Origin: Erysipelothrix inopinata
GTDB lineage: Bacteria; Bacillota_I; Bacilli_A; Erysipelotrichales; Erysipelotrichaceae
Reading direction: 5' to 3'
Length of the DNA: 32,000 nt
Assembly: GCF_014396165.1 (NCBI RefSeq)
Contig: NZ_CP060715.1
Location: forward strand, 1 to 32,000
In this document: in pieces, positions 1 through 32,000 of the stretch
Layout: every line of letters begins with the position of its first letter
Numbering within the stretch: the first letter of the stretch is position 1
Position numbers and translations under genes: made by a program
Notes under the pieces: model-generated
Seen by the model: the letters and a program-made list of their open reading frames with translations, nothing else
Database searches by the model: none
Told to the model about the DNA's origin: nothing

Positions 1-10
1 AGATATAAAA

Positions 11-40
11 AAAGGTCGTGAGGGGATGTACGACCTTTTT
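11..40 (-). terminator. Intrinsic terminator downstream of the LysR-family gene (hairpin usable on both strands)
   Basis: Stem AAAGGTCGT (11-19) pairs with ACGACCTTT (30-38) around a 10-nt loop. A-run 7-13 and T-run 36-40 place a U-tract after the hairpin on either strand. It lies about 105 nt past the stop at 147. Confidence 0.65.
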
Positions 41-146
41 AAACATCCATTTATTATATGTTTGGATGACAAACACATTCTATCAATTTTATTTCTTAAG
101 TCGGTTTAAATGTTACGAAACCTTGAGTTTATGTCATAAAATATCA

Positions 147-1070
147 TTAAATATAATGATCTAAGGGATTCTGAGAAAATGCCATCAGTTCATTATAGAC
201 ACGCCAGTATAGAAGGTGTTCAGGTTTATTATTAAGATCAAAGGTCGTGACTAATTGCAAGTAGAACCTTGAAACATCATGATCCTTCAATTTAATCCAC
301 TTGATATCATTTCGTTTTAGAACATTACTAAATTCGTAAGGGAGTACACTGACAGAATCATAAGCAGCAACATGCTCCACAACTACTTCCCAGTTTTCAT
401 TTTGGTAGACAATATTAGGTTCAAATCCCAGCTTGCGACAGCGATTTGGTATTTCATTACCTACGGCATAATCTTTCGTCACCATAGAAAACTCACAATC
501 TTTTAAATCTTCAAGAGTTAGCTCTGTGCGATTAAAAAGCGGATTGCGGTGTGATACCACCACTCCAACATCATAATAGTATCCTTTTAAGTAATTAGCA
601 TTAGTCTCAAGTTTTGGAAAATATACAGGTTGGGATATCAGAGCCATATCAATTTCACCTTGGATCAACATACTTTGAATTTCTTTGGAACCTCTTTGGA
701 CGAAGATTAGATCATATTGTTTATACTTTTTTCTAAAACTTTCGAAAGCATCCATGTAGTTAATCGAGGAGAGTGTCGTGAGACCAAAGCGAATTTCTCG
801 ACGATAAAGTTCTGTTTCAGTTTTAAGCGATCTTTCAAGACGTGCAAAATTTTCAAGAACTTCTTTACTTCCTTCATAGAGAATTTGCCCACTTGGTGTC
901 ATTTCAATGCCATGATTATAACGCTCTAGTAATTGTATTCCTAGTTCTTCCTCTAGCTGTTTGATACTCCAACTCAAAGCAGGTTGGGTAACGTGCAAAA
1001 GTCGTGAGGCGGAAGAAAAACTTCCGGCCTCAACGACTGTAACATAGTATTTTAAATCCTTTACATCCAT
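147..1070 (-). CDS. LysR-family transcriptional regulator
   Basis: 307-aa ORF. The N-terminal winged-HTH signature (LKYYVTVVEAGSFSSASRLLHVTQPALSWSIKQLEEELG) is typical of LysR, followed by a substrate-binding-domain-length C-terminus. A GAGGA RBS sits 12 nt after the buk stop, so it is probably the last gene of the operon. Confidence 0.9.
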   Translation of the reverse strand: MDVKDLKYYVTVVEAGSFSSASRLLHVTQPALSWSIKQLEEELGIQLLERYNHGIEMTPSGQILYEGSKEVLENFARLERSLKTETELYRREIRFGLTTLSSINYMDAFESFRKKYKQYDLIFVQRGSKEIQSMLIQGEIDMALISQPVYFPKLETNANYLKGYYYDVGVVVSHRNPLFNRTELTLEDLKDCEFSMVTKDYAVGNEIPNRCRKLGFEPNIVYQNENWEVVVEHVAAYDSVSVLPYEFSNVLKRNDIKWIKLKDHDVSRFYLQLVTTFDLNNKPEHLLYWRVYNELMAFSQNPLDHYI

Positions 1071-1082
1071 AGACGATCCTCG

Positions 1083-2144
1083 TTATCTTTTGAAAATCTG
1101 TACCGGTTCTTCTTTGGAATAGGCACGATATCCTCCGAATGCGAGTGCTTCAAGTTCAAATTCGCGAGGATACACGATGATGGGACCCAAAAACTCAGTC
1201 CGTTCTGTGATCCAATCCATAATGCGTTTGGATCGCGCAAATCCGCCACTAATTACAATGCCATCAATCTTTCCATGAAGTACAGGACTGAGACTTGCAA
1301 TCGATTTTGAGATTTGATAAGCCATTGCTTCTAAGATATAAGCAGCTTCTTCATCACCTTGCTCAATTCGTTGTTCAATAATTCTGACATCATTGGTATC
1401 AAGATATGAAACCAATCCACCGACGTGTCTCATTTTCTTGATAACGCTTTCTTTGTCTTCATTATAGCATAGATTCATAAAGAGTCGTAACGGTAATCCG
1501 CCACTTCTTTCAGGAGAGAATGCTCCCTCATCATCGGAAACGATATCAACCATTCTTCCCTTCTCATGAGCTGAAACAGTAATACCACTTCCTGCATGAA
1601 CGACAATTAGATTTAGTTCTTGATATGGACGGCCAATCTCAGAAGCATAATTAATCGCAGCGGCCCTTGAGTTTAACATATGACCAATACTCTTACGATC
1701 CATTCCTTTAAGACCAGAAGGTCTTGCGAGAGGACCAAATTGGTCTACTGAAATTGGATCATAAATGTAAGCGACACAATCCTTAGCTTGATCAACAAAT
1801 TTTTGAGCAATCGAAGCTCCTAGGTTTGCAGGATGAATGACTTCAGAGTCGTTTAACAAGTAATCAATCAACTCTGGTGTTACCGCAATTGCTCCTGCGT
1901 CAACGGGTGGTAAAATACCACCACGTCCTACGGCAATATTAATTTCTGTTGGATCATATCCTTTTGCTACCAGTACATCATAGATCGATTGGTAACGATC
2001 CTCCAATTGATCTTTCATGGTTGGGTACTGAGCAATTTGTTCTTTTGTGTACTGAACTTCATCTTGAAACAATTCAACATATTTATCAAATAAGGCAAAT
2101 TTTGTTGATGTTGCTCCAGGATTAATACTTAAAATTAGAGTCAT
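1083..2144 (-). CDS. buk: Butyrate (branched/short-chain acyl) kinase
   Basis: 353 aa with an N-terminal ILSINPGATSTKFALFD phosphate-1 motif of the acetate/butyrate kinase (ASKHA) family. Length and sequence fit Buk rather than AckA. ATGA overlap with the ptb stop. Confidence 0.9.
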   Translation of the reverse strand: MTLILSINPGATSTKFALFDKYVELFQDEVQYTKEQIAQYPTMKDQLEDRYQSIYDVLVAKGYDPTEINIAVGRGGILPPVDAGAIAVTPELIDYLLNDSEVIHPANLGASIAQKFVDQAKDCVAYIYDPISVDQFGPLARPSGLKGMDRKSIGHMLNSRAAAINYASEIGRPYQELNLIVVHAGSGITVSAHEKGRMVDIVSDDEGAFSPERSGGLPLRLFMNLCYNEDKESVIKKMRHVGGLVSYLDTNDVRIIEQRIEQGDEEAAYILEAMAYQISKSIASLSPVLHGKIDGIVISGGFARSKRIMDWITERTEFLGPIIVYPREFELEALAFGGYRAYSKEEPVQIFKR

Positions 2145-3049
2145 ATTTTTTTATTCCTTTCAGCGATAAAACAAGAAAGTAATATTGAATTAATTTTTTC
2201 ATCTTCCATCGACCCTCGTGATGTCAGGATAATAGGAACTTTAGCACCTTGAATGATGCCTGCCATCTTACCATCAGTGAGTAATGTTCCGGCTTTTCCA
2301 AGAATATTACCACTTATAATATCTGGAACAATTAGGATATTCGCGTCCCCTTGAATCTTCCCTTTGTACTGTTTCACATCCACTGCTTCTTTAGAAATAG
2401 CAAGATCTAAAGAGATAGGTCCTTCAAGAATGGCATTTTCCCATTCAAGTTGTGCTAATTTTTCGGACTCAAATGATGATGGAATTCTTGGATTGGTATG
2501 TTCTGCAGCATCAAGTAGTGCTACTTTTGGAACTTCAATACCGATAGCATGAGCTACAGATATTGTATTTTCAATGATCCCAATTTTTTGTTCATAAGTT
2601 GGATAAGGAATCATACCTCCATCACTGACAAAGTACATAGCATTGCGATGGGGAATTTCTGTTAAAGCAACATGGGAGAGAACTTTTTGTTCACGAATCC
2701 CTGTTTCTTTGTTGACCACAGCTTTCAATAAGTCACTCGTTTGAATAAAACCTTTCATAATGAGTTCAACCTCACCCTTACGAGCCATCTCAACTGCTAT
2801 CTGTGCTGCTTTAACGGGATCCTGTTGGTCAATAATTGTATAAGCGGTATGAAGTTCGCTGTCTACCATTAGTGTCTCAATTTCCTTTTTATCTCCAATG
2901 AGAATGGGTTCAATATAACCACGCTTTGCGACATTATCAACTGCAAGCAAGGCACTGGCTTCATGAGCACAAACTAATGCAAGTTTCTTTTTTGTTATTT
3001 TATTTCTAACGAGTACAGCTTCCAGTTCAACAAAATTCTTCATAGTCAC
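2141..3049 (-). CDS. ptb: Phosphate butyryltransferase (phosphotransacylase)
   Basis: 302 aa of the PTA_PTB family. It aligns by eye with clostridial Ptb (blocks MKG..T, SHVA, VAHAIGIE.PKVA, LTSR) and has the short Ptb length rather than Pta length. Confidence 0.88.
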   Translation of the reverse strand: MTMKNFVELEAVLVRNKITKKKLALVCAHEASALLAVDNVAKRGYIEPILIGDKKEIETLMVDSELHTAYTIIDQQDPVKAAQIAVEMARKGEVELIMKGFIQTSDLLKAVVNKETGIREQKVLSHVALTEIPHRNAMYFVSDGGMIPYPTYEQKIGIIENTISVAHAIGIEVPKVALLDAAEHTNPRIPSSFESEKLAQLEWENAILEGPISLDLAISKEAVDVKQYKGKIQGDANILIVPDIISGNILGKAGTLLTDGKMAGIIQGAKVPIILTSRGSMEDEKINSILLSCFIAERNKKI

Positions 3050-3051
3050 CT

Positions 3052-4101
3052 CTACTGTACATCAATGAAATAGTCTTCAGATTTAACCATTTTCTTCATA
3101 TTAACAAAGACATAGCGGAATAAGAATGCGAGCGCTACTGGTACTACCACAAATGTGATTGTTGCACGAAGGATATTAGGGAATGTCCAGCCACCTGCTA
3201 AGTTAATAGCATTTACCGGTCCAATAAGTCCACTAATTCCAAATCCAGCTGACATTGGTGTTCCTTGTTGTCCTAAGATAGCACATACAAGTCCACTTAC
3301 AGCGGCATTAGCAAGGATAGGCATCATAATCTTAGGTTGCTTGATTACATTAGGCATTGCCATTTTTGGTGATCCAAGAATTAAAGCAATGTTTGTACCA
3401 ACTTCATTTGATTTCCAACCTGTAATAGCTAATCCGAATGCTGCAGCACAGATACCGACGTTTGCAGCACCTGATCCAACACCTGCTAGGTTTACAGCAA
3501 GTGCGATACCTACTGTGGATAGTGGTGATACAATCATCATCGCAAAGATAATTGCCATGAGTACTGACATTACAATTGGTTGTAGGTCAAGTAAGTAGCT
3601 GATTCCTTGAGCAACGGCTCCGGTAATTTTTTGAACATATGGTAATAAGAATAAACCAAGTCCACCCGCAACAATTAGTATCAGTGTTGGTACAAGCAAC
3701 ATGGTATACGCTTTAAATCGATTACCAAAGTATAGAACCATAATTACAGCTATTGTGGCAGTGAGTGTCATATTAATAATGTCACCACTTCCTTTAAATA
3801 AGAAACCGTCAGCTGTAAGTTTCCAAGCACCCGATCCCATTCCAGTCGCCATAGCAACCGAAACTGTTTGAATTGGTGTAAACTTAAACATCATTGAAAT
3901 TGCTACCCCAACTGCAACTCCCATCATGGTCATCGCAAGTGCCGTTGCATTTAAGACAAACTGACCTTGCGGAAATACAGGTAATAATGCTTTAAACAAT
4001 TCATTAAGTAATGCACCAGGAATTAACACAACTACGGATCCTACTGCAACACCATTCAGAATTTTCATTCCGAATCCTTTTTCGAATATTTTGTTTTTCA
4101 T
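3052..4101 (-). CDS. Polytopic membrane protein, PTS EIIC-like (EIIC_2-type) orphan permease
   Basis: 349 aa, about 10 hydrophobic segments, Gly/Ala-rich. It shares long blocks with the paralog at 11287-12315: LIPGALL, GNRFKAYT.LLVPT, MIVSP.ST.G.A.A..LAG.GSGAAN.GICAA.FGLAI.G, LGSPKM, GTP.SAGFGISGLIGP. From memory it resembles the PF13303-type EIIC family, which needs HMM confirmation. Own GAGAAGGGA RBS, 11 nt after the pdhD stop and 2 nt before the ptb start. Confidence 0.6.
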   Translation of the reverse strand: MKNKIFEKGFGMKILNGVAVGSVVVLIPGALLNELFKALLPVFPQGQFVLNATALAMTMMGVAVGVAISMMFKFTPIQTVSVAMATGMGSGAWKLTADGFLFKGSGDIINMTLTATIAVIMVLYFGNRFKAYTMLLVPTLILIVAGGLGLFLLPYVQKITGAVAQGISYLLDLQPIVMSVLMAIIFAMMIVSPLSTVGIALAVNLAGVGSGAANVGICAAAFGLAITGWKSNEVGTNIALILGSPKMAMPNVIKQPKIMMPILANAAVSGLVCAILGQQGTPMSAGFGISGLIGPVNAINLAGGWTFPNILRATITFVVVPVALAFLFRYVFVNMKKMVKSEDYFIDVQ

Positions 4102-4112
4102 AGTCCCTTCTC

Positions 4113-5519
4113 CTATATGTGTATTGGTAATCCAAGAGCTAATTCAGATACATCCATTATCATTTCTCCAAGTGTTGGATGGGTATGAATGATTAATGAA
4201 ATGTCTTCAACTGTAAGGTTGGATTCGATAGCCATCGTTAATTCTCCAATTAACTCACTTGCATGTTCTCCAACAATCTCTGCACCAATTACAGCATTTG
4301 ATTCTTTTTCTGTAATGATGCGTACAAAACCAAGTGTTTCATTCATTGAAAGTGCACGTCCGTTTGCAGCATAAGGGAATTGGTATGCTTTAGCATCGTA
4401 TCCAGCTTCCTTCGCTTGTTGTAAGTTATGACCTACAACTGCAATTTCAGGTGATGTGAAGCATACTGCTGGAATAACACTGTAGTCAAATCCTGCAGCA
4501 TGACCATTGATAACCTCTGCAACCACTTTTGCTTCATAAGATGCTTTATGAGCAAGTGCTGCCCCAGGAACAATATCACCGATTGCGAAAATAGTTTCTA
4601 CAGATGTACGACCTTGATCATCAATTTCAACTAAACCACGATCGGATACTTTCACATCTGTATATTCAAGACCAATATCATCCGTATTCGGACGACGTCC
4701 TACAGTAACGAGTACATAGTCAACATCCATGGATTCAATTTTTCCATCTGATTCATAACTGACAGTTACTGATTTTTCATTGTTTTTAGCTTCTTTAGCT
4801 AATACATTTGTTTTGATTGTGACACCTTTTGATTCATAATCTTGCTCAACAAATTTCACTAAATCTTTTGAAAAGTTTGGCAAGATTTGTTTTGAACCTT
4901 CAAGAATTGTGACCTTCGTCCCTAAGTTTGCGAACACATTAGCCAATTCACATCCAATGTAGCCTCCCCCAACGATTGCGAGAGATTTTGGAATATGTTC
5001 CAAGTTCAAGACTACGGTTGAATCAAGAATTCGACCACCAAATTTAAAACCTTTAATTTGAATTGGATGACTTCCTGTCGCAAGAATACAGGTGTCAAAT
5101 GTATAAGTTTGTCCTGCATCTTCGGTAACAACACGAATTTTGCTGTTATCAACAAAGTGTGCCTCACCTTTTACAATTTCAACTTTATTTTTTCTTAGTA
5201 AAGCCTGTATTCCTTGCGTTAGTTGCTTCACCACTTGGGTATTCTTCCATTCTTGAGTCAATTTCATATCAAGTTCTGGTTTTCCAAGTTTTAGTCCGTA
5301 TGGGTTGCCTTGAAGGCTACGATGATAGTTTTCACTTACATGAATCATGGCTTTTGAAGGAATACAACCTACATTAAGGCATGTTCCTCCAATCTCATCA
5401 CGTTCAACAATCGTGACTTTTTGCCCTAATTGGGCAGCGCGGATTGCTGCGACATAGCCACCAGGGCCACTCCCAACAACCACGCACTCAAGATGTTTTG
5501 CGAAATCTCCAACTACCAT
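4113..5519 (-). CDS. pdhD: Dihydrolipoyl dehydrogenase (E3)
   Basis: 468 aa with FAD motif GSGPGGY, redox-active disulfide GGTCLNVGCIPSK and C-terminal HTHPTLGE His-Glu dyad. Confidence 0.95.
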   Translation of the reverse strand: MVVGDFAKHLECVVVGSGPGGYVAAIRAAQLGQKVTIVERDEIGGTCLNVGCIPSKAMIHVSENYHRSLQGNPYGLKLGKPELDMKLTQEWKNTQVVKQLTQGIQALLRKNKVEIVKGEAHFVDNSKIRVVTEDAGQTYTFDTCILATGSHPIQIKGFKFGGRILDSTVVLNLEHIPKSLAIVGGGYIGCELANVFANLGTKVTILEGSKQILPNFSKDLVKFVEQDYESKGVTIKTNVLAKEAKNNEKSVTVSYESDGKIESMDVDYVLVTVGRRPNTDDIGLEYTDVKVSDRGLVEIDDQGRTSVETIFAIGDIVPGAALAHKASYEAKVVAEVINGHAAGFDYSVIPAVCFTSPEIAVVGHNLQQAKEAGYDAKAYQFPYAANGRALSMNETLGFVRIITEKESNAVIGAEIVGEHASELIGELTMAIESNLTVEDISLIIHTHPTLGEMIMDVSELALGLPIHI

Positions 5520-5522
5520 ATT

Positions 5523-6775
5523 TTATCCCTCCAATACAATCTTGTTTGGATCTGATAAGACTTGCTTTAAAGTGTCTAATGCTTGTTGTGCTTCGACACC
5601 ATCGATAATACGGTGATCAAAGGTAAATGATAATTTCATCATTGGTGCAATTTCAATTGCGAGTTCATCATTCACGAATGTATCCATTTCAATTCGAGCC
5701 GTTCCAAGGATACCTACTTCAGGTGCATTGATGATTGGAGTTGAGTAAACACCATCTTTTGATGATCCACCCACATTTGTAATGGTAAATGATCCGTTCA
5801 TCATGCTATCACGAGGTAATTTACCTGCTTCAGCAAGACGTGCATTTTCTTCAATTTCCTTGGAAATTTCAAAGAGATTCTTACGATCTGCATTCTTAAT
5901 GTTAGGAACAACAAGTCCTTGAGATGTATTGGTTGCGACACCAATATTAATAGCATCTCGGTATACAATCTCGTCAGTTTTTTCATCAACATAAGCATTA
6001 AAGATTGGGTAACGTTTTAACATCGTTACTGCAGCCTTTACAAAGTATGCAGTATAAGTAAGTCGAACATCATGTTCTTTTGCATATTCTTTGTATGCTT
6101 CACGATGTGCTACAAGTTCTGTGGCATTAAGTTTTGAAAATACAGTAACACGAGGGATGGTTGACGTAGAATGAACCATTGCTTGCATTGTAGCTTTTCG
6201 AATTGGTGTCATCTTTTCACGACGTTCTCCGCCAGTTGTTGTGATAACTGGTGCCTTTGTAGGTGTCGTTTGTTCTACAACAGGTGTTTCAGATACGACT
6301 GGATCGCCTCCACTTAGATATCCATCAATATCTTCACGCGTTACAGTGTTGTTTTTACCTGTTGCTGTAACTAAATTAATATCTACATTCTTTCGCGTGC
6401 GTATTTACGAACGGATGGAATTGCTTTTGCTTTTTGAGCTGGTTTTTCTTGTTTCGCAACTGGAACTACTGCAGCTGGTGTTTCTGGTTTTGCTTCAGGT
6501 TCCGGTGCTTTTTGAGCTTTATCAGCAGGGACTGCTCCCTCAACTTCAATTTCAAGTAATACTTGTCCTACTTTCGCCACTTCATGTTCCTCAACTAAAA
6601 GTGCCTTAACCTCTCCTGCAACAGGAGATGGTACTTCAATAGTAGTTTTGTCATTTTGGACTTCGAATAGTGGATCATCAACTTTAACGACATCTCCAAC
6701 TTTCACGTCCCAAGCGACAATTTCACTTTCGGTAATTCCTTCTCCAAGATCGGGTAGTTTAAATTTATAGATCAT
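5523..6775 (-). pseudogene. pdhC: Dihydrolipoamide acyltransferase (E2) interrupted by a single-base frameshift
   Basis: ORF 6383-6775 encodes the lipoyl domain (EVQNDKTTIEVPS), an Ala/Pro/Glu linker and the start of the subunit-binding domain (IPSVRKYARE), then hits TAG at 6383-6385. A second frame, open from 6404 downward, continues NVDINLVTATGKNNTVTREDIDGYLSGG, a linker and the catalytic domain with DHRIIDG (ORF 5523-6212). Adding one base in 6386-6404 restores a roughly 417-aa E2. Confidence 0.85.
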
Positions 6776-6783
6776 ACGTCCTC

Positions 6784-7764
6784 CTAATAATTTTCTGTTA
6801 AATTACGTGCTGTTTGAGCAATATCTTCTGCATTTGGTAACCAAATACTTTCTGCTTGTGGTAACGGATATGTTGTATCTGGTGCTGTTACTCGAGTTAC
6901 TGGTGCTTCAAGTTCTAAGAATAAGCGTTCACTTAGCTCTGACATAACGTGGCTTGCAATTCCAGCTTGACGTTGTGCTTCTTGAATTACGATCACTTTA
7001 CCTGTTTTCGCAACTGACTCTCTCAGTGTTTCAATATCCAATGGTGCGATGATACGCAAGTCAATAACTTCAGCATCGATACCTTCTGCAGCAAGAGTTT
7101 CCGCAGCTTTTTTAGCTTCGTTAACCATTGCTCCATAAGCAATTAATGTAATATCGTTTCCTTCACGAACAACATTTGATTTATCGAGAGGCACTTCATA
7201 AACACCTTCAGGAACTTCCATTTTTTCACCACGATACAATTTTAAGTGTTCCAAGAATACGACAGGGTCATTACTCTTGATGGATGAAATTAAAAGTCCT
7301 TTTGCGTCATAAGGGTTTGATGGAACAACAACACGAATACCAGGCATTTGTGCAATCATTCCTTCATAACTATCTGAGTGAATTTCAGGTGTTCCAACAC
7401 CACCACCAAATGGACTTCTTAATGTGATTGGGCAGTGTAGTTGTCCGGCTGTACGATATCTCATACGTGCCATTTGGTTTGTAAGTGAATCAATCGCTTC
7501 TGTTACGAATCCAAAGAATTGAATTTCTGGGATGGGTCTGAACCCTTCAACACCTAAACCAATAGCAAGGCCTAAAATACCTGACTCAGCGAGTGGTGTA
7601 TCAAAAACACGTTGATCGCCATGTTTGGCTTGAAGTCCATCAGTAGCTCTAAAGACACCACCGTTTTTCCCAACATCTTCACCAAATATCAATGTTTTAT
7701 TATCTTGTTCTAACATTACATCTAACGCATCGGTAATCGCTTCAACCATATTTTTGTTAGCCAT
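6784..7764 (-). CDS. pdhB: 2-oxoacid (pyruvate-type) dehydrogenase E1 beta subunit
   Basis: 326 aa, collinear by eye with Bacillus PdhB ([58 protein letters not shown]). Confidence 0.92.
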
Positions 7765-7766
7765 TG

Positions 7767-8864
7767 TTATTGATTCTCCTTTTCTTTATATATTTCATAC
7801 TGTTCTTCCAGTGCTGGTGGCATGACTTCAAACATATTCTTCAAGTAACCTGATACGGTTTGTTTTGGAACATGACGTGAGTCTTCCATTGCTTGTTTCA
7901 CTTCTTCTTGTGTTTTTTCAATGATAGCTTCTTCTTTTTCTTCTGACCAAAGACCTTTATCTGTAAGATAATTTCTCATTCGAATAAGTTGATCTTTAGG
8001 ACGCCATTTCTCAACCATTTCATCATCACGATAACGTTTTGGATCATCACTTAATGTATGCGGTCCATAGCGGAATGTAAGGAATTCAAGAAGAACTGGT
8101 CCATTACCTTCGACAGCATATTCACGAGCAGCACGTGTTGCTGCATAGACTGCGAATGGGTCCATTCCATCTACAAACAGATGAGCAATCCCAACACCCA
8201 CACCTTTTTGCGAAAGTGTTTTTGCACGTGTTTGGAATGAACGTGGCACCGAAATACCAAATCCATTATTTTGAGCGATAAAGATAACTGGTGCATCGTA
8301 AGCCCCCGCAAAGTTAATTCCTTCGTAGAAGTCACCTTGTGATGTACCACCATCTCCAATATATGTCATGGCTACATTTTTCTTATTATTTAACTTTAAT
8401 CCAAGTCCAACCCCTGCTGCTTGGATAATTTGTGCTCCAATAATAACTTGAGGTGGGAATGATTTAATTGATGAATCATAGCTGAATCCATCCGTATGTC
8501 CGTTATACCAGTTAATAGCTTTACGTGTTTCTACCCCATGACGAATCATTGGAGGCACATCACGATACGTTGGCAACAGCCAGTCGCCTTGTTCTAAGGC
8601 ATATTGTGAGATTAATTGACTTGCTTCTTGCCCTTCAGTAGGTGGTAAGTTACCAACAATTCCTTGACGGCTCAAGATACTTACACGTTTATTGTATTCG
8701 CGACCCCAAACCATGATTTCCATCATCTCTACTAATTGATCATCAGTAAGTTCAGGCATATAGTCCTTATTAACAATTTTCCCCGTTTCGTCCATTATTT
8801 GAAATGGAACTTGCTCTTTATTTGATTCTTTTACAATTTTCTTGTAGTCTATTTTTTTAGTCAT
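7767..8864 (-). CDS. pdhA: 2-oxoacid (pyruvate-type) dehydrogenase E1 alpha subunit
   Basis: The TPP motif [18 protein letters not shown]...NNGFGIS and the N-terminus ([12 protein letters not shown]...MPELTDDQL) resemble Gram-positive PdhA. I place the start at ATG 8864 (MTKKIDYKK), preceded by an AAAGGA RBS. The 16-codon upstream extension in the ORF track has no RBS. Confidence 0.9.
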
Positions 8865-8978
8865 ACTATGTCCTTTCTCTAATTTTAGGTAAACTAAAAA
8901 CAGTACAAACAATCAAAACTTTTTCTGTGTACACGGTTTGCATATATATGATGTTAGCGCTTTCATCTTTGCAACTTC

Positions 8979-9007
8979 ATTATAGTATCCTATCGAAGTT
9001 CTGTAAA
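8979..9007 (-). promoter_or_regulatory. Sigma-A type promoter of the pdh-ptb-buk operon
   Basis: On the minus strand, TTTACA (9007-9002), an exact 17-nt spacer, then TATAAT (8984-8979). The predicted TSS is near 8972, giving a leader of about 108 nt before ATG 8864. Confidence 0.7.
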
Positions 9008-9022
9008 ATAGAGATGATTTTT

Positions 9023-9045
9023 ACCTATAAAATATTTTTATAGGT
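9023..9045. promoter_or_regulatory. Perfect 10-bp-arm inverted repeat, candidate LysR-type operator
   Basis: ACCTATAAAA-tat-TTTTATAGGT, centred about 62 bp upstream of the predicted TSS, and containing T-N11-A (9028-9040). Confidence 0.45.
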
Positions 9046-9162
9046 GTCTATGATTGAGGGTCTATTTAAAACTGAATAATAGGATTTGTCACACAAATGT
9101 CATATTCAAGTGTTATCATGTATAATGTTAATGATATAAAAAATAGAAAGATTAGGTAGATT

Positions 9163-10233
9163 ATGCGTAAGAATAAAAAGGTTTTATACCCTGTTGTGCT
9201 CGTTCTTCTATTCTTATTACCTTTGAGTGGATGTACTAAAAAAACATTCTCACAAAGTGATGGATTGGATGATAACGGATATTGGAAGAAAGTTACTGCC
9301 ACAGATTATGTTGATGTAGAGCCCTTCAAGAATCTAACGATTCCTTATGAAGTCCATGCTGTATCAGATGAACTCGTTCAACAACAAGTTGAATATGCAT
9401 TCAGTTCCCTTTCATCAAGTGTCAAAGAAGTAACCGATCGTGCTATCGTTGCTGGTGATAAAGTTAATATTGACTTTGTTGGCTCAGTGGATGGCGTTGA
9501 ATTCGAAGGTGGTTCAAGTAAAGGTGCTGTAGTTACAGCGGGAAGTCAAGAATTTATTGATGATTTCTTAACACAAATTATAGGGCACACTCCAGGAGAA
9601 ACAATGGACATTGTTGTTTCATTCCCTGATGAATATCCAAGCAACACAGATCTTCAAGGTAAAGAAGCTCATTTTGAAACTAAATTAAACTTTATAGCGG
9701 AAAATGAAAAAATCGAGGTAACCGATGCATTAATTAGTGAAAAATTTGGATCACTTGGTTGGAATACAAAAGAAGAATTAGAAACAGGAATACGTACTGA
9801 AATTCAAAAAGAAGCTATCGAAAATTATGTAAAAGAAGTTCTAGCAAACTCTGAAGTTAAAAAAGATATTCCTAAATCTGTAGCGAAATATCAAGAAGAG
9901 TCCTTGATCGCAGTATACAGTAACTATGCTAAGAGCTATGAAATGACAACTGAAGAATTCATCAAAGAATATTTACAAGTTGAATCAAGTAAAGAACTGA
10001 TTGAAAAACATGAAGATGATTTAAAGAAAAACTCAATTTATTCTCTTGCTATTCAAGCAGTTGCGGAGGATGCAGGTATTAAAGTAACTGATGAAGAAAT
10101 CGAAACATATCTTGGTGCAGGAACTACTGAGAAGTATCAAGAAGAATACGGAAAGCAATTCTTAAAACGAACAGTCCTAACTCAAAAAGTTGTAGAACAC
10201 ATTGTTGAGAACGCAACTTTAGCTGACGCTTAG
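9163..10233 (+). CDS. Lipoprotein, trigger-factor-like FKBP-type peptidyl-prolyl isomerase/chaperone (extracytoplasmic)
   Basis: Signal peptide plus lipobox (LLPLSG|C at residues 18-24). The next part aligns by eye with the trigger factor PPIase domain (GDKVNIDFVGSVDGVEFEGG...IIGHTPGETMDIVVSFPDEY...LQGKEAHFETKL). The C-terminus is a helical arm-like region. The ribosome-binding N-domain is absent. AGATTAGGTAG RBS region. Confidence 0.8.
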   Translation: MRKNKKVLYPVVLVLLFLLPLSGCTKKTFSQSDGLDDNGYWKKVTATDYVDVEPFKNLTIPYEVHAVSDELVQQQVEYAFSSLSSSVKEVTDRAIVAGDKVNIDFVGSVDGVEFEGGSSKGAVVTAGSQEFIDDFLTQIIGHTPGETMDIVVSFPDEYPSNTDLQGKEAHFETKLNFIAENEKIEVTDALISEKFGSLGWNTKEELETGIRTEIQKEAIENYVKEVLANSEVKKDIPKSVAKYQEESLIAVYSNYAKSYEMTTEEFIKEYLQVESSKELIEKHEDDLKKNSIYSLAIQAVAEDAGIKVTDEEIETYLGAGTTEKYQEEYGKQFLKRTVLTQKVVEHIVENATLADA

Positions 10234-10235
10234 AC

Positions 10236-10284
10236 AAAAAAAACCAAAGCACGGAAGATTAAATTTCCAATGCTTTGGTTTTTA
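10236..10284. terminator. Bidirectional intrinsic terminator between convergent genes
   Basis: Stem AAACCAAAGCA (10241-10251) pairs with TGCTTTGGTTT (10271-10281). An A-run lies upstream and a T-run downstream. It sits between the stop at 10233 (+) and the stop at 10292 (-). Confidence 0.85.
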
Positions 10285-10291
10285 TATGTCA

Positions 10292-11275
10292 TTATTTAAT
10301 TTCGTTTGGACTTTCGTTTGTTTCTACGAATGATTTTAATGAACGTAATGCAACTTCTACCATGTCAGATACTGCTTGATCTGTATAGAATGCAGTATGT
10401 GGTGTTACGATAACATTTTTATGACGTTCAAGGATTGCTAATTGGTGGTTACTGTATGTACGCATACGGTTATCTGTATGAACAATACCAATTTCATTTG
10501 GGAATACATCAAGAGCTGCTGCTCCAATGTGACCTGATTCAATACCTTCAATTAATGCATCTGTGTCAACAAGTTCTGCACGTGCACAGTTTACGATAAC
10601 AACACCTTGTTTTGTTTTCGCAATATTTTCTCTATTAATAATGTGGTGTGTTGAGTCAAGAAGTGGTGCGTGTAATGTAATAACATCTGCTTCTTTTAGA
10701 AGTGTATCGAGATCAACATATTCTAGGATATCTTTAAGTGATTCATTTTCATATAAATCAAATCCGATAATACGTCCACCAAAACCACTCAGGTTACGTG
10801 CAGTATTTGCACCGATACGTCCTGTACCGATAACACCAAATGTTAAGTTGTGCATTTCTTTACCTTGTAATCCTGGTAATGAGTAATCATGTGCTTCAAG
10901 ACGTTTCATCATTGTTTTCATGTTACGAATTGACATAAGAATTAACATAACTGTAAAGTCAGCAACACAACTTGGTGAGTATGTAGCGTTTGAGAAACGT
11001 AATCCGAGTTCCTTAACAGCTTCCATATCAACATTGTTAAATCCTGCACTACGTGAAGCAAGGTATTTAACACCATGTCCTTGTAGTTTTTCAAGAACTG
11101 GACGGCTTGCGTCACAGTTTCCTAAGAATGTTACAGCTTCAAATCCAGCTGCTTCATCAACATTGCTCATTCCTAATTGACCTTGAACAAATGTAATATC
11201 TAATCCTAATAATTCTGAATATTTTTCAAATGCCGCCTTTTCATCGGGACGGACTGCATAAGCGATTAATTTCAT
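10292..11275 (-). CDS. NAD-dependent D-isomer-specific 2-hydroxyacid dehydrogenase (D-lactate / D-2-hydroxyisocaproate dehydrogenase-like)
   Basis: 327 aa with Rossmann motif GVIGTGRIG and catalytic Arg/Glu/His context (NCARAELVD ... TPHTAFYT) typical of the LdhA/HicDH/VanH family. Confidence 0.88.
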   Translation of the reverse strand: MKLIAYAVRPDEKAAFEKYSELLGLDITFVQGQLGMSNVDEAAGFEAVTFLGNCDASRPVLEKLQGHGVKYLASRSAGFNNVDMEAVKELGLRFSNATYSPSCVADFTVMLILMSIRNMKTMMKRLEAHDYSLPGLQGKEMHNLTFGVIGTGRIGANTARNLSGFGGRIIGFDLYENESLKDILEYVDLDTLLKEADVITLHAPLLDSTHHIINRENIAKTKQGVVIVNCARAELVDTDALIEGIESGHIGAAALDVFPNEIGIVHTDNRMRTYSNHQLAILERHKNVIVTPHTAFYTDQAVSDMVEVALRSLKSFVETNESPNEIK

Positions 11276-11286
11276 GTTATTTCCTC

Positions 11287-12315
11287 CTATTTGAAATCGA
11301 TTTTGTAATCTTCAGCAGATACAAGTTTTAATTTATTGTCAAATAAATATGATGACACAAATCCCATAACTACAGGGATGCCTACAAAGACGAGAACTGT
11401 AATCAATAAGTTTCCAGCAGAATAACCTACAATGTTTAAATGATTAATAGGTCCAATAAGACCACTAATACCGAAACCAGCACTTGCAGGTGTACCAACA
11501 ATTGTTAGAATTCCAGCGAATGCACCACATACTGCAGCATTTAAAACGATTGGTAACATCATTTTAGGTTTCTTAATCATGTTTGCCATTTGCATCTTAG
11601 GTGATCCTAAGAAGTGCGCAATACTTGTTCCAACACCATTAACTTTAAATCCAGCAATTGCAAGACCAAATCCAGCAGCACAAATACCTAGGTTTGCAGC
11701 TCCCGAACCAATACCTGCAAGAGAGATAGCCATCGCAACACCCGCTGTAGAAATTGGTGATACAATCATAATTGCGAAAGTAATAGAAATTAAGATTCCA
11801 GCGACAACAGGTGTAAAGCTTGTAAATGCATTAACCATTTGACCAATGAATCCGGTAAATGCTGAAACATAAGGTAACATAATTAAACCAAGTTGGCCAA
11901 CTAAAATAATAACGATAGTTGGTACAAGAAGAATCGTATATGCTTTAAAACGATTCCCAATCATCAACATCACCCAAACAGCAATCGCTGCTGTGATACC
12001 AGCATTAATAACATCACCAATACCCGCAAGTACAAGTGTGCCATCCATAAATTTAATACCACCCGAACCAATTGCAGTTGTAATTGCTAATGTTGCAGAT
12101 TGAATCGGTGTAAGTTTGAATTGCATTGCAATTGTTAGCCCCATAACAACTGCTAATAAGCGTGTTGAGATTGTTGTAAGTTGACTTACAAATTCCCAGT
12201 TTAACGCTTTAGCCAATTCTCCAAGAAGTGCACCAGGTATCAATGCAACAACAATACCAATGCTCATTCCTGTTAAGACTTTATTCGTAAAGTCTTTAAA
12301 TGATAAATCTTTCAT
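11287..12315 (-). CDS. Polytopic membrane protein, PTS EIIC-like orphan permease (paralog of 3052-4101)
   Basis: 342 aa with the same conserved blocks as the 3052-4101 product (roughly half the residues identical by eye). Strong AGGAGGAAAT RBS. Only 11 nt upstream of the 2-hydroxyacid dehydrogenase start. Confidence 0.6.
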   Translation of the reverse strand: MKDLSFKDFTNKVLTGMSIGIVVALIPGALLGELAKALNWEFVSQLTTISTRLLAVVMGLTIAMQFKLTPIQSATLAITTAIGSGGIKFMDGTLVLAGIGDVINAGITAAIAVWVMLMIGNRFKAYTILLVPTIVIILVGQLGLIMLPYVSAFTGFIGQMVNAFTSFTPVVAGILISITFAIMIVSPISTAGVAMAISLAGIGSGAANLGICAAGFGLAIAGFKVNGVGTSIAHFLGSPKMQMANMIKKPKMMLPIVLNAAVCGAFAGILTIVGTPASAGFGISGLIGPINHLNIVGYSAGNLLITVLVFVGIPVVMGFVSSYLFDNKLKLVSAEDYKIDFK

Positions 12316-12349
12316 ATTTCCTCCTAAAGGTCAAAACCCTTACACAACT

Positions 12350-12380
12350 ATGGTAAAGGGTACCCTAAGGGAGTAGGCAA
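12350..12380 (-). promoter_or_regulatory. Candidate MerR-type promoter (19-bp spacer with GC-rich dyads) for the EIIC-like/2-hydroxyacid dehydrogenase pair
   Basis: On the minus strand, TTGCCT (12380-12375), a 19-nt spacer CTCCCTTAGGGTACCCTTT, then TACCAT (12355-12350). The spacer contains dyads CCCTTAGGG and AGGGTACCCT. An alternative reading of the same bases is a weak terminator hairpin CCCTTTAC/GTAAGGG followed by TTTT. Confidence 0.3.
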
Positions 12381-12386
12381 TATTCT

Positions 12387-13205
12387 TTATTCAATTCTTA
12401 TCTGAATTTCTTGGATCATTGTTTCGTCTGATTTTGAAAATGTGTAGTCAACAATGCAAAAATCGCAGATATTTCCAACAGGTTTATACCCATGTTCTGT
12501 ACACCAATCAAGGAGTACTTGATAAGATACTGTGTCGTAATAACCGCCTTTTTTGTACATACAAGCGTACTTTCCTGCAGGTAATGTACATTTTTGTGGT
12601 GCATCCAAATCGGATGACAACATGATAAACGAACCTACTTTCGATAAATAGTTCTCTGAAGAATCTGTGGGTTCCATACAAATTGTGCCATAAGGCATTT
12701 GTGAAAATATGCTCATATCGTTCAAATTACGAAGCATCTTGCGGTATGCTAACATAACTTCAACCACACTATTCTCATTTTCGCACAGTTCATACATTAC
12801 AACACGATCCTCAAAAAACTTGATACTTGGGTGGTTTAAATCCCTTTCATCGATTAAATCAGCCTCTTTATAGAACTTCAACAGGTACTCTAGGTCATGC
12901 TTTTTAGTCATATTTCGAGCTATTTCAACATTAACCTCTGTGAGTTTTTCTTTCAATTTGTCAATTAACGGTTCAAATCGTCGATCACCCAGTAGTTCCT
13001 GAATTTCTGTTAATGAAAATCCGAGATCCTTTAAGTAAATAATCTGCTTTAAATACGGAAATTGCTCTCGTACGTAATAGCGATATCCTGTTTCTTCATC
13101 GATGTGATCTGGCATAAAGAGTCCGATTCTGTCGTAGTATAATAAAGTCTTCTTGCTCAAGTTATGGAGCTTTGCGACCTCATTGATTAAAAAGTTTGTT
13201 TTCAT
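12387..13205 (-). CDS. MerR-family transcriptional regulator with C-terminal GyrI-like effector-binding domain (BmrR-like architecture)
   Basis: N-terminal MerR HTH (FLINEVAKLHNLSKKTLLYYDRIGLFMPDHIDEETGYRYY), a coiled-coil linker, then a GyrI-like C-terminus (LPAGKYACMYKKGGYYDTVSYQVLLDWCTEHGYKPVG ... IQIRIE). I place the start at ATG 13205 (MKTNF) behind an AGGTGAG RBS. The 54-codon upstream extension in the ORF track runs across a terminator and promoter. Confidence 0.88.
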   Translation of the reverse strand: MKTNFLINEVAKLHNLSKKTLLYYDRIGLFMPDHIDEETGYRYYVREQFPYLKQIIYLKDLGFSLTEIQELLGDRRFEPLIDKLKEKLTEVNVEIARNMTKKHDLEYLLKFYKEADLIDERDLNHPSIKFFEDRVVMYELCENENSVVEVMLAYRKMLRNLNDMSIFSQMPYGTICMEPTDSSENYLSKVGSFIMLSSDLDAPQKCTLPAGKYACMYKKGGYYDTVSYQVLLDWCTEHGYKPVGNICDFCIVDYTFSKSDETMIQEIQIRIE

Positions 13206-13223
13206 ATTCTCACCTATGCCTCT

Positions 13224-13251
13224 ATTATACATTTTTCCGTTACCAAGGCAA
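13224..13251 (-). promoter_or_regulatory. Candidate promoter of the MerR-family gene
   Basis: On the minus strand, TTGCCT (13251-13246), a 16-nt spacer, then TATAAT (13229-13224), immediately after the upstream terminator. Confidence 0.45.
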
Positions 13252-13275
13252 AAAAAAAGTCGCATAAGGCGACTA
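13250..13275 (-). terminator. Intrinsic terminator of the glucosaminidase / glycyl-radical mini-protein transcript
   Basis: On the minus strand, AGTCGC-cttat-GCGACT followed by T9 (plus-strand A-run 13250-13258). Confidence 0.75.
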
Positions 13276-13411
13276 CTTCGATATGTTTTCTTATGTTTGC
13301 GTCTAAAGAGATAACTATCGTAAGCTGACAATGACATTCTAACGCATTGATGCTTCATGACATCCAATATGTCATGAAAGTCATAAATAATGTTATCAAC
13401 GACACAAATTA

Positions 13412-13702
13412 TTATGAATGATGAACTCGGTCTCTTTCTTCCGAACGCTTTCCATCATTAAATCGATCTAAAGTTCCAACAAGATACCCAGTAATTCTAC
13501 GAATTCGGTCAAAGTTCTGTGCAGCAGTAGACCATTTCACATCTACATATTCTCCATCTTCCACTATTTCCAAATGAGTAATATTCTTATCTTCATGTTT
13601 CATAATTACTTCTTCACAGTAAATTTCAACATGTTTCATATCCATTCCAATTGGGTAGGATACAATAATATCTTTATATAAAGTTTCCATAAGTTCCACC
13701 AT
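13412..13702 (-). CDS. Small protein with NrdD-type (class III ribonucleotide reductase) C-terminal glycyl-radical motif
   Basis: 96 aa. The C-terminal 30 residues, FDRIRRITGYLVGTLDRFNDGKRSEERDRVHH, match the NrdD C-terminal signature R-[VI]-x-G-Y-L...[FW]N-x-GK-x-x-E-x-x-x-R-V-x-H as I remember it. It has no Zn-ribbon cysteines and no barrel. The start is uncertain: ATG 13702 or ATG 13690 (the latter has a GGTGGA RBS). Its start lies 2 nt after the stop of the upstream gene. Confidence 0.6.
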   Translation of the reverse strand: MVELMETLYKDIIVSYPIGMDMKHVEIYCEEVIMKHEDKNITHLEIVEDGEYVDVKWSTAAQNFDRIRRITGYLVGTLDRFNDGKRSEERDRVHHS

Positions 13703-13704
13703 CC

Positions 13705-14289
13705 CTATTTCTTATCATACTGATATAATTCGTAAGTTTCAATCATTTCTATGAGTTTTTCTGCATAGTTTGGGTCAGTAGCATATCCCATCGTTTGAAG
13801 AGCAAGGGCAGCTTCTTTATAATCCTTTGCATTCTTCACAGTTCTATAATACTTTGAATTGAGTAATGTTGCATGATCATCAAAGGACTCTTGGAAACTT
13901 GGATACTTCCTAAAATCATCCATGATTTCTATCCATTTATCATTTTCATATTCTTTAGTTGGTACACTCACAAACATTCCTTTGTAATCACCTTTAACCC
14001 CAAATAAGTTATTGGCGTCAATTGCAAGTTGGCTTTGACCCCAATCTGACTCTAAGATTGCTTGTGCAATCGCGATGCTAGGCAGGATTCCCATTTTCTG
14101 ATGTGACTTTTCAGCGTATGGGACCATTTCTTTAATAAACTTTTCTTGGTAAACAGGCATTTTAGGTTCCTCAGGTTGTTTACGATTTGCAACCACAACA
14201 TTTAAGAAGAGTAAAACACTAAACATAAGTAGTAAACTAAGGATTACTTGATGATCTTTTCTTTTTTTAGTTTGTTTCTTTTTTGTCAT
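13705..14289 (-). CDS. Membrane-anchored N-acetylglucosaminidase-family peptidoglycan hydrolase (LytD/FlgJ-type glucosaminidase domain)
   Basis: Basic N-terminus plus one TM segment (ILSLLLMFSVLLFLNVVV). The glucosaminidase domain shows IAIAQAILESDWGQSQLA..NNLFGVKG ... YATDPNYAEKLIEMI. I place the start at ATG 14289 (MTKKKQ) behind a GAAAGGA RBS. Confidence 0.85.
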   Translation of the reverse strand: MTKKKQTKKRKDHQVILSLLLMFSVLLFLNVVVANRKQPEEPKMPVYQEKFIKEMVPYAEKSHQKMGILPSIAIAQAILESDWGQSQLAIDANNLFGVKGDYKGMFVSVPTKEYENDKWIEIMDDFRKYPSFQESFDDHATLLNSKYYRTVKNAKDYKEAALALQTMGYATDPNYAEKLIEMIETYELYQYDKK

Positions 14290-14365
14290 AACTGAATCCT
14301 TTCTCACTCTATTATACATAAATATAAGAATAAGTAATGAAACAATACTGTAAGTTTAAGCAAGG

Positions 14366-14374
14366 TGTTATAAT
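14366..14374 (+). promoter_or_regulatory. Extended -10 promoter element for the 14400-15404 gene pair
   Basis: TGtTATAAT at 14366-14374, 26 nt upstream of ATG 14400. The -35 is poor. Confidence 0.4.
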
Positions 14375-14399
14375 TAGAGTATAGAAAAGGGGTATAGTA

Positions 14400-14621
14400 A
14401 TGAAAGTTATTGTTACAATGATTAGCGGACGAGAATTCAAACTGGATGATGATTGTTTTATTAATGAAGTCAGTGTGGGTCAATCTCATAAGGTATCACG
14501 TATTATCTATAACTTTACTACGACTGTTTCAGATAATAGAATGATTCATTTCACAACACCTGACGGTGATTATTTAATCCCAGTTACCAGTATTGAAATG
14601 ATTTCAATTAAAGAGAATTAG
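14400..14621 (+). CDS. Hypothetical small protein (73 aa), no family recognised
   Basis: Good AAAGGGG RBS. It ends 9 nt before the next gene, whose GGAGG RBS immediately follows this gene's TAG stop (14622-14624). The composition looks beta-rich. Confidence 0.55.
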   Translation: MKVIVTMISGREFKLDDDCFINEVSVGQSHKVSRIIYNFTTTVSDNRMIHFTTPDGDYLIPVTSIEMISIKEN

Positions 14622-14630
14622 GAGGTCCCT

Positions 14631-15404
14631 ATGCGCACCAAAAACAAATATTTTTTATCAGGTTTTATACTATTGTTGTTGAGCTTTGGATTGGCAATTG
14701 TGAGCTATATGTTCTATCGAGAACATGACAAAATGTTTTTAATCATTTGTGCAACATTAACACTTATCAGTCTTATTTGCTCTTTCTTAAATTTCAATTT
14801 CTACAGAAATTATGACCTTGATCAACAACTTGGATCTGACGAAATGGTCTCAGATGATGACATTGAAGAAGATATAACAGAAGTCGAACTCGATAATGAC
14901 ACTCTGAACGCAAACAAAATTGATGAAGTACAACCACAGAAAGTAACTTTATCACACACTCAACATAGTGATTCTCAAGAAGAAGGTTGGATTACAATCA
15001 ATTCATCCGAAAATCAAATTTTAGATTTCATATCCGTAATGAACGATTTTAAAAGTCTTGATATGAATCCTGAGTTTAATTGTAATCTTGAGACACTTTT
15101 AAAACTTAACAGAATTGACGAGAAAATATGGAAGTGGAACTTTGAAGCAATTCCGTTTGTCGCTCTATCTCACAATAAGAAAACTGACGTTCTTACAATC
15201 CATGGGGGAATGTCTCAGGATGATCTCCATAGATTAGGTACAATTCCTGAAAATATGAATCAAGAAATACTTAAGGTTTATCCAAATATCAAACATATCA
15301 AAGCATCAATCCAAGGTGGTGACTATCACTATCTATCAAGTGCCGATTCATCATTTGATACACTATCGACACCTTATGAAGTTCACGTTAAAATCTATTC
15401 ATAA
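14631..15404 (+). CDS. Hypothetical membrane protein (two N-terminal TM segments, acidic linker, about 130-aa C-terminal globular domain)
   Basis: GGAGG RBS. TM1 is FLSGFILLLLSFGLAIVSYMF and TM2 is MFLIICATLTLISLICSFL, followed by a D/E-rich linker. The C-terminal domain has no motif I can name with confidence; any resemblance to HIRAN-type layout is faint. Confidence 0.6.
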   Translation: MRTKNKYFLSGFILLLLSFGLAIVSYMFYREHDKMFLIICATLTLISLICSFLNFNFYRNYDLDQQLGSDEMVSDDDIEEDITEVELDNDTLNANKIDEVQPQKVTLSHTQHSDSQEEGWITINSSENQILDFISVMNDFKSLDMNPEFNCNLETLLKLNRIDEKIWKWNFEAIPFVALSHNKKTDVLTIHGGMSQDDLHRLGTIPENMNQEILKVYPNIKHIKASIQGGDYHYLSSADSSFDTLSTPYEVHVKIYS

Positions 15405-15407
15405 AAT

Positions 15408-15445
15408 AAGCCGCTATACACTTTAATGTATAACGGCTTTTGTTT
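15408..15445. terminator. Bidirectional intrinsic terminator between convergent genes
   Basis: Stem AAGCCGcTATACA (15408-15420) pairs with TGTATAaCGGCTT (15427-15439), followed by TTTTGTTTT on the plus strand. Confidence 0.8.
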
Positions 15446-16809
15446 TATATTACAAGTTTACCTGGATTTAAACGATTCGTAGGATCAAAGCTTGTCTTAA
15501 TGCTTGACATTAAGTCAAGATATACAGGATCCATCATTTTACCAAAATATTTCTTTTTAATTATGCCGATACCGTGCTCAGCAGATGGGAGACCACCTAA
15601 TTCTTGAATCTTATTATAGAGTAGATTAAGAACAGTATCTAAGGTTTCATGCCATTCACTGTCTGATTCGATATCACCACGGAGTACACAAGTGTGTAAG
15701 TTTCCATCCCCAGCATGTCCAAAACTCATAAGTTTTAATCCATACTTAGCTTCTAATTCTTTTGTATATTCATAGATCGTTGCGATATGATGAATTGGTA
15801 CTGTTTCATCCATCGTGACTTGTTCAGTATAATTAACAACTGCCGTCAACAAGGTATCACGCAATTTCCATGCATCTTTTTCAGATTGTCCTTCAAGAAT
15901 AATATAGTCCTCAGCTTCATGCTTGTCGGCTATTTCTTTTAAAACACCTGCACGTTGATCAATAAATGAAGCATCATCGCCATCAAAAGTTGCAAGTAAG
16001 AAGGAATGTCCCTTTTTAGTAGGGAATACCAAACCTGTTTCTTTCTCGCTAAGTTGAATCATGTCACGTTCAAAGAACTCTAGCGCTGTTGGTGCTATTC
16101 CTGAATGAAGAATTGTATTCACACAACGGGTTGCTTCTAACAAGTTATCAAATGCAATAATATATGATTTCTTAACTTTTGGTAAAGGAATAACCTTCAA
16201 TTGAATGAGTGTACTAATTCCTAATGTTCCTTCCGAACCAATGAAGAGATCCTTAATATCATACCCTGAACTTGATTTAACGTTAAGGGTTCCTACCGTC
16301 AATTCACGACCATCTGCAAGTACTAAACGGATCGTTCGAACGTAGTCTCTCGTTACACCATACTTCACTGCACGCATCCCACCAGCATTGGTAGCAACGT
16401 TTCCGCCAATCGTAGAATTCTTTGACCCTGGATCTGGCGGATAGAAAAATCCACGTGACTCAACATACTCTTGAATCTCATGCAATTGAACACCAGGTTC
16501 AACCGTTAGAGTCATTGTATTTAAATCCAAATCAATAATTTTATTCATTTTTGATAAATCTATAATAAGTTCATTTTCAAGCGGTGCGGTAGCTCCTGAG
16601 AGACCGGTGCCTGCTCCCCTTGCAATAATCTTTAAATCTTTTTCATTGGCATATTTAACTAAAGCCACGACTTCTTCATGTGTTAAGGGTAATGCTACAG
16701 CATGAACACTTTTTGCTTGCCCAACATATTCATCAAAAAGATAGTCTTGTCCAACTTCATCCCCAATAAATAAGCGAGATGAATCTTTAATGATTTCTAC
16801 TAATTCCAT
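15445..16809 (-). CDS. FAD-linked oxidase, GlcD / D-lactate (D-2-hydroxyacid) dehydrogenase family
   Basis: PCMH-type FAD-binding domain (ARGAGTGLSGA) and the C-terminal FAD-oxidase_C signature (HAGDGNLH ... SAEHGIG). I place the start at ATG 16809 (MELVEII) because a GGAGGT RBS lies inside the first four codons of the ORF-track start. Confidence 0.88.
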   Translation of the reverse strand: MELVEIIKDSSRLFIGDEVGQDYLFDEYVGQAKSVHAVALPLTHEEVVALVKYANEKDLKIIARGAGTGLSGATAPLENELIIDLSKMNKIIDLDLNTMTLTVEPGVQLHEIQEYVESRGFFYPPDPGSKNSTIGGNVATNAGGMRAVKYGVTRDYVRTIRLVLADGRELTVGTLNVKSSSGYDIKDLFIGSEGTLGISTLIQLKVIPLPKVKKSYIIAFDNLLEATRCVNTILHSGIAPTALEFFERDMIQLSEKETGLVFPTKKGHSFLLATFDGDDASFIDQRAGVLKEIADKHEAEDYIILEGQSEKDAWKLRDTLLTAVVNYTEQVTMDETVPIHHIATIYEYTKELEAKYGLKLMSFGHAGDGNLHTCVLRGDIESDSEWHETLDTVLNLLYNKIQELGGLPSAEHGIGIIKKKYFGKMMDPVYLDLMSSIKTSFDPTNRLNPGKLVI

Positions 16810-16852
16810 ATTTACCTCCATACGGTAATTATAGTTGAAAGGGCTTTACGTT

Positions 16853-16888
16853 AAAAACGAAGTGCCACAAATTCCCGGCACTTCGTTT
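16853..16888 (-). terminator. Intrinsic terminator after the major pilin gene
   Basis: 12-bp stem AAACGAAGTGCC (16855-16866) pairs with GGCACTTCGTTT (16877-16888) around a 10-nt loop. On the minus strand the hairpin is followed by TTTTTAA. Confidence 0.85.
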
Positions 16889-16912
16889 GATACAATATTC
16901 ACAGTGTTTTAG

Positions 16913-17272
16913 TTACTTGAAATCTTTACCATCAAATATGATTATATCTCCTTTTTCAGGAGTATAAGTTATTGACTCAACAGTCCCATCTGTAGTATTT
17001 CTTGTCACTTTTACATCTGCATCAGGTTTACCTGCTTTTGTAGCAGTCTCTGCATCGATACTTTCACCAACTTTTGTTTCAGCAGCTACCACTGATGCGG
17101 CAGTAAACAAACTTCTTGCATCTGCTTGATTTTTAGATGTATTTGCACTTCCAATATACCCACTCATTGCTGGGATTAAGATTAGTGCTAAGATTGCTAA
17201 GATAGCAATTACAATTACCAGTTCAATTAATGTAAATCCTTTTTTATTGTTTTGTTTTTTGATTAGTTTCAT
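16913..17272 (-). CDS. pilA: Type IV major pilin (prepilin with class III signal peptide)
   Basis: MKLIKKQNNKKG|FTLIELVIVIAILAILALILIP gives a Gly-Phe cleavage site, Glu at +5 and a hydrophobic alpha-1 helix. 119-aa precursor. GAGAGGGGA RBS before ATG 17272. It starts 16 nt after the pilB stop. Confidence 0.88.
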   Translation of the reverse strand: MKLIKKQNNKKGFTLIELVIVIAILAILALILIPAMSGYIGSANTSKNQADARSLFTAASVVAAETKVGESIDAETATKAGKPDADVKVTRNTTDGTVESITYTPEKGDIIIFDGKDFK

Positions 17273-17288
17273 TTTATTTATCCCCTCT

Positions 17289-18965
17289 CTAATCATCAAT
17301 TACTACTTCACTTCCGTATAGAATCTTTTGTGCTTCTTCGACTGTTGTATCCCCTCCCTTCACAAGGCGCATGACATCATCCCTTAGAAAAGCTATGTTT
17401 CGTGAACGTGCATAGTCAACAAGCTTATGCATCGGTTCCTGCTGGGTAATGAGGTTTTGCATGGTTGCATCAATGGGTACCACTTCAAACACCGCAGTAC
17501 GGCCTGCGTAGCCTGTGTGGTTACATCGATCACAACCTTCTCCTTTAAATTGATAACTTAAGCTTGGTTCTTTTAAAGCAATCCGATCTGATTCAGACAC
17601 GGCTACTTTATGTTTACAATGGCGACAATTTTTTCGAACCAATCGTTGTGCAATAACACACTTCACGGATGAGGCAACCAAGAATGGTTCAACACCCATA
17701 TCGATAAGACGCGTTACGGATGAAAGTGCATCATTGGTATGTAAGGTTGATAATACAAAGTGACCCGTAATCGCAGCCCGAATCGCAATTGAAGCTGTCT
17801 CTGCGTCCCGAATTTCACCAACCATGATTACATCAGGATCAAGTCGTAAAATCGATCTTAGTCCCGATGAGAATGTTAACCCTGCTTTATTATTTATTGT
17901 AACTTGTGAGATACCTTCAAAGTGTTTCTCAACTGGATCTTCAATTGTGATCACACTTTTTTCTGGAGCATTAATCTCTGAGAGCATTGAATAGAGTGTT
18001 GTTGTTTTTCCACTACCTGTTGGCCCCGTAATTAATAAGATTCCGTTAGGCAATTGCATGATATCTCTGAGTTGTCTTTTAATACTGTCAGATAAATCCA
18101 GTTTATCAAGATCATAATCAATGTTCTTTTCACTTCCTAATAAACGCATAACGACCTTTTCTCCATATCCTGAAGGAATCGTTGCAACTCGCATATCAAG
18201 TTTCATTTTGGGATTATCAATGCGAAAAGCACCATCTTGAGGAATTCGTTTTTCCGCAATGTTCATGCTGGATATGATTTTTATTCTCGTAATCATTGGA
18301 TCGTGAAGTTCACGTCTAACCTTCATGAAGTCCTTAAGTTGACCGTCAATTCTAAATTTCACATTCGTATACGTTTCTTCAGGATTAATATGAATATCAC
18401 TGGCATTAACTTCATACGCATGGGTAATGATTGAATTTACTAGTTTTACAACTGGAGCAGATTCAACACGTTCAATAAGTGCTTTATCTTCTGTTGATAT
18501 TTCGATTTCTCCCAACAAATTATCATCATCAATTTTTCCATATGAATGAAGTTTATTAATGGCAGATTCGATAGCCATCGAACTTGAAACGACAAGGTTG
18601 GTGTTCATTCCCGTCATCATAGAAAGATTTTCCATAGCTTCAAAATTGAAAGGATCTGCCGATGCAAAGGTCAATGTGCCTTCTTTAATAAAAAGCGGAA
18701 CAATTTCATGTCGTTTTAAGAAAGCCTCACTAACAATATTTTGTAATTCTTGATCAACCTTTTGTGAGGGATCATCTATAAACTCTAGTCCCAATTTTCG
18801 AGTCGTAAATTTTAAGACATCAGTCTCCGTGATGTATCCATGATCAAGTAAAATATGTTCTAAAGGCTCAAATGTTTTTCTTTGTACCGACAGGACTTCA
18901 TTCAATTGATCTTTAGTAATCATCTTTTCTTCTACAAGCATTTTTCCAATATTGAAATTGTTCAT
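17289..18965 (-). CDS. pilB: Type IV pilus assembly (extension) ATPase, GspE/PilB family
   Basis: 558 aa with an N-terminal GSPII_E_N-type domain, Walker A GPTGSGKTTT, Walker B/Asp box DPDVIMVGEIRD, His box GHFVLSTLHTNDA and a tetracysteine CRHC...CDRC. GAAAGGA RBS. Confidence 0.93.
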   Translation of the reverse strand: MNNFNIGKMLVEEKMITKDQLNEVLSVQRKTFEPLEHILLDHGYITETDVLKFTTRKLGLEFIDDPSQKVDQELQNIVSEAFLKRHEIVPLFIKEGTLTFASADPFNFEAMENLSMMTGMNTNLVVSSSMAIESAINKLHSYGKIDDDNLLGEIEISTEDKALIERVESAPVVKLVNSIITHAYEVNASDIHINPEETYTNVKFRIDGQLKDFMKVRRELHDPMITRIKIISSMNIAEKRIPQDGAFRIDNPKMKLDMRVATIPSGYGEKVVMRLLGSEKNIDYDLDKLDLSDSIKRQLRDIMQLPNGILLITGPTGSGKTTTLYSMLSEINAPEKSVITIEDPVEKHFEGISQVTINNKAGLTFSSGLRSILRLDPDVIMVGEIRDAETASIAIRAAITGHFVLSTLHTNDALSSVTRLIDMGVEPFLVASSVKCVIAQRLVRKNCRHCKHKVAVSESDRIALKEPSLSYQFKGEGCDRCNHTGYAGRTAVFEVVPIDATMQNLITQQEPMHKLVDYARSRNIAFLRDDVMRLVKGGDTTVEEAQKILYGSEVVIDD

Positions 18966-18982
18966 CGAATCATCCTTTCTTT

Positions 18983-18991
18983 TGCTATAAT
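18983..18991 (+). promoter_or_regulatory. Extended -10 promoter element for pilD in the 42-bp pilB/pilD divergent gap
   Basis: TGcTATAAT at 18983-18991, 16 nt before ATG 19008. No good -35. Confidence 0.45.
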
Positions 18992-19007
18992 AGTGCTGGG
19001 TGATAAT

Positions 19008-19742
19008 ATGGGGATAACGATTTTCTGCTTTGGCCTAATCATTGGTTCCTTCTTAGGAGTCGTGATTAATCGCCTTCCACGTCATGAATCATTGGTTTAT
19101 GGACGTTCTCATTGTAATGAATGTAAACATGACCTAGGTCCAAGAGATTTAGTTCCGGTCATAAGTTATTGTTTAAGTAAAGGTACGTGTCGTTATTGTA
19201 AAACGAAGTTACCCTTGCGCTATCCGTTATTGGAACTCATCACAGCGTTTGCCTATCTTGGTGTTTCAATTACGAGTTCTACAAACATTGATTTAATCTT
19301 AAATTTAATTTTTGTATCACTGCTTATCTGCATTACTTTTATAGATATTGATACGTTTATGATATTTGATCGTTTTCATGTTCTCATTGCAATTCTTGCA
19401 ATTCTACGAATTATTACATTTAATCTTTCTTGGATAGATCACTTGATTGGCGCATTGGTCATCAGTGTTCCTTACTTAATTCTCGCCATATTGACCCAAG
19501 GTATGGGCGGTGGCGATATTAAGCTTGTTGCTGCATTAGGACTTTATCTGGGGGTAAACCCCATGTTGATGAGCTTTATGCTTACCTCCATCATTGGTGG
19601 CGTGTACGCCATTGCTCTACTTCTTACTAAGAAGAAATCAATGCAGGCGCAACTTCCATATGGACCGTTTATTTGCATTGGGGCTTACATAGCACTCGTG
19701 GCCTATCAAGACATTATTATTTGGTATTTAAGCTTTTTCTAA
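19008..19742 (+). CDS. pilD: Prepilin peptidase / N-methyltransferase (A24 family)
   Basis: The start MGITIFCFGLIIGSFLGVVINRLP is typical. Cys pairs CNEC...CRYC are present. Catalytic Asp contexts are FIDIDTFMIFD and GMGGGDIKLVAALG. The ORF-track start at 18882 would overlap the pilB start codon region, so I chose ATG 19008. Confidence 0.9.
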   Translation: MGITIFCFGLIIGSFLGVVINRLPRHESLVYGRSHCNECKHDLGPRDLVPVISYCLSKGTCRYCKTKLPLRYPLLELITAFAYLGVSITSSTNIDLILNLIFVSLLICITFIDIDTFMIFDRFHVLIAILAILRIITFNLSWIDHLIGALVISVPYLILAILTQGMGGGDIKLVAALGLYLGVNPMLMSFMLTSIIGGVYAIALLLTKKKSMQAQLPYGPFICIGAYIALVAYQDIIIWYLSFF

Positions 19743-19753
19743 CTGGATGACTT

Positions 19754-20419
19754 TCATTCAGTTTTTATTTTATCTAATGAATAAACACTAAAATTAAGGA
19801 TTCCTGAATTTCTTTGTGTATCAAGTGAAACAGATTGGAGATAGATTCGTGGCATGCTTTCTTGAATCTTAGAAATAAAATCTACCATATCATTACTATT
19901 TCCGGACACTTCGACAGTCAACGTATAGATCCATAATTCTTGTTTATTATCTGATTCACTCTCTGGTGATTCATTCTCTTTTTTAGTATTGACTGGTTGA
20001 CCATTAATCCGATCAATATTTTCCTGAAGCTGAGAGGCTTCTTTTTCTTTGATGTTTTTGTTTTTAATATCTGCAAGCAATCCATCTTGAAATCCAAGCT
20101 TATTAATCTTTAAGTTAGTTTCTGTAGCATAGTGTCGAATCTGCAAATCGTAGGTTTCAGGTTGGATTGGATCAGAAATTTTATCTAAGGAATCAATCAC
20201 TTCATTCTTAACATCTTGATGATTTTCTCGTGTTTTTTTAATATTAGGAACTGCAATCTGCATCTCCATTTCCGTGTTACGCAAGTCATCCATTTCGAGT
20301 TCAAGTGCTTCAATATCATTTTTTAGAGGATTAATTAAAAACATAACACCTCCTAAAATAATAATAATTAACGCTAATATTAAGAGTAGGATTTCTTCAC
20401 GTTTTGTAAGTTTCTTCAT
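19754..20419 (-). CDS. pilO: PilO-like type IV pilus alignment protein (bitopic, coiled coil)
   Basis: 221 aa with a short cytoplasmic N-terminus, one TM segment (ILLLILALIIIILGGVMFLI), a coiled-coil segment and a C-terminal globular part. Position is after pilM-pilN, with a 4-nt overlap with pilN. The call rests on topology and synteny only. Confidence 0.55.
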   Translation of the reverse strand: MKKLTKREEILLLILALIIIILGGVMFLINPLKNDIEALELEMDDLRNTEMEMQIAVPNIKKTRENHQDVKNEVIDSLDKISDPIQPETYDLQIRHYATETNLKINKLGFQDGLLADIKNKNIKEKEASQLQENIDRINGQPVNTKKENESPESESDNKQELWIYTLTVEVSGNSNDMVDFISKIQESMPRIYLQSVSLDTQRNSGILNFSVYSLDKIKTE

Positions 20420-20979
20420 GATTGTCCTCCCTCAATCTCTACAATAATTTGACCTTCATAACCGCCTTGGTCTGTTTTTTCTTGATATCCAGAGTAATGA
20501 ACTTTTCGTTCATATTTATCTAATTTGATATTAGAAACAAATCTTGAGAGTGCTGCCGTACTTGAACTTGAGACCCCGATCGTTAATTGATTTTGTTGGA
20601 TTGTTAGTTTATCTAAAGTCACCCCCGATGGCATCAAACTTAGATATGATTTTAATTCTTCTCCTGAAAAATCTTGGTACGAGTCTAAAGTTTCATTCAC
20701 AGAATCAATTTGCTTTAAGAAGGCACGATTCATCGTCATATCTTTGGTTAAGTTCTGATGCTCTTGATAGACTTTTTGATACTCAACATTATCTACCATC
20801 AAAAGTAACGCTTCTTTTTCAGTCATCAAGGTTCGTTTTTTGTTAAGGTTAAAAGCATACATTACGCAAATCCCAAAGACACAGAGTAGGATAATAAGCG
20901 GTTTACTATTGATACCCTTTTTATTCGTTGTTTTCTTAGTCGTTTTGGATGTTTGATATAAATTCATCTTTTTACTCAT
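20416..20979 (-). CDS. pilN: PilN-like type IV pilus alignment protein
   Basis: 187 aa. The N-terminal MNLYQ peptide resembles the PilM-binding INLLP motif. It has one TM segment (LIILLCVFGICVMYAF) and a periplasmic-type coiled coil. 4-nt overlaps with pilM and pilO. The call rests on topology and synteny. Confidence 0.6.
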   Translation of the reverse strand: MSKKMNLYQTSKTTKKTTNKKGINSKPLIILLCVFGICVMYAFNLNKKRTLMTEKEALLLMVDNVEYQKVYQEHQNLTKDMTMNRAFLKQIDSVNETLDSYQDFSGEELKSYLSLMPSGVTLDKLTIQQNQLTIGVSSSSTAALSRFVSNIKLDKYERKVHYSGYQEKTDQGGYEGQIIVEIEGGQS

Positions 20980-21860
20980 AACATGACTCCAATCGTACTA
21001 AAACAGTTATTAATTTTTAAATCGGTAACACCCAATACTTCATTCAATAATACCGCTTCACATCGTATTTGATATTCAGATTCCAAAATACGTTTCACCA
21101 CTTCAATTTTTTTAGGACTTCCTACAAGTCGTACTACAGTAACAGGACCAAGTCCCTTTTCTTTTAGGTATTGGTTCATATGTTCTAATGATTTAATAAT
21201 CATATAAACTTTATCATGCTCACTTTTTCCTCTATATCGTAGTGTGCGTAAAGATTTTAATTCACCTTTTTCAGTTAGGAAGATTCGCGTGTAGTCTTCT
21301 TGATAATCCACAAAGAGTTGCGGACTCCCTGACGTTATGAGATCCATTGATTCAATAAAATGTAGGGATGTTGCTAATGCAGTGCTTATTGTCTTAATTT
21401 TTAATTTAAGATGATGACAAACTGTAGAAATTTGATCAATTGCTTCTTTTGATATTGCGGAAGCAACAATAAACTCAGTCTTATTGCTTTTATCATGGCT
21501 CGTTCTTATGACCTGATAATCGCATATGTAGTCGAGTCCAATATTGAAATATGACATCATTTCGTTTTGTACAATCATTTTTTGTTTCTTTTTATCCACT
21601 TTAGGTATTGTCATGGTGTGCGTGAGTACCATGGCATTATCGAGCACAATTGACACTTCTTTTTCTTTAATTTGATAACCTCTGAGTAGAAATTGTAATC
21701 GCTCTTCAAATTCATCTAAATCTTTTATGTGCTTCGATTGTGGATCAATAAGGTCAAACGGTTCAGTTACAACACGATGAATTTTTTTAATTTTTGATCC
21801 TGATGTTTTCGCATGAACAATCTGAATTGATTGATCACGTAACGTAATCGCCATTGCCAT
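20976..21860 (-). CDS. pilM: PilM-like actin-fold type IV pilus assembly protein
   Basis: 294 aa, cytoplasmic. Its layout matches PilM (early beta-strands ITLRDQSIQIVHAK, then the TMTIPKVDKKKQKMIVQNEM..DYQVI block). AAGGAGGGA RBS. Position is between pilC and pilN. Confidence 0.7.
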   Translation of the reverse strand: MAMAITLRDQSIQIVHAKTSGSKIKKIHRVVTEPFDLIDPQSKHIKDLDEFEERLQFLLRGYQIKEKEVSIVLDNAMVLTHTMTIPKVDKKKQKMIVQNEMMSYFNIGLDYICDYQVIRTSHDKSNKTEFIVASAISKEAIDQISTVCHHLKLKIKTISTALATSLHFIESMDLITSGSPQLFVDYQEDYTRIFLTEKGELKSLRTLRYRGKSEHDKVYMIIKSLEHMNQYLKEKGLGPVTVVRLVGSPKKIEVVKRILESEYQIRCEAVLLNEVLGVTDLKINNCFSTIGVML

Positions 21861-21871
21861 ACTATCCCTCC

Positions 21872-23062
21872 TTATTGAACAGTGTCATACATTTTAAATA
21901 TTGGTTGAATAATCGAGATAACAATAAATGCGACAATGATTCCCATAACCACAATCATGATTGGCTCTATTAAACCAATCAGCCTCGTTATAGCGGCATC
22001 AGCTTCATCATCAAGATACTGAGCTGTTTTTCCGAGGATATCACCCAATGATCCCGTCTCTTCACCAACTTTTAGCATTGAACCAAACATCGATTCAAAC
22101 TCTTTCACATTCGCAATCGATTCGGAAATACTGGATCCGTTCGTTACGTTTTGTTTAATCTTTAATAACTCTTCAGATAAATACGCATTTCCAACTACTT
22201 CTGAAGTAAGTTCAATCATATCCAATGTCGAAACACCATGATTGTATAAAGAAGAAAATGAACGGGCGCAACGCGATGAGTAAATGGTTTGTAACAACGG
22301 ACCCACCACAGGTAGATGAAGTAATCTCTTGTGAGCTCGAATTTTAATTCGTGGCGTATCATACAATACTTTTCCCACAACAATGAAAATTAATAATATT
22401 CCGATTACGAGGTACCATTTTGTAAGAATAAAGTCAGATATTCCCATTAAGAATCGCGTTGACCCTGGCATATCATCCGGTTCAAAGTTCGCAGTAATGG
22501 TTGGGAGAACAAAGAGGACGAGAGCTAATACAACTGTAACAGCAACCCCCAATAAAACTGTTGGATACATGCTTGCCGTTTTAATCTTAGCGTTTATCTT
22601 TTGGCTCTTATCATAATGTTCTGACATCGTTCTCAATGACGCGTCTAAATCACCACCCATTTCACCAGACTTAACCATACTAATTAGAAAATCGTCAAAT
22701 ACGCCACCTTGTGCACTCATCGCAACTGATAAAGAATTTCCTTTTTGAACTTCCTCATAAAGATTACGATAGATAGCTCGTTCTTTATCATTCTTCGCCT
22801 TACTTTGAACAAGATGTAAAGAATCAAGTAAGTTAATTCCTGAAGACAACATGGTGCTTAATTGATAGCAAAAAATATTGGCCGACTTCATTTTAAGTTT
22901 CTTGACCTTCTTAGTCGTTTGCTTCCCTTCAAAGACTTCATAGTCTAGAAGATAGCATCCTTGTGCTTTCACAAGATCTACGATTTCATGCTCGTTTTTA
23001 ACTTGCATCACTGTCTTGGTTTTCTTCCCAGCCTGGTCAATCATTTGTACTCTGTAGGTCAT
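21872..23062 (-). CDS. pilC: Type IV pilus platform protein, GspF/PilC family
   Basis: 396 aa with two T2SSF repeats, each followed by TM segments (LSTMLSSGINLLDSL ... and ... FSSLYNHGVSTLDMI), and three TM helices. ATGA overlap with the upstream gene. Confidence 0.9.
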   Translation of the reverse strand: MTYRVQMIDQAGKKTKTVMQVKNEHEIVDLVKAQGCYLLDYEVFEGKQTTKKVKKLKMKSANIFCYQLSTMLSSGINLLDSLHLVQSKAKNDKERAIYRNLYEEVQKGNSLSVAMSAQGGVFDDFLISMVKSGEMGGDLDASLRTMSEHYDKSQKINAKIKTASMYPTVLLGVAVTVVLALVLFVLPTITANFEPDDMPGSTRFLMGISDFILTKWYLVIGILLIFIVVGKVLYDTPRIKIRAHKRLLHLPVVGPLLQTIYSSRCARSFSSLYNHGVSTLDMIELTSEVVGNAYLSEELLKIKQNVTNGSSISESIANVKEFESMFGSMLKVGEETGSLGDILGKTAQYLDDEADAAITRLIGLIEPIMIVVMGIIVAFIVISIIQPIFKMYDTVQ

Positions 23063-24693
23063 TGTTTCACCTCTTTGATTGGTCCAAGTTTAATTTCATC
23101 ACTTTGTCCTGGATTGTCCGGACCATTTCCCTCGGAAGAAACAGGCATCAAAATTTCAATAGGAAACTTGGTAAAATCAGGATCTTTATAATATATTTTC
23201 GGATTCGACCCCATAAACTCTATTTCTTGCGCTACAATTGCACCCTTAAAGTAGTTACTACCATAACGAATACTTCCATTAGGAATGAAGAAAAGTTCTG
23301 AAGTTACCTGGGGTGATGCAGATGTAATCTCAACCGAACTTCCTTGCTCCACTAAAATAATATTAGCGTTTAAATTTTGAGAAATATTTATAGTATGACA
23401 TTCCCCCATAAAACTCCCAAAGTATCCCGAGCTATCAATATTTGCTGCTCCGCGGTTCAATACAATCTCATCAGGTGTTATTTTTGATCCTGTATGTTTC
23501 TTGCTATTCTCTGCAAAGATGACAATTTTATCCTTGTCTCCTTTGGTTTTAGAATCAATATTCATGAACGTTATTGGATTAAAGTTTAGGTTTGGAGTTC
23601 CTTGATGTCCATTAACATAAATAGTCAGTCTTCCATTTCCCTTGACATAAATGGTACCCATCGCTTCCAAATAATCCGTTATGATTGCTACATTTCGATT
23701 TTCTGTATCAATCGTGAGTGAATTATCCCAACTGGAAACCACTTTTAATTGCGGAATATAAGTCATTCTATTTTTCAATTTCAGGGTAATATGTTGACCG
23801 TTTTTGACTTCAAGATTCCCATTATTATTGACAGCGTTCGGATTTGAAACGTCACTTGGTTTTATTTTTTGTTGTGAAGTAGGAAACTTAGGCATCCTTG
23901 TTTGAGGTAATGCAGGATACTCTGTACCATTTACAACTTGACCAGAACTAATCAAAGCTTTCGAAGCATTCACATCATAATTAGTATTATTTGGACTGTA
24001 ATCATTGCCTCTAATTAAAACATCTTCCGGTTTGTGTCCTTTTCCAATAAAAATATTACCGTTAACTTTCGTCTGATTTCGAGTACTAATGAAGAGTCCT
24101 TGTTTAACAGGATTAATGATTCCTATATTTCCTTCAATGACACCTTCTCTAAGTATTAATTTCTTGTCTGCAAGGAGTGCATCATTTACTACAAATTCGG
24201 TAACAGGAAATACAACACTGCTTCTCAAATTCATAATCGTTTGTGATACGGTTCTAACTTGTGAGTCATAGACACCTGCTGCTCTTATTTCATAGGTATC
24301 ATCTTCACTTGTTTCTAAAAATTCTATATCTGCAAAGATACCCGGTTCAATTTCATACTTACCATCCTTAAGATGATCATCAATAAGTTGATTGATTGCT
24401 CTCATAAAATCTTTATGCGAACTCTCAGTAAGATCTAATCGATCCAAATGCGTAAGATTATTCAAATCTTCCTTAAGTAAAGTTACTGTACGATTAAGTC
24501 CTGTTTCCGCAATATAATAAGCTGAATAGTGCTTATTCCGATCTTTGGATTCTTGAAATGTTGCCAATGTTCTTGAACTAATGGAAAAAATAAGTACAAC
24601 CATTACTAGAAAGAAAACAATCATCGTCATTAAAGCCGATCCTTTTTCTTCTTTAATTTTATTCCACATTTCGTAACGTATACGATTGTTCAT
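23059..24693 (-). CDS. Large pilin-like protein with PilX_N/ComGG-type N-terminal anchor and beta-rich C-terminal region (candidate pilus tip/adhesin component)
   Basis: The N-terminus KGSALMTMIVFFLVMVVLIFSIS followed by SAYYIAETGLNR is the PilX_N-type pattern. The remaining roughly 400 aa are rich in N/G/I/V with repeated short motifs (EGNIGII, NGNIFIG, GTIYVKGNGRLTIYVNG, FKGAIVAQEIEF), suggesting a beta-helix. The start is probably ATG 24693 (GGGGG RBS); the ORF-track start at 24708 is a TTG. Confidence 0.65.
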   Translation of the reverse strand: MNNRIRYEMWNKIKEEKGSALMTMIVFFLVMVVLIFSISSRTLATFQESKDRNKHYSAYYIAETGLNRTVTLLKEDLNNLTHLDRLDLTESSHKDFMRAINQLIDDHLKDGKYEIEPGIFADIEFLETSEDDTYEIRAAGVYDSQVRTVSQTIMNLRSSVVFPVTEFVVNDALLADKKLILREGVIEGNIGIINPVKQGLFISTRNQTKVNGNIFIGKGHKPEDVLIRGNDYSPNNTNYDVNASKALISSGQVVNGTEYPALPQTRMPKFPTSQQKIKPSDVSNPNAVNNNGNLEVKNGQHITLKLKNRMTYIPQLKVVSSWDNSLTIDTENRNVAIITDYLEAMGTIYVKGNGRLTIYVNGHQGTPNLNFNPITFMNIDSKTKGDKDKIVIFAENSKKHTGSKITPDEIVLNRGAANIDSSGYFGSFMGECHTINISQNLNANIILVEQGSSVEITSASPQVTSELFFIPNGSIRYGSNYFKGAIVAQEIEFMGSNPKIYYKDPDFTKFPIEILMPVSSEGNGPDNPGQSDEIKLGPIKEVKQ

Positions 24694-25099
24694 AAAACTG
24701 GCCCCCAACTTTCTCTGAAGTTTTTAATTTCAGAATGATTTTATTTGTATTCTCTTCAATTTTAAATTCGCTCACATTATTCATAAGTACTTGTTTATTT
24801 CGATAAATTGTATTGTCTTCCAAACAATATTGTAGTTTTGAATCTGTTTCCGCAGTATCCTTCAAAAAGAAGCAATTACCATTTTGATTCACATTAAACT
24901 GTTGATTTGACTCTCGAATATCTTTTTCAAAATAGTAATTAAGACGATCCGACTCTTCTTGAACTTGTACAGATATTTCTTGGTTTTGATGATGGCTCAT
25001 AAAATTTAAAAATATATGATGTATTGATCCTATAATAATCGAAAAGACAAACAAGCCTACCATAAGTTCCAACAAGGTCATTCCTTTTTTACTGTGCAT
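24659..25099 (-). CDS. Minor type IV pilin (prepilin-type N-terminal cleavage/methylation domain)
   Basis: MHSKKG|MTLLELMVGLFVFSIIIGSI has Gly at -1, Met at +1, Glu at +5 and a hydrophobic helix. 146 aa. GGGAGTGG RBS. 11-nt overlap with the upstream pilin gene. Confidence 0.8.
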   Translation of the reverse strand: MHSKKGMTLLELMVGLFVFSIIIGSIHHIFLNFMSHHQNQEISVQVQEESDRLNYYFEKDIRESNQQFNVNQNGNCFFLKDTAETDSKLQYCLEDNTIYRNKQVLMNNVSEFKIEENTNKIILKLKTSEKVGGQFYEQSYTLRNVE

Positions 25100-25475
25100 A
25101 TGTTAACCACTCCCATGTTTCAAAGACTATTTTTCCTTTGTCACTTACTTTTAAAGACAATGGATTGTGGTCTTCACTGAAAGAAACGATAACCTCAAAA
25201 TCATCCACTGATTTTATATATTTATTCTCTTTCTTAATATAGCTTGCAAGCGGTGAAGTCGATTTTTCTAAATCATCTGCGAGATGCGTGTTGGAAAAGT
25301 AAATAATTGCTTCAAGTTCATTCTTCCCCAATTGGCTGGCCTCCATCGTTCGATCTGAGGCAACAATAACTTCTTGGTTTTGAACGATTAACGAAAAAAA
25401 AGACACTAAAACAATAGCGAGAATTGCCAACGCAATGACATTTTCAACCATAGTAAAAGCATCTTTGTTTTTCAT
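25089..25475 (-). CDS. Minor type IV pilin-like protein with non-canonical leader (Ala at -1)
   Basis: MKNKDA|FTMVENVIALAILAIVLVSFFSLIV has FTxxE plus a hydrophobic helix, but Ala replaces the usual Gly before Phe. I place the start at ATG 25475 behind a GGGGGG RBS. The ORF-track extension to 25517 would translate the palindrome. Confidence 0.7.
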   Translation of the reverse strand: MKNKDAFTMVENVIALAILAIVLVSFFSLIVQNQEVIVASDRTMEASQLGKNELEAIIYFSNTHLADDLEKSTSPLASYIKKENKYIKSVDDFEVIVSFSEDHNPLSLKVSDKGKIVFETWEWLTYAQ

Positions 25476-25492
25476 ATTTCCCCCCAAAGCAA

Positions 25493-25514
25493 TTAATTGG
25501 TCTAGACCAATTAA
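25493..25514. promoter_or_regulatory. Perfect 22-bp palindrome (candidate operator or 5' leader hairpin) at the head of the pilus operon
   Basis: TTAATTGGTCT|AGACCAATTAA has 11-bp arms and no spacer. It lies 18 nt upstream of ATG 25475 and directly downstream of the predicted -10. Confidence 0.6.
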
Positions 25515-25521
25515 CATATAT

Positions 25522-25550
25522 AATTTAGCACAAACGAACTCCTTTGTCCA
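25522..25550 (-). promoter_or_regulatory. Candidate promoter of the type IV pilus operon
   Basis: On the minus strand, TGGACA (25550-25545), a 17-nt spacer ending in TGc, then TAAATT (25527-25522), which is an extended -10. The predicted TSS is near 25515, at the edge of the palindrome. Confidence 0.4.
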
Positions 25551-25630
25551 TAATTGTTGGTACTATTTTTAGTTGTGTGCAATAATATGGTGTTTTACGG
25601 TCATTTATAGCGATTTAGCGGTAAAACCAT

Positions 25631-25654
25631 AAAAAAAGAGGACTCATCCTCTTT
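25631..25654 (-). terminator. Intrinsic terminator after the HD-domain gene
   Basis: On the minus strand, AAAGAGGA-tgag-TCCTCTTT followed by T-run (stem and run together read TCCTCTTTTTTTAT). The hairpin overlaps the TAA stop at 25653-25655. Confidence 0.85.
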
Positions 25655-26306
25655 AACTTGTTTCTTCAATTTCTAAATAAAACTGATCATAGTACTCTTG
25701 CATGAGTGCTTGTCGTCTTTTGGCAATTTTGATTCCTTCAGGAGTTGTAACCCAATCAATGATTTTTAGTAACTTTTCGTCAAAATGATCAATAGCATTT
25801 CTTTCGACGTTTCGATATTCCTCAAAATTTGAATAAGATTGACCAACGAGATTCGGATCATAAATAGGTGTTCCTTTTGAACCAGCATAGTAGAAAGTGC
25901 GAGCAATCCCAATCGCACCCATAGAATCAATTAAATCTGCATCACTAACATATTGAGCTGATTTAATCTTATCTCTAACACCGTATCCTCCGCGATATCC
26001 TATTTGTGATACACCAAGGATAATCTCAGTTTCATTGCCTTCCAGATCAAGATTCCACTCGATAAACAATTCTCTTAGAGATTTGTCCAAATTATCAGTT
26101 GGTGAAATTTTGTCATCAAATACATCATGGAAGTAAGCAATACATAACGGAACAAATGCATTGTCTTCCTTAGCAATTAAGCGCGAAGTGAGATTCACAA
26201 CGCGCTTAATGTGTTGATAGTCATGCCCTGTAGATTCACCGTTAAAGTGATTTTCTACAAGGCTATCGATTATCTCTAATGTATTCTTTTGTTTATTTGA
26301 TAGCAT
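25653..26306 (-). CDS. HD-domain metal-dependent phosphohydrolase (YedJ/YpgQ-like)
   Basis: 217 aa with H...HD...D signature residues ([10 protein letters not shown] ... [10 protein letters not shown] ... [13 protein letters not shown]). The start overlaps the ptsI 3' end by 14 nt and has no clear RBS, which suggests translational coupling. Confidence 0.85.
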
Positions 26307-27996
26307 TGTCGAGAAGTGTTAATACTTCTTCTGTTGTTGAACAATTTAATGCTTGTTCCGTTAATGCTTGCATTTCTGCGAAACTTAAATCACGAATAAT
26401 ACGACGTGCTTCAAGAATTGAAGAAGCTGACATTGAGAATTCGTCTAAGCCAAGTCCAAGTAATAATGGAATTGCTCTTTCGTCTCCAGCCATTTCTCCA
26501 CACATACCACACCATTTGCCTTCTTTATGAGCACCGGCAATTGTCATCTTAACAAGACGTAGAATTGATGGGTTGTATGGTTGGTATAAGTATGAAACTT
26601 TTTCGTTCATACGGTCAGCAGCCATTGAGTATTGGATCAAATCATTTGTACCAATACTGAAGAAGTCTGCTTCTTTAGCAAATTGATCAGCAAGAATCGC
26701 TGCTGCAGGAATTTCAACCATCATACCAAGTTCGATATCATCGCTGAATGCAACACCTTCTTTTGAAAGGTTTTTCTTTTCTTCTTCTACAACTGCTTTT
26801 GCATCACGGAATTCTTGGATAGTAGCAATCATTGGGAACATGATGCTTAATTTTCCGTAAACAGATGCACGTAATAACGCACGAATTTGTACACGGAAGA
26901 TATCTTTACGATCTAAACATAAACGGATCGCACGGTATCCTAAGAATGGGTTCATTTCATGTGGGAATTTTAAGTATGATAGTTCTTTATCGCCACCGAT
27001 GTCTAAAGTACGAACAACAACGCGACCTGGAGCCATGTTTTCAAGTACAGACTTGTATGCTTCAAATTGATCTTCTTCATTAGGAAGTTCTGATGCATCC
27101 ATGTATAAGAATTCTGTACGATATAATCCAACAGCTTCTCCACCATTGTTATTAACACCTTCAACATCTTTAGGTGTACCGATGTTACCTGCTAATTCAA
27201 CTTTATGACCATCTTTTGTGATTGTCTCAGCATCTTTTAGTTCAAGTAATGAACGGCGGTGTTCTGCAAATGCTTCAGCTTTTGCAGCATATTCAGTTTT
27301 TTGTTCTTCTGTAGGTTTGAAGATAATAACACCTTCAAGCGCATCAAGAACAATTTCATCACCGTGTTCGCATTGATCAAGGATTGATCCTGCTCCAACG
27401 ATTGCTGGAATTTCCAAGCTTCTTGCCATGATAGCGGAATGTGATGTACGTCCACCAATTTCAGTTGCAAATCCTTTAACGAATCGACGGTCTAATTGTG
27501 CTGTGTCTGAAGGTGTTAAATCTTCAGCAACGATTACAACTTCTTCGTTGATACGTGTTAAATCAGGAATATTTAAACCTAAGATATGGCATTTTAGACG
27601 GTATGCAACGTCTTTAATATCTGCTGCACGTTCACGGAAATATGGATCATCCATACTTTCAAACATACCAATGAACATGTTACCAACTTGATCAGCTGCA
27701 AAATCAGCATTAACGTTGTCATTTTTGATCATTTCTTCAATTTGCCCTACGAACTCAGGATCTTGAGTAACCATAAGGTGAGCATCGAAGATTGCAAGAT
27801 CTTCTTCTGCGAGACGTCCCACTGCTTGTTCCTTAATTGCAGTGATATCATTTTGAGTCTTAACGACTGCATCTTGAAGTTTTTTAACTTCAGTTTCACT
27901 ATCTGCATCACGTTTTTCAATATTCAATACAGGGTGTTGTAATTTGAATACTTTTGAAACGGAAACACCTGCCGAAGCAGCAATACCTTTAATCAT
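26293..27996 (-). CDS. ptsI: Phosphoenolpyruvate-protein phosphotransferase (PTS Enzyme I)
   Basis: 567 aa with the phospho-His loop [18 protein letters not shown], the PEP-utilizer TIM barrel motifs ([18 protein letters not shown]) and the active-site Cys [19 protein letters not shown]. Confidence 0.96.
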
Positions 27997-28030
27997 AAAC
28001 GAATCTCCTTTTTATTTCTACAACACTCAT

Positions 28031-28059
28031 ATTCTAACATTTTATGACAGCGTTATCAA
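28031..28059 (-). promoter_or_regulatory. ptsI promoter with overlapping catabolite-responsive element (cre)
   Basis: On the minus strand, TTGATA (28059-28054), a 17-nt spacer, then TAGAAT (28036-28031). The 14-mer TGATAACGCTGTCA (28058-28045) fits the cre consensus TGWNANCGNTNWCA at every constrained position, read on either strand. Confidence 0.6.
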
Positions 28060-28269
28060 AAGTATTTAACGAGAAACCCATGAAATTTAAGGCAATCGCT
28101 TTATGACGGAATATTTTAATGCTAACTTAAGAATCTATGTGAAAATTTATATCTTTTACAGATGACAAGTTTCCACATGGTTTTTATTTATTTGTGGATA
28201 ACTTCTTGATTCACACATACCAAGAGTCTCATCATACATTAAATATATAGATATCACGATTCAATTTCC

Positions 28270-28303
28270 AAAAAGAAACTCCAGATTAATGACCTAGAGT
28301 TTC
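28270..28303 (-). terminator. Intrinsic terminator at the end of the V-ATPase operon
   Basis: On the minus strand, GAAACTCTAGG-tcattaat-CTGGAGTTTC (one mismatch) followed by TTTTT. It starts 6 nt after the ntpD stop. Confidence 0.8.
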
Positions 28304-28308
28304 TTGAG

Positions 28309-28917
28309 TTAGTTTCGTTTACTTTTTACTTCTTTTACTTTTTTCATTCGTGTGAATTCTTCACGTTCTTTTTCTTCTAAAGCATCTGAAATTGTTTTAA
28401 TTTGATATTCTAAATCTGGAATAACAATTTGTTCGAGAGCATTTGCACGCTTTCGACTCTTTTCAATCGCTTTCGCAAGACGATACATTCCATTATCAAG
28501 CTCCGCAAGCTTGGCAGTATAAATCTTAACCTGGCGCATCTGTACATAGACATCATCAAGCTGAGAATTACTAATTCCGAGTGCGTACGGAATTTCAATT
28601 TCAGGATTATCATCAATGCTAACCTTAGGAATTTCAATTCCCATGACCGATCGATAAACAATTTTAATATCTTCTTCTACTGGCATTAATTCCGCAACAC
28701 GGTTAATAACACCAAAAGAAACGTTAGCACGTTGAAGTGCAAGGTATGCTTTAACATAAGAATCATCAATGACATCACGAAGTTCCTTAACATCGTCCAT
28801 CATCTTAGAAAGTTCTTGCATCAGAATAATTCGCTTACGATCCATTAAATCATAGCCCAATTTCGCAAGTCGCAAGGATTCCTTACATGCTAGCAAATTT
28901 CCCTTTGTAATTAACAT
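28309..28917 (-). CDS. ntpD: V-type ATP synthase subunit D
   Basis: 202 aa, long coiled-coil protein. Its N-terminus (LLACKESLRLAKLGYDLMDRKRIILMQEL) and C-terminus (ALEEKEREEFTRMKKVK) are typical of V/A-type subunit D. It directly follows subunit B. Confidence 0.9.
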   Translation of the reverse strand: MLITKGNLLACKESLRLAKLGYDLMDRKRIILMQELSKMMDDVKELRDVIDDSYVKAYLALQRANVSFGVINRVAELMPVEEDIKIVYRSVMGIEIPKVSIDDNPEIEIPYALGISNSQLDDVYVQMRQVKIYTAKLAELDNGMYRLAKAIEKSRKRANALEQIVIPDLEYQIKTISDALEEKEREEFTRMKKVKEVKSKRN

Positions 28918-28918
28918 A

Positions 28919-30364
28919 CTACTTTATCGTTTCAAACAATGCGGGATCAAGAAGTTCTGGGCTATTTTCTTTAAAGAAAGTAATGGCTTTATCTGGTAAA
29001 TAGTAGGTGTCTAGTATTTCTCGATCTAATCGGTCGAGATCGTGAGCTGGAAGTAATGATAGTAAGTTCCAGCCAAGTTCTAGCGTTTCAAAAATATTTC
29101 GGTTTGAGAGATTTCCTTGACCTACATAAAGACTCTCAAACAGTTTTCCAAATGCTAAATAACGTTGATCATCCTTTGAAAGTTCGTCAAGCCCAATAAC
29201 CGACGCTAAATTTCTTACATCAATAACACGAGCGTATGATGCAAAGAGCTGTGCGGAAAGTGGTGCATGATCAGCTCGAGTGAGCCCTTCACCAATACCA
29301 TCTTTCATCAAACGTGAAAGGGATGGTAGAACATTTATCGGTGGATAAATCCCACGTTGTTGAAGTCCACGATCTAACACGATTTGTCCTTCAGTAATAT
29401 ATCCGGTACAGTCAGCGATTGGATGCGAAATATCATCATTAGGCATCGTCAAAATCGGAATCTGTGTGAGTGAACCTTCACTCCCTTCAATACAACCTGC
29501 TCGTTCATACATACTTGCGAGATCTGAGTAGAGATATCCTGGATATCCTTTACGACCCGGAACCTCTTCCTTCGAAGAACTGTATTCACGCAATGCTTCA
29601 CAATACGATGTAATATCTGTCATTACCACAAGAATATGCATATTCTTTTCGAATGCAAGATATTCAGCAGCTGTTAGTGCAAAACGTGGTGTTAAAATTC
29701 TCTCAATAATCGGATCATTTGCAAGATTTAAAAACATAGTTACGTGATCCATAACACCATTCTCGATGAATGTTTGTTTGAAGAATGCCGCAACATCATG
29801 TTTAACACCCATAGCTGCAAAGACAATCGCAAACGACTCATCATTATCACCATGCAGTTTCGCTTGGCGTACAATTTGTGCTGCCAGTTCGTTATGTGAG
29901 AGACCACTACCTGAAAAAATAGGAAGTTTTTGACCACGAATTAATGTATTTAATCCATCAATTGCAGATACTCCTGTATTGATAAAGTTTCTTGGGTAGA
30001 TACGCGAAACAGGGTTGATAACACGACCATTAATATCCATGAACTTTTCAGTAAATACAGGTCCTAGTCCATCAATCGGTGCACCAGAACCATTAAAGCT
30101 TCGCCCTAATATTTCTTCCGACAATCCAATTTCGATGGGTTTCCCAGTAAGTTTTGTCACAACATTATTTTTTGATAGACCATCGGTACTTTCAAAAACT
30201 TGAATTAAACAACGATCTCCTTGCATTTCAATAACGCGGCCAAGACGTGTATGACCGGTATCATCAACCAGCTCAACCAGTTCGTCAAATACCGCATTTT
30301 CAACACCCTCAATTGCAACAAGAGGACCATTGATACTTGATAAACCTTTAAAATAAATACTCAT
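28919..30364 (-). CDS. ntpB: V-type ATP synthase subunit B
   Basis: 481 aa of the regulatory (non-catalytic) alpha/beta-family subunit. Conserved blocks include [48 protein letters not shown] and [14 protein letters not shown]. Confidence 0.95.
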
Positions 30365-30372
30365 AGTTCCTC

Positions 30373-32000
30373 CTACTCAATTGAAGCGAGCGCTTCATCA
30401 ATTTTTGTATAGTATGCAGCAAATGCTGACAAGTCTTCATCTACTACATATTTCAATCCAATAATATCATCAAAAATATGTGTTTTAATAATTGCACTCA
30501 TTGTCTTTTTAGTTTCTAATACTTCTAAACATTTTGTATGTGTATAGCGAATAAGTTTCAACATTTCATACTGTTTGTTTAAAGATACTGAACTATCGAA
30601 TTTATGGAATGCATTTTGTTGGAGATATCCAACTCGAATAACACGCCCCATTTCGAGCGTCAATTTTTGACGATCTGCAAGGACATCTTGTCCAATTAGT
30701 TTTACAATTTCCATCAGGCTTGTTTCTTCATTTAAGATTGATAGAATAAATTGGCGACACGCTAAGAACTCATCACCGATATTTTCTTCATACCATAATC
30801 CCAATTGAGGTAAATACTCTGAATAACTTTGATTATAGTTAATTGAAGGAAAGTGACGAATATAGGCCAGTGATTTATCAAGTGCCCAAAAACAGCCAAT
30901 AAATCGTTGGGTATTTTGCGTTACAGGTTCAGAGAAATCTGCACCTTGTGGAGAAATAGCACCCACAATACTAATGGATCCACGATCACCATTTAAAGTA
31001 TCGACAAAGGAACTTCTTTCATAGAACGCAGCAAGCCTCGATGCAAGATATGCTGGGAATCCTTCTTCCGCAGGCATTTCTTCAAGACGACCTGACAATT
31101 CACGAAGTGCTTCTGCCCAACGAGATGTCGAGTCTGCCATAAGCGCAACATGGTATCCCATATCACGATAATATTCTGCAAATGTGATTCCTGTATAAAT
31201 AGAGGCTTCACGAGCAGCAACAGGCATGTTAGATGTATTCGCAATTAGAATTGTTCTTTCTAAAAGGGTTCTACCTGTTTTAGGGTCAATAAGTTCTGAA
31301 AATTCTTCGAGGACTTGAGCCATCTCATTACCACGTTCACCACATCCAATATAAACAATAATATCGGCATCACACCATTTTGCAAGTTGGTGTTGAAGCA
31401 TGGTCTTTCCTGCTCCAAAACCTCCAGGAATTGCTGCACTACCCCCTTTTACGATCGGGAATAACGTATCAATAACACGTTGTCCTGTAATCAAAGGAAC
31501 TTTCGCATCAATACGCGCCTTGACAGGACGTTCTTGGCGAATAGGATGATGATGCGACAAGGTTACTGTATGGCCATTATCAAGCGTGTAAAGTACTTCA
31601 TCTAAACGGTAATTGCCATCTTGAGCACGTTCTTTAATAACACCTGTTTCAGGTGCCATAAGGCGATGTTCAATTGAACCTGTTTCTGAGAATGTAGCAA
31701 ATATTTGCCCTTTTTTAATCTCAGCTCCTGCTTCCACTATAAAGTGAACTGGCCATTCCTTATCTTCTGGAAGGGTACGCATGGATTGTCCCACATCAAG
31801 ATATGACCCATATTTTTTGGATATCCCTTGCAGTGGACGACCAATACCATCATAAATATTTCCGAGAAGGCCCGGTCCGAGTTCAATTGTAAGTGGTCTG
31901 TGCGTGTGCTCAATAGGTTCACCAATCTTCATGGAAGATGTCGATTCATAAACCTGGATGGTTACAAATGCATCATCAATTGCGATGACTTCTCCCAATA
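30373..32000 (-). CDS. ntpA: V-type ATP synthase catalytic subunit A (5' end outside the window)
   Basis: Walker A GGFGAGKT. Highly conserved blocks include [31 protein letters not shown] and [22 protein letters not shown]. The reading frame is open to the window edge, so the N-terminal roughly 50 aa are missing. Confidence 0.95.

Follow-up and report, generated by a model that had tools for sequence, protein, structure and literature searches.

A PF13303 membrane protein encoded within a 2-oxoacid dehydrogenase-ptb-buk operon of Erysipelothrix inopinata: a candidate PTS-independent carrier of 2-oxo acids

The operon around X1 and its paralogue

The window (the whole 32,000-nt stretch of DNA analysed here) carries a minus-strand operon with the gene order E1a-E1b-E2-E3-X-ptb-buk-LysR, in which the gene designated X1 encodes a polytopic membrane protein (Table 1). 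The co-linear set of E1a, E1b, E2, E3, a phosphotransacylase and a butyrate-type kinase that a bkd/ptb/buk-type operon requires is present. Between the E3 stop codon (TAG, 4113-4115) and the X1 start codon (ATG, at 4101) lie 11 nt (GAGAAGGGACT), and a Shine-Dalgarno sequence (AGGAGAAGGG) overlaps the E3 stop, 8 nt before the ATG. At its other end, X1 stops at a TAG (3052-3054). Two possible ptb start codons follow, a GTG 2 nt further on (at 3049) and an ATG at 3043 that is preceded by AGAGGTG and is the likelier start, resulting in an X1-ptb gap of 2-8 nt. The ptb and buk genes overlap by 4 nt. No convincing terminator-like site was found at the E3/X and X/ptb junctions. The likely true start of E1a is the ATG at 8864, with GAAAGGA before it, and about 115 nt upstream of this start lies the site that, within 13.5 kb, most resembles a promoter (TTTACA-17-TATAAT, 9007-8979, 11/12). 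The region contains seven consensus matches, no more than expected from shuffles, and an Rfam search of the window gave no riboswitch or leader match.

Table 1. Features of the locus, with the evidence for each.
Feature	Position	Strand	Evidence
LysR-family regulator, best match CidR	147..1070	minus	Pfam, NCBIfam
buk, butyrate kinase	1083..2144	minus	TIGR02707, 351 bits vs 289; NF002834, 393 vs 222
ptb, phosphate butyryltransferase-like (PTA_PTB)	2141..3049	minus	Best matches are phosphate butyryltransferase models, below their cut-offs
X1, 349-aa PF13303 (PTS_EIIC_2) polytopic membrane protein	3052..4101	minus	Pfam, AF2 model, Foldseek
E3-X junction	4102..4117	minus	Read directly from sequence
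E3, dihydrolipoyl dehydrogenase	4113..5519	minus	TIGR01350, 539 bits vs cut-off 408.8
E2, dihydrolipoyl acyltransferase, split	5523..6775	minus	ORF calls, comparison with related MAG L003
E1 beta, PDH-lineage 2-oxoacid dehydrogenase	6784..7764	minus	Bit scores to G. stearothermophilus structures
E1 alpha	7767..8912	minus	TIGR03181, 417 vs cut-off 411; PDH E1a score
Promoter-like site, sigma-70 type	8979..9007	minus	Consensus match only
D-isomer-specific 2-hydroxyacid dehydrogenase (LdhA/VanH/HicDH-like)	10292..11275	minus	Pfam, NCBIfam
X2, PF13303 paralogue	11287..12315	minus	Pfam, 324.8 bits
MerR-family regulator with GyrI-like effector domain	12387..13367	minus	Pfam
ptsI, Enzyme I	26293-27996

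The E2 gene is frameshifted in the window by a 1-nt deletion near 6383, leaving one piece with the lipoyl domain (6383-6775) and one with the catalytic domain (5523-6212); in the closely related MAG L003, E2 is an intact 417-aa open reading frame. Both E1 subunits are of the PDH lineage and not of the canonical BCKDH lineage: E1a scores 416 bits against Geobacillus stearothermophilus PDH E1a versus 186 against BCKDH, and E1b scores 490 versus 316. Thus, the complex could act on pyruvate or on a different 2-oxo acid. E1a barely passes the PDH equivalog, while E1b and E2 remain below the NCBIfam cut-offs. Against Geobacillus PDH E1b, the E1b encoded in the Virgibacillus and Vagococcus operons reaches about 456 bits, which we take to be (by our own estimate) below what a housekeeping Bacillaceae orthologue would score, suggesting a PDH-lineage paralogue of unknown specificity.

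A second PF13303 gene, X2, encodes a protein 51% identical to X1. The D-2-hydroxyacid dehydrogenase gene begins 11 nt downstream of X2, and the MerR-family gene lies directly upstream on the same strand. No HPr, EIIA or EIIB gene is present in the window, despite the presence of the Enzyme I gene 22 kb from X1.

Most of what the initial annotation had claimed about this locus from sequence alone was borne out: an open reading frame with its own ribosome-binding site between E3 and ptb, the 11-nt upstream gap, neighbours acting on 2-oxo acids or acyl derivatives with none acting on a sugar phosphate, the pairing of X2 with a 2-hydroxyacid dehydrogenase, and the lack of EIIA, EIIB and HPr in the 32 kb. 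The 2-nt gap that it gave before ptb held in part, as it applies to the GTG start and becomes 8 nt for the ATG. Three points needed correction or addition: ptsI had been overlooked, the E2 gene is split, and the E1 subunits are of PDH lineage.

Family, fold and conserved residues

The PF13303 (PTS_EIIC_2) profile matches X1 with an E-value of 2.4e-94 and 316.5 bits (cut-off 28.9), and the match covers profile positions 1-325 of 327, i.e. the full length (Pfam HMM search). None of the NCBIfam models matches X1. PF13303 proteins are annotated as 'PTS sugar transporter subunit IIC' throughout the Firmicutes. The AlphaFold (AF2) model of X1 is of high confidence (pLDDT 95.1, pTM 0.91), and its sole convincing PDB matches in Foldseek are EIICs of the glucose superfamily (PtsG and bcMalT), with a probability of 1.0, E-values of 6e-5 to 7e-3, and a TM of only 0.45-0.48. 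The model contains the helix-break and hairpin elements expected of an elevator-type transport domain and satisfies the EIIC membrane fold (a scaffold and a transport domain with re-entrant hairpins), without a residue-level alignment. At the sequence level, a phmmer search of X1 against the PDB gave no match, and the family alignment showed no significant hhalign match to E. coli PtsG or ChbC. One weak, unreliable local hhalign alignment sets the family motif GSPK beside GITE of PtsG.

The signature residues of X1 are D107, S195/T196, N232, GSPK243-246, N251 and SAGFGISG284-291. Lys246 is invariant in the branch that holds the keto-acid contexts described below (90/90 members), and Asp107 is the only conserved acidic residue family-wide. 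The family has no conserved His column. The GIxE motif of reference EIICs (GITE 295 in PtsG, GIHE 254 in MtlA and GILE 374 in FruA) is not positionally conserved in the family, where it occurs in 8/60 members at scattered positions. This comparison relied on a sequence pattern, not on structural superposition, and the pattern also missed E. coli ChbC.

A distant branch of the family, at most 30% identical, has Met at position 246 in 84/85 members. Neither a PTS nor a keto-acid context was seen there; its recurrent neighbour is a RelA_SpoT-domain gene, and one locus has a convergent aminotransferase. We consider this branch uninformative on X1, apart from the Met that replaces K246.

Gene neighbourhoods and PTS partners

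Gene neighbourhoods were surveyed for 84 X family genes from about 30 genera and four phyla. The 80 genome loci among these are the best-scoring 80 of 479 and are all at least 50% identical to X. The broad alignments (A1 and A3) were too diverse for locus scans and narrower alignments were used, so that the genome scan gave only members with at least 50% identity. The surveyed PanE-context loci include many near-duplicate MAGs.

The arrangement E1a-E1b-E2-E3-X-ptb-buk was found for 28/84 genes, spread over 12 named genera of Erysipelotrichia, Bacillales, Lactobacillales and Actinomycetota (one of these loci is truncated by a contig end and shows only X-ptb-buk). In Vagococcus, the operon order is rearranged, with X still inside the cluster. 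A PanE/ApbA 2-oxoacid reductase directly adjoins X in 27/84, and also does so on plasmids of E. faecalis and E. faecium and on pIL4 of L. lactis. The third partner, a D-2-hydroxyacid dehydrogenase, directly adjoins X in 19/84 and likewise in S. agalactiae, and is divergently adjacent to X on pMP118 of L. salivarius. Together, 74 of the 84 genes are part of, or direct same-strand neighbours of, a 2-oxoacid dehydrogenase/ptb/buk operon, a gene for a D-2-hydroxyacid dehydrogenase or one for a PanE-type reductase, while eight (from Tetragenococcus and some Ligilactobacillus) have no keto-acid context. In the neighbour-joining tree built for X, genes from the three contexts intermingle, which indicates that the pairing of X with these enzymes has been re-made several times. 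The one metabolite common to all three partner types is a 2-oxo acid; hence, X is most likely a carrier of 2-oxo acids. A carrier of lipoate or thiamine for the complex was also considered and rejected, because the D-2-hydroxyacid dehydrogenase and PanE need neither.

PTS partners are absent from these neighbourhoods. In phmmer searches with E. coli queries, the 4.5 kb on either side of the 84 genes contained no HPr, EIIA or EIIB; the positive controls EI, ChbC, FruA and Crr were detected, and the sensitivity is limited to that of these searches. For 92 further loci, with flanks of 4-7 kb fetched on each side where the contig allowed, the only PTS genes were those of one self-contained glucitol PTS, 1.9 kb off. 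The annotated plasmid copies, Streptococcus agalactiae and the distant branch were also without PTS partners, and across the 176 loci sampled no EIIA, EIIB or HPr adjoins X. No EIIA or EIIB domain is fused to the longer family members, which have just unannotated N-terminal extensions and one GNAT fusion. Among the neighbours of X, no enzyme for a phosphorylated sugar (hydrolase, kinase, isomerase or dehydrogenase) was found; the neighbours are instead the 2-oxoacid dehydrogenase complex, Ptb, Buk, D-2-hydroxyacid dehydrogenase, PanE, aminotransferases and LysR.

These data bear on the possibility that X is a genuine PTS Enzyme IIC for a sugar or sugar acid, served by EIIA and EIIB encoded elsewhere, with its place in the operon being incidental. 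The Pfam classification, the match to the EIIC fold and the Enzyme I gene in the window speak for it. Against it stand the missing adjacent or fused partners, the unconserved GIxE, the lack of any neighbouring enzyme that uses a phosphorylated sugar, and the pairing with three unrelated families of 2-oxoacid enzymes in four phyla, which is not incidental. We therefore regard this reading as very unlikely. From the X1 locus alone, EIIA and EIIB proteins acting in trans remain possible and cannot be excluded, since the organism has Enzyme I. Independence from the PTS is nevertheless the most likely state of X, because it is embedded in keto-acid operons across phyla and never found beside PTS partners.

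Some neighbourhoods also contain genes of amino acid metabolism. In three loci (L011, L012 and L020) the direct neighbour of X is a class I/II aminotransferase, and two Clostridium loci have one at a distance of up to about 1.1 kb; BrnQ is found within 2-3.6 kb of X in 13 PanE-context loci. X might thus import the parent branched-chain or aromatic amino acids, which would then be transaminated to 2-oxo acids, and the aminotransferases in these five loci and in the one distant-branch locus are in favor of this. However, the 74 genes with a keto-acid context pair directly with 2-oxo-acid enzymes, mostly without an aminotransferase in the cluster, the 13 loci already have a dedicated BrnQ nearby, and Asp107 would be the sole conserved acid able to pair with an amino group. 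We hold this explanation to have little chance of being correct.

Regulator genes are frequent as well. A LysR gene goes with the operon in most loci surveyed, and is also found with X in most Streptococcus D-2-hydroxyacid dehydrogenase contexts and in Listeria. This could point to a membrane sensor or 'transceptor' that does not carry bulk flux but signals external 2-oxo acids to the adjacent LysR or MerR regulator, in line with the label 'regulator' given to X family proteins in some database entries. Yet the AF2 model shows a complete transporter fold without a cytoplasmic signaling domain, and the plasmid PanE-X modules have no regulator gene, making a sensor role highly improbable.

The tests that had been proposed with the initial annotation have thereby been run in part. 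The HMM search returned PF13303 and no unrelated, characterized transporter family, the structure prediction matched glucose-superfamily EIICs and nothing else, and the PTS EIIC_2-type polytopic carrier that had been claimed was upheld. In the survey, 0/84 genes were near HPr, EIIA or EIIB; homologues mostly beside EIIA/EIIB genes, which would have refuted the proposal, were not observed. The proposed PTS-independent carrier of 2-oxo or 2-hydroxy carboxylates is supported, while its activity, direction and specific 2-oxo acids are unproven.

A proposed role in 2-oxo acid transport

We favor the reading that X is a PTS-independent carrier of the elevator type with an EIIC fold, transporting 2-oxo and possibly 2-hydroxy monocarboxylates, and give it a probability of roughly 0.6. 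That X transports at all is inferred only, as are its substrate, direction and coupling ion, without experimental evidence for any family member; a literature search found no functional or experimental study of one. X would probably be an importer, with the caveat that 2-oxo acids can also arise inside the cell by transamination. In this scheme, X1 most likely imports an external 2-oxo acid that the co-transcribed PDH-lineage dehydrogenase complex would convert to an acyl-CoA, from which Ptb and Buk would generate the free acid and ATP, in the manner of the bkd pathway of Enterococcus faecalis. X2 would serve the adjoining D-2-hydroxyacid dehydrogenase, either feeding or draining it. The putative binding site would be formed by the two re-entrant hairpin tips SPLST 191-195 and SAGFGISG 284-291 and by the helix break at GSPK 243-246, where Lys246 may pair with the carboxylate of the substrate; this placement derives from secondary-structure position only, without superposition. 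Transport is predicted to be coupled to H+ or Na+ and not to phosphoryl transfer, with Asp107 as a candidate site.

The closest enzymatic parallel is the ptb-buk-bkdDABC cluster of E. faecalis (Ward et al. 1999, per PMC3716772), which has the identical enzyme set and runs through the same steps, turning a 2-oxo acid first into an acyl-CoA, then into an acyl phosphate and finally into the acid with a gain of ATP. The E. faecalis-type pathway turns branched-chain alpha-keto acids into branched-chain fatty acids (PMC3716772, citing Ward 1999), and a Lactobacillus paracasei version of the cluster also has PanE, besides an eighth gene left unnamed in the published description. The window operon differs in its order (E1a-E1b-E2-E3-X-ptb-buk), in its internal transporter gene where the published description of the E. 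faecalis cluster names none, and in E1 subunits whose scores place them much nearer to Geobacillus PDH structures than to those of BCKDH. The E. faecalis pathway is reported to have worked on keto acid supplied in the medium (Ward 1999) and would thus require uptake; in our literature search, no transporter was found reported for this step.

X could instead be an exporter, or a precursor/product exchanger, that releases fatty acids or 2-hydroxy acids, perhaps in exchange for the 2-oxo acid. Precursor/product antiporters are known in the 2-hydroxycarboxylate transporter family. The gene contexts of X are equally compatible with product efflux, lactic acid bacteria usually make 2-oxo acids internally from amino acids, and both the BrnQ genes near X in the PanE contexts and the few adjacent aminotransferases would fit such a source. 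On the other hand, the products vary by context, from fatty acids without a 2-substituent to 2-hydroxy acids, whereas the substrate class is common to the contexts, so that a single carrier family fits the substrate better. Moreover, short-chain fatty acids need no carrier to cross a membrane when undissociated, and the keto acid reportedly supplied in the medium of E. faecalis (Ward 1999) implies uptake. We consider an exporter or exchanger unlikely.

Compared with the glucose-superfamily EIICs (E. coli and V. cholerae PtsG, B. cereus MalT and ChbC), X shares the overall fold but is about 100 residues shorter, has no sequence similarity detectable by phmmer against the PDB or by hhalign against PtsG or ChbC, lacks a fused or adjacent EIIB or EIIA, and does not conserve GIxE. 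Its branch instead has the invariant Lys in GSPK, and its neighbors use 2-oxo acids rather than sugar phosphates. Known bacterial carriers of pyruvate and other 2-oxo acids include BtsT/CstA, the TRAP system TakP, MctC/MctP, PftAB of the LrgAB type and PanS, a ketopantoate carrier of the BASS family. The job proposed for X, transport of small 2-oxo monocarboxylates, resembles theirs, but the protein families and folds are unrelated, and to our knowledge none of them has an EIIC fold or is encoded inside a dehydrogenase-ptb-buk operon. Members of the SgaT/UlaA family without EIIA/EIIB have been proposed bioinformatically as secondary carriers. The concept of an EIIC-type permease without phosphotransfer is alike; SgaT/UlaA, however, belongs to another EIIC superfamily (the ascorbate type) and concerns sugars or sugar acids, while the context of X points to 2-oxo monocarboxylates.

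A bolder version of our carrier hypothesis, which could as readily prove wrong as right, holds that one branch of the EIIC fold abandoned phosphotransfer altogether and came to provide the so far missing system by which Gram-positive bacteria take up alpha-keto acids. As parts of this joint reading, K246 would bind the carboxylate, at or near the place of the classical EIIC catalytic glutamate, and the carrier gene would travel both as a plasmid module with the reductase and as an internal operon gene in pathogens (Erysipelothrix and the pyogenic streptococci).

If the X family does carry 2-oxo acids, thousands of PTS IIC annotations and the metabolic models derived from them are wrong, and the EIIC elevator fold can serve as an ordinary secondary carrier of small carboxylates. 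The pathway from keto acids to ATP would gain a named carrier for its unknown uptake step. The same would hold for uptake or release in those conversions of keto acids to hydroxy acids that influence the flavor of cheese and produce gut metabolites such as isovalerate, hydroxyisocaproate and phenyllactate. The carrier reading further yields a single-residue prediction, K246. The two-gene module of PanE reductase and X is carried as a mobile unit by 190 plasmids of enterococci and lactococci, suggesting that it confers a selectable trait in dairy and gut environments.

Reading of X and its operon

We read X, a 349-aa membrane protein, as a PTS-independent carrier of 2-oxo monocarboxylates, probably an importer, with a probability of roughly 0.6; transport, substrate, direction and coupling are inferred only. 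Its gene belongs to a closely packed minus-strand row running from E1a to a LysR regulator, which comprises the genes of a 2-oxoacid dehydrogenase complex (E1a, E1b, E2 and E3), X, a phosphate butyryltransferase-like gene (ptb) and a butyrate kinase gene (buk). X starts 11 nt after the E3 stop, which its Shine–Dalgarno sequence, AGGAGAAGGG, overlaps; after the X stop, a GTG follows at 2 nt and an ATG, preceded by AGAGGTG, at 8 nt. The region's top promoter-like site lies upstream of E1a, and inspection of the E3/X and X/ptb junctions revealed no convincing terminator-like sites. In this particular assembly, E2 is split by a single-base deletion (CGCGA-AAGAATG, against CGTGAGAAGAATG in the related MAG L003, where E2 is an intact 417-aa ORF), which may reflect a fault in the assembly or recent pseudogene formation.

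Features of the window in order of position
Feature	Position	Strand	Remarks
LysR regulator	147-1070	minus	
buk	1083-2144	minus	4-nt overlap with ptb
ptb	2141-3049	minus	likely start ATG 3043
X	3052-4101	minus	Pfam PF13303 (PTS_EIIC_2) over full length, E 2.4e-94
E3	4113-5519	minus	
E2	5523-6775	minus	catalytic domain ORF 5523-6212, lipoyl domain ORF 6383-6775; break within 6212-6390
E1b	6784-7764	minus	
E1a	7767-8912	minus	likely start ATG 8864
Promoter-like site	9007-8979		
X2	11287-12315	minus	51% identical to X
FAD-linked oxidase	15445-16821	minus	458 aa; FAD_binding_4 + FAD-oxidase_C
Pilus-like cluster	16913-25517	mostly minus	
T2SSE ATPase (pilus-like cluster)	17289-18965		Pfam
Polytopic prepilin-peptidase-like gene	18882-19742	plus	reading of translation only
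Platform-like protein (pilus-like cluster)	21872-23062		reading of translation only
PTS Enzyme I (ptsI)	26293-27996	minus	567 aa
V/A-type ATPase subunit genes	28309-31998	minus	
V/A-ATPase D-like ORF	28309-28917	minus	no Pfam scan
V/A-ATPase B-like subunit	28919-30364	minus	ATP-synt_VA_C domain, Pfam
V/A-ATPase A-like ORF	to window end	minus	no Pfam scan

Among the operon enzymes, buk clears the butyrate-kinase equivalog cut-off, and ptb has phosphate butyryltransferase models as its top matches, with scores under their cut-offs. Both E1 subunits score higher against Geobacillus PDH (E1a 416 bits, E1b 490 bits) than against BCKDH structures (186 and 316 bits); E1a barely clears the PDH equivalog (417 vs 411), while E1b and E2 are below theirs. 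In a Virgibacillus and a Vagococcus, the E1b encoded by the operon reaches ~456 bits to Geobacillus PDH E1b, by our own estimate below expectation for a housekeeping Bacillaceae orthologue. From these results, we consider the complex likely to be a PDH-lineage paralogue linked to ptb-buk, the same linkage as in the E. faecalis bkd cluster. The latter converts branched-chain α-keto acids to the corresponding fatty acids, possibly yielding ATP (PMC3716772, citing Ward 1999). In L. paracasei, the bkd cluster numbers eight genes, among them PanE, a 2-oxoacid reductase, and has seven functions named (PMC3716772, Figure 3 legend); the unnamed gene could conceivably encode a PF13303 carrier.

The paralogue X2 has a D-2-hydroxyacid dehydrogenase (HADH) gene 11 nt downstream and a MerR/GyrI-like regulator gene upstream. 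No HPr gene adjoins ptsI, and the 300-nt gap upstream of it (27997-28308) holds no HPr-like ORF of ≥30 aa. The initial annotation, made from sequence alone, had described the X locus accurately, save for three corrections: the presence of ptsI, which it had not mentioned, the 1-nt deletion in E2 and the PDH lineage of E1. Its claims that X2 is paired with a 2-hydroxyacid dehydrogenase, that the 32 kb lack EIIA, EIIB and HPr genes, and that the operon enzymes act on 2-oxo acids, acyl-CoA or acyl phosphates all held.

Gene neighbourhoods and PTS partners

In a motif-based scan, 479 species-level genomes yielded relatives. The neighbourhoods of 84 X genes, drawn from the 80 best genome loci, two Erysipelothrix protein-index loci and the window, were surveyed by searching six-frame ORFs with the window's own enzymes and three Pfam-confirmed neighbour families; the sample is skewed to close relatives and includes near-duplicate MAGs. 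In 28/84 cases, X lies within E1a-E1b-E2-E3-X-ptb-buk; one of these loci is truncated by the end of its contig and shows X-ptb-buk alone. These operons occur in Erysipelothrix, Virgibacillus, Pontibacillus, Carnobacterium, Macrococcoides, Eremococcus, Facklamia, Lactobacillus pasteurii, five Streptococcus species, the actinobacterium Bowdeniella and Vagococcus (there ordered E3-X-E1a-E1b-E2-ptb-buk). Directly downstream on the same strand, 27 genes have a PanE/ApbA-family reductase (Granulicatella, Streptococcus, Carnobacterium) and 19 an HADH (Streptococcus, Clostridium, Actinomycetaceae, Ligilactobacillus, the fusobacterium Oceanivirga and X2). Two adjoin a class I/II aminotransferase (an Atopostipes and a Virgibacillus MAG), and eight (Tetragenococcus, three Ligilactobacillus) have no informative neighbour.

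Genes of the three contexts intermingle in a neighbour-joining tree built for X (no bootstrap), with the operon and HADH contexts each falling in at least four clades; X has therefore been paired anew with these enzymes several times. Both an operon-type and an HADH-type paralogue occur in each of three streptococci and in the window. Outside the 84, an S. agalactiae locus reads LysR, X, HADH, and on L. salivarius pMP118 a divergent HADH adjoins X. Plasmids of E. faecalis (L099), E. faecium (L102) and L. lactis (pIL4, L101) carry a '2-dehydropantoate 2-reductase' 12-25 nt upstream of a PF13303 gene whose product is ~39% identical to X; these plasmids are mobilisable or conjugative, and the two-gene module adjoins mob genes or insertion elements (IS6, IS30 or IS982). 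By tblastn, 239 plasmids carry the PF13303 gene; Enterococcus accounts for 153 of these and Lactococcus for 37, together 190.

In Granulicatella and Streptococcus X-PanE loci (L028, L031, L032, L036, L040, L043, L052, L063, L066, L067, L076), a gene for the branched-chain amino-acid carrier BrnQ is found on the opposite strand, 2-3.6 kb upstream, with nucleoside hydrolase and Dps-like ferritin genes in between.

PTS partners were sought by phmmer against all six-frame stretches of ≥50 codons, using E. coli K-12 HPr, EI, Crr, UlaABC, ChbABC, GatAB, ManXYZ, MtlA, FruAB and SrlAEB. Positive controls (EI, ChbC-type EIIC, FruA, Crr) were recovered, and none of the 84 genes had a detected HPr, EIIA or EIIB closer than 4.5 kb, although EIIA/EIIB detection depends on the E. 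coli queries. Another 92 loci were sampled: 80 from metagenomes, belonging to a branch ≤30% identical to X, plus six plasmid records and six index loci. Their sole PTS matches formed a complete glucitol PTS operon on pMP118, 1.9 kb from X. The condition that the initial annotation had set for refutation, homologues lying mostly next to EIIA/EIIB genes, is thus not fulfilled in these samples. Longer family members screened for fused EIIA or EIIB domains had none. PtsG, MtlA and FruA contain a G-I-x-E motif, whereas the X family conserves neither this motif in position nor any histidine. That X is a true PTS permease, as its Pfam name suggests, is unlikely.

Fold, family and residue signature

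In the closest genome record, an Erysipelothrix sp. MAG, the protein is 99% identical to X, followed by E. aquatica, E. rhusiopathiae and E. larvae (70-74%). An exhaustive search of 50%-identity representatives gave ~500 clusters at E up to 1e-3; no NCBIfam model matches X. Its AlphaFold2 model (60-sequence alignment; mean pLDDT 95.1, pTM 0.91) has high-probability Foldseek matches in the PDB only to glucose-superfamily EIIC entries: E. coli PtsG (as a model and by cryo-EM), V. cholerae PtsG (cryo-EM) and MalT of B. cereus, all at probability 1.0 with E 6e-5 to 7e-3 and TM 0.45-0.48 (next matches ≤0.23). The EIIC-like label is therefore right at the level of fold, as initially annotated. Although the fold is shared with PtsG and bcMalT, sequence similarity is undetectable, both against PDB chains and in profile comparison of the family with PtsG and ChbC.

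Polar positions conserved family-wide are D107, K/R128, S/T195, T/S196, K/R230, N232, K246 and N251. K246 belongs to a GSPK motif, where a break of one residue separates helices 234-243 and 245-254. It is invariant in 90/90 sequences of the keto-acid-context branch, of which 76 have the context, 8 lack it and 6 come from plasmids. The distant branch lacks that context and has Met there in 84/85 sequences. K246 is possibly a carboxylate-binding residue, since its positive charge is particular to the branch that accompanies enzymes acting on carboxylates; this is inference only, without residue-level structural superposition.

The distant branch (L104-L183, L091-L096) comes from gut MAGs of Onthovivens, Erysipelotrichaceae and Clostridia, and no keto-acid enzyme neighbours were found in its loci. 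In 14/86 of them, the gene immediately downstream encodes a RelA_SpoT domain and resembles small alarmone synthetases.

Predicted substrate and mechanism

Gene context, without transport data, leads us to lean towards a 2-oxo monocarboxylate as substrate class, with the side chain left open. Pyruvate remains in play as substrate or effector, because the operon LysR has CidR, regulator of cidABC, as its top NCBIfam match and X is convergent with alsS-alsD, an acetolactate pathway that consumes pyruvate, in Staphylococcus schleiferi (L185, 7001-10844). A purely sensory X, responding to a ligand without carrying it, is considered unlikely. Aromatic 2-oxo acids are retained because some operons contain HisC-like aminotransferases; that X imports amino acids instead is possible and not excluded.

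In the favoured reading, X would be an elevator-type secondary carrier importing a 2-oxo acid, from which the co-transcribed dehydrogenase, Ptb and Buk would generate ATP, and X2 would serve the HADH. Import is favoured because the three kinds of partner enzyme make different products and have only a 2-oxo acid in common; an exporter or exchanger remains possible. All functional claims for X are inferred from sequence, context and model, without experimental support. The PF13303 family and the EIIC fold were already known. In the full-text literature searched, we found no functional study of PF13303, and the sole paper citing the accession used it as a generic PTS marker. Apparently new are the proposed keto-acid role without the PTS, an operon that recurs across phyla, PanE-X as a mobile module and the signature at K246.

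Elsewhere in the window, the FAD-linked oxidase is of the GlcD/D-lactate dehydrogenase type; at a distance of 3 kb from the X2 and HADH genes, it is a potential further 2-hydroxy-acid oxidiser. The pilus-like cluster resembles type IV pilus or competence-pseudopilus systems and includes several short ORFs that, on reading of their translations only, have pilin-like hydrophobic N-termini.

Follow-up and report, generated by a model that had tools for sequence, protein, structure and literature searches.

Layout of the three-gene module

The window, that is, the whole stretch of 32,000 nucleotides analysed from Erysipelothrix inopinata, contains three minus-strand genes: one at 13205-12387 for a BmrR-type regulator, one at 12315-11287 for a PF13303 permease and one at 11275-10292 for a D-2-hydroxyacid dehydrogenase. 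The gap between the regulator and permease genes is 71 nt, and that between the permease and dehydrogenase genes is 11 nt, with the dehydrogenase ribosome-binding site overlapping the permease stop codon. A preliminary description of this DNA had proposed a co-directional module of three genes ending at a strong bidirectional terminator. Both points hold: strand and spacing are as given above, and the terminator at 10239-10283 folds on both strands (-21.2 kcal/mol on the minus and -19.7 kcal/mol on the plus strand), at a z of about -6; none of 200 shuffles did as well. The features are listed below.

13258..13274, minus strand: intrinsic terminator of the upstream gene (an NrdD-tail-like ORF); 6-pair stem with 4 G-C pairs, then a T-run
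13224..13251, minus strand: putative sigma-70-type promoter of the regulator, TTGCCT-16-TATAAT; assigned by consensus match alone (10/12 positions)
12387..13205, minus strand: BmrR-type transcription activator, with MerR winged helix-turn-helix (HTH), long coiled-coil helix and GyrI-like effector domain
12350..12380, minus strand: predicted MerR-type promoter and operator; same layout in 13/14 regulator-linked gaps
11287..12315, minus strand: PF13303 (PTS_EIIC_2, PfoR-type) permease of clade A; proposed 2-oxo/2-hydroxy monocarboxylate carrier
10292..11275, minus strand: NAD-dependent D-2-hydroxyacid dehydrogenase, D-LDH/HicDH/HGDH branch
10239..10283, both strands: bidirectional intrinsic terminator, common to the convergent lipoprotein gene ending at 10233; assigned by folding energy
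3052..4101, minus strand: paralogous clade-A permease, context outside the module, between E3 and ptb of a 2-oxoacid dehydrogenase-ptb-buk operon

Judged from its sequence, the terminator at 13258-13274 isolates the module from transcription upstream. Most homologues of the regulator are 263-275 aa in length, so the TTG start listed for it at 13367 probably extends the gene too far. The GlcD-like oxidase gene at 15445-16821 lies outside the conserved unit, whose flanks vary between species.

The preliminary description treated the three genes as one module, open to contradiction if they were not conserved together in related genomes. They are: eight other Erysipelothrix genomes retain all three genes, and the triple is found with its order unchanged in Clostridium botulinum, C. 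tetani, Thiospirochaeta and one metagenome contig, so it extends to other phyla, and the unit recurs across four bacterial orders. Many permease-dehydrogenase pairs outside the genus lack this regulator. The regulator is an add-on to the permease-dehydrogenase core, not a defining part of it.

The regulator and its predicted operator

The regulator, 272 aa in length (13205-12387, minus strand), has an N-terminal MerR winged HTH, matched by PF13411 (MerR_1) with 54.2 bits (cut-off 21.6) and by PF00376 with 40.1 bits. In its AF2 model (pLDDT 92), helices span residues 7-13 and 18-26, the wing strand spans 42-45, and the dimerisation (coiled-coil) helix between the domains is continuous over 77-116. 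The Pfam GyrI-like model PF06445 matches the C-terminal half weakly (E 3.4e-4; 21.4 bits, below the cut-off of 26), and homologues at 35-45% identity carry this domain. When superposed on BmrR along the entire chain, the model reaches TM 0.77-0.79. Its C-domain resembles SbmC/GyrI 1jyh, the BmrR C-domain 1bow, EcmrR-C 6wl5 and CTR107 (probability 1.0). By phmmer the regulator also aligns with BmrR 1exi over its full length (E 3e-14), at an identity of only about 22%. The MerR HTH plus GyrI-like architecture first read from the sequence is thus borne out by the PF13411 match, the full-length BmrR fold and the GyrI-like structures matched by the C-domain.

BmrR of Bacillus subtilis (PDB 1exi, 3q1m, 3iao) shares the three-part architecture and fold, and its target promoter is also alike, with a 19-bp spacer holding a C-rich dyad of the CCC..TAGG type. 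Unlike BmrR, the regulator is encoded upstream of, and co-directionally with, its putative target; its proposed cargo is a carrier and an oxidoreductase instead of a multidrug pump; and Glu253 and Tyr268 of BmrR are replaced by Asp and Met in the alignment. The best full-length NCBIfam match is the choline-utilization activator NF053782 (residues 2-270 against model 4-274, E 1.3e-18). Membership in this family was rejected, with 67.5 bits far under the 450-bit cut-off. In architecture this MerR/GyrI-type activator, whose target genes are unrelated, offers a precedent for the control of metabolic operons, and by this analogy a metabolic cargo would not be unprecedented.

The 12316-12386 gap had been singled out as the place where the regulator should bind, and a site of the expected type is indeed predicted there: a promoter of the MerR type in which the spacer is over-long (19 bp) and the operator core is conserved where the regulator occurs. 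It consists of TTGCCT, the spacer with CCCTTAGGG centred at spacer position 8, and TACCAT, and it ends 34 nt upstream of the permease start codon. We scored the layout TT-N4 / N4-CCTWAGG-N8 (19 bp) / TA-N3-T, tolerating no more than one mismatch in the core, in 14 gaps linked to the regulator; these come from three phyla (nine Erysipelothrix loci, two metagenome contigs, C. botulinum, C. tetani and Thiospirochaeta). As a result, 13 of the 14 gaps downstream of orthologous regulators carry the layout in fixed register, the lone exception being that of C. tetani with two core mismatches. None of four gaps preceding permease-dehydrogenase pairs without the regulator has it, and shuffled gaps gave it 14 times in 28,000. 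On one contig (L119), the regulator and the same promoter stand directly upstream of an orthologous dehydrogenase gene (59% identical) with no permease, and the pair adjoins a DJ-1/PfpI gene.

We infer that the regulator would bind the 12350-12380 site, and the substrate class, direction of flow and inducer proposed below are put forward in the same sense. The activator would be transcribed from its own ordinary promoter and would control the MerR-type promoter that drives the permease-dehydrogenase operon just downstream. Its dimer would sit on the CCTWAGG dyad within the 19-bp spacer and would bind a small, probably hydrophobic, effector in the GyrI-like domain. The effector-bound activator may then untwist this extended spacer and thereby allow RNA polymerase to start, by the BmrR/MerR mechanism.

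The nature of the effector bears on an alternative, in which the module is an overflow or detoxification valve: internal 2-oxo acids derived from amino acids would be reduced, the 2-hydroxy acid would be exported, and the regulator would sense an excess amino acid or a toxic aromatic. The HMMER alignment pairs the buried Glu253 of BmrR with Asp248 of the regulator in a stretch of low accuracy, and the nearby Asp253 is nearly invariant among homologues. With these acidic residues, a cationic or amine-bearing effector would be easier to reconcile than an anionic keto acid, which suits the valve. In H. halodurans a homologue (38% identical) precedes a LysE-family exporter gene, so a link to keto acids is not general in this regulator subfamily. 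The valve also draws on the classical role of MerR/GyrI regulators as activators of export and detoxification genes, with BmrR as the closest structure, and on the permease-free arrangement beside the DJ-1/PfpI gene. We nevertheless consider it unlikely, since the permease paralogue embedded in the bkd operon and the lack of an IlvE-type transaminase (see below) argue for an imported 2-oxo acid as the shared species, and export alone leaves unexplained why the same carrier clade is paired with an oxidative complex.

The permease clade and its partner enzymes

The permease is 342 aa in length, matches PF13303 (PTS_EIIC_2) with 324.8 bits and shares 51% identity with the copy at 4101-3052. Of the two copies of an orphan permease in the preliminary description, both are confirmed in the window; as a count for the genome the number has to be raised to four PF13303 copies. 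Annotations call members of PF13303/COG3641 "PTS sugar transporter IIC" or "toxin regulator", and the literature searched gave no function for them. In public records, one close homologue (P0185, at 61% identity) bears the name "putative membrane protein, putative toxin regulator", and another (P0123, at 67%) that of "regulator". From such record names and the COG, we tentatively take the family to be that of PfoR of Clostridium perfringens and COG3641. According to PMC4448169 (citing Awad and Rood 2002), pfoR does not control perfringolysin O expression. In contrast to the "toxin regulator" label, the context of the permease is metabolic, not regulatory.

In the AF2 model of the permease (pLDDT 85), the best Foldseek matches are the glucose-superfamily EIICs PtsG, MalT and ChbC (probability 1.0, TM 0.44-0.61), and the nearest solved folds are PtsG of E. 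coli and V. cholerae, MalT of B. cereus and ChbC. The permease differs from them in its length (342 aa versus 380-470 aa), in an identity of 11-17%, in having no fused or adjacent EIIB/EIIA, and in its neighbours, which are keto-acid enzymes and not sugar genes. A genuine PTS sugar EIIC with distant EIIA/EIIB partners, for which the dehydrogenase adjacency would be incidental, could appeal to the Pfam family name, to these structural matches (TM 0.46-0.61 for the best) and to PTS components elsewhere in the genome, such as the ORF with an EIIB motif at 843311. Against this, the pairing with a dehydrogenase extends through the whole clade and several phyla, neither EIIA/EIIB nor sugar-catabolic genes surround the permease in the window or in 11 Pfam-annotated contexts, and the canonical PTS_EIIC model gives no match at E <= 0.001. 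We hold this reading to be extremely improbable.

The dehydrogenase (327 aa) matches PF02826 (2-Hacid_dh_C) with 168 bits and PF00389 (2-Hacid_dh) with 74 bits. Its catalytic triad Arg232, Glu261 and His293 aligns with Arg235/Glu264/His296 and is conserved in all orthologues. The pocket residues are Leu51 and Phe296, and throughout the regulator-linked orthogroup Leu is found at L. pentosus position 52 and Phe at position 299. Leu51 aligns with Phe51 of E. coli LdhA and with Arg52 of (R)-2-hydroxyglutarate dehydrogenase (HGDH, 1xdw). Martins et al. are said to have assigned this Arg52, with other basic residues, to the distal carboxylate in 2005, and HGDH was rejected as an identity for the enzyme. 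VanH was likewise rejected (NF000492, 294.7 bits versus a cut-off of 540; no van genes nearby).

In D-LDH the aromatic Tyr52 closes the pocket for the C3 side chain (PMC4070498, PMC4230899). The Y52L exchange, used to turn D-LDH into D-HicDH, makes the enzyme 16- to 1476-fold more active on C4-C6 and aromatic 2-oxo acids (PMC4070498) and keeps good activity on pyruvate (PMC4070498, Table 1). The enzyme shares its family and the catalytic Arg/Glu/His with D-HicDH of L. casei (1dxy; phmmer E 2.8e-56), and Leu at the same position with the Y52L variants of Lactobacillus D-LDH; it differs in that it keeps Phe at position 299, and it is closer to Gram-negative LdhA-type D-LDHs and HGDH (E about 1e-65) than to D-HicDH. 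By its pocket residue it is not a plain, pyruvate-specific D-LDH, in line with the preliminary description: Leu, and not Tyr or Phe, stands at position 52 across the orthogroup. The best reading of the sequence is a broad, HicDH-like, NADH-dependent 2-oxo acid reductase.

A plain D-lactate system, with a D-lactate dehydrogenase and a lactate/pyruvate carrier, is very unlikely in our view. The best PDB sequence matches do include the D-LDHs 4cuj, 5z1z and 1j49, orthologues are called "lactate dehydrogenase" in public records, and D-lactate/pyruvate would be a feasible substrate pair because a Y52L-type pocket accepts pyruvate well. Besides Leu52, it is opposed by the genome, which has L-LDH-family genes for ordinary lactate fermentation and four other full-length 2-Hacid_dh paralogues, and by the permease clade, whose other partners include bkd and PanE-type reductases of branched-chain keto acids.

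Three of the four PF13303 genes in the genome are each followed by a different 2-Hacid_dh paralogue, and the fourth lies inside the bkd-ptb-buk operon. Outside the genus, a dehydrogenase gene is immediately downstream in 6/7 contexts chosen by the permease alone. In a tree of 95 PF13303 proteins, 30 of the 33 members of clade A (SH-aLRT 99) adjoin a 2-keto-acid enzyme (18 beside 2-Hacid_dh, 5 beside PanE/ApbA and 7 in bkd-ptb-buk), while none of the 62 members of the sister clade B does; relatedness among the sampled genomes means that these counts overstate independence. PanE/ApbA is non-homologous to 2-Hacid_dh. The sole substrate common to these two and the bkd complex is a 2-oxo acid, and the 2-oxo/2-hydroxy-acid reading of the permease is therefore stronger than when it was first suggested.

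These enzyme types are known from fermentative Gram-positive bacteria, namely Enterococcus faecalis (ptb-buk-bkdDABC) and L. lactis and E. faecalis (PanE-type D-2-hydroxyacid dehydrogenases). According to two papers, E. faecalis gains ATP from external branched-chain 2-oxo acids via bkd-ptb-buk (PMC9241929, citing Ward 2000), and external branched-chain 2-oxo acids serve as a redox sink with PanE-type dehydrogenases (PMC4353338, citing Chambellon 2009, Wada 2008). In contrast to the present module, neither a dedicated carrier nor MerR-type control is reported for those systems in the literature searched.

Proposed function and its meaning

We propose that the module, under a BmrR-like activator, forms an inducible pair for bulky 2-oxo acids, made up of a carrier that works independently of the PTS and an NADH-dependent reductase, a tentative reading to which we give a little less than an even chance. 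The permease, with its EIIC-type fold and no PTS partners, would carry 2-oxo/2-hydroxy monocarboxylic acids. External branched-chain or aromatic 2-oxo acids would be taken up and reduced to D-2-hydroxy acids, which would act as a redox sink that regenerates NAD+, and the hydroxy acid would leave the cell, possibly via the same carrier. No PF01063 (IlvE-type) aminotransferase was found in the single-contig genome (94.6% complete), which argues on sequence grounds for import over an internal supply of 2-oxo acids; class I/II aminotransferases could still make them intracellularly, which would weaken this argument.

The flow might also be catabolic, one of the two options in the preliminary description: the permease would import D-2-hydroxy acids, and the dehydrogenase would oxidise them to 2-oxo acids that feed the 2-oxoacid dehydrogenase-ptb-buk route for ATP. 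The paralogous permease inside the bkd-ptb-buk operon of the same window fits this, as do the two permease groups, which are sisters in the tree. However, NAD-linked oxidation of 2-hydroxy acids is thermodynamically uphill, and lactate users normally employ flavin/Etf-linked enzymes. The unit also occurs in genomes and contexts without nearby bkd genes, and the PanE-type partners of clade-A permeases are known as reductases (PMC4353338). We think a catabolic role improbable.

The carrier-reductase reading can be carried further, to a picture we regard as rather doubtful. Clade-A PF13303 proteins would be EIIC-fold precursor/product exchangers of 2-oxo and 2-hydroxy acids outside the PTS; with a reductase, they would turn branched-chain and aromatic 2-oxo acids of the host or community into external electron sinks for fermentative bacteria. 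The BmrR-like regulator would sense the 2-oxo acid, or the aromatic or branched side chain of it, directly. Complete with an operator of its own, the whole would form a cassette that is self-contained, moves horizontally and is "keto-acid respiration-like".

PF13303/COG3641 occurs in 117 of the 399 genomes of the phylum sample and also in Clostridia, Bacillales and Spirochaetes. This orphan family now gains a testable hypothesis, namely a 2-oxo/2-hydroxy acid carrier with a partner enzyme and a predicted regulator and operator. Hydroxyisocaproate, phenyllactate and indolelactate derive from branched-chain and aromatic keto acids, which are also substrates of bkd-ptb-buk. The uptake of these keto acids by Gram-positive fermenters is poorly known, a gap that the module addresses. 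The BmrR-type (MerR plus GyrI-like) design would be extended from drug efflux to a small metabolic operon, and the 19-bp-spacer operator, conserved across phyla, could serve as a sensor. If the proposal is true, annotations in hundreds of genomes would need correction.

Layout of the module and its regulator

The preliminary description had claimed a co-directional three-gene unit closed by a strong bidirectional terminator, and both were found as described, on the minus strand and with matching coordinates.

Features of the module and its flanks
13274-13258, minus strand: upstream terminator, from the terminator scan
13251-13224, minus strand: predicted promoter of the regulator itself, TTGCCT-16-TATAAT, from the sequence pattern
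13205-12387, minus strand: regulator, 272 aa
12315-11287, minus strand: permease (membrane protein), 342 aa, preceded by a 71-nt gap
11275-10292, minus strand: D-2-hydroxyacid dehydrogenase, 327 aa, preceded by an 11-nt gap
10239-10283, both strands: hairpin terminator, -21.2 kcal/mol on one strand and -19.7 kcal/mol on the other, z about -6

The Shine-Dalgarno sequence of the dehydrogenase overlaps the stop codon of the permease, and the hairpin separates the module from a convergent gene. At the other end, the upstream terminator and promoter would give the regulator a separate start. A mechanical ORF call (12387-13367) and a public cluster representative (P0005, 323 aa) run about 50 codons further upstream, in a frame that would cross the regulator's own promoter and the preceding terminator; the ATG at 13205 is supported as the start because homologues are mostly 263-275 aa. 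The genome is one contig of 2.2 Mb, with the window as its first 32 kb.

All parts of the module belong to known families. The regulator has a MerR HTH in its N-terminal part (Pfam), and its C-terminal half gives a GyrI-like match below the Pfam threshold. A full-length phmmer alignment with BmrR (E 3e-14) and an AF2 model (pLDDT 92, built from 33 homologues) that superposes on BmrR structures with TM 0.77-0.79 show that the earlier label "BmrR-type" was right for the architecture; the C-domain of the model also matches SbmC/GyrI, EcmrR-C and CTR107. At about 22% identity, the protein is by sequence not a BmrR orthologue. Its best full-length NCBIfam match, far under the cut-off, is the MerR/GyrI choline-utilization activator, a model which indicates that this architecture is already known in the control of metabolic operons.

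The 71-nt gap between regulator and permease contains TTGCCT, a 19-bp spacer and TACCAT, with the dyad CCCT-T-AGGG centred on spacer position 8. Nine orthologous Erysipelothrix loci, with regulator identities of 52-96%, vary in the hexamers, while the 19-bp spacing and the core keep register. The layout also lies 3' of regulator homologues in C. botulinum, Thiospirochaeta perfilievii, C. tetani and two metagenome contigs; these homologues beyond the genus are 43-46% identical where identity was measured. One script for all gaps, with no more than a single mismatch allowed in the core, found the layout in 13 of 14 regulator-linked gaps (that of C. tetani has two mismatches), in none of the four gaps before permease-dehydrogenase pairs without the regulator, and in 14 of 28,000 shuffled gaps. 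This comparative evidence argues strongly that the regulator acts at the promoter in the 71-nt gap by the MerR mechanism. A terminator or attenuator in the gap was rejected, as its hairpin is about as stable as those of shuffles (z -0.87, 40 of 200 as good), and the terminator scan of the gap found none. The strict promoter-plus-operator pattern has a single match in the 2.2-Mb genome, at the module site, which proves nothing because a mononucleotide model predicts about one by chance; this search gave no further regulon members.

A related arrangement occurs in Halalkalibacterium halodurans (L120:4001-5504), where a MerR/GyrI homologue (38% identical) is followed by a LysE-family exporter, and the gap has a 19-bp spacer between TTGACT and TTTTAT; the CTCC..GGAG dyad in this spacer is much like that of the bmr operator. 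The locus resembles a sister regulon whose cargo is an exporter. Ligands of GyrI-like pockets tend to be hydrophobic or aromatic. In the regulator an Asp aligns with Glu253 of BmrR, and this residue, together with the LysE-linked homologue, calls for caution on an anionic keto acid as the effector.

Conservation of the triple and of its core

The preliminary description had made its reading depend on joint conservation of the three genes in relatives. Regulator, permease and dehydrogenase were found in the same order in eight other Erysipelothrix genomes, and outside the genus in C. botulinum (L116/L117), T. perfilievii (L118), C. tetani (L122) and a 3.4-Mb JGI contig (L128), with permease identity to the module copy from 59% (C. 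botulinum) up to 67% (C. tetani). Another locus (L119:1420-3889) has no permease and consists of the regulator, the same operator-bearing promoter, an orthologous dehydrogenase (59% identical) and a DJ-1/PfpI-family gene.

When contexts were chosen by the permease alone, the dehydrogenase was directly downstream in six of seven, and the regulators varied: two contexts have MerR, that of Sphaerochaeta has a PAS_6/HTH_22 protein, and in the rest no regulator was visible. Thus the conserved core is the permease with the dehydrogenase. On these comparisons the BmrR-type regulator with its operator is a recurrent add-on, which accompanies the core in four orders, namely Erysipelotrichales, Clostridiales, Spirochaetales-like lineages and one unplaced contig.

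The dehydrogenase pocket and the permease clades

The dehydrogenase falls in the D-LDH/HicDH/HGDH branch and retains the catalytic residues Arg232, Glu261 and His293. Its Leu51 stands at the position of Tyr52 (L. pentosus numbering), where by alignment E. coli LdhA has Phe51 and HGDH has Arg52. All regulator-linked orthologues share this Leu, also those from clostridia and spirochaetes, within the motif (F/I/V)-L-G-(N/H)-C-D. Bulky side chains are excluded by Tyr52 and Phe299 (PMC4070498; see also PMC4230899). The Y52L substitution turned L. pentosus D-LDH into a D-HicDH, with activity on C4-C6 and aromatic 2-oxo acids up 16- to 1476-fold and phenylpyruvate kcat/Km raised from 1.0e3 to 7.5e6 M-1 s-1 (PMC4070498). 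From the conserved Leu and the effect of Y52L, the dehydrogenase is predicted to be a broad 2-oxo-acid reductase, and the pocket argues against a plain fermentative D-LDH, the alternative raised in the preliminary description. The enzyme may also accept pyruvate. In the genome as a whole there are two genes of the L-LDH family and five for a full-length 2-Hacid_dh.

Three more specific identities were rejected: VanH, the best NCBIfam match, lies far under its cut-off; HGDH has Arg52 where the module's enzyme has Leu; and the clostridial enzymes were not equated with the phenyllactate dehydrogenase (FldH) of C. sporogenes, as their records are annotated only as lactate dehydrogenase and come from C. 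botulinum strains that are, by accession number, probably Group II (non-proteolytic).

The permease belongs to PF13303, of which the genome has four genes. Three are followed by a 2-Hacid_dh paralogue at most 35 nt away or overlapping; these partners are all different and 30-34% identical to the module's dehydrogenase. The remaining gene (3052-4101) sits between E3 and ptb in the 2-oxoacid dehydrogenase-ptb-buk (bkd) operon. Outside the window, the copy at 847314-848332 is split, with a 303-aa ORF that lacks the first ~30 profile positions and a separate short frame just upstream that holds them; the cause is a frameshift or an error of assembly. Its dehydrogenase partner (846283-847278) is intact and is followed by two ORFs (136 aa, MarR-like by eye only, and 328 aa). 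In the last pair (1161518-1164572), also outside the window, the permease gene shares 17 nt with its own 2-Hacid_dh paralogue and has a divergent 254-aa regulator, IclR-like by eye only, an arrangement repeated in another genome (G011). A different regulator for each paralogous pair suggests different inducers or substrates.

A phylum sample of 399 genomes, 117 of them with PF13303, yielded 80 fetched loci, and a quick IQ-TREE search with 95 PF13303 proteins gave two clades (SH-aLRT 99). In the clade of the module's permease, a 2-oxo-acid enzyme is encoded next to the permease in 30 of 33 rows (18 2-Hacid_dh, 5 PanE/ApbA-family reductase, 7 bkd-ptb-buk), and in the sister clade in none of 62; as the rows stand for related genomes, they do not count as independent events. 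The dehydrogenase lies upstream or downstream of the permease at different loci, which indicates that adjacency was kept through rearrangements. The PanE/ApbA-family reductases have a fold unrelated to 2-Hacid_dh, and a 2-oxo acid is the only metabolite common to the two unrelated reductases and the oxidative decarboxylase complex; we therefore propose it as the substrate class. As a family-wide trait the association was rejected, because distant members (22-32% identical) lack such neighbours, and it is thus clade-specific.

Sister-clade genes, 22-32% identical to the module's permease, have a NiaR-type repressor (HTH_11 + 3H domain) upstream on the same strand at L036, L062, L090 and L112, NiaR adjoining on the opposite strand at L031 and L054, and nicotinate phosphoribosyltransferase (NAPRTase) downstream at L064, L073 and L089. 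These neighbours suggest that this clade may carry niacin or a related small aromatic carboxylate.

Modelled with AF2 (pLDDT 85), the permease has glucose-superfamily EIICs as its nearest folds, with TM 0.44-0.61, and no EIIA/EIIB or sugar genes were found in any annotated permease context. Homologues are publicly named "PTS sugar transporter IIC", "putative toxin regulator" or "regulator", names which presumably go back to the sugar PTS and C. perfringens pfoR. According to a passage in PMC4448169 that cites Awad and Rood 2002, perfringolysin O is not regulated by pfoR.

Probable direction of the proposed route and its meaning

NAD-linked enzymes of the dehydrogenase's family favour reduction, and PanE-type enzymes are reductases. 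In enterococci and lactococci, external branched-chain keto acids serve as a source of ATP and as a redox sink, as PMC9241929 states in a passage citing Ward 2000. Moreover, the E. inopinata genome (94.6% complete, single contig) gave no match to the IlvE-type aminotransferase (PF01063), which fits dependence on imported keto acids; it nevertheless carries the 2-oxoacid dehydrogenase-ptb-buk operon. On the reductive enzyme family, the PanE partners, the reported keto-acid use and the missing PF01063, our favoured inference is that bulky 2-oxo acids are taken up and reduced to D-2-hydroxy acids. The permease would import the 2-oxo acids, the dehydrogenase would reduce them, and the carrier would perhaps swap oxo for hydroxy acid. 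Two rivals are live: D-hydroxy acids may be taken up and oxidised, or the module may be an overflow or export valve.

Overall, the observation in the preliminary description is confirmed, and its interpretation is supported in its main lines by conservation, promoter layout and the pocket residue. In the literature we found no description of PF13303 function, of its clade-wide pairing with keto-acid reductases, or of a BmrR-type activator with a conserved operator before the pair. To a reading of the permease as a keto-acid carrier, the present analysis adds the regulator with its operator, the pairing with reductases and the evidence from the enzyme pocket, and this reading of the module is readily testable.

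Follow-up and report, generated by a model that had tools for sequence, protein, structure and literature searches.

In glycyl radical enzymes, oxygen cuts the backbone at the radical glycine. The spare-part proteins that are known serve formate lyases only, and whether other glycyl radical enzymes have them was left as an open question in a 2026 review (PMC13450708). A second source also states that none is known outside pyruvate formate-lyase (PFL). The described examples, GrcA/YfiD of E. coli and Y06I of phage T4, are autonomous PFL cofactors, which are small proteins with a C-terminus that copies the radical loop of the large enzyme. GrcA/YfiD is activated by the activase of its target and replaces the radical domain that was lost to oxygen. 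Cleaved PFL keeps the strand that YfiD duplicates, and the N-terminus of YfiD is disordered (PMC13450708).

The 96-aa protein described here has the same design, and its C-terminus copies the radical loop of NrdD, the anaerobic class III ribonucleotide reductase (RNR). Activation by the target's own activase and replacement of a lost radical domain are proposed for it by analogy. It is not homologous to GrcA/YfiD (PF01228; IPR011140) and matches NRDD instead, and its target would be class III RNR, in contrast to PFL for GrcA. The first-pass annotation had held that no equivalent for class III RNR is an established system, which agrees with the review. Our full-text literature searches likewise returned no description of a spare-part or autonomous glycyl-radical protein for RNR, and RNR-family surveys on the glycyl radical domain mention no split form in the passages that matched our search terms.

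Radical storage on a separate polypeptide is a feature of class I RNR, where the small subunit NrdB/NrdF carries a tyrosyl radical derived from a metallo-cofactor. The split NrdA of Aeromonas phage Aeh1 is an example of an RNR with "genes-in-pieces". The split NrdD loci described below resemble class I RNR in that a catalytic barrel and a radical carrier are encoded as separate polypeptides that would assemble. Unlike the class I radical, the NrdD-type radical would sit on a glycine and be put there by a radical-SAM activase, and there is no relation in sequence or fold. The NrdD split also differs from that of Aeh1 NrdA in that it does not come from a homing endonuclease or intein.

We consider it probable that the 96-aa gene encodes an autonomous NrdD-type glycyl-radical protein, which is activated by NrdG and plugs into an NrdD core. 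While the principle of an autonomous glycyl radical cofactor is known, we rate its use for class III RNR, the dedicated N-terminal domain, and a natural two-component NrdD as new.

A separate protein that ends like NrdD

The gene was found on the minus strand, which the first-pass annotation had left unstated, of a 32-kb window, the whole stretch of DNA that was analyzed (Table 1). The ORF starts with ATG and its product ends in ...NFDRIRRITGYLVGTLDRFNDGKRSEERDRVHHS. With Pfam, residues 62-95 match positions 531-562 of the 562 positions of the NRDD profile (PF13597) at E = 1.4e-7 and 31 bits, above the gathering score of 26.2 bits, and Gly_radical (PF01228) gave no match at E <= 10. The NCBIfam NrdD equivalogs align only residues 60-96 with their last ~37 positions, scoring 28-44 bits where the cut-offs are 326-764. 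When its profile was compared by hhalign with that of the C-termini of clostridial NrdDs, the probability was 99.7% over residues 60-96, and nothing matched beyond them. When PDB sequences were searched with a profile, NrdD C-termini and nothing else were returned; residues 701-738 of the 743-aa NrdD in PDB 8p23 align with residues 58-95 of the small protein. These searches confirm the first-pass description of a stand-alone protein with an NrdD-type glycyl-radical C-terminus.

The C-terminal glycyl-radical domain of NrdD is represented by PDB 8p23 and 1h78, and residues 60-96 reproduce the C-terminus of clostridial NrdDs almost exactly, with the pattern R-I-x-G-Y-L ... [FW]N-x-[GA]K-x-x-E-x-x-x-R-V-x-H. 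The NrdD signature, RxxGY followed by [FW]NxGKxxExxxRxxH, is present as RRITGYLVGTLDRFNDGKRSEERDRVHH. Gly72 is the glycine of RRITGY and 24 residues follow it. The rest of NrdD is absent, as had been noted from the sequence. Full-length NrdD (PF13597; TIGR02487; NF005497) has a ten-stranded barrel with a catalytic cysteine, whereas Pfam and NCBIfam scans found neither the barrel nor the ATP cone in the 96-aa protein. The four-cysteine Zn ribbon is missing as well; the single cysteine ahead of the motif is C29, and 317 of 382 family members have no cysteine in the 60 residues before the motif. The small protein further differs from NrdD in having an unrelated N-terminal domain and a gene of its own.

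AlphaFold2 predicts a confident beta-beta-alpha-beta-beta fold over residues 1-60, with a block-mean pLDDT of 81-88. Block-mean pLDDT falls to 52-56 in the radical segment (residues 60-96), as would be expected of a segment that becomes ordered only upon binding. This combination of a confident N-terminal fold and a low-confidence radical segment is a difference from YfiD. No Pfam family matched the N-terminal domain, and a Foldseek comparison of the AlphaFold2 model with the PDB gave no usable match (best E-value 0.5). A BLASTP hint had raised the possibility that this domain is the last beta-alpha-beta unit of the NrdD barrel, minus the Zn ribbon. This origin was rejected, since hhalign of residues 1-58 against the pre-motif part of NrdD gave a probability of only 0.7%.

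Table 1. Features of the 96-aa gene and its surroundings in the window
Feature	Position	Strand	Basis
96-aa stand-alone NrdD-type glycyl-radical protein, CDS including stop codon	13412..13702	minus	ORF list
N-terminal family-specific domain, residues 1-58, beta-beta-alpha-beta-beta	13529..13702	minus	AlphaFold2 and conserved columns
NrdD-homologous glycyl-radical segment, residues 60-96, FDRIRRITGYLVGTLDRFNDGKRSEERDRVHH	13415..13525	minus	Pfam, NCBIfam, PDB, hhalign
Gly72 codon, predicted radical glycine	13487..13489	minus	direct read; plus-strand letters ccc
Alternative start codon Met5, GGTGGA upstream	13688..13690	minus	sequence
Promoter-like TTGAAA-17-TATGAT, within the 3' end of the upstream gene	13714..13742	minus	consensus match only, 10/12
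Glucosaminidase gene, upstream	13705..14319	minus	Pfam Glucosaminidase, E = 2e-40
Terminator-like hairpin AGTCGC-cttat-GCGACT with T9 run	13250..13274	minus	scan and sequence
Perfect 10-bp inverted repeat TTCATGACAT-N5-ATGTCATGAA, 3' untranslated stretch	13354..13378	.	repeat search

The glucosaminidase gene stops 2 nt before the ATG of the 96-aa ORF, so the two genes abut as originally described, and the former is the probable co-transcription partner of the latter. The same upstream arrangement is found at the locus of an Erysipelothrix MAG (L014). A plausible ribosome-binding site had also been claimed. For Met1 the Shine-Dalgarno match is poor, which makes the site weaker than claimed; a better one, GGTGGA, lies 4 nt before the second ATG (Met5). 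Both Met1 and Met5 are kept in the 91%-identical L014 orthologue, and most homologues in the family alignment start near the Met5 position. Promoter-like sites, including the one in Table 1, were no more numerous in this region than in shuffles. The terminator that had been assigned to the gene exists as a hairpin with a T9 run, but it lies 138 nt past the stop and not directly after it, which makes it weaker than claimed. The next gene encodes a MerR-family regulator and has its own promoter and a real start at 13205.

A conserved family of small proteins

In what follows, X denotes the gene for the small family protein of ~90 aa in any genome. A database of 5.8 billion proteins gave more than 7,900 matches, and the best 120 of these were all 79-117 aa long. 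In an exhaustive search, no fewer than 199 representatives of 50%-identity clusters matched at E <= 1e-10, and all but a few of them are small. With one genome per GTDB species, at least 596 loci carried the motif pattern, a figure that pools small proteins and full-length NrdDs; among the best 80 of these loci, 79 are small proteins. One candidate, L078, was rejected as a small-protein locus because the gene there is a full-length nrdD, part of an nrdD-nrdG pair of a high-GC genome. Public databases label family members as "hypothetical protein" or "anaerobic ribonucleoside-triphosphate reductase", the latter of which is misleading, and Pfam and NCBIfam release 20 contain no model for the family.

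The first-pass annotation had made conservation of Gly72 a check on its reading. All 387 small members examined keep [R/K]xRRxTGY, radical glycine included, with a median length of 93 aa. The family radical motif, [R/K]xRRxTGYLVG, lies ~29 residues from the C-terminus. The number of residues after the motif glycine is 25-75 across the family, by a script count that starts one residue earlier than the count of 24 given for Gly72. At 96 aa, the protein falls within the family length of ~85-100 aa.

Conservation extends to the N-terminal domain. In two family alignments, G50 is invariant, and Y28, D49, V53, and D54 are each at least 90% conserved. D49-G50-x-x-V53-D54 (DGxxVD) forms a hairpin in this domain, and Tyr28 is conserved alongside it. 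The first ~58 residues are a conserved family-specific domain and not filler.

Hosts belong to the Clostridia, Erysipelotrichaceae, and Coriobacteriia, and include Ruminococcus and other Oscillospiraceae, Christensenellales, Eubacteriaceae, and Lachnospiraceae. The best match, at 91% identity, is the Erysipelothrix MAG (JAVWLP01) locus L014, which has the same gene order as the window. Between the two genes, 15 codons differ synonymously and 9 non-synonymously, all of them outside RRITGYLVGTLDRFNDGK. Some copies of X lie on phage-like or viral contigs, a setting that recalls Y06I of T4. A tblastn search of GenBank phages found the small form on two short unannotated faecal contigs only, and the remaining matches were C-termini of full-length nrdD.

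The small protein beside intact and truncated NrdD

X, NrdD, and NrdG were found together at L017, L060, L095+L098, L099, L101, L168, L173, L183, and L247, and at 77 of the 79 GTDB loci X is unlinked to nrd genes. All of the evidence presented here is computational, and several of the key loci are metagenome assemblies.

At two loci, L017 and L101, NrdD is intact and the gene order is nrdD-X-nrdG-nrdR. Over 32 residues, FERIRRITGYLVGTVDRFNNGKRAEEHDRVKH (FERIRRITGY to RVKH), the L017 NrdD and X are identical, including the less common GTV variant. At the DNA level, the two copies of this segment show ~9 synonymous differences and no non-synonymous ones. Synonymous-only differences indicate that both copies are held to one peptide by selection and are not the product of a recent duplication. 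Since X is maintained beside an intact NrdD at L017 and L101, it has a selected role even where the neighboring NrdD carries a radical glycine itself. In this setting, X fits the part of a redundant spare radical domain, as would suit the repair of oxygen-cut NrdD.

Elsewhere, the neighboring NrdD ends just before the radical glycine or lacks the motif, and this was seen in at least six lineages. The L060 NrdD ends in ...GFERIPRIIASAGA with the glycine missing, and a clean stop and an AT-rich spacer come next, after which X, preceded by a strong ribosome-binding site, and nrdG follow. L099 and L100 share this ending of ...FERIRRIT plus a few residues, with X and nrdG after it, and their full order is phosphorylase-amylase-NrdD (753 aa, truncated)-X-nrdG. 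In L102 and L103, which are syntenic with them, NrdD is intact at 781 aa, nrdG comes directly after it, and X is absent. Three IMG/VR contigs (L168, L173, and L183) and a metagenome contig (L247) have the order NrdD-X-nrdG with an NrdD tail that has diverged past the Zn ribbon and lacks the motif; the frame of X overlaps the NrdD stop in two of the three IMG/VR contigs. A single 3.7-Mb contig (L095+L098) carries both a truncated NrdD and an X-nrdG pair, 29 kb apart. X is also followed directly by nrdG at L200, L232, and L252, as it is at L098. Truncated NrdD-nrdG operons that show no X nearby were found at L096, L097, and L108-L113.

The motif is missing in 18 of the best 120 NrdDs nearest to that of L060, and the majority of the 18 end no more than a few residues from ...RRIT. 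In a neighbor-joining tree without support values, the 18 truncated NrdDs fall into six runs interspersed among intact ones, and the pattern suggests that several independent truncations are likely. An assembly artifact at L060 was rejected as a general explanation, since 18 database proteins have the same kind of end and come from many assemblies, with contigs of 3.7 Mb among them. Comparison between truncated lineages gave a dN/dS of ~0.02 at saturated dS. Their NrdDs keep 401 of the 472 columns that are invariant in intact relatives, as well as all 8 of the invariant cysteines, among them the Zn-ribbon cysteines and that of MGCRTR, which is taken as the catalytic finger-loop cysteine. Judged by sequence conservation, the truncated NrdDs are working genes under strong purifying selection, and X seems to be their only radical domain.

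Oxygen cleavage of E. coli NrdD takes place at Gly681. The natural truncations in the clade nearest L060 end just before the glycine where oxygen cuts, so these organisms live with X and an NrdD that resembles the one left by oxygen cleavage. In effect, nature has done the complementation experiment, and the outcome implies that X can act in trans as the source of the radical loop. FERIRRIT is present both in the truncated NrdDs and in the small protein, and this overlap is like the strand shared by cleaved PFL and YfiD. A genetically truncated target enzyme in natural hosts is seen for NrdD, in contrast to GrcA and PFL; we know of no reported case of a naturally truncated PFL paired with a spare part.

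In the mechanism we propose, the radical-SAM activase NrdG would take hydrogen from Gly72 of the small protein. The last 37 residues of this protein, a flexible stretch that reproduces the radical loop and the terminal helix of NrdD, would then enter the barrel of an NrdD core that is missing its radical loop. There, the Gly72 radical would generate the catalytic thiyl radical for ribonucleotide reduction. The N-terminal domain (residues 1-58) could serve in docking, solubility, or NrdG recognition. For activation by NrdG and for rescue of oxygen-cut NrdD, the support is indirect and comes from the adjacency of X to nrdG and from the complementary truncations of NrdD.

The first-pass annotation had suggested a spare part like GrcA. 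The family, the operons, and the truncations uphold a module that would act in trans, with oxygen rescue as only one of two modes. More broadly, we are inclined to see the family as a widespread exchangeable radical subunit of class III RNR and the first spare part outside the formate lyases. It would be the sole radical element in several lineages, apparently having produced a two-component RNR more than once, and it would also occur in phage-like contexts and, in Ruminococcus, in a Crp/Fnr-controlled unit for oxygen or nitric-oxide stress. The family is a concrete candidate for a spare part of the DNA-precursor enzyme of anaerobes, which makes the open question testable, and the truncated NrdD cores, small partners, and activases encoded side by side in several genomes are ready-made reagents. 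If our reading is correct, it would account for the way in which gut and rumen anaerobes, both strict and facultative, restart DNA synthesis after oxygen, and class III RNR would gain a two-subunit architecture. The annotation of the small proteins under their two public labels would be corrected, and so would any reading of glycine-less nrdD genes as pseudogenes.

Oxygen-stress context and the role in Erysipelothrix

Some copies of X are found with genes for oxygen detoxification. In Ruminococcus, a rubrerythrin gene lies 52 bp downstream of X and a Crp/Fnr-type regulator is divergent, while in Ornithoclostridium a flavodiiron protein follows X, again with a divergent Crp/Fnr regulator. Across species representatives, the next gene downstream encodes rubrerythrin at 10 of 74 loci and SAM synthetase at 5 of 74. 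A divergent cNMP-binding regulator of the Crp/Fnr type is upstream at 8 of 77 loci. Within two positions on either side of X, no recurrent neighbor families beyond lineage synteny were found among the 79 loci.

A palindrome, TGTTGCAnnTGCAACA, occurs 69-160 bp upstream of X at 11 of the 79 loci, and there are only 15 such sites in 1.23 Mb with one mismatch allowed. At the Ruminococcus loci, the distance from it to a downstream TATGATACAAT -10 element is ~41 bp, which is the geometry of class II Crp/Fnr activation. The palindrome resembles the reported half-sites of the nitric-oxide-sensing HcpR; this is a lead and not a test. Both grcA and nrdDG of E. coli are activated by FNR, so a Crp/Fnr context fits a spare part or an obligate subunit alike. 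Matches to the Ruminococcus palindrome in the window had one or two mismatches, were about as frequent as expected from shuffles, and none was positioned as a promoter element for the 96-aa gene.

For this Erysipelothrix, tblastn of the window found no nrdD or nrdG. The L014 locus only repeats the synteny of the window, a literature search for an Erysipelothrix NrdD returned nothing, and the 1-4 kb contigs with P0001 and P0002 carry no nrd genes. We favor the spare-part role here over that of an obligate subunit, and with some hesitation we think that it is the one at work in this organism.

The main alternative is that the resident NrdD is naturally truncated, so that the small protein is its only radical domain and is needed for all class III RNR activity. 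The mechanism in trans would be the same and the biological role alone would differ. The loci where X accompanies a truncated NrdD (L060, L099/L100, L095+L098, L168, L173, L183, and L247) do outnumber those with an intact one (L017 and L101), although operon-linked cases are over-represented among the loci that show both genes. One syntenic clade has X with the truncated NrdD and lacks it with the intact one. The existence of truncated NrdD-nrdG operons without an adjacent X means that an unlinked X could still be obligate. However, X is kept beside intact NrdD at L017 and L101, with synonymous differences only in the L017 segment, and Ruminococcus and its relatives group X with oxygen-detoxifying genes and not with nrd genes. 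An obligate role in this organism is possible but doubtful.

A decoy or regulator is improbable. Here, the protein would mimic the NrdG substrate, titrating or storing NrdG activity or holding a radical, and would never complete the NrdD active site. This could be the use of a radical segment that mimics the NrdG substrate exactly, joined to an N-terminal domain unrelated to NrdD and encoded by a gene that often adjoins nrdG alone. It leaves unexplained, however, why glycine-less NrdDs evolve at a dN/dS of ~0.02 with intact catalytic cysteines and an adjacent nrdG, and why NrdD is cut short right ahead of the segment present in X. Lastly, although only ~37 residues match NrdD and the public names are uninformative or borrowed from it, a functionless remnant or annotation artifact, that is, the displaced 3' end of a disrupted nrdD, is effectively refuted by family-wide conservation (hundreds of diverged members of constant size with their own N-terminal domain, and the radical motif in every one examined), as well as by a core motif untouched among the codon changes from the 91%-identical orthologue and the lack of NrdD-like sequence flanking the gene in the tblastn of the window, so the first-pass view that it is not a simple remnant stands.

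The position of the 96-aa gene between the glucosaminidase and MerR genes, which are not informative neighbors, counts against an NrdD-core partner as the best explanation, and so do the lack of nrdD and nrdG in the window, the unlinked position of X in most genomes, and the truncated NrdD-nrdG operons that show no X nearby. The window also encodes a 2-oxoacid dehydrogenase complex. From this complex and the physiology of Erysipelothrix, we infer a lifestyle that meets oxygen.

Truncated reductase genes and the possible horizontal spread of the small gene

NrdD genes that lack the codon for the radical glycine were found in a number of loci from other genomes (Table). In the clade nearest L060, where a truncated nrdD is followed by the small gene and nrdG, the truncated NrdDs stop just before the radical glycine. 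These glycine-less genes are under strong purifying selection. They are easy to mistake for pseudogenes or to mis-annotate as complete enzymes. In the immediate neighbourhoods of the truncated nrdD in L096, L097 and L108-L113, nrdG lies directly 3' of nrdD and the small gene was not seen.

In L104-L107 the small gene belongs to one subfamily, P0424, and is surrounded by many short ORFs without known domains; its neighbours include a gene for an fn3 protein, the toxin-antitoxin pair HicA/HicB and an IS605 element. These surroundings look like a prophage or mobile element. A scan of IMG/VR for the small gene gave at least 573 confirmed matches. Therefore, the small gene may travel horizontally, as does Y06I, the spare-part protein of phage T4 for pyruvate formate-lyase.

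Probable regulatory site, neighbours and tails of the small gene

A palindrome, TGTTGCAnnTGCAACA, is conserved between the small gene and a divergent gene for a Crp/Fnr-family regulator, with a -10 element (TATGATACAAT) about 41 bp downstream of it. The palindrome is probably the operator of this regulator, and it appears to resemble HcpR-type sites. On the other side, the next gene 3' of the small gene encodes the SAM synthetase MetK in 5 of 74 loci. NrdG, the activase, uses SAM as its co-substrate, so this adjacency may be meaningful, or it may be lineage synteny. Short tails rich in cysteine, such as ECNCD, ECSCAEF and SCGCEACH, follow the conserved RVKH in some of the small proteins, as well as in the cognate NrdDs of L017 and L101 (intact nrdD-small gene-nrdG-nrdR). 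The small protein of the window has no such tail.

Other features of the window

Between the stop codon of the small gene and its terminator, in an untranslated stretch upstream of a MerR-family gene, lies a perfect inverted repeat, which may act as an operator or form a hairpin in the RNA. The HTH of the MerR-family regulator starts only at residue 61 of the listed ORF, which is over-extended at its TTG start. The ATG at 13205 fits better as the start: it has AGGTGAG as its ribosome-binding site and a promoter-like site, TTGCCT-16-TATAAT. The E2 component of a 2-oxoacid dehydrogenase cluster appears as two ORFs, one for a lipoyl domain (130 aa) and one for a catalytic domain (229 aa), separated by a gap of about 170 bp; this could reflect a frameshift, a low-complexity linker broken by the ORF listing or a real split. 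The window further encodes a type IV pilus or competence-like cluster.

Table. Location of the features discussed
Feature	Locus or protein	Position	Strand
NrdD gene without radical glycine	L060	5627-7846	
	L095	5001-7262	
	L099	3689-5950	
	L096	5001-7295	
	L168, L173, L183, L247		
NrdD protein without radical glycine	P0271, P0272, P0275, P0279-P0282, P0285, P0292, P0295, P0325, P0374-P0376, P0382, P0383		
Small gene, subfamily P0424	L104-L107	6001-6282 (L104)	
Palindrome	L005	~7900-7990; 69-160 bp upstream of small gene	
	L010, L019, L021-L023, L026, L042, L046, L048, L051, L061, L070	69-160 bp upstream of small gene	
MetK immediately downstream of small gene	L020, L030, L032, L057, L072 and similar loci		
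Cysteine-rich tails	L017	ends 4669 and 4983	
	L101; P0029, P0093; L064, L065, L084, L085, L092		
10-bp inverted repeat TTCATGACAT-N5-ATGTCATGAA	window	13354-13378	
MerR-family ORF, TTG-started as listed	window	12387-13367	-
E2, two ORFs	window	5523-6212 and 6383-6775	both -
Pilus or competence-like cluster	window	16913-21860	-
T2SSE ATPase of this cluster	window	17289-18965	
Prepilin with N-terminal methylation motif, same cluster	window	16913-17299	
T2SSM-like protein, same cluster	window	19754-20419
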